DNA of 41,985 nt from Catajapyx aquilonaris (Eukaryota): the NCBI GenBank assembly GCA_000934665.2, contig KZ539110.1, positions 1 to 41,985 on the forward strand, in the 5' to 3' direction. Positions 1-41,985 of the stretch are shown here, piece by piece. Position numbers and translations under genes: made by a program. The notes below the pieces were generated by a model, which searched no databases, was not told where the DNA came from, and saw nothing but the letters and a program-made list of their open reading frames with translations. Each line of letters begins with the position of its first letter. The stretch's first letter is position 1.

Positions 1-260
1 AAAATCCTGTCTATATTTCAGGCCTTGTTCAACTATTTAGTGACTATCCGCAAGGGTTTTTTTTTGTTTCAAGTACTTTAAAATTTTTTGTAAGAATATA
101 AAAAATTTCAAAAAATTTCAAACTTTAAGCCAAATGTGCAGACTCAAGATGACGTCGTAAAAATTAAATATTTTACAGAATTGTTACTAGGTCTCATACA
201 CAGTCATTGAAGGGTACCCGTTTCCGAAAAAAAAATATTGACTTTTTTCACTCCACCCTA
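1..260. mobile_element. Probable end of a non-autonomous DNA transposon inserted in intron 3 of secreted-protein copy A
   Basis: The paralogous intron in copy B is only 57 nt (2649-2705). In copy A the intron switches about 24 nt after the donor to TAGGGTGGAGTGAAAAAAGTCAATATTTTTTTTTCGGAAAC (minus strand), a TIR-like end, followed by AT-rich sequence. The other end lies outside the window. Confidence 0.35.
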
Positions 261-284
261 CTGGACAGTGTACAAGGCACATAC

Positions 285-1066
285 CTGAATAGAGAATGCA
301 ACATAGCTATGTTGCCGTCCAGTAGTTTTAATTGTTGCAGATTCCTTCAGAGTAAAATTGCGACCATTGACTGGTAAAACTACCATGCCTCTTGATGTGT
401 ATGTTCCATGCTGGTCATGTAACCCAACGGTTATAATTCCTTTCGTGTTCCATTCAAATTCTCCTGGGACAGTAGCATTAATAGTTCCACTGTCACTCAC
501 AGTCATGTTGAGAACAGGAGTTAGGTGACCTTTCCCTTGCTTTTGCAGCAGTAAATTTTGAGCGTGCTGAAGGCTGACCTGACGTTGCTTCCAGAACTGG
601 GCCAGGCAAAGGGCAGTTCCATCAAGTCCATCTCCAGGACTCCTCAGGCAAGAATTCAAACTCTTGGAGACATCTGGAAAAACAACATATGAACCACTCA
701 TAAAATTCACATGAATGACAGGATAACATTTTACAAATTCACCTGTCTTATCGAAGTGCTTGGATGCATGTCGACTACGTACTTTGGCATGAAAAAGCAC
801 ATTGGAATACTTCTGTACGAAGTCACTTTCTGGCACGAAATCTGAACCTGAAACCAAGTCAACCACATACAGGCACATCACATTCCAAAAGAAAATCAGT
901 ATAATTTTCCAAATTAGAGCCCTGATGTGAGCCATAATAGTGCAAGAATTACATTTGGCGACTCTATTTTCTGATGCAATTAATCGCTGCGAAACAAAGT
1001 TACAAACACAACTGCATAGTTACCGTTAGCTGCCACAACAAAAAGCGTCAAGAGGAAGCCCTTCAT
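285..1066 (-). CDS. Secreted protein of unknown family, paralog A (5' part; runs off the window start)
   Basis: Exons 1066-1024 (MKGFLLTLFVVAAN-G, signal peptide-like), 847-743 and 673-285. All have GT-AG borders with compatible phases 1,1,0. Exon structure matches copy B and the protein is very similar (SLNSCLRSPGDGLDGTALCLAQFWK). Confidence 0.85.
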
Positions 1067-1748
1067 GTTACTTTCTGACGGTCTCCGTGTGTCATTTGAG
1101 CTACATATAAACCCTCCTTGCCAGGTGTAAACACAGTTTATCAAACTCATAATCATACAGCTTATCTTGAGGATGTGGTGCCATAATTACTAATTAAATC
1201 CTCCTCGACATCGAACTGTAGCAAGCGAAGATATCCAGCAGTGACCAGGGCCAGTTTACTCTATTCTATCATACACATGTGTTATCACAATATCTCCAAT
1301 CTGAAGCTAATCATGTCAGTGTTGGAAGTGACGCATTATGCCAATTCAATATTTATTTTGCATTGTGTTAGGGAATTGAAGGGTTCTGTGCAAATAACTT
1401 AAGTGAAAATTATTCATTTTGAGAAAAACCCACTTGAACATTTAACTTCGAGAAAATTCGACTAAAATAGGTTACAATAATGTCGCTTAGACCTTGACAA
1501 AATAGAAGGGTACTCTGAAGTAACCAGGTGTATGACTATATTATTAAGTTGTTCGTTTTGAAAAAAAAACAACAACAAAACTTCAAAAATTCTATAAGCC
1601 TCACTTTATATTTCAATCAAAATACTGCATACAAGCAAAACTATATGGCTGCATTGGCACTTATTTTCTTTACGACGCGATGTCTGATGCTAAACCCATG
1701 TTTACCACTACTTTCACCAAGAGCTGCTTTCACTCGCATTATTCAGAC

Positions 1749-3418
1749 TTATTGTTCCACTTCAAGAAGATATTGGCCTTGAAACTGCTCTCTATAAATA
1801 GGTGTCTTTTTGATTTGTTTCAGTTTCAACACAGCACTCTCGTGTAAGGTTTCTTTCAAAACCTGAGGTTTCTGTCGTTGAAGTGTCCAGACTTCAGTGC
1901 CATTTCCATGCCCCTCAAAACTTGGAGAAGCATAGGCAGGAGACACGCTGTAAGTCAAGTTTGCTGATGTAGCAGTTACAAAGCGATGGTCTATGAATGT
2001 AGTATCACTGGAGAAAGTGGAGAACTCCTCTCGAGCAAAATGAAACTTATCCTCTCCGGTCCATCCTAAGCGGTCACCGAACGGCTGACATGTCGCAGTA
2101 TGAGTTCTTAGAGAGTTCGTGACCATAGTTGATACTTCAGAGTCTGATGGATCATCCTGCAGTGTGACCTCTTGCTCAGTGGACTGGGTCATTTGCAACA
2201 CCTGAAATGATATTTGTTTATTGCTATTACTTGTTAATGCAACATACACCATCGGAAGACAACAACAGGCAATTATTTGCAGCAAGATGCAATGTTAACA
2301 CTGCTTCATAGTCGTCGGAAAGGTGGGTGGCACTATTAATGACTAGTGTACCTTATAGCCTGAGCCAACTCCTGTAATGGTGAGGTTCGACACGATGAGG
2401 CCACTTGTTGTTGTAGATATGCCAAGTTCCCCCCTGTTAGCGTAGGTGCCGGAGCCAGAAACTGTGGCTGAAGTGCGGATGGTGGTGCAGCTCCCTTTAG
2501 TCCCTATGACAGTGTCTGTCTGGGTTATCCAATTATCACTCGAATTACTTTGAAAGTTTTTTTGTGAAACTCCGCTGTCTACTTGCACGGAAAACAACCC
2601 TTTCACCCGGTCAATGTCTCGTAAAAGTTTGATGTGGGTTAGATAAACCTGAAAATTAATCCACAGTCAGGAAATGCACCTGCGTAATCCTGGATAACGG
2701 CGTACCTGAATAGAGAATGCAGCATAGCTTTGTTGTCCTCCAGTAGTTTTAATTGTCACACTTTCCTTTAAAGTAAAATTTTGACTGCCAACTGGAAAAA
2801 CTATAATGCCCCTTGATGTGTACGTCCCACGTTGTTCAGCCATTCCAATCGTTATGATTCCTTTCGTACTCCATGCAACTTTGCCTCTGTCAGTGATGTT
2901 TATATTTCCACTGTCACTCAGAGTAATATTGAGTATGGCAGTCGGGTGACCTTTTCCCATCAATAAATTTTGTGCATGCTGAAGGCTGACCTGGCGTCGC
3001 TTCCAGAACTGAGTTAGACAAATGGCAGTTCCATCAAGTCCATCTCCAGGATTCCTCAGGCAAGAATTCAAACTCTCGGCGACATCTGGAAAAAAAAAAA
3101 TGTACCGCCATCAAAATTTGCAGGGACGACAGGAAATCATACAACACTTCACCTGTCTTATCGAAGTGCATGGACGCATGTCGACCACGTACTTTGGTGT
3201 GAAGCAGCAAATTGGAATACTCCTGCACAAAGTCACTTTGCAGCAAGGAATACGATCCTGAAACTAAGTCAAGCACATGCAAGCAGCTTACATTCTATGT
3301 AAAAAAAAAATCATGACGCCAACAAGAAAATTTGCTGATGCGAATCAACAGCTGTGAAGTAAAGTAACTAGTTACCATTAGCCGCCACAACAAGAAACGT
3401 CAAGAGGAAGCCCTTCAT
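1749..3418 (-). CDS. Secreted Ser/Thr-rich protein of unknown family, paralog B (about 425 aa, 5 exons)
   Basis: Exons 3418-3376, 3257-3153, 3085-2706, 2648-2352 and 2201-1749 splice via GT-AG into one 1278-nt ORF. It starts MKGFLLTFLVVAANG and has several N-x-S/T sequons. Confidence 0.85.
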
Positions 3419-4906
3419 GTTTCCAGCGTCTAGACGGTCTCCGTTACAATCCAGCAATATAAACCTTCCTTGGCAGCTGTCAACGAAGTTTATGAGACTC
3501 ATAATGATAAGGCTTATCCTTGGGCTTATCTTAAGGAAATGTTGCACTTTTCCCCGATCACATCCTGTCCGACAGGCAAGGTAAATCCGCATCAATGACC
3601 ATCATACTCTTCTATCATGTATGATACTTGTGTTATCACAACATATCGGTGTCGAAATGAAGTGACCCATCTTCCAATTTCAATATTTGGATTGTGTTGC
3701 GAAAATATTGCCACACCATATGAAACACGGAAAGATAGCACTTTTAATTTCGCAACTCCAATCATCCTAGGTTCAATGACAGTTAAAGTAAATTGCAGCA
3801 AACAGTCGAATTTAAACTAGGCATAACAATATTTTTATTTCATTCACAAAAATAATAGCAAAAAAATCAGCTCTACTTGACATGTACGAGTAACTTACAC
3901 AAATGATATTTAGTTCAATCGATTTTGTCTTCAAAGGCTCCCGAAAGATTTTTTTATGACGCATTGCGTTTAACAGCAATCTCGGACAAATAAGTACAGG
4001 CGGTAATTTACATACTTACCAGTATTCCATTGAAAGTTTTAAGCTACAAAATAAATACTGTTCGACACTTGGAGCTTAAAAAAAGAAAAAAAATATTCCA
4101 AAACCCTACAGAAACCCAATCGCTAAAAATCGGTGAATAAAATAGATTCCACAGATAATTGCAACTGCTCTTAATAATCCACAATTGCAATTATTATACA
4201 ACAATTAAATCTCCTGTTATAACACTCTACAGCATATGGTACAAACAGGAAAAAGAGCACATAAGTGTACTTTTTTGTTCTTTTTAATTTTTTGTTTTTA
4301 CTTTCCCGAAGAAATGGGTTTGAGGGAATACACACTTTTTACTGGTTTAAAAAATATGTCACTCGACATATTCTTTCTTTATGGTTTTACATAATACAGC
4401 TCTGTTGATTACACTGGTCGCCACGAATTAAATTGGGTAGCGGTACCTTCATTTCATTTTTTTTTGTGTCCCCTAATCTGAGAATTACAGTGATTGAAAT
4501 GGCGCTTCGTGAGGAAGGAAGGATGCGGACTGAGGGGGCGTGGGGAAGAGAACCCTACCGTTTTTCTAAGTAGATTTAAAGTGTTGTGTACATTACTTAT
4601 GCAAGGCGACCCTGTGGAAGGCTCATTTAGTTTTTTTTTTTTAAACTGGTTTTTTATATTACACGTTCAACAGTTTCCATGCAACGGCAACTGAAGCCAC
4701 TTATTTTCTTTCTTTCTTTTTCCGTCACCACACATACATTCCCATCAGTTCTACCCAGTGCAAAACAAAATATGGGAGGGTACTTAAATAAAGTTATTTA
4801 TATATATATTTTAAAGGGATGGACACTCTAAACCTGAACAATTTTTTTTTTTTTGTAATTTTCACTGTTTTTTTTTTTTTTCCTTTCTCTTTCGGTGCTC
4901 TCATCA

Positions 4907-7485
4907 TCATTCTGGAAGATAGTGGTCTTCTTTAGCCGCGCTTTCCATCGCTTCCTTCAGCTGCTTCTCGTACATCTTTTTAATGTCGCAGAACCCTTGC
5001 TTTGTCTTTCCAAATGAGTTGGGACCCGCCGATGTTGGAGTGTCCCTAATGGCATGGTGTAGAGATCGCAAAGGTCAGTACGATGGTTAAAGTGGCCATG
5101 TATGGAGCTCCATACAAACTAACAGACTTTCTGATTTGATCATTTTTTCATCTTTGCATTTTTTCTTACATATTTTTCAATAAAATTCCATTATTTTCTG
5201 GTAACAATTGTTTGTCTTACTCGTCAAGTCTAATTTAGCTGCTAGCTGATTGCAAAAACATAGATAGCGGATGAAGTATTTCCTCAGTCTCTTGATGGCA
5301 ACCACAGATTGAATTCAGATCCATTATTATCATTAGACTGACTGTCATATCGAGCTATTTTGTTTGATTACCGAGAAGTTATCCTATCTTAACAATATAA
5401 TAAGTTATATCGATATAACAGCTACTATACGGCTCAAAAAGATAGAGACGATCTTTGAACATATTCGAACTGCGCTCTTGCTGGTTGCTGGCGGTTGCTG
5501 GCGAAACTTATCATAAACAGGGGTTAGGTTAGGCATTCCAATAATTGTTTGCCAAGTGCTAAAGTATTTAAAATAGATTTAAAATACAGTCGACTCCGGA
5601 TATAACAGCCTCGGCTATAACTGACTTTTGGTTATAACAGACTTAAAAGGCTGGTCCCGCCATACTTCCATAAGGTGCTGGGAAAACAAAAGGGGATAGT
5701 GACCCCCTCACCGCACCATCGCCCTAAGACGGCCCGAGCCCGCCGCGTTTGGAGCTGTTGGACGCTGCATGAGGGACACTCGGAGATGGACAACACTGGA
5801 GCTGTTGTGGCCCTGCAGGCACAGTCCGTCACATTGCCCAATAATAATTTTAGTTAGTTGCGAGCATAGCAAGCTGAGCACTTTATCATGTGTTGCATAT
5901 CTGCTGAATAATACTGGCTGTCTTGTGCCACCATAGGCGAACAAATGTTATTGTGGCTTTGCAACCACATTCCAACGTTTGGCCAAGCCACAGTAACGTG
6001 GCACACAGAGACGGGCAATATTGTTGGGCGGATACACAACCCACAGTAAGTGGTCAGCTCGCAACATTCGCACCTAACTAAGATCATTGGGCAATGCGAC
6101 AGACCGTGCCTGGCAGGGTCCTGGCCCAAATGGCTTATAAGGCTTATTGCAATTGCTAATTTTGTATGTGCCCATATACAGTAGACTCTGGATATAACAG
6201 ACTTCACGGAACCGTGGAAATCAGTCTGCTATAGCCGATGTTTGTAATAGCCAAATACATGGGACCTTATAGAAGTATTGTGGGACCAGCCTTTCAAGTC
6301 TGCTATAACCGAGAATTTCTTATAGCCGAGGCTGTTACAGGCAGCAGTACGATGTTCTGAGCGTATGTATGGCCCGCGTGTGGTCCTGGAGAATAAATTC
6401 CATTGCGTCTTCTGCGTTACAAGTTCGAGATAATTTTTTTCCCCAGCATGCCTTATCGTATGTTAGACTTGCACTATCGTCACTCCTTCTGAGCCAGGTC
6501 GAGTTTCTCCAGCAACTACAGGCAACCGCCAGAAAGAGCGGAGTTTGAATAAAGACCGTCTCTATATTTTTTGAGCACGATATTACCTTCCGATGTTGCG
6601 CATCCTCATCCTCGCCTCAGGAGGCATTTCCTCTGGTTCGTCATCCTCGTCTGGGTTGAATATGGCTGCCACTTTTGACGACTTGGGTTTCAGAGCAGTC
6701 GGTGTTGCAGTACTTTTCTGTACATAAAAATCAATGTATTTTAGCTCGTAGCATTACTTTTCATTACAATAATGTAACTGAATATACCTGAGCTCCAAGC
6801 TTGATGGAGATCCCGCTGATCTTCTTCTCAGCCTCGCTGTGCCCATTCCGCGCCAAGGAAGACGGCTTGCTCAACCCGAAGCTGATTTTAGTTTTCTTCG
6901 CCGCCGACTCATCCTGCGTGGAGTCGGCAGACTGAAAGGATCGCTTCTCAGGGCAGGAAGACCATGAGGATTTGCTGCTGCTGCTACTACTACTGCTTGG
7001 AGTCGTGTAGCTCGGTGCACCATAATCGTCGTCCTCAAATGTCGGAGGAGAGTACCGACCGGACAAGGCTGGCGGAGGCGGTGCAGACGGTACGCGGCAT
7101 TCGGCCTGGCTGGTTGTGGATGTCGGAGGTGCCACGTCCCACCTGAAGCGGCGGGAAGTCTGCTCCGGCCGGGAATCAGATGGCGGCCCTGTGGATACAA
7201 CCGATGCCGTTCAACCCATACATATAGTGCCAAACAAATCTGCAATTATGAAGCCTCGCAACAAATATACCCATCCATGTAAAAGTACACTTTAAATATT
7301 TGACAGCACAAAATGGTGCAAACATGACCTGAATATTCCTAAGGTCAATCAGGTGTGACCTTTTGACCTGGGAGCAGGCAGTGCAAGCAGTGGAAATCGC
7401 GAAATGTGATTTCGCAAAATTTTTGGAACTCATTTTAGAACGAACCTTGGACCGATCCGCGGAACGTCTGCTTGTCGGACGCCAT
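4907..7485 (-). CDS. PCNP: PEST proteolytic signal-containing nuclear protein (236 aa, 4 exons)
   Basis: Exons 7485-7446, 7188-6788, 6717-6587 and 5045-4907 splice in frame. They encode the PCNP motifs [15 protein letters not shown] and [49 protein letters not shown]. The ORF ends TGA TGA TGA. Candidate AATAAA at 3839-3834. Confidence 0.93.
5430..6580. mobile_element. Outer MITE-like element with about 80-bp imperfect terminal inverted repeats in PCNP intron 3
   Basis: Left end GCTCAAAAAGATAGAGACGATCTTT...GGTTGCTGGCGAAACT (about 5432-5508) is the imperfect reverse complement of GAGTTTCTCCAGCAAC...CGTCTCTATATTTTTTGAGC (about 6501-6576). Confidence 0.7.
5587..6337. mobile_element. Inner Tc1/mariner-pogo-type MITE nested within the outer element
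   Basis: Starts TA|CAGTCGACTCCGGATATAAC. The arm AACAGCCTCGGCTATAA...AAGGCTGGTCCC...ATAAGGT is inverted at about 6264-6337. A second left end TA|CAGTAGACTCTGGATATAAC occurs at 6179. Confidence 0.7.
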
Positions 7486-7911
7486 CTTTGAAAAAAAAAG
7501 AAGAGGAAGAAGCACAAACGGTATGGTGCCAACAGTCACACGCTACTCACACATTGCTACCAATCTACTAATTAACTCCACAAAAGTAGGTGATCGTATG
7601 TGGAATAATTAATTATGGGTATAATCATGAAGCGATTATTTAACTAATTGGTAAATTAGAAGTGAGGGTCTAATTGCAGCGGCACGATGCGGCCGGAAGG
7701 GAAAGTACAAGGGCTGATTCAAGCTGCCAGATGGCAGTATATGTCCGCACCTAGACAATCCAACGAATTTAATTTTAACAGCCTAATTACATTTTATTAT
7801 GACTAACAAACTACCAGAACAGTCCATTGCACTGTCACTAATCTGTCTGTAGTGTCACCATGCGCACTTCCCGCCCGCTGCAATGTCCGTACCCTGCCAA
7901 ACCGTCCGTTA

Positions 7912-7927
7912 ATGACCACGAGCCTGC
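7912..7927 (+). promoter_or_regulatory. Candidate snRNA-type proximal sequence element (PSE) of the U3 gene
   Basis: ATGACCACGAGCCTGC lies about 60 nt upstream of the U3 5' end, which is the usual PSE position. It loosely resembles the vertebrate TCACC-type PSE. Confidence 0.35.
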
Positions 7928-7971
7928 TCCATGTCGACTAGACCAGGCGGTAATAATGGCTCAAAAACTCT

Positions 7972-8187
7972 AAGATCATACTCTACAGGATCAGTTCTGT
8001 AGTATGATTAACGGAACTCTAGAACCAACTAGAGAGTCTGGCAAACCACGATGAGGAGCAATAGCGCCTTCCCTTGAGCGGGAAACCGGTCTTGGCAGTG
8101 GGGTCGAAAGACCTCGCTCCAGACCATTGAGGACCGCGCCCCTAGGTCGAATGGCCCCGGGGCGGGGGAAGACGCTTTCTGAGTGGT
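7972..8187 (+). ncRNA. U3: U3 small nucleolar RNA (216 nt)
   Basis: The 5' end AAGATCATACTCTACAGGATCAGTTCTGTAGT resembles metazoan U3 boxes A'/A. It is followed by ACCACGATGAGGAG (box C'), GAGCGGGA (box B), CATTGAGGA (box C) and TCTGAGTGGT (box D). The ACCAC/GTGGT terminal stem is present and the length is typical of U3. Confidence 0.92.
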
Positions 8188-9167
8188 TCCCTCCAAAACA
8201 CCAATTGAAAATCCAAAAGCAACAACACTCAACAACCTCAAAAGCAACACTCAACAACCTAAAATCCAAATTCCAAAAGCAACTGCAAGCTAAAATCCAA
8301 AAGCAAAAAAACCCCGAATAGTACACAAAAAGAAGCAAAAAAAACGTGATATTATATGAAATATGATTAATATCTTACGGTGCTCAATATTAACAAAAAA
8401 ATTGCACTGGATCATGCTGAAGTGTGTTTAATTTGTTGCATTTTTAAAAAACTGGACTTTGCATTTGTTATGGAACAATAATTGGCTAATAAATAGTGTA
8501 CATGTATTTGTAAATATATAAATGAGAAAGTTTGCTGGTATGTATATGGCTGAGGCTACCTTTATCCCCGCTTCCTGAGTAACGAGAGTGTTGAAACTTG
8601 ACACACACTGACGGATTACGTGCCGCTGATTCATGAAAAAGTACGATCTTGCAATAATTTTTATAAAAGTGTAAGTCAAGGGGGTAACCACTCCACTGAA
8701 AAGTGTACAGTACCAAAATTCAAGGAGTACCAAAGAGTAAAGTACCTAAGGAGTACCTGGGAGTACCACTTGCAGGTGTACACCGGAGTACCGAAGTGAT
8801 TACCCATTTGGTGTAAGTATCCAAAATTTATTTATTTAAAAAAAATGTCTAGGAGTCGAATCATCGGCAATTGCGGCTATTAATTTATCAATCACCATGC
8901 TGGGTTATTGTAATATTTAATATTCATGCAAACTTGTCAGCCCAAAGTACCTGCACGTACGCTGATTCTACCGCTTGTACTTGTAATAATCACCAGACAC
9001 TCAAAATCCGCGCACATCGCTCAGTGTTGCCAACTCAACGCTGGGAGAGCGTGTTTTAATTGAAGTTAATTGCGAATTTGTGTTCAAGCACAATTTATAA
9101 TTACGTGGAAGTTATATTATCAGCTTGTAATGTTTTTAAAATACAGTAACGTTTGGTTAGCCGACCC

Positions 9168-9255
9168 CCGGAAGTGGGCACCTGGCAACAGTGGTTGAGT
9201 ACGAGGCCGCATCCGCCTGGTCGCCATCTTCGTTTGACACGCCGCTTTCGGTTCT
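9168..9255 (+). promoter_or_regulatory. RPS26 core promoter region (ETS/GABP-like and YY1-like motifs)
   Basis: CCGGAAGTG at about 9168 and CGCCATCTT at 9222-9230. A pyrimidine stretch CCGCTTTC just upstream of the ATG is a possible TCT/TOP start. Confidence 0.45.
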
Positions 9256-9271
9256 ATCAGAAGTGGGAAAA

Positions 9272-9897
9272 ATGGTGAGCTTATTTCTCGTAAAATATTG
9301 GGCCGTAATTACACTTAAGATTTAACAGGACATGCACATAACAGCCCAGGTGTTGAATACAATGTGCAAGGGAGTCAATTGGAGCCTAGAACTGTACAAA
9401 AATACATGGGGCCTAACATTTTGCAAATTTTAGTAATTAAATGAGGTAATTAGTGTGTATGATTTATTCATGGCAGACCTCTAAGCGACGCAACAACGGA
9501 CGCTCCAAGCATGGCCGTGGGCATGTGAAGCCCGTCCGGTGCACCAACTGCGGACGATGCGTCCCAAAGGACAAGGCCATCAAGAAGTTCGTGATCCGCA
9601 ACATGGTGGAGGCCGCAGCTGTCCGTGACGTGTCGGACGCATCGGTGTACCAGTCGTACCAGCTCCCCAAGCTGTACGCCAAGCTGCATTACTGCGTGTC
9701 ATGCGCTATCCATTCCAAGGTGGTGCGCAACCGATCACGGGAGGAGAGGAAAGTCCGTACCCCGCCACCTAGGTACCCAGGCCGCGTGGTACGTACCAGA
9801 CCGTTTGTCACACACAATTGACTGCATCGATGCAACTAATTCACAATCTCATTTGCAGGACATGCGTGGACGCATCGGCCAGCCTGTGCGCAAATAA
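9272..9897 (+). CDS. RPS26: 40S ribosomal protein S26 (eS26), 117 aa, 3 coding exons
   Basis: An ATG-only exon (9272-9274) is followed by GTGAGC. Exon 9477-9788 encodes [38 protein letters not shown]...[10 protein letters not shown]. Exon 9859-9897 encodes [18 protein letters not shown] at 9924. Confidence 0.97.
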
Positions 9898-10379
9898 GCC
9901 AGCTTGTAAAATGAGTCCATTTGAATAAAAATTTGCTCGACTCTTTCATATGTTGTAATCTGTGAAAATTGGTGCACATGTTTCCAGTGTGAAGCGCCAA
10001 CGTACTCATATCGTACATCAATAGCATCGTAATTGGTACTTGCGTAAGGTAAGCTTGGCGAGAAAACTGGTGCCGATTTGTCCTTGTCAATGCTTTCAGT
10101 CGGTCCCGTGACATTGCGCGAGTGCACGTTAATGATCCCCAGAGTGGCCAAATTTCCAGGAGGAGGACCACCCCCCGGTGTCGGTGTTGAGCCTAAGAGG
10201 CAGAAATAGGCCGCTGTTATGATACGTGCATGCTGTGCATTACCACACTTTTCGTCACCCTGAAAACTTGGAAGTCATACCTGTCACTTCGGAATCCGAT
10301 CTCCTCACTTCTGCTCTTCGGAAAGAAACGCTGGAAATTGAAACGCGCAGGTAAATTCATTCAGATTGCGACCGACTTC

Positions 10380-11388
10380 ATCGAACATGTTGCATTTATT
10401 GAATCTCTCTCGTTTCCACGACCTTCCGTCGCTGGTGGCCAACACAATGTTCGTTGCCACTTCATCCGCCAATAGTGCCCTGAAATAGCATAAGTGTCAG
10501 CATCTGCTTGTTTCGTTTATTAAGCAATTAACGTACCAGCGAAAGGAGCACTGCCACACACAAATTGTCGGCTCTAGGTGAACTTCCCGAGTACATGATT
10601 CCTGCATGTACAGTTCACTTTATATCCAGATTCTGCGAAAATAAGGAAAGTCATAATCCCGAACTGAATCCCAATTATTATGAAATACTCACCATTACAT
10701 TTGCTCTGATGCTCAGGTGTACACACCAATCAGCTGCATGAAATAAAAGATGAAGATTAGAATGTGCCTTTATGACGGTATGAAAGGGTTAGTCATGCTT
10801 CCCATTGTTTTAAATGCCCAGTCAAAAATCATTACATCTCGTACATATGTGAGAATTTAATATGGGCAAGTACTGACCGCTTAAATAGGCCAGGAAAATA
10901 ATCCGCACCCCCCCGTTTTAGTAGTGCTCATTCGGCCCAGCACACACTTAACCTACGCTCAATATCACGCGAGCAAAAATAAAAGTTTGAATAGTTGATT
11001 TGGAATTAACAATTACAGCATTTTAAATACAATGAGCATCAATGATTGCTCCGACAATTCACCAAGTTCACGCTTAATAGTTTCAAAATCACGTAGATCA
11101 GAATAATTACGCAAAAAAAAAACACGTTTCACTCCAAGGAAAATATTGATTATTTTTTTTCCGCTAGGTAACGAGATCTTTCCTCTATTTATTTCAAGAC
11201 AAATTCTTTCAGAGCTTCTTGAGCTTAACTAAAAAAAAAATCATATTCTTTTTGTTGGTTTGCATCCCATAAATGATTGGTATATATCACCACCTGAAAA
11301 CACTAAGCAACTCCAGCACAGCACTTTTCCCTAATATTCTGGCAATGTACCCGGATTCGCATGCGACCGTCATCGTCATCTGGGCTAT
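10380..11388 (-). ncRNA. Putative spliced, probably non-coding transcript convergent on RPS26
   Basis: A chain of GT-AG introns: 11350-11294 (57 nt), 10877-10734 (144 nt), 10692-10633 (60 nt), 10536-10480 (57 nt). Acceptors have polypyrimidine tracts and there is an AATAAA at 10400-10395. No long ORF runs across the exons. Confidence 0.5.
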
Positions 11389-14300
11389 CTGGAATAGCAC
11401 CACACTTCAATTAGAAGCATAATAATTGTCACTCATTTTTTCCAATATTGCCACAAGATAACGCTGTAATTGCTATTGTTTCATCTTTTTTTTTTTGTTA
11501 TCACTTGCATCACCATAAAAAAATGCAATTAAACTGAGACACATTTTTCCCAGTTGCGTCAACCAGGGAAGGACACTGATGACATGAGCATCACAACGCT
11601 CCACCAGTAGTAGGTTCATGGGTGTCGAACCGAGAGGACACTTCGGGTTTTTCGGGTAAAGTATTTGCTATGAAGTTCTTCCCCATCCTGTACAAGCCTA
11701 ACCACAGTTGCATGAACATCCTATGTAGGTCCTCAATTAACACTCAATACACATCCCCTCCATGAAAAATGTCCGGGTCAACCAAATTCTTTGTAAAAAG
11801 AAATAACTGCATCCACAATAGGTTCGCTTGCTTCACACCCACTAATTATAATTTGCACAGATGGTGTGCAATCGTTACAGAAAGGCATTATTTGCGAAGA
11901 AGAATGCGCTTCATAAGTATGTTCCGCAGGACGTTGTGTCAACCGCTGTCGAATGTTCAAACATGTGTGCGTAGGAGTGTCCGTGGACACATGACAAGTA
12001 CTATTGAATAGAGCCACCTGCACAAACTACTGTTTGTGGTATGATCAGGCCAAAAATCGATGTCACTATGCCTCCTGTCCCGGACTGTTCTTCCGACGAA
12101 TTTGACGGAAAAAAAAGCCCCTGGTTTATACTAACCCATTCGAAGCAATAACAATGCCAGCAATCCTTACAGATAAACGGAGACATCTGGACCAGTCATC
12201 TAGCACATTCTTTGTGCAAGTTGCATGCGTCACCAGAAAAGATCAGCTTCATCATGTTATGTGAGCGCCAACGTTCATTCTCCTTAGCATGGTTCCGGTG
12301 GATATGATTTGTGCCAACGAATCCATTATTATATTACGGTAAGTTATTATAATAATAATTAGTACTAAGAAACGCTGAAGCCCAGTACCACAGTATGCCA
12401 TAAATGGCGTACCAACTCAGCAGGTGACGACATCCGATATGAGCGATTGATGTATGAAGATTTGCATGGGATGAATTTATTTTCGAGACATTCTCTCCAC
12501 GTGGCTGTAATAACTGGCGATAATTCAGTTCACACGGTGCTGTCGTACGGACCTCTATTGATGTTTCTATTTGCATACAGCCTCCCAAAGGCATAAACAA
12601 CTTGTCAATTTGTCCAGATGCAACCGAAACGCTTCCAACTTCATTAAAAAAAAAAAAAAACACCCCAAGAATGTTCAACCTTATGAAAACAATATATTGT
12701 TCAACGTCAATGGATGTGCTGTGCATTTTTCGTTGCATACAAAAGTTTCTCGGGTGGTGATATATAGATGTGATTATGGTGAAACCGTACGGCTCTTCCT
12801 ATTTACCGCGAGGAACTGGTCAACCGCAGGTGCTTATGTAAAACATATCCAATCAATCATTTCCACGACACTTTTTTGTCGGTTTAACAATCACGGCTAT
12901 TATGCCAATCCATCCCATCATCAGAGTTCTGGGGGGATTTACTAATCTATGTACCACAAGTTTACAAAAAGTAGGCAAAAGTGAACATGGGAAAAGTAAT
13001 TATTTGCATCGTCGGCAGCATTAATACAATGCAACCAACAGAACATTGTTAACATGTGCCTACTTTTTTGCAGACAATCATAAAATTGTATGCGTATTTA
13101 GACAATCTCATTTCCAACATGACCTTTTTTTTTTTAAAAAAAAAATGAGAGTTTAGAGCCCAGCCTTGTAAACTTTTTAATTAACTGTTAAGTGATAACT
13201 GTAGTTATTTCTTAACCATCATTTAAAAAGTTGGGAGAAACCAGGCATAATTTCAGATTGGGCTATTAATTGCCAAGTAGATAATTTGAATTTGATAAAA
13301 CATTTTTTTTTTTTTATGGCTCCTATGGCAATAAAAACAAAATATTTATCAGACAAGACGCGTCAGATCCTTCCGAAGAAACATGTCAAACATTAACAGA
13401 AGAAGTACAAACACTATTATTTTGTTCTAGTTGCCTACCTGACAACAACACCGCCACGGTTTAGAGAGGAAAATTCGTGTCGGGGTGCTTCGCAGCATCA
13501 TGCTACGATCCCCAACTCGTAAGGGTGTGAATAAAAAAATAAATAAAAATAATGACAACCAACGAGAGCTCCATCATCACTGTTCATTGATGCGCTTTCC
13601 CCGACTTCTATGGTTCCAAGCTGGGAAGTGTCACTATTTGCCTGTTTGCATCCATTATCATCATGGTAAAGTGCAGGCTCTAATAGGACGGTCATTGTCC
13701 TGCTTTTGATCGTAAAGGTCAAGGTGAAAAGTGTTCGGTGCAGTGCTGGACATTAATTGGCGTCATTACTTGTGGGCGCCACAAGCCACTGGCTGCAAAA
13801 GAGCAAATCGAAGCTATTGGTTGCTAATCCATTCACGCTTTTCGCCACCAGCGGCTCGTGACGCAACCATTAATGCCCATCACTGTGCAAAGGGTTCAGC
13901 AGTGATTAGAAAAAGGGGAAATTGTTCTGTAAGGAGAATGTGATGCCTATCCCACCCAGATAAATACACTTTTTGACATCTGTGGGATTTTCAAGCTCTA
14001 AAAATCTTCAGTCTTCTCTCTACATCTGAAAGAGGAAATCTTGCACACACAGCAGGTAAGACATTAGTTCAGGCATCAACGTACACGCCCCAACATATTC
14101 GTCAGTTCGTGTTTAGTCAGCAACTAGAAGTTCCTTTATGAATTTGCAGAAAGCATTACACAATTGGCATCATTATTTCTGGCCGACTGATTGATTGGTT
14201 TAATTAATTTTTGTTTGTTTGTTTGTGGCAGGTACTGAGATGGCGCAATTGTGTAACACTACAAGGACATAGTAAAAAAATAATAATCGCGGGGCTTAAA

Positions 14301-15240
14301 GTGCAAGTGTACATGGCATAGCTTACATTTCACGTAGATGAATTTCTGCATCCAAAAAAAATAAATCCATCGAAGAGGCTAACATGAATGCCAGAAATAA
14401 TTATAACATCTATTGCGGAATCCGGCAAAATTGTAGAAAAAGGATTCGACAAATTGCAACACTTTTACACATCAATACATCTCCCATCCCATAATGTTTG
14501 TCACTGTCAATATATAGTGACTTTCGGAGTCCCCAAAGTTTTTTCCCCCCCTCATTATTCCCTTACAAAAATTGCATTATTGTCTTTTCCCAATTTTATT
14601 CCATCTAAAAAGCTGTCACACATTCTTGAGAAAACATCGATTTGAGAAGGGGAATGGAACATAGCACAGACCGTGTACTTTTTTTTTAAAAAAGACGTGC
14701 ACAAAAACTACTGTACTTTGATAGGTTGTGATCCTTTCCATGGTATCTAAATGGGGGGTTGTCTTACGGACACTAACATACACAAAATAAAGAGAGAAAT
14801 GAACCTTATTTCCTCGTGGGAATTACAACAATACTTCGCGCTGCCCCCCCTCAAACACAATAATAATTGGAAGATTGGAACTGCTCGTTATGGACAATAA
14901 ACACTTTCAATGTCGCACCGTTTCTCATAAATAATGGTGCCATTACTACCTCACACATAGAGCACATAAAAATGACCGCTTATATTATTATACGTGAATG
15001 CAAAGTGACATTACAGGACACCTACAAGCATTGACGCGATGAAGTTACAAAATATCTATGCATCTAACATATTGTTTCCAAATGAAATTTCTTCTCCCCG
15101 TCCAGCGTGTTAACTGGTAATGAATTCCCCCATTTGATCAGAGTTACTGATTATGGCTATCTTTTAATAATGATACCAAAAAAAAAAAAACATAAATCTG
15201 GCTTGTGGAAAAGAAAAGTGTCCCGAAGAACACTCTTTTT

Positions 15241-18200
15241 TTAGTACCTCCTGCGTTTGTTAGGCCCATACTCATCCACCATCGGCCTCTCCCCAGGCCT
15301 GGCCCACTGCCCCCTGGCAGCCCCACCTCCCCGACCCCCACCGGCAACAGCCCCCCTCATGTTCCCCTCACGCATGTCCCTCGGAGGGGGACCCATCCCG
15401 CTCTGGTCGTACCGATCGTGACGCTCATACTCTTCCATAAACACTTTAGCCTCCTGAGATAGGCAGCAGCACACACCCACACACAAAATGTTTTTCATCA
15501 TTTTCCACCAATATCGAGCGAGCATAACACGTGAGAGAATTTGCATCCGGGAGTAGATGAATTCATTGATGAGCAGTAGTTGATGGGGCATTGAGCCATA
15601 CACACATAAAAGAGGAGAGAGAGAGAAATGCATTCCATGAGCATTGAGGAGTTCCATATTAAAAATTGAGGGACAGACAATGAGGGGACACGCTACAACA
15701 GCAAGGATGCTCAGGGGAGGACCGGCTGTACTCGTGGTTGCCTCTGTCGCTCTAAAATGTTGCGCTATGCAGTCCCAAGTTGGATCAAATATAAATTAAT
15801 CGTCTCATCGGAATAGAGGTTTACCCTCTCCCACAATAGGAAACACGGCTGCAAAAAACGTCCAGTAATCGTCAATGTGGTAGCAGCTTATCTCCAGCAA
15901 AAAGAGGATTTCCCTAGGATTGTGAAAAACTCAGTATTTCAATGTCATTCACATGCGCAGTCTGTCACACCTGCAAACACACGTGTCATAGGAGCATTGC
16001 ACTCCTCAACGTATTGACAACCACAGAAAGGAAACATTTTTTCTTCAGGCCTGAGGCCACGCACACGTTATATCCTGCCTAACACGGGTGCTAAATGGCA
16101 GGGGGAATATCGCAGAAATTGTTGGTAGCATTTCGTTTCAGTGTTGAGGTTCACAGCAAGCCGGTTCCCAGAACAACAACTGACAACAATCATAAATTTC
16201 ATTTTACTGTTCACTGATCCTTGCTATTGTAGCATGCAGAATTCTAGTGACAATCACCACAGGCACATAACCACCAGAAAATGACCAAGCTGGAACACCG
16301 CAACTGATATTAATAATAATAATAACAATAATAATAATGGATACCCCATGATAGGCCCCTTGGGCCTCTTAGGGGATCATCTTTTGAATACCCGACTTTA
16401 ATTATTTGCCTGAAATGTGATGGATTTTGATAGTGGGAGGAAACGGGAGAGCCCCGAGAAAACCCACGCGAACACGGAGAGAACCCATCGAAACTCTATC
16501 CACATAAGTATCCTCCGTCCGACCCGGGGATCGAACTCGGAACCTTAGAGGTGGAAGGCTGCGGCGCTAACCACTTGGCCACCGTGTCGCCCTCACCGCA
16601 ACTGATATTTAAACATTACAATATCGCATTACTCTAACTCAATCTACACTTGGAACGTATGCACGCAGCTTTCCGATGAGCGTGAGTAAAAGCTGCCCTC
16701 GAGTCTTGTCAAAATGGCCTCTTATATAGGATATTCAAAAGAGTCAAACGAGGGTCAAGAGTGTCAGGAATCTGCCGAGTTCTCTTTCTTTGTCCAGTGG
16801 AAAATGTCTAAGTCCTAATTGCGGTGCCTTTTCAACCGCTTCCAAAATAAGACTACGCAAAAAAAATTTTTTCATGATCAACTGGTAAATATAATCAAAC
16901 TGAATCAGAGCAGCGTTCCAGTGCAGCAAACTAATGCATTTTCTGGTGGAAATATACCAACAATAACCTGCAGAGAAAGTGCATTATGGGTACAACAGAC
17001 ATACTGCCACTTATCTTCGGATCTCACATGACACATCAACTATTAGGGCTCATTTACGCAATCACTTTCCCAATGCAAGTAGCAGCAGGGAGTGCTCTTA
17101 ACTGGCTGACCATTCCTACTCATGTTATGAGAGTGATTGTGTAAATGGGACTTTAAAGCGAAATGCAATGAGCCTTATTTCGACAGGGAGCATATACTAC
17201 ATAAGAGGCGCAAACATTCGATTTTTGCGTCTCTCTGTTTGGGGCGTTGCCAAGGCTGGCGGCCATCTTGAAGTGTGGGGAACGCCAACGAGGTATAAAT
17301 AGGGTACAGGCAAAAATCGGGTCTGCCATCTTTGATTCGAGCGTGTTCTTGCCATGGCCGCCACAATCATCAAAGATGGCGGACCCTATTTTTGCCTGTA
17401 CCCTATATATCCCTCGTTGGCGTTCCACACACTTCAAAATGGCCGCCAGCCTTGGCAACGCCCCAAACAGAGAGACGCGAACATCAAAGGCGCCGACAGA
17501 AGTTTGCGCCTCTTATGTAGTATATGCTCCCTGCTTTCGATGGGAAAATAACTGAACTGAAATCATAAGTTAAATGTGCCATGTAAAACATTTTGCAAGT
17601 CAATAATTGGCTTTTAAAGCTAAACAGAACATATGTAAAGCAAAAATTCCTTCTTGCAAACTGGTCCAAGTATGCTATCATCAAACATTTGGACCAGGGA
17701 AGTCTCTTACATTCTGGCAGAGAGTGTAGCAATACTTGTTACCAATCGTTATTTTCATGGAATACACTGTACTCCTGATTATCCAGGCTAATGATTGCAC
17801 AGGTGTTGCCGGATAACCAGAAAACACGGCTAATTGGAAAATGGTCCCAGACATCGTATTCAAAGTTTTTTAATGCACTACTATACGAAGTGTATTCTGC
17901 TTGGTGGAATCAAAATACTTAAACTTACCATAGATTTTTACTTTTGTCTTCTAAAAAAAAAAACCTTACTTTTCTTTGTTGGAGAGACATATTGAGAGTG
18001 GGTGGAATTTTCATCCCACTGGTAGTTACTGCTAACTTAGTAGTACCAGTGTTGGCACTGATGCTGCTAAGCAAGCAGTGGGACGAAAATTCGACACATT
18101 TTTTCCGGACTTTAATTTTAAAATTTTATTATTTGGCAATGCACAGACAATCAGGAGTACAGTGTATTTCCTACAATTGTTATATGCACAGTCATAGCTT

Positions 18201-21200
18201 ACAACAGTATGTGCACAACACAGTGATCATGCTCCTAATCTTTTCCACCTCCCCCCCTGTTCGCTCCCATCTTGACTCAACGTCTGAATCACGCATTGGC
18301 ATTACACTGACTGTAATTCCTGAGTGTTTAAGTTTAATGCAGTTTACCAATGGTATTTAACAGTCATTATGATTTACATATGCTTACTGAAACGTGCTAG
18401 TAATTATGTGGGGTCCCAGAAAAATAGACTTTAAAATTCGGTGTCGTAAAAACCCATTATTTACAAGAAGCCAGTTTCCTTTCCTCCGTACCCAGCATGT
18501 GCCAGTTTTACAATAACTACAAGCAATAGGACTCCCACAAGTTTTGATAAATGAAAGTGGTAGAAATGCAGTAACATGGACATGAATTAATTATGTCAGT
18601 CATACGAATAACAACTGAAATGGATTTTGGTAAAACTGCTAAGACTGGCAATGAAATGCAATGCTCCAGTAGCTGCAGATATAGGTGTGAAACTGCATGA
18701 ACACATATTTTGACTTGACATATTGCTAGGTCAATATGATTTTGATAAATTTATATCAGCCTTGTTTTGTAGTTTTGAATTAATTATTTTTTTGAAATTG
18801 CGATGAACCTGAAATCTAAAGACATGAGTGACAGAAACATGGTGAGGAAACACTTGTTAGGAATTGCGCGTACATCCCTCTAATAAAGCTTGTTTTCCGA
18901 AAAAATATCCTCCAAAAAATGAACCTGTGTGTGCAGAAGAGACCTTCCATTCTTGCATGCAGTTCAGCCATTTTTGAAACATGGGGGAAAAAAAAAAAAA
19001 TCTAGTCACAGACGCCACAGGCACTCTCAATGAGTGGTAATAAATTTGCCCGACTTGTTACCACCGTCAATTGCTCCATTACGTCACCAACATAATTCAA
19101 AAGAATTTTCCAGGATTACACAGAAAATACGCTACAAGTTTCCTGCATTTAATAAAACGCATCCAAGAAAACTACGCGGTACATATCGATTCATATACAT
19201 TTGTCCGTACTAGCAGATGCGACTGTTGCAGTCATGCACTCAGCATGTTGCCTGCCATATCATTCCTTCAGAGACAGATTCACATGAATGACGTAATTCT
19301 CCAGGACTACGAAGAGAAATGGCGAGGCTTTCGTGAAACGAAGTTGCAGATAAATCGACTCCATTGCTTTTGCAATAATTCCCGTTTCACAATAAACTTT
19401 CATCCACAGTTTTGTCGCACGACAAAATGCCATTAATAACAGCAAGTTGCCTATGACTTCACAACAACTATCGCAGTATTTGGCCCATCGAGTGAGCGGG
19501 TACATGATGACCTTGCAATATCAGTGCCCCAAGAAACTTGTTCCCAGACCCCAGCATTGTTGGTGAGTCGTATTCCCTCACAGTTAAGTCCCGTATCAAT
19601 ACTATCCAATCACTTCATACATAGTCGCATCGCTCACGAAGCCTGAGATACGACCAACCTTATTCTTCAGAAGTTTTAACACTAAAGACATCAGCTAATT
19701 GCCTTAAAATTACTTTTGTCATAATACCCAAATAATATCCAAAAGCACCTCAACTGCATGAGGGCCACTAGGACATGAATATTTCACCCCCAAATCCATC
19801 ATGATTGGTGCATAAATCCAGCACAATCTCCCACGTGATACTGCTTCGAAAAAACCCACATATTGTACACCACCACAAGCCTATATATTGTATAAGATTT
19901 GGTGCACGAAAGTCGTCGGAAAATACTACATAATCGCAATAATAAGTTCGTAGCTTTCAAATCAATAAAATGGCAATATACAAAAATATCGCAGGGTACA
20001 ACCAGCCTGTCTCATTTTAAAGACGACGTCCTTTCTATAGAGAGTGTGGCGAAAATATTTTCACATTCCTGGTACATTTTCATGCAGCGGTGACTGCAAC
20101 ATCATCATCGGACCGATGCAATATCAACGAAGATCCAGTCCCTCAAACGTGTAAAACGGCACGGATTCTAAGAGCCTAGCTGCAATGATATACAAGTACA
20201 ACGATGCGTTGCATGCCGTAACGTACGAGGCGCAGAGATATTTCGATGACCCCCAAAGATGATCCACATTCCCTAAGACGATCCGCAAGTTTGTACTACA
20301 AAGAGCACTGTTGTTCCGAGTTTTTGGCTGACTGCCTACAAGATAGGCTTGAAAAGGAACTTTTAAGAATCACATGAGCTTCTGCTGCACACACAGTTGC
20401 AAATATTGTTATCCCTCCCAACCACTAGTTCCCGATCGCAATGTTGTTTCCTCAGATACAAGTTTTGCATGCAAGCTATATAACAGGCCAAGGTTGGCTA
20501 TAACGTTCAACAGTGAAAAGGCCGAGAGAAATACATTACCGGGGTCATGCTGCTTCCACTGGCTCCCATTCCTCCGGCTACATCACCAGCGGTTGGGGGA
20601 AAGAAATCGGGATGGGGAAAAAACGTATTATGATCTTGTGTAAGTGTGACCATGAAAGAGAATAAATCAAAAATCAAAAATCTGATACTGTGGAAAACAA
20701 ACGCTTAACATAAGAGAGACATTAACAAATTACGTTAAAAATCATACGGCTGCATATGCACTGACACTCGCACATTTTCCGCTGCATCATGCACACTATT
20801 CCATACCAGATACTCGAGTCAATCAGTTCAGACACTCACCTCCCATGGGCTCATATCCAGTGTCATAATTTCCTTGTCCAGATCTAAGTGCCTGTTCCTG
20901 CTGATCTAGAAGACTATTCAGCTGATGTGCCTATTTATAAAAAACAAGTGTGTTAGCAATGTAATTCCTTTGGCTCTATGCAACAACCTGACGTACCTGC
21001 ATGAACAGGTTGTTCTCTTGCTGTCGGCGGTGCAGCTCTTCCTCCTGCTGCCTCATCCGCAGCTGCATGTCCTCCTGTTGGCGATGCATCATCTCCTCAT
21101 CCTGGCGACGCTGCTCCTCCCTATTGCGCTCCTTCATCTCCCAATCACGCTTCTGGCGTTCACGGTCCATCTCACGCTGTCGCAGCTCTAGAAATTTAAA

Positions 21201-24125
21201 GAAGCACATGGCTACAGCAGTCTGCTCGATACGAATCGACACCTAACTTGTCATGTCGAAAATGTCAATAAAATTTCAACCGTAAGGGTAATTGGGCTAT
21301 TGTGCACGAAGGCAAGATTGGTCCCTATGCACCGAGTTGAACAGTAAGTACCACCGCGAATGCTATTCGTCGCGCCCACCTAAACTGGATAATTACCACC
21401 GTAAGTTGTTAATTAAATCTACTTGAATGCCTCGTTTCATTGGCTACAGACTTCATTCGTAGTGTCAGTTAAGCAATAACTGGCTGGTATGAGCAAACAA
21501 TAGCTTTTACACACATTCCTTCACGCGACGCAATGAGTGAAAACACATTGTCAGGGAACATTCCTCAGCTTGCAATAACTAGTTTCATTCCTTTCAATCG
21601 GGAACTCCTGAATCATCATTGGAATGTTTTATGAGAATGCGAGATAAGCACAGTACCTATAAACTCTTTCTGGCATCCAAGCCACATGCAAGGAATAACT
21701 TACGTTCACGAAGCATCTCGGTTTCATGCTCGTATCTGGCGTACTCCATTCTCGCCTCCAGCTTCTCCTCGTCCAACTTAATCTCCCTGGAGAGTGATTC
21801 CTCCTTCTGCTTGCGCATCTCGTACAGCTGCTTCCACTGCTGGCCATACTCGTACTCAAATGATCCAGGCATGGCAAACCTGGGCCCAACCTCACGTGCC
21901 TTGACGTACTCTGGGTTCTTCTTGGGCATGTTCTTCTCCTGGTAACCATCCTCGTCACCAGTTGTGTCAACGGGATCCACAATCACCGGCTTCAGAGCCC
22001 TGTACGGGGTAATAATGGGGGTCGGGCAAGATGGGCAAGAAGGGGGGGATAGGTATAAACAGATCACGAAACTTAAGGGCTGCCTTGGGCTGGATAAACC
22101 ACAAAATCCTAATTAAAAAGTTAGCGTGAAGCAACATCCTTCAGTTTGCAATTAACTAGTTTCATTAAAATCAATCGGGAACTCCTGAATCATCATCAAG
22201 ATTGTGCTTCAACAAGTCTAGTACAATATGTTCCAAACCAAGGGTACTTACGAGGTAAGGAAGAAGCAGCCTTCTTGGCAGTACTTCATGGCCATCATCG
22301 CACCAGGGCGGCGGGCGTACTCGACGATCCCTTCCCCCGTGGTCTTGCCCCTCTCGTCAACCAGCACAATGGCCCTTTCGATCTCTCCGAACACGGAGAA
22401 AGCCTTCTCCAGAAGCTCATTTGACACCCAACTTGTCAGGTTCTTCACTTTGATCGCAGCACTGTGCGGAGCAAATCGGACCTTCAAGGTGCGACCCTTA
22501 CGCACCGTGCCATCCAGCTCACGCTTGGCCTGCTCTGCATTGGCACGGTAGTCCTGGTACGGTACAAGGTGTACATTAATCTTCCATAGCACCAGAATTT
22601 ACTTCCAACATTTCTCTAAAAGGCCCATTTTGCTATTAATGAACGTTGTGGTCAAGGCACATTCCTCAGCTTGCAATAATTAGTTTCATTACATTCAATC
22701 GGGAACTCCTGAATCATCATCGGAATGAATTATGGGCAGTTACGCCATTTATACCTTTAGGGTCGGTTTCACCATGATAAAAACGGGGTTCTTTCGGAAA
22801 ATCCCTACATATTCGTACAGATTTTCCGAAAGAACTGTGCTCTAATCATTTGGTACAAACCGGCTCTTAGCAAACAGTTGAAAGGTCGCAACGGCTACGC
22901 TGAAAACAAAGAAAATCACATAAAATCGTCCTTACCAGCCGAATGAACGCAAACATCTTCTCCTTGTTGATAAAAAGCTCCGCCGTCTCCCCGAAAATCT
23001 TAAACATATCTCTAAGCTCATCCTCGGTCGTATCCGGCGTCAAATTACCAACATACAATCGGCAACGACCCGAGAACTTCTTCTCAGATATATCTTGTGG
23101 CGGCAAATCAACAGTCGACCCCGCAATCTGGGCCAAACGCTCATTCAGCCGCACCTGAAAAAACATTAAAAAAATATGTTGCATACTGGATGTACATACT
23201 GTTCATGTAATGTTCCGATCGTACTGTAACGTTCCGATCGTACTGTAATGTTCCGATCGTACTGTAATGTTCTGTTCTTACTGTTCCGATCGTACTGTAA
23301 CGTTCTGTTCTTACTGTTCTGTTCCGATCGTACTGTAACGTTCCGATCGTACTGTAATGTTCCGATTGTACTGTAACGTTCTGTTCTTACTGTACTGTTC
23401 CGATCGTACTGTAACGTTCTGTTCTTACTGCAATGTTCCGATCGTACTGTAATGTTCTGTTCTTACTGCAATGCTCCGATCGTACTGTAATGTTCCGATC
23501 GTGCTGTAATGTTCTGTTCTTACTGCAATGCTCCGATCGTACTGTAATGTTCCGATCGTGCTGTAATGTTGTTCTTACTGTAATGTTCCAATCGTACTGT
23601 GATGTTCTGTTCTTACTGTAATGTTCCGATCGTACTGTAACGTTCTGTTCTTACTGTACTGTTCCGATTGTACTGTAACGTTCTGTTCTTACTGCAACGT
23701 TCCGATCGTGCTGCAATGTTCCATTCTTATTGTGGTGTACGTTCTGTTCGTACTGTACGTACCTCCTGGCTGCGCATTCCTCCTCCTCCGCCCCCTCCAG
23801 GTCCAGACTTGTTGTCTCCGTCCTGCTGCGGGCCGCCCCTCATTCCTCCGCCCCCGCCTCCGCCCCTGAACCTCCCTCCTCCTCCTCTCATCCCGCCTCC
23901 TCCGCCGCCGCCTCCCCTCCCGCCTCTCCCGCCCCTGAACCCTCCCCGGTCACCGAACCCTCCCCTGTCGCCTCTACCGAACCCTCCGCCTCCCATCTTA
24001 TCCACCTGGTTCGCCCCGGGTCCGCCGCCCCCTTGCCCAGGTGCTGGCCCCCCCTGTTCCGACTTGACCGAGTTGCCTATCCCATTCTCAGCGTCCGCCT
24101 TCATCACCACAGCTCCAGTAGCCAT
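15241..24125 (-). CDS. nonA: DBHS-family RNA-binding protein (NONO/SFPQ/PSPC1, Drosophila nonA/hrp65-like), about 570 aa, 8 coding exons
   Basis: Exons 24125-23763 (RGG/Gly-rich), 23154-22936 (RRM1, RLYVGNL), 22553-22252 (RRM2, GEGIVEY), 21999-21704 (NOPS, GPRFAMPGSFEYEYGQQWK), 21187-20997 (coiled coil), 20930-20840, 20577-20540 and 15453-15241 (ends PNKRRRY*, NLS). All borders are GT-AG with consistent phases. Confidence 0.95.
16312..16593 (-). mobile_element. tRNA-derived SINE with V-domain-like core and (ATT)n tail
   Basis: Head GGGCGACACGGTGGCCAAGTGGTTAGCG...GGTTCCGAGTTCGATCCCC carries A and B boxes. The core is TTCTCTCCGTGTTCGCGTGGGTTTTCTCGGGGCTCTCCCGTTTCCTCCCAC and the tail is ATT repeats. 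A perfect 16-bp target-site duplication CACCGCAACTGATATT lies at 16296-16311 and 16594-16609. Confidence 0.92.
17184..17533. mobile_element. Almost fully palindromic 350-bp MITE (possibly P-element-like)
   Basis: TIR CAGGGAGCATATACTACATAAGAGGCGCAAAC. Arms of about 155 bp are nearly complementary around a short spacer. Flanks ATTTCGA / CTTTCGA resemble a 7-bp TSD with one mismatch. Confidence 0.85.
21557..21628 (-). ncRNA. Box C/D snoRNA, copy 1 (DBHS intron 4)
   Basis: AACATTCC-A-ATGATGA(C)-TTCAGGAGTTCCCGA-TTGA(D')-AAGGA-ATGAAA(C'-like)-CTAGTTATTGCAAG-CTGA(D)-GGAATGTT, with an 8-bp terminal stem. Confidence 0.85.
22128..22210 (-). ncRNA. Box C/D snoRNA, copy 2 (DBHS intron 3)
   Basis: Same boxes and an identical TTCAGGAGTTCCCGA element. 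The terminal stem GAAGCA.../...TGCTTC is imperfect and differs in sequence from copies 1 and 3. Confidence 0.8.
22660..22727 (-). ncRNA. Box C/D snoRNA, copy 3 (DBHS intron 2)
   Basis: CATTCC-G-ATGATGA-TTCAGGAGTTCCCGA-TTGA-ATGTA-ATGAAA-CTAATTATTGCAAG-CTGA-GGAATG. Confidence 0.85.
22760..22866. mobile_element. Tourist/PIF-Harbinger-like mini-MITE (107 bp)
   Basis: TTA|GGGTCGGTTTCACCA ... TGGTACAAACCGGCTC|TTA gives imperfect TIRs with a TTA TSD. There is an internal perfect 16-bp inverted repeat at 22788-22803 / 22820-22835. Confidence 0.65.
23205..23760. repeat. Minisatellite of two related ~19-bp units filling DBHS intron 1
   Basis: Interspersed units GTTCCGATCGTACTGTAAT and GTTCTGTTCTTACTGTAAT, roughly 25-30 copies. 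Confidence 0.95.
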
Positions 24126-24217
24126 GGCCGGTTCTTCTTTCTAATAAAACCGAAGAAAGTGTTCGTGTGGGAAAGCGACGCGTCACTCGGGCCGGAGAGA
24201 AAATCGAACAACAAAGC

Positions 24218-24715
24218 CAAGATGGCCGAATTCCGTAGTGGGTGGTGGTGGGTGGAAAGGGAGGGGCCGAATGCAGCACAGCGGCTCAGATGGGACATAG
24301 CAGCTACTTATCTCATTACAATGTACCGATTGCAATTAGACAATTAGAGCGCACGGGGTATGTACCGGTACAGCAAGCGCTCGCATTACGAAACCTGGAA
24401 CAAAACTTGGAAACAAACACTGAGCCTTCATACAGCCATAATGTGACTAATGTTGATTGTAGCAGCTACCGGCTCGGAGCTCCATTGCTACATCCGGGTA
24501 CTTTAGCGATGAAGCGCCGTGATGACGTCACTTCAGTCGCAATTTTATGTCAATTAACTAACAATTTAACAACTTAATTACATTAACTACATGAAATAAT
24601 AGTAAAATTATTATAATAAATAACGTTCGAGTGAACGACTTACAAGAATTTGATTGGCAGACGGGCGTTCGAATGCGGCATGGCCACATTCCGTTGGATG
24701 CTCGCAAGATGGCAG
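24218..24715 (-). promoter_or_regulatory. DBHS gene promoter region
   Basis: CAAGATGGC (YY1-like) at about 24218 and 24705, CRE palindrome TGACGTCA at 24523-24530, and ATTGG/CCAAT at about 24653, all upstream of the first exon. Confidence 0.4.
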
Positions 24716-26611
24716 TGGCGTGTACTTTCAAATCGTTTTATTTCGTGTACATTGTAGTGTATTGCCCTCAAATCGATTTGTGCTTGTTACTCACTAGCCC
24801 TGATAATATCCCGTAATAGTAACAACTTGTATGCGGTTACAGACGAAAGGACAGCTGTAAAAATTTTTTTTAAATGCATCATTGAGGGCATGGGTGCAAT
24901 AATACTCGTGAATGTACCGTTATATCGGCACTACTGTAATATATTATCAATTAACAGATTACACAGTTCCATAGGACTGATTCCATACACTCTTGAGCAC
25001 CAAGAGAAATCTGGAAAACGAATCACATGAAAAAATGAAAATCACACAACGTTGGAACCCGTCAAATGAGGGCAACTATATACAGTATATAGGGAACTCT
25101 TTAATTTTTTTTACTCTCTCAGTAGTAACATTTTAAATCCAATTCTCTTGCAGAGAGTATAGTTTGTCATGGTATAAAGCCTGTATATTAATGTGTAAGA
25201 AGTTTATTATTTTTTTTCTTCATCATCCCCTTCCCCCCCCCATTCAGTGTAACAAAACCATACTTAAATAGTCCCTTTCATCATGTAAAAAAGAAGGTTT
25301 GGGCATCAGTTATGAATGTCTCTTGTACTACAATGATGAGTTGGAACAGTTATTGTTCTTCGAAGCAAAAAAACCAAATCCCATTCCGCACTCACATCAC
25401 ACTTTGACTTGGCCACTGTGCAAGTATATAAACTGATATTAATTATTATTTATGCTAAAGCTGAACACGTTATTGCTTGAGGTCGGGTCAGCGCAACAAA
25501 TATTTTCAACTGAATCTGGCAGCAGCGAACATTAGCGAGGCGATATTGAGGTCACAATTATTAATACACGAGGGAACACACTTTTCTAATGAGTAAGTGA
25601 ACCTCGAAACAATAAGTCAGTCAACTGATTATAGTTAAGGGCTGGTTTCAGCAAAGTGGTCATTTAAAACAACTTAACTTGCGAGCTTTTAGCAGACTAA
25701 TAATTTTGTGTTGCAATCACAAGGAAGAAATGCACCTTTCACATGGGATCGAATGAGTATTTATTTTATGCAATGGCAGTTAAGATTCTTGAAAATGTCT
25801 AGTCCAATTAAAAATAATTGCAAAATGTGACATTGTTATGACCAAGCTTTGCACGTGATAATCTGTGCTGTACATAATCTCAACTGCTCAGTAAGTGTTC
25901 CTGTTGCATCATTAACAATCTGTGAAATAAAATGTCATTAGAAACAGTTAACAGACCACTCCTGAAACCAATACTGCCTGAGCAATAAGCAACCAAGAAG
26001 AAACGACTAACAGTTTGAGTGCCGTTCCCCATTATTATTTTTTTCTTCTCTAAACATCATCCTTCAACACTTGAAATATATTTTGTTAAAAAATCCATTC
26101 GAGCAGGGAATCACAACACGTGCTTTTTTTTGTGCTTCCAGGACGAATCATCGCCTCTGGAAACAAGGGAACGAGTTAAAGAGAAAAACAACCTGGCCAT
26201 CCTTCTTTTTTTTTGTTCTTGTTCCGTCCATTTCGTCAAACACAAGGCATTTTTTAAAAAGATGATGGCAGTGTGGATGCGACTTAATCGTCAGGTCCCG
26301 CGGGGCATAGTTAACAATAAAACACTAGAAAAAACCACCATTGGAAAAAACGATCCTCCTATATAGTTAAACTGTGCAAAATGGAGGACACACACGCACA
26401 CACTCACGCACATTTTCACAATAAAACGTTATATGCGTCACAGGTGGAAGAGCCCAGATGAGTCTTGCTGCACTAACCCTGGGTCGTTATAACAAATGGC
26501 TGGGTCGCAACCCGCGTATGTACAGTGGCAATGTGTTTCCATCCGAGGTGTGCAGTACCCGTACTGAGGCTGGGGGTGGCCTCGAAGGTTCCTCGGAGGA
26601 AGGGCGTGGTC

Positions 26612-29600
26612 CTAGCAGGGCTCGTCTTCTAAACTCACGGGAGATCCGTTGGCCTTATACACCTGAAACAGTTTCCACTAATCAATGGTGTTCATTTTAC
26701 ACAGTATTTTAACTACAGGTTGTTATTTGAAGGTCTCGGGGAGAAAAAAAAAACATGTTTTTCTCACGAGACCTTCAATATTGTGCAAATTGCTACTTTT
26801 CAGTCATTTGTACCGGTATTCTGGAGGAGCTTGCGGTTCCCCAATAGGGTCTTGTAACCTGTTAAATGGTATTTAAATACAGAAATAATTATAACAATGC
26901 GACCTTCCTTTAAAAAAAAAAAAAAACATTACAGCATACAGTTACATGACGGTAGACACATGCAAGGATGCCATCATCATCCGTTGTTCTAATCCAAACT
27001 CGACTAACAAACTCAATGAAGCAAAACTTTTTGGAGCGCATAGGCGTTAGAAGCACAGAAAATAATGATAGTTTTTTTTAAAAGGTGGGAAAGGGACGTC
27101 GCGTCGCCACACAAATCATGGTTGTTGCCTCTGAGTCTAATTCTGAAATATTGTTGCTTTGTGCTGAGTCGAGATGCTGGAGGAAAATGTCTCTGCGAGC
27201 CTTCAAACTTTTTCGCAGGGAAGCTCATAAAGGACTTGGACACATCAGGGGTCATTATCATTTGGATGTCATTTAGTAAAAAAAAAGTTTTGTCGTCATG
27301 CTGACAGGAATATTTTATAATGAGTTGAGTGTCTCTTTATGACTTGGCCAGTCCTGTGTTGCCATATGACAACAGTATTTGACTGTGGCCTTATGGCAAC
27401 ATCAAAGGTATAATCAACCATCAGTAATACTTACCTGTATATGCACTGGCCTGCCTTTAGGTGAGTAGAACTCGCTTTCTGAACTGCTTCCGAGCGACGT
27501 GAGGGCCATGGGCATCTCTCCACAGGGTGTGCTGCCATGGAGACTCCCATGGACCGAAGACATCAGCTCCAGGTCCACAGTCGTCGTGTTGTCACGAGCG
27601 ATTGCCCTGAATATAACATTCATATTTAGTAGATGCTGGGAAGATATACTTAATTCAAAAAGCCCCAGACGACACACATTCTACAACACATAGGATTCAG
27701 TGTCTCAAGATTCAATCTGGCCAAATAGTCTTTCCCCCCTTTCTCCTATAAAGAGAGAGAGTTCAGACAATTTTCACCCGATGCAACTCTGCCAAGCTTG
27801 ATTAGATTCTAGATAGCCCGGGACTTCTGTGACACTCGATATGCAGCCCAACAGAAGTGGAAGATAGAAGCTGGGAGGCGAAGATTCAGATTAGCGATTT
27901 ACTGGTTCGCAGAAATCTCTCTCTCTCTGCTGCTGCTACTACTACACGGTACTACAGCACCCCCCAGAAAGCTTGCGAAGCGCGCACATCCAATTATTGG
28001 AAATCGTGACAGCAATCGGATTAAGAGCTGACGGAACTAGGGGGGAAGGAGTTAAGAGGAAGAAGGAAAGGGGGGGGGGGTATGACCAAAAAAATAGAAA
28101 GAATCTTTATCATTTTTGTCAAGTCATTATAAAGTCTGCTTACAGAACCAGCCTTTTCCTCACATAATTCGCAAAAAAAAAAAGTTAATGACGACAATTT
28201 ATTCGTACTATTGTTGGTGGTGGAAAATATCAGTCAACTGTTCGCCTGTTGACACTGGCAAATTGTTTTCTGGACGTTTGTGCAACAAAAAAAATATTTC
28301 TCTTGGACTTGTGGACTTGTGGACAACCCTGTGCCGAATCGCAAGTAGATTGTCGTGAAATCATCACATCGTCACTCCCCCTATACCAAGAGTTGAAACT
28401 GCCTTTTGATCTCCCCCACTCTCTCTCCGACTCTCCCCCACTAAAGGTCTTAGGAAATTATTGTGCCATTCAAGGGACGAGGGTCGAGATTGTAATTTTC
28501 TTACTCAGTGGCTAGGAAAATGTTTTTTGTCAGGAGGGTTTTTTTTTGAGGGGTACGAAGAGGCTGGATTTTTTTTTAATGGAGAGGGGCTTTTTTATGG
28601 GCACCACAAGAGCCACATGGGGAAGGAATATCTGATAAAATGGCGTCGACGACTTGAGGATTCGTGAAGGATAATCTGAACGAACTGCGATAGTTGCACT
28701 TGGATTACCGTGTACTTATATAGGAGCAGGGATTATAGTCCAGCCAATAATTGTCAGGTTTTGTGGAGTATTAGGATCCGATTTTTTTGGTCAGTCGTAG
28801 AGTCGAGGGGAGGGGGTGACAAAAATCAATTCTGCACAGAACAATTGACCTCTGGACGTGCTCATTGCCTATTGAAATCTGGAATATTAGCGAGCTGAAT
28901 TTTAATCCTTGTGTTAGCACCTTCTCGGGTGTTAATACCGCTTTTGTCATACCCGCATAAATTTTTTTAACACCCCATTGGGAATCACTGGTCATATACA
29001 TTAGAACTAAAAAAAATAATTCTTCAAGTGATGGTGCTGATTTAAAGCTAAAAAAAATAAGCGTGAGGCAGAGGATTTGGGCGAACCGATTACTGAAGCA
29101 ATTATCCGAGATTTATCGCGGAATTTGGCGAAGGTGTCGAGGGGCTTAATTATTCGCAGAGTTGGCTGATAAAATGAAGCATGGCTGCTGTATTCTAAGA
29201 AGCAGCCCGAGGCGGTTGGAGGAGACTGAGGAGATTGGGTTTGAGGGGATGCGGAGAAGGAGTAAAGGAGGGGAGGGATCGGCGTCACTTCGCGGTTTGG
29301 GTTCCCAAAAGCCACAACGAAGGAACTAAGAAGAGAACGAAGGAGGGGGAAAAAAATGTGGAGAGAAAAGAAAAAAAAAAACTCAATTCAAACTTTGAGG
29401 AAGCTGAGCAGCAACAGAAGGCTATGAGAGTTAACAAAACAGACCTGGTTCCAACAGCTGATTTTACGAAACCAAACGGACCAACTGCAACTGAAAGTAA
29501 TAATGTTCAGGGAATCTATACTGTATTGGTTGTACAAAACACAAAGTGAAAATTAAGGAAATAGAAAAACAACAACTGAGCACAAAAAAACGAACTCAAA

Positions 29601-32029
29601 AAAAAGGGGGGGGAGGATGAGCAATGCTTCCCCTCCGGTGTGATGATTTATGAGCTGAGGAACAAATCGTTTCCCGCTAACGCGATGACATTTTTCTATT
29701 TGGACTGGACGATTTATCTGCTTCCCCTGCAGGCTGCTGGTCAAAGAAACACTTATTTCGAGAGAGAAAGAGAGAAGAGTTGGTGCTCGTTCTCACTGTC
29801 GGACCAAAAACCCTCGCAAATAGGCCCATTTTTTGGAGCATTTATTAATTTTTATATTTGACACTTTTCACATGCTAATTCCTAATAGGCTTATTCTCTC
29901 CGTCGGATGTTTGTCCGACCTGATCTCTCGCACGGCCTGAAGATGACAGGAGTGTGCAGACAGGGTGCGCCATCTATGCGTGAAGATTGCAACTACGTGG
30001 TAAATCGGAGGGCAATTTGATTGCCACTGTCATACTGATTGTACGTTTGCCCAATTTTGGCAATGAGTTCTCTAGTAATTAGTTGAATCGCATCCCTTTT
30101 TGGTGTCAAGTGCTCATCTCCAGATGCCGCAGCAAATCTTGGAAATAACGTCCAAGCTGATCGGACCCACACTTTATCTTTCGGCTGCAAATGTCGTCGT
30201 TCCGAATTAATTGTTCCGGAGGCCAGAGAACCTCGATAATTCAGCGTGTGTATTCTGCTTATATTGTTGTCTCAGCCCTCTCTCTCTCAACTTCCGCTGG
30301 AAAGCCCCCCCCCCCCCTTTCCATCCCATCTATGCTAGTGCTGTAGGCCCAAAGGGCTGCAACGCAACACGGCATTGTCAACAACCTCTGGTGTGTTTAT
30401 AGAGGCAAAAGCCCGAGTCCTGCTCTGCCTTGGCGGTAATTTAAACTCGACTTTCCCCGGATGCAGACAAGTCCATTAGGAATTCAAGTGGCGCGGAGAG
30501 CGTCATCGACTTCGAGTTGAGTTCTCAATGAAGACCTCTCTCTCTCCCTCTCTCTCTCTCTCCTTCTCTGGGAAACATCTCAACTTTGGAGTGATTACTA
30601 GTGCAGAGGAGGGAACAAAACCTCTCATATAGAGGCGACAAGGTACTGCACCTCTCACCTCTCTATAATGTCAAAGTTCAAAAAGTTTTCAGAGAGGAAA
30701 CTTACCTGTAGTGAGCTTGCTGGGATGCGATAGGCGTTGGTTTGATTGAGTAGATGATGACCCCGGTCATCACCAGGAAGAAGGACAGGAAGTACAAGGC
30801 GTGGAACTGAAACACAGGTTGAGATGTTATCTTTTAGAATGGTAGTTTTATCTGACATTTCAGAGTTTTTATTTTCATCGCATACATAGGATTTGAGCTG
30901 AGTGGGAAAAACCCCGTTTTGAGAGGATAAGATCCAGGGGGGGTTGATTCGTATCAATAATGAAACCTACTCCTAGAATGGCATTTCCTAGTCGAAAATC
31001 TTAGATCTGACGTGACAGCTTCGGAATCACCCGTCAGTCCTGCAGGACACGCCTGGCTAAAACCTTACGACTTGAAATGACAGGTTACTGAAGATCCCGG
31101 AGATGGATGCAGCGTGACCTATAGTCACCAGTTCAATTTGAAACGTGTGACTTTTCCATAATGCAACGTGATTATGTTTTTAGCCACAATAAAAAGTGGC
31201 AATTATCGTGATTTGGGTATATCCAAGATGGCGGACGGCCCTGCAACGAGCAAATGCGTGCGCCGGCCCCGCAGTGCGCATCATTGTTCGCTGCCCTTTA
31301 CGAGCACGACTCACCTTATAATGGAAGAGGTAAATTCCGGCCACTAGCGAGTAGAAATCGGCCGAAAGCACCGAGAGATTGAAGGCGGTGGCGCTGCTGA
31401 GGCGCATGACCACCGGCGTGATGGAGTAGAAGAGGAACTGCGCCAGGGCGAAGATGCCCAGCAGCACCACTGGCTGCCAAACGTCCCATCGAACTCCAGC
31501 CACCTCCTGATGCTCCAGCACCGCTCTATAGGCAACGAACCAAAAAAAACATCATCAAAACCTGCGTGCAATACACACACAAAAAAGCGGGTCGTTAAGT
31601 AAAGTGTATCCATGCCACACTTCAAAAAAAAGGGGGGATTCAACAGGTACATTCTCCCCGTAAGAGCCAAATCATGTAATGCCCGGAATCCGTATCGCCC
31701 CAGGAGGAAACTTCAGCAAATCGATTCCCGTTATGAAAAGTTAGGGAAAACGGAGGGTATAGAGGGGGCCCAGAGTTTCAATTAACCCCCCCCCCCCCNC
31801 TACTTGGTATATATAACTAGAGATTGATTCGGACCCACTTGCTTCATTCTTCAACCCCTTCTAACTTACAACTGGATGCCGTTGATGACGCTGCCGAAAA
31901 GTCCCATCATTCCCAGAAACTCGATGCTGTCGAAGGTCTTCACCACGAACTCCTGAGCAATGTTGGAGATGCCGTAAAGGGCGGCTCCGGCAAGGCACAG
32001 CATGTCTCCAAGCAGGCGGTTCTTCCCCG
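26612..32029 (-). CDS. SLC35F2: Solute carrier family 35 member F1/F2-like transporter, 3' five coding exons (5' exons not found in window)
   Basis: Exons 32029-31870 (LLGDMLCLAGAALYGISNIAQEFVVK), 31525-31315 (FYSITPVVMRLSSATAFNLSVLSADFYSLVAGIYLFHYK), 30806-30706 (FHALYFLSFFLVMTGVIIY), 27606-27435 and 26662-26612 splice in frame. F1 versus F2 orthology cannot be resolved. Confidence 0.88.
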
Positions 32030-33016
32030 CTGCAAAAAAGTACAAGGTGAATCAAAACTAGGAGTCAAGTTGGCTCAAAATAAATTAAAAATGTGGAGGT
32101 AAGAAAAATGTCGAGAAATCAACCGGCGAAGTTATGACTCACTCTGTACTATTAGTTGGATCCGGAGGATTGGACACCTCCAGCCAAATTTAATCAGCAC
32201 TTTAATCAGGTGCTAGTGGTGCACCTATGCTGCAAACCAGACTTGGCAGCTAGTGTAGACCGCGTGAAAACCAACTCAAAGTAGCCTCGGCTCATGTTGG
32301 GAACAAGTTGCTACTTAATGGGGGGGACTGGCTCCACTTTATGTCGCCACCACTTATGTAACAAAACATGTTCATATTGGCAGAAGCCGAAGCAAAAATA
32401 ATATCTATTTTTCCCATAGGTTGCCAAACAATTTCCAGACAAGTGGGTGTGAAATGGGTACGAAATTGGATAACAGTGCAATAAATAAAACAATAATGGA
32501 TTAATTGGCGGACTGCCCATTGCGACCATTCCGGGTTTGTCCCCCCACTGCCTTTCAACACTTTGGTCATAAAACCTCGGGGATAGACCAGCAGACAAAC
32601 AAGCAGAACCCCTTCGTAAAACTGGCTGTAAAATATTTTTTTTGGGGGGTCCAACCACCGCTTGGAACCGGATGGTTTACGACCATTACATGCCCAGTAA
32701 CCCTTTGAGTAATTTGACTAATTATCCTTGGTAGAATTTTACATGTACGGCGAGTCCCCCGAAATTAATATTTGAGTATAGGGGGATGTATGTGTGGGAT
32801 AGGGGAGTTTTGATTCCATAATGATTATCGCCTCCGCGGGATGGGCTCAGAGGGAGAGTATTTTCATTCACAAAGCAATCCCCATCCCCACCAAAAATTG
32901 ATCTCCACATTATTCATCCCATTTTTATCTCTCACAAAAAATATGTCCTATAAATAAATATCTGATAGCAGCCTACAAAAACTATCATCTAGTTAATTTG
33001 ATGGGATGACGGACAT

Positions 33017-33191
33017 NNNNNNNNNNNNNNNNNNNNNNNNNNNNNNNNNNNNNNNNNNNNNNNNNNNNNNNNNNNNNNNNNNNNNNNNNNNNNNNNNNNN
33101 NNNNNNNNNNNNNNNNNNNNNNNNNNNNNNNNNNNNNNNNNNNNNNNNNNNNNNNNNNNNNNNNNNNNNNNNNNNNNNNNNNNNNNNNNNN
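33017..33191. other. Assembly gap (N run) next to a poly-C tract
   Basis: 175 N characters. Single Ns also occur in C-runs at 31799 and about 41493. Confidence 1.
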
Positions 33192-33396
33192 CCCCCCCCC
33201 CCCCCCCCCGCTAGTCCTTTCCGTACATTTCCCCCCCTGCTATCTCACTCTTGACAAGGGAGTGTATGGAAAGAAATATTTGGTGTGTATAGCGAACACA
33301 ATATTTCGGCTGGAAATGTGCCTCAAGCGTATGCCACGTACACGCTAAAATATGGCGAGACTATCTACAGGCAGGAACAATCATAATATTTTGACG

Positions 33397-33537
33397 CTTT
33401 CATATCGGGAGACCCCACACTTTTACATACTTTCATAGGCTTGTATTTGCTGAAAGATAGGCGTGTATCCGCTGAAGAACAGGGGTGTATCCGCAGTGAA
33501 GGAAAGTTAGGTAATGGTCGGTCTCCCGATATGAAAG
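33397..33537. repeat. Small inverted-repeat element (probable MITE remnant)
   Basis: Perfect 18-bp inverted repeat CTTTCATATCGGGAGACC / GGTCTCCCGATATGAAAG enclosing a direct repeat GTGTATCCGC. Confidence 0.55.
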
Positions 33538-34908
33538 TCTTTCCGATAAGAGCTTGATATTAACTCATTTTTTTCAGTAATTGACATCAGTGTTTGCACC
33601 CACCAAATTACAGCAGGGCAATCAATTCTGTCGATCCTATGATACATAGCCGGCTGTCTCCTCCCGGTCAATGACTGTCACAAATAAGAGCCTAATGACC
33701 TTTAGCCGGAATTAATACCCTTCCTGGCCCGGGGGTATATACACCAGGCCGCAAAGCTGACGGATAACATCGCCTACGTGACAAAAGCCAAAAGAGGTGG
33801 ATGTGCGCTAATTACAGTCCCCTTCTCCTGGCCCGCCCGGCCAGTGATTTATGATTCCTGGCTAAGATTTTCTCTTCCACCTCCCCCACCCCCACGTCGG
33901 AGTAGATATTGACCGTTGGCAACCAGAGAGGATTTGGGAAAGTGGGGTGTGTTGGGTGGTAAAAGGGGACAAAAGAAATGGGGCTTGGTCCAGGGCCAAG
34001 GTTGTGGGGGGAAGAGTGTCCTCCCCTGAGAGTAGAGATAGTGGTCAGCAAAGTATATGGCAATGGGAGGGATAATGAATCATCCCATTGAAGTTTCTGC
34101 TGGTTGGAGCTATGTCCTCCACATCCAGTCAACTCGAGAAGAACCCCTAAAAAAGTTGCAAAAAAAAATCCGAAGGCGCCCTTGCCGCCTCTTGAATACC
34201 AAAAAACCCAACCTCACTCAATCCACATTTCTTCCCCTCGGCTTCTTCTCCATTCACAAAGCAGATGCGCACCCTCCATTTTTCTCTCCGGAGGCAACAC
34301 AACCCACGTCCGGATTTAAATCATGATGAATCGCGGGCTGAACTTCGTGGCTGCCATGCCCAGCACATCCCCCCCCACCCAACCCATGGGAGAAAGAGAG
34401 AGAGAGAGAGAGAAAAAAAATTTGGGGGCGCCTGTTTGTTTCATCTCCTTGGATAAGCCTCGGGGTTGGACACTGTATGAATGCGCTGAATATTGCCACA
34501 ACAATATCATGAGCAAATATTTGGACAAAATTATTGCTCAACCATCAGTTGTTAGCTTAAATTGTTGGCAGTCATTATTATTTTGGGACACTAGCCTCAG
34601 GGATGCTTTCGGTTCAATCTAACAAGTGCCGGTTGCTTTGATTGATGGTAAATCTAGAGCGAAATCCATCTTATTCACTTAAGATTAATCACTTATACCG
34701 GATTTACAGTCGATCATGCAACCGGCCATAAATCAGCAGACATATCCGCTCTTAAAGTAATTGTTCTGAAACGCACTCATTAATAAAATGAGGTTTTAAT
34801 GCGGCCATTAAATAGGAACACACACACTGCATTTCCTCTTCACATTGGTCCGACTTGTCTCCAAGTGCAACATGTAATTTCAGACAGAATCTGCGCTGTA
34901 TTTATGAT

Positions 34909-35346
34909 TCACAAAAAGTATATTAATATGGAGAACACTAGGGCGTGGGCAATTTCCGCAAATATAAAGTTGTACGAAATGCCACCTATGAATGTAAAGG
35001 TGTAATAGGCCGATGTCCACCTTTCCGTCGCCATATTCTCGCAGTTCAGTCCACACGTGGTAGCACTCTCCGCAATTCGTCGTCCTCTAAAGACCTTCTC
35101 CAACAAAGTACAGAGTACCTGAACCACTGACATGAATAAGGCGGTCATGAGGTGGAAGGCCATCAGTAAGGTAGACAGACAGAAGAGCAGGGACAGGACG
35201 ACGAGGTACACCCACAGAAATCCGAACATTATACCAAGGACAATTTTTATCAGGAACAGGATTGGGTTGCTGCCCACCAAGTCTGTCTCCTCTCCCAAAA
35301 CGTGATTTCGAGCATGGCCCGCCCAGTCTTCCAGCTGATGTCCCAT
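34909..35346 (-). CDS. Unknown small multi-pass membrane protein, paralog 1 (145 aa)
   Basis: Intact single-exon ORF MGHQLED...VLGEETDLVGSNP...FSILIYFL*. A 5'UTR intron (donor 35421, acceptor 35357) is conserved in all three copies. Confidence 0.8.
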   Translation of the reverse strand: MGHQLEDWAGHARNHVLGEETDLVGSNPILFLIKIVLGIMFGFLWVYLVVLSLLFCLSTLLMAFHLMTALFMSVVQVLCTLLEKVFRGRRIAESATTCGLNCENMATERWTSAYYTFTFIGGISYNFIFAEIAHALVFSILIYFL

Positions 35347-35814
35347 ATTTTGCTACCTTGAAGCAAGGAATAAGTGTGACATAATAATGAGTAGTTCTAT
35401 AATTACAAACAAGTAACTCACCACGATGGAGTTAATAAACCTGCTGCGGATTTAGCCATACTGCTCTGTGACAAATCACATGAAGTCACAGCCAGATAAA
35501 TACAAACGTTACTATGGTAAGAACTAGATGTGTAACAATATTGGAATGAATAAGCAAATTTTTTTGACTAAAATCGGTGTCCTTACACAGACCCTGTAAG
35601 TCATTTTTTCAGTCAATCATACAACATGCCATAATGTCCACTTTGAAAGTAATTGTTCTGAAAGCACTAATTCATAAAATAAGGCTTTAGTGCTAGAAAA
35701 TTGGAAGGCAACTTTCAACCATTTCATTTTCAGATTACACATAATATTGTCTCCAAAATTATTGTGCACAAACATCAAGAATGAGTGCAATTGAATCTGC
35801 GCCGTCGTTATGAT

Positions 35815-36252
35815 TCACAAAAAATATATTAATATGGAAAAGGCTAGAGCGTGGACTAGTGCCGATAATACAAAGTAGTACAAAATGAAACACATGAATG
35901 CGAAGGTGTGACAGGCTGCTAGCCAGCAGAACATCACAGAACTCTCGCAGGAGTGTCCAAATGTGGTAGCATGGAGCGCAATGGGTTGTCCTCCAAAGGC
36001 CCTCTCCAGCAAGGTAGCTGATATCTGAAGCACTGAGGCGAATACAGCGGTGGTGATGTGGAAGGCCAATAGTATGCCACAGAGACAGAAGAGGATGGAC
36101 AGGATGAATAGCAACAACCACAGAGCTGAGAACATTATCCCGAGGACAATCTTGACCAGGAACAGCATTGGGTTGTAGCCCACCAAGTCTGTCTCATCGC
36201 CCAAAACGTTCTTTCGGGCTTGGGCCACCCTGTCATCCAGCGGATTACCCAT
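35815..36252 (-). CDS. Unknown small multi-pass membrane protein, paralog 2 (145 aa)
   Basis: MGNPLDD...VLGDETDLVGYNP...FSILIYFL*. The start is placed at 36252 by alignment with the paralogs and the 5'UTR intron (36338-36264). Confidence 0.8.
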   Translation of the reverse strand: MGNPLDDRVAQARKNVLGDETDLVGYNPMLFLVKIVLGIMFSALWLLLFILSILFCLCGILLAFHITTAVFASVLQISATLLERAFGGQPIALHATTFGHSCESSVMFCWLAACHTFAFMCFILYYFVLSALVHALAFSILIYFL

Positions 36253-36761
36253 CTTTTTTCTACCTTGAAACATGTAAGAAGTGTGACAGAATAATGAGTT
36301 GTTCTAATTACGTCTTGTAATAAGTAGGCGTAACTCACAATGATGGCGTCAATAAAAGTGTTGAGGATTTGGCTGGTGGGGACTGCTCCGCGACAAATTA
36401 CGTACACTTATGTCAGATCCAGGTAAATACAAACGTTACTATGGTAAGAACTACCCAGATGCGTAACAATATTATTGGAATGAACAAGCCAAAAAAAAGT
36501 GAATGAATTTGGTCAGTCCTTACACAGCCACTGTAAGTCATAATTTAATTACTTATTTCGGATTTGCAGTCGATCATGCAACCGGCCATAAGTCAGCACA
36601 TACGTATGTACGTTTTGACAGCTTAATTTTTCTGAATATGTACTCATTAATAAAATGAGTGCCAGTAGTTTCAGCCATTTCCTTCTCAGATTGCGCCGAT
36701 TGTCTGAGTGCAACATGTATATTATTTATGTTCTATTGAAACTGCGCTGTCCTTATATGAT

Positions 36762-37187
36762 TCACCAAAAGTATATTAATATGGAGAAGACTAGGGCGTC
36801 GACAACGGCCACTAATACAAAGTAGAACAAAAGGTTACACATGTAGCTGAAGGTTCCACAGGTTCCTGTCCAGCAGTCAATCGCCACTCTCTCGCATCTG
36901 GTAGCACGTTCCGCAATGAATTGTCCTCCAAAGGCCATCTCCAACAAGATAAAGAATATCTGAAGCACTGAGGCGAATAAGGCGCAGGCGATGTCGAAGG
37001 CCAGCAGTACGGCCAAGAGACAGAAGAGGGTGAACAGGATGATGAGGAACAACCACAGAAATCCGAACATTATCACAAGGGCAGCTTTGATCGGAAGAAG
37101 CATTGGGTTGTAGCCCACCAAGTCTGTCTCATCGCCCAAAACGTGCTTTCGGGCTTGGACCACCCAGACATCCAGCTGATTTCCCAT
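36762..37187 (-). CDS. Unknown small multi-pass membrane protein, paralog 3 (141 aa)
   Basis: MGNQLDV...VLGDETDLVGYNP...FSILIYFW*, with an in-frame 4-codon deletion in the loop. 5'UTR intron at 37260-37198. Confidence 0.8.
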   Translation of the reverse strand: MGNQLDVWVVQARKHVLGDETDLVGYNPMLLPIKAALVIMFGFLWLFLIILFTLFCLLAVLLAFDIACALFASVLQIFFILLEMAFGGQFIAERATRCERVAIDCWTGTCGTFSYMCNLLFYFVLVAVVDALVFSILIYFW

Positions 37188-38619
37188 ATTCTGCTACCTT
37201 CAATCATGCAAAAAGTATGACAGAATACTAAGTCGTTCTGCTTACAAATAAGTAACTCACCACAATGGAGTTAAAAACTGCTGAGGGTTTGGCCATATAG
37301 AGACTGCTCTGTGACAAGTCACAGCCAGGTAAATACAAACGTTACTATAGCAAGATGTGTAACAATATAGGAATGAAAAAAAGCATGCAGCCCCTGTAAG
37401 TCTTGCTGCGCGTTAAACATAAAAGGCATTTGGGTTGCTCTGAACAGTCAGGCTAAACTCGTATTGTTCTGCACCCATGTTGACAATACAAAAAAAAAGT
37501 CAATTTGTGGCATTGTCACAATCCCCACTTTGCCTCGGCATTGTTGGTAGTGCTCGTGGTCGGTCAAAAACCGCCCTCCAAGCATTATGTACGAGTAAAC
37601 AGGGCATAAGATCGGATTTTTATGGCGTGGTGGACCTGCGTGTTGGATGCCTGGGGCTAATCTGGGGGAAGCTGATTTGCGCCGAGGAATGCTGCGAGAG
37701 CCGGAGCGATAAACTGAGTATTGTGCCTCCAGGGGCGATTACCTCCCACCCCCCACGGTTTTGGGGGATGCTTGACAGAAGCTGGATTGGATAAGATGCG
37801 ATGGAATCCTATGTCGGATGGGATCCAGGGACACACACACACAAAAAAGTGGAGACGCCAAATGGCCAAGCGATGGTGATGAATGGCGCTGTCGCCTTCC
37901 GGACGCGCACCTTCCACACCCAGCCCTTATCTGCGATATTTCCGCTTCCCAAAAATTCCACTCTTCTTTTCTGGTGGGAGAAAACCCAACATGGCGTCCA
38001 TTCCAAGTCGAAGTCATTAATGGAAAAAAAACGAGTTGTAGAGGAAATGCTGTCGATTTGGAGACAAGACAAGGTTCATTTCCCGGATCGAGAAAGCGAC
38101 ACAAGTAAAATGAGGGCGTAGCATCCATCCGACCCTGCAATTTTCTAAGGATGGTTATTTTCTCCGGGCCTTCCCCGAATTAAGGAAAAAAAAAACAACA
38201 ACCGGGGACCCCATGGTGCAATTGCCGCCTTGGTTCCGCTTTTCTGGACATGGCTTTTTCGCAGGCCTGATACATTCGGCGCCAAATTGGACCCCGGCTG
38301 GATGTCCTTTGCCGTGGTCGTTCTTGTTCCGGTCCATCCGGGGGGCTGTGATTCCTGCCCATCTCTCATCCAGCCCCAGCAGCAAACAAGCTCAGGATCC
38401 TCCAAACCATGACGAAGTTTCCAGCGTAGCTACTCCCTCAGGCGCCCCTCCCACCAAACAATCCATTCCGGGGAACGAAGCCTCTCTTCCAGGCCTGTTT
38501 CTGGAGTCGGCTGGGCTGCTGCTCACTATATCCTCCGGCCATTACGCCCTTTATTTATCGCGCTCCCATACGCCACACCGCCGGCCTCAATCAATTCCGG
38601 GCCCTCTACTAACCGTCTC

Positions 38620-38874
38620 AAGATGGCGCGTTTCAAGCACGGCAAGATGGCCGAAATGGCGCGGAACTGACAAGATGGCGGTTGTACTGGGTAGGGCCCA
38701 CTCAGGCCGCAGTTTGTTCAAATGGAATCTGAATTGTGTTAATCTAATCACAGTTGGATCCTGGCCTACATTTTGCAAATCCGTGTAAAAACAATTTTTT
38801 AAAATTAATTTTGGTGTTTTTTTGTTTGAAGAACGACCGCCAAGTGCAGTAAGTGCACGGCTCTGCTGACGTCA
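38620..38874. promoter_or_regulatory. Cluster of YY1-like motifs plus a CRE site
   Basis: AAGATGGCG at 38620, AAGATGGCC at 38644, AAATGGCG at 38654, AAGATGGCGG at 38672 and TGACGTCA at 38867-38874. Confidence 0.35.
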
Positions 38875-41800
38875 CTGTGGTTAGGCAGGAGTGGGAATGC
38901 ACCCTTTAGGCCACGCCTCATTTTCCCTGCCAATTTGAGAGTGACTTTTAAACCAGCATTGATTCATCTAAGAATGTCATTTTGGTGCTGAAAAGTGGTG
39001 GAATGGTTGAGCTATTCGTGTACAAATTTCCCAAATCCCAGACCAAGGCATTGCAGGCCACTTTGCTATTATGCGTGCTGAAGTAGGAGTAAGCCTATCA
39101 ATTCTGTAATGGTAACGGCCCGATAGTATAAACAAAGGGCTGTCTTTTGGCTGGCTAGATTTCGAAGTCTCATTCCCAAGAACCCCTTTTCACCACTTCT
39201 CCCGACATCTCATTCAATAGACTCTCCAGATATCTCTGAATGGCCCATTGTCTAGTGCTTGCGATGCTAGCAATGATGACATTCTCGCTTGTTGTCTTCG
39301 CAGCAGCTATGGCGGATAGAGCCTTGAATCGGATATGAAGACTGTAATCGAGTTTAAACATTCGGTTCTTTCAACTTTTAGCTCAAACATTACATTGCAC
39401 TTGCTCGGTTTCAATTGATATGCTTACAGCTCGCCCACCTCCATAACGCGGCAGGAAATAAATCATGCCCTTCCTTCTCTGACAGCCAGATGTAGAGGAA
39501 AGTGGCAGAAACACAATATCAGGCCCAGGGGCATCATTTTGGACACTCTCACTTAAAGTGCTCCTATCATTTCCCCCTGCCTCCACCTCGGGCCCCAACC
39601 ATTTTCCACCGCAGTAAAAGGAGTCCTCGTCTCCAGATGCAAACGCTTTCATCTCCAGGTCATGTATTCGCAGAATCCCCCCCTTTTCTCTCCCAGAATC
39701 TTCGTGCCGGTCCGCCATGATGGCCCCCTCCAGCAGCAGCATCCATGGATCCGGAGACATATCCTCCGCCTTTCAGAATGACCCCTTAATGAATTTGGTG
39801 CATTAGCCTAATACGCTGCTTTATGGGGCCTCCCTCGACTCCGACAGGGATTGTCAAAACTACTCCCCGAGACACAAACACTTGCCACAGATCTCGACGG
39901 GGCTAAAGCTAATGGATTCCGGTATAATAATCACATCCGGGGGAAAACCCCATCCCACCCCCACCCCCGGTTATTACTCCGGAGGAAAAGCTGGATCATC
40001 TCACCGGATCACAAATTCAATCTAGCAAACTAATGAGGCGTAGTAAGAGAGGATAAGGAAGTCTAAATATAGTGAGGAGTAATTACAGGCACGTTTTCTT
40101 ATATACAGCGTTCTTGGAACATGACAAGAAATGTTTCAGACAGCAATATTTTTCAAGTAAAGCACATCCCTTGTATGCAATTTGCGTATTGTTCTGAGCT
40201 GGGGGGTTTTCTACTATATCCACCCATAGTATTTTTTTTTGGGGGGGGGGGGAGGCTCAAACTGCGTGTGTGCCCAGCGACCTGAATGTGTCTCCTCAAG
40301 TCTGCACTTGTGCCCAGTCTGCAATTTCGCATGGCTGGGCCTCCATTTGCCACAGTCTGCGGCTCCTCTCTGGATGCTGCAGCATTGCTTCTGGAGAGAG
40401 AATGCTCTCGCTCAACTCTCTCTCTCTCTCCTAAAACAAAAAAAACGCACTCGAGCCAGGTGAGATTGCGTTATTTTGGATTACGGTGCCCAGGCGAACA
40501 ATTTCATGCCAAGATGAAAGCCTCGTGTCAAAATTAGGAAATTCTACCCCCTGCTATTCCTACACACACACAAAAAAAAAACAGTGGGATTGATTATCAT
40601 TAGTTTCAATTAAGGACGGTTGTTAGGAATTTTTCAGTGCCAAGAAAATTATTTTCCTCGTCTGCAATTCGGAGCTATTTCATCCTGTCTTATGCACGGG
40701 GCCAATTACAACGGCTCCAGAAAAGAAGTTGGGGTTAAGGCAAATGCAAAAAAAAGCTGGCGATTGCTAATTAGGCTACATCACAGCCCGGGATTTTTTT
40801 TTTCTATAGAACTTTTCGAGAGGGAATATTTGGGATTAAGCAATTACCCGATTGTCGGCCAACATTGTTTTGCAAATGCTCTCGGAACATTAAACACTAA
40901 ACGGTGAATAAATTACACGAGCCGGGGGGGTTGGGAGGCTGGAACTTATTAAAGATTTTGAAGGCGGAGACTTCCCCCCGAATTTTGTCTCCGGGAAAGG
41001 GAAGACTTGATGGGAAAGACCACGCTTGCATGCGATTTGGATGCGTCAACTTCCCCCAAAACTTAGTTTGCCCGATTTCCTTTTGGAAGAAATTAATTCA
41101 CTTTCGCTTACGTCGCCTTAAAGTTTGACGGGTTTCAGACTGTTCCCTCTAGGATTCAACAAGAAACAAGTCCCAGGCAAGAAATGCTCAACTTGTAGCT
41201 CGTAATCCCCTCGAGAGGCAGGTCCGGAATTATGAATGGCACATTCTCCTCTCGTTTTTTTTATTTAAAAAAAATCTTCCTCCTCCTTCTTCTCTCCTCC
41301 CCCCTTTTCAAACTTGTTCCGTCTTCATGAAAAGGTCGCCAGCCCAGTGTCTCGCGAAACGCGACATCAATCACGTGGAAAACACAAATATGTTTTCGAA
41401 ACGGTCTCCTCCATTTCCTGCCCGCGTTCAAAATGAAAAAGCGAAACCTGAAAAATATTTACAGCTCGCCCACTTTTCTTGCATCTCGCCCNNCCCCACA
41501 TCGGTACAAATTTCACAACCATTACAAATTGGGCAGACGCACTATAATAAATAATTATACCTAAGAATATGAGAAGTATAGTTGCTGATTTCCTGTGTTG
41601 TCCCCCTTAACATCTAGCAGTTACTTTTCTAGTGTTACAGGTGATCCAATAATATGAACCTCTTTGTCAATTGCAGTGATTCGTCGTTACCTTGGCAACT
41701 TATTGAAACATTCCTTTGCCATTGCACTCCTATAGTAGCCAGCGATGATAACGGGACAGCGTGTAATAAATGTCCGCACTTCATCTCGCAAACATAGAAA

Positions 41801-41985
41801 CCTTTGTGCTTCATAAGTTACCACGGTAACGTTCAAATAACCACTGACATTCTGTCGAGGCAGTGTCCCTTTCATGTTGGACCACCCTGAGTAGTAGCCC
41901 ACGGCTTATTACGGAGCCTCATGGAAAAATTCCGCAGTGTCGCCACCGTCTATGCGAGTTTAACATGGGAAAGCGCCACTGCGGC

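Follow-up and report, generated by a model that had tools for sequence, protein, structure and literature searches.

The window, as we call the whole 41,985-nt stretch of Catajapyx aquilonaris DNA that was analysed, probably carries three paralogous, intron-encoded snoRNAs of the canonical C/D type, in which the guide in front of box D' is under selection and the guide in front of box D is most likely directed to 28S rRNA beside ES27. Judged by their sequence, the three units are well-formed box C/D snoRNA paralogues, with one unit in each of three introns. If this annotation holds, C. aquilonaris possesses a C/D snoRNA family that Rfam-based pipelines miss, and the units provide a clean three-paralogue case of snoRNA constraint, with the boxes and one guide fixed and a co-varying stem. 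The widest reach lies in the lead that points to 28S rRNA at the 3' base of ES27, where both guides have adjacent matches in one related rDNA. Confirmed in the rRNA of the species itself, this lead would give an example of guides tracking lineage-specific rRNA sequence and could steer the search for the missing Drosophila guide of the conserved ES27-side Gm. Apart from the 28S/ES27 lead, the result is routine genome annotation.

Anatomy, constraint and host gene of the three units

All three units are ~70 nt long, lie on the minus strand and have the same orientation as the host gene. Copy A (21557-21627) is located in host intron 4 (21188-21703), copy B (22133-22204) in intron 3 (22000-22251) and copy C (22658-22728) in intron 2 (22554-22946), with intron numbers that follow the exon model used and that an additional 5' UTR exon would shift. 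The order of elements is identical in all copies: stem, box C (ATGATGA), a 15-nt guide, box D' (TTGA), a 5-nt spacer, box C' (ATGAAA), a second guide of 14-15 nt, box D (CTGA) and again the stem. In copy A, box C (21613-21619) is followed by the D' guide (21598-21612), the D' box TTGA (21594-21597), the spacer (21589-21593), C' (21583-21588), the D guide (21569-21582) and box D (21565-21568), and the terminal stem is formed by the halves 21621-21627 and 21558-21564. Copy B comprises box C (22190-22196), the D' guide (22175-22189), the D' box (22171-22174), C' (22160-22165), a D guide (22145-22159) with one additional A and with A as its final base, and box D (22141-22144); its terminal stem holds the compensatory changes. 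In copy C, the corresponding elements are box C (22714-22720), the D' guide (22699-22713), the D' box (22695-22698), C' (22684-22689), a D guide (22670-22683) with a single G-to-A change, and box D (22666-22669).

These are sequence features that define the class: box C ATGATGA and box D CTGA are invariant in 3/3 copies, a terminal stem of 5-8 bp joins boxes C and D, and the internal D' and C' boxes accompany antisense elements of at least 10 nt that end at a box. D' (TTGA) and C' (ATGAAA) are also invariant across the copies, yet degenerate as boxes. A preliminary description of this DNA had reported one C/D unit per intron with C, D', C'-like and D boxes and a stem, and we found coordinates and motifs as described there. 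When we scanned the 42-kb window on both strands for C/D architecture (RTGATGA, CTGA 45-130 nt further on and 5 bp or more of terminal stem), exactly these three units were returned and no others.

The distribution of differences among the copies is uneven. The 26-mer ATGATGATTCAGGAGTTCCCGATTGA, which comprises box C, the 15-nt D' guide and the D' box, occurs three times with 0 mismatches (21594-21619, 22171-22196 and 22695-22720, minus strand) and was seen in 0/100 dinucleotide shuffles. Within the D' guide 0/15 columns are variable, compared to 15/36 columns in the stems, spacer and D guide taken together (hypergeometric P = 0.0017). Spacer, terminal stem and D guide differ among the copies, but the pairing of the stem is kept: 20/21 cells are paired and 2/7 pairs are changed on both sides, a covariation for which three sequences provide a weak control, with 61/500 shuffles reaching the observed value. 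The intron sequence flanking the units gave no alignment between introns. This pattern argues that selection acts on the invariant 15-nt D' guide. The same conclusion had been drawn in the preliminary description from an invariant 15-nt element before D' and from spacers and stems that diverge and stay paired; the surrounding intron sequence was described there as unrelated.

The host is a DBHS gene, as proposed earlier, with RRM, RRM and NOPS on consecutive exons of the minus strand. Exon 2 (22947-23155; donor GT after base 22947) encodes the first half of RRM1 (Pfam RRM_1, 2.7e-09), exon 3 (22252-22553) the end of RRM1 together with RRM2 (Pfam RRM_1, 1.2e-13) and exon 4 (21704-21999) the NOPS domain (Pfam NOPS, 2.8e-23). 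Exon 5 (21003-21187; acceptor AG 21188-21189) adds a charged, coiled-coil-like region without a Pfam match, which completes the DBHS succession of two RRMs, NOPS and coiled coil. PF08075 is present in 14/16 homologues.

We infer that the three snoRNAs are expressed, assembled into RNPs and methylate their targets. Each snoRNA would be freed from an intron of the DBHS pre-mRNA after splicing and debranching, and trimming by exonucleases would stop at the terminal stem and at the C/D kink-turn, to which 15.5K/Snu13, Nop56, Nop58 and fibrillarin would bind as core proteins. The antisense elements before D' and D would then direct 2'-O-methylation opposite the fifth base upstream of each box. Based on our data, nothing supports a functional tie between the snoRNA and the nuclear-body role of the protein encoded by its host. 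Complementarity of the guides to the host pre-mRNA and to the neighbouring U3 stays at chance level (best 9.5; 65/200 shuffles reach 9.5), and self-targeting of either transcript was rejected since the complementarity is no better than that of shuffles.

In vertebrates, the optimal distance of a snoRNA to the 3' splice site is ~70 nt; copy A lies ~369 nt and copy B ~133 nt from this site. The folding stability of the units is not above that of shuffled sequences (z -0.24 to -0.39), which is usual for C/D snoRNAs, yet lends no support for function.

Candidate targets of the two guides

The rDNA compared was that of other organisms and included 109 eukaryotic loci as well as two near-complete units, termed L110 and L115, in which the 5.8S site is of the insect type. 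The D guide of copy A pairs over 12 bp, including one G-U pair, with the 28S rRNA of L115 at 5164-5175. By run length 9/300 and by duplex energy 7/150 shuffled guides match it, in what is one among eight guide-by-unit tests. In L110, 200/300 shuffles do equally well, so that one of the two near-complete units supports the match, and copies B and C pair more poorly than copy A at the L115 site. The nucleotide at +5 of the copy A guide is the fifth base of a CTTGC/CTGGN motif. Judged by base identity and spacing in our own counting, this position corresponds to At Um2114, Dmel 2491 and yeast 2112 in Table S4 of Sklias et al. (2024), where rows 132-133 assign the Arabidopsis snoRNA At1gCDbox52.1 to 25S Um2114. 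The variable D guide would therefore most likely address 28S rRNA just 3' of ES27, at the homologue of Arabidopsis 25S Um2114; the match is a lead only, which presupposes that the window species shares the lineage-specific sequence of L115. According to the preliminary description the snoRNA is an orphan, a view to be given up upon finding an rRNA complement of 10 nt or longer. Because of the 12-bp complement of copy A, this view no longer applies to the D guide; it may hold for the D' guide, which has no above-chance complement in foreign rDNA.

For this D' guide, none of the rDNA compared (117 foreign loci) contained an rRNA complement above chance or one that spans at least 10 bp and has its +5 nucleotide paired. 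The best contiguous pairing in L110/L115 has a score of 7.5, which is equalled by 257-262/300 shuffled guides, and its best duplex, with an energy of -16.3, lies at the mean of the shuffles, 67/150 of which reach this value. Throughout the 117 loci (702,088 bases, both strands), no sense-strand rRNA site recurred in a second locus under a filter of at most one mismatch at positions 2-13 and at most two G-U pairs, and the matches that recur in several loci are antisense to 18S. Three candidate sites were rejected. At a 28S GAAA-type hairpin (L115 3746, L110 4241; -16.3) and at a conserved stretch 5' of ES27 (-14.6), the gapped duplex is no better than those of shuffled guides. The 18S sequence GGAATTCCT pairs over 9 bp in 44/109 loci but only over 8 bp in L110 and L115, and no Nm position was identified for it in the accessible part of Table S4 (Sklias et al., 2024). 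Tentatively, the D' guide may represent an undescribed arthropod-type family, with a non-rRNA transcript or, via a pairing of 7-8 bp, the 28S Gm by ES27 as its target. Such a short box-proximal pairing could be overlooked by standard snoScan-type searches.

It is conceivable, although rather unlikely, that the units form a true orphan family, whose D' guide acts on an mRNA, snRNA, tRNA or pre-rRNA spacer or works without methylation, and whose copies raise the dose. This would be in line with a pairing score and a duplex energy at shuffle level in foreign rDNA, with the lack of a recurrent sense-strand rRNA site in the 117 loci and of an Rfam family at threshold, and with ten expressed Drosophila C/D snoRNAs that are likewise unmatched in the accessible records. 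However, targets in lineage-variable rRNA are invisible to a search of foreign rDNA, the D guide does match rRNA, and there is nothing positive for any alternative target, as the host pre-mRNA and the neighbouring U3 reach the chance level only.

We consider it unlikely that both guides serve one 28S region, with the D guide methylating a C at the 3' base of ES27 and the box-proximal 7-8 nt of the D' guide (TTCCCGA) methylating a G in the adjoining GGGAATCC. Such a guide would be of the type recorded as 'not found' for Drosophila 28S-Gm2502 (human Gm3606, Arabidopsis Gm2125), and 28S-Gm2502 is indeed a high-confidence site with 'snoRNA not found' in the accessible part of the data of Sklias et al. 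(2024). In L115, an 8-bp site for the D' guide (5176-5183; 7 Watson-Crick pairs and 1 G-U pair) begins right where the D-guide site (5164-5175) ends. Sites like this 8-bp one number only 7 in 6,332 nt of L115 rRNA, and 10/2,000 shuffled guides give a site of equal strength 8-18 nt past the start of the D site. Nevertheless, a guide pairing of 8 bp is short, this reading does not account for the invariant D' guide's seven 5' bases, and the adjacency of the two sites was spotted after the fact. The +5 position of the D' guide (L115 5180) falls one base 3' of the Gm homologue in our own counting, with a spacing of 12 nt vs 11 nt in Table S4, and the stretch in L110 reads CTAGGGAATCC and contains no site with a run score of at least 7. 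Besides, the two guides of one RNP would be unable to hold a contiguous 20-nt stretch simultaneously. In Arabidopsis, the same rows 132-133 of Table S4 assign At4gCDbox112.1 to 25S Gm2125 (Sklias et al., 2024). At1gCDbox52.1 and At4gCDbox112.1 guide methylation at the counterparts of the L115 28S positions that the +5 bases of the D guide and, off by one base, of the D' guide would address. They are two separate plant snoRNAs, and the likeness is a functional analogy based on our own positional counting.

Relation to known snoRNA families

The search of Rfam 15 assigned none of the three units to a family at the gathering score, and the only match at gathering level in the window is U3 at 7972-8187. 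The suggestion of a possibly undescribed family is consistent with this outcome, with scores of 29.8 vs 70 and 27.9 vs 52 for the two families discussed below. The best family-wide alignment of all copies is the one to snoR77Y (RF01178, clan CL00057), with 27.9, 24.7 and 24.3 bits compared to a gathering score of 52 and E 0.011-0.091 for a 1.4-kb search. Here, the guide GGAGTTCCCG is aligned to the model sequence GGAAUUACCG directly upstream of the D' box. snoR77Y guides the Um of the 18S 530 loop (human U627 / yeast U578 / Drosophila Um586; Table S4 row 27 in Sklias et al., 2024). Both have the antisense element directly before D', and 8/10 guide bases equal the model consensus. Compared to the model, the present units have 9 nt less between box C and the guide, and their guide has a C instead of an A at the +5 base that faces the methylated U.

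Starting from this likeness, the units might be diverged paralogues of the 18S-Um627 guide (SNORD65 / snR77 / snoR77Y) that lost their original specificity and are decaying or were retargeted, which we regard as improbable. Although snoR77Y gives the best family-wide alignment for 3/3 copies, the scores amount to about half of the family's gathering score (52), and the matches of the copies are non-independent. In the register of this alignment, with a C opposite the U to be methylated and one pair turned into G-U, the units lack the defining function of the SNORD65 family, namely a D' element that pairs with the 530 loop and has the conserved U at +5. Among the matches listed for the D' guide, none at the 18S 530 loop combined a Watson-Crick +5 pair with a run of at least 9. 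In addition, a guide that is fully invariant in three old paralogues is contrary to decay.

The model TtnuCD9 (RF02286, Tetrahymena) gave 29.8 bits for copy B, 20.9 bits for copy C and no match for copy A, at a gathering score of 70. The D guide of copy B resembles the D guide of the model, and the good match is limited to copy B because of its extra A. This guide pairs over 10 bp with the 18S sequence GTTGC(A/G)GTTAA, with 1-2 G-U pairs; in L110 and L115 it includes 2 G-U pairs and is no better than chance (154/300 shuffles).

Copies elsewhere were searched with a 25-mer of the snoRNA, which was absent at up to 3 mismatches from the five genomes behind the rDNA loci L110, L111, L114, L115 and L117 and had no exact match in viral_contigs, where the insect 5.8S primer was not matched either. 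In the accessible text of the literature, the guide and its complement gave no snoRNA-related match, but miRNA tables (moth, human) or apparently unrelated papers. A non-functional origin of the units, as a short interspersed repeat or a chance combination of motifs in three introns, is extremely improbable, as there are only three copies in 42 kb, all intronic and in sense orientation, with invariant boxes, one invariant guide and a co-varying stem, and since the flanks are unrelated there is no larger repeat unit.

Comparison with multi-isoform snoRNA clusters

The literature on nonA introns as snoRNA hosts in Drosophila contained no relevant entry among the matches listed (title/abstract level), and nothing relevant was found on hrp65 with snoRNA. 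In the accessible supplement of Sklias et al. (2024), nonA is absent as host gene and 9-mers of the guide were not found. Of these two, only the negative result on nonA is informative, because this supplement gives the names of host genes and does not give snoRNA sequences.

The architecture, the host arrangement and the multi-isoform layout of the present units are ordinary for arthropod-type snoRNAs. In Drosophila, snoRNA:Or-CD11a, b and c (renamed snoRNA:CD64a-c) reside in RpL28 (Huang et al., 2005, per Table S6 of Sklias et al., 2024), as three isoforms of one 62-65-nt C/D snoRNA that lie ~210 nt apart in one protein-coding host. They are classed as orphans because there are no confident matches to rRNA sites. 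The likeness concerns the layout, with Table S6 giving coordinates without intron assignments, and the host is a ribosomal protein gene, in contrast to the DBHS gene here. Since Drosophila routinely has several isoforms of a snoRNA clustered in introns, RpL28 with its three orphan isoforms among them, the 'dosage-amplified' family and the 'non-canonical target' of the preliminary description are not needed.

Further multi-isoform clusters are snoRNA:CD2a-d (Me28S-G3081a-d / U31) and CD3a-d in Uhg1 (Table S6 of Sklias et al., 2024). They share with the present units one copy per host stretch, near-identical isoforms and canonical C/D boxes at lengths of 66-87 nt, but differ in their non-coding Uhg hosts and in their targets, which are known conserved rRNA sites. 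The unit length of ~70 nt in C. aquilonaris falls into the range of 62-87 nt spanned by the C/D entries considered from Table S6 (Sklias et al., 2024).

Three intronic snoRNA paralogues of the DBHS gene

The minus strand of the window carries three paralogous box C/D snoRNAs that look genuine and appear to be maintained by selection, in an intronic layout of an ordinary kind: copy A (21557-21627), copy B (22133-22204) and copy C (22658-22728). Each unit is ~70 nt long and follows the order terminal stem, ATGATGA, 15-nt element, TTGA, 5-nt spacer, ATGAAA, 14-15-nt element, CTGA and terminal stem. A motif scan of the whole window on both strands (RTGATGA, CTGA 45-130 nt downstream, terminal stem of 5 bp or more) found these copies and no other unit. 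The 26-mer from box C to the D' box is the same in all three copies, absent from the rest of the window and present in none of 100 dinucleotide shuffles. Scan and 26-mer count thus bear out the boxes, guides, stems and positions reported in the preliminary description.

The proposed host, a gene of the DBHS type with one copy each in introns 2, 3 and 4 of the exon model, is confirmed by its exons and splice sites. Consecutive minus-strand exons, taken as stop-to-stop frames, match RRM_1 (2.7e-09), RRM_1 (1.2e-13) and NOPS (2.8e-23), followed by a charged coiled-coil-like exon; the final exon closes with KRRRY near 15241. PF08075 is present in 14 of the 16 homologues of this NOPS exon, and one homologue bears the name proline- and glutamine-rich splicing factor. 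With intron borders read directly from the splice sites in the window sequence, copy C lies in intron 2 (22554-22946, minus strand) ~104 nt from the 3' splice site, copy B in intron 3 (22000-22251, minus strand) at ~133 nt and copy A in intron 4 (21188-21703, minus strand) at ~369 nt, all three sense to the host.

In a tight alignment of the three copies, no column varies in any of the four boxes or in the D' guide, i.e. the 15-nt element before the D' box (0/15), as had been claimed for this element, while variable columns occur in the 5' stem (6/9), the spacer (4/5), the D guide before box D (3/15) and the 3' stem (2/7). For the D' guide against stems, spacer and D guide together (15/36) the hypergeometric P is 0.0017. 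The claim that the stems diverge with pairing kept also holds: 20 of 21 cells are paired, two of the seven pairs show compensatory changes in copy B (C-G to U-A and U-A to C-G), one further pair has changed to G-U, and pairing falls to 33-52 % if the partner is shifted by 1-3 columns. A column shuffle of the stem reached the observed value in 61 of 500 cases, a weak control with n = 3 sequences. Minimum-energy folds of the units are no more stable than those of shuffles (z -0.24 to -0.39), which is normal for box C/D snoRNAs. Outside the copies the sequence shows no similarity between flanks, in agreement with the unrelated intron surroundings described before. Since the flanks cannot be aligned, the duplications are not recent, and together with the constraint pattern this suggests that the boxes and the D' guide were kept by selection and not by homogenisation of whole units.

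The preliminary description had presented the arrangement as striking, but it has a direct precedent in flies: Or-CD11a-c are three orphan isoforms ~210 nt apart in RpL28, likened here by layout, and the tables of the same work hold many multi-isoform clusters, e.g. CD2a-d and CD3a-d in Uhg1 (Sklias et al., 2024). Ten of the expressed Drosophila C/D snoRNAs are given there as unmatched ('orphan'). The word nonA is absent from its supplement, which has a host-gene column, and therefore, as far as this supplement goes, nonA hosts none of the annotated fly C/D snoRNAs. An S2-cell preprint from 2026, as far as its available text goes, reports no novel fly snoRNAs.

Relation to Rfam families

Rfam 15 was searched with gathering thresholds on the window and with permissive thresholds on 21450-22850. 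The sole gathering-level match in the window is a complete U3 snoRNA gene at 7972-8187 on the plus strand (RF00012, 121.6 bits, E 9.4e-27), ~13 kb from the snoRNA triplet. All 18 matches of the permissive search fall below their own gathering scores, so the Rfam check suggested in the preliminary description yields no known family at threshold for the three units, which form a family without an Rfam model.

For each of the three copies the best family-wide alignment is with snoR77Y (27.9, 24.7 and 24.3 bits against a gathering score of 52); copy B also aligned to TtnuCD9 (29.8 bits against 70). In the snoR77Y alignment, GGAGTTCCCG of the copies stands opposite the model's GGAAUUACCG just before D', the element that guides to a U of the 18S 530-loop (Drosophila Um586, human U627, yeast U578; Sklias et al., 2024, Table S4 row 27). 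However, the base pairing with the +5 methylation site is A in the model and C in the copies. Therefore, the copies cannot serve this U, and with 24-28 bits against 52 membership in snoR77Y was rejected; a distant common origin with it is possible but unproven.

Candidate targets of the two guides

Foreign rDNA was fetched with two published primers: an ITS1 primer gave 109 metagenome loci and an insect 5.8S primer 8 loci from prokaryote assemblies, two of which hold near-complete rDNA units by Rfam, L115 (18S 356-2315, 5.8S, 28S 2723-6687) and L110 (18S, 5.8S and the 28S as far as model position 2291).

The D guide of copy A forms 12 bp, one of them G-U, with L115 28S 5164-5175 (CTTGCAATGACT), a pairing matched by 9 of 300 shuffled guides in run length and 7 of 150 in energy; since it comes from a set of eight guide-by-unit tests, the match is no more than suggestive on its own. 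At this site the pairing of copies C and B is poorer (run scores 9.5 and lower). The site belongs to a semi-conserved stretch with ES27 on one side and the invariant GAATCCGACTGT...TAATTAAAAC on the other; in most eukaryotic loci this stretch reads CTGG[C/A/T][A/G]CGG[A/T]C (L115 5145-5200 compared with L110 and 15 others). L115 itself has CTTGCAATGAC, a lineage variant shifted towards AT in a helix strand that is normally well kept. The +5 nucleotide of the D guide is the fifth base of this motif, and loci with T at that base (L013, L020, L065) have G at 11 nt and A at 13 nt downstream. By positional counting, not alignment to Arabidopsis rRNA, these base identities and spacing agree with the methylated sites Um2114, Gm2125 and Am2127 of Arabidopsis, which correspond to Drosophila 2491, 2502 and 2504 (Sklias et al., 2024, Table S4 rows 132-134). 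A lineage-specific 28S target of the copy A D guide is plausible.

For the invariant D' guide TTCAGGAGTTCCCGA, the commonest site with paired +5 and a run of at least 9 is 18S GGAATTCCT, with 9 bp including one G-U in 44 of 109 loci and only 8 bp in L110 and L115. Its best run score of 7.5 in L115 and L110 was equalled or beaten by 262 and 257 of 300 shuffled guides, respectively, and the best gapped duplex (-16.3 kcal/mol) equals the shuffle mean and was reached by 67 of 150 shuffles. A filter run over both strands of all 117 loci (702,088 bases), allowing no more than one mismatch in positions 2-13 and no more than two G-U, left multi-locus matches that are antisense to 18S and sense-strand matches that are each confined to one locus. 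Neither the host pre-mRNA, whose best score of 9.5 recurred in 65 of 200 shuffles, nor the neighbouring U3 (best 7.5) offered a target. Inside the host transcription unit, 20421-20435 on the minus strand forms nine contiguous Watson-Crick pairs with the box-proximal end of the guide (TCGGGAACT), which is within chance. In sum, the D' guide has no detectable target in the 117 foreign rDNA loci.

A lead to a 28S target of the D' guide comes from the stretch adjoining the D-guide site, near the counterpart of Drosophila 28S-Gm2502; this high-confidence site is shared with human and Arabidopsis and is listed as 'snoRNA not found' (Sklias et al., 2024, Table 1, Table S4). Without a gap, L115 5176-5183 (TCGGGAAT) pairs with the guide's box-proximal eight bases; only seven sites of this strength exist in 6,332 nt of L115 rRNA, and only 10 of 2,000 shuffled guides place one with its start 8-18 nt after the D-site start. 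However, this adjacency was noticed post hoc, the pairing is short (8 bp) and leaves the guide's seven 5' bases unexplained, the +5 G (L115 5180) falls one base 3' of the Gm2502 homologue (12-nt against 11-nt spacing), and L110 has no such site. An orphan status of the D' guide is possible but unproven. For the D guide of copy A the earlier orphan claim is weakened by its plausible match in L115, and a non-canonical function finds no positive support.

Other features of the window

Intron 1 of the DBHS gene contains a minisatellite (23206-23733; 19/38-nt units, ~14-28 copies, 77-85 % matches). In intron 2, upstream of copy C, a near-perfect hairpin of 88 nt (22768-22855, minus strand) with inverted arms of 35 nt folds at -40.5 kcal/mol (z -8.2, equalled in 0 of 200 shuffles) and has weak rox1-like Rfam matches on both strands; candidate interpretations are a precursor of miRNA type and a small palindromic element. 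The open frame 9450-9821 (plus strand) resembles ribosomal protein S26 by eye from its translation. An assembly gap, seen as a run of N (X in translation), lies at ~33013-33190. Three paralogous open frames of ~143-162 aa at 34909-37193 (minus strand), starting with QNMG.QL and containing hydrophobic stretches, suggest a family of small membrane proteins encoded in tandem. Besides, two similar open frames on the minus strand (258-1019 and 2667-3110) have several motifs in common, e.g. SLNSCLR.PGDGLDGTA.CL.QFWK.RQVSLQHAQNLL, and are probably exons of duplicated genes.
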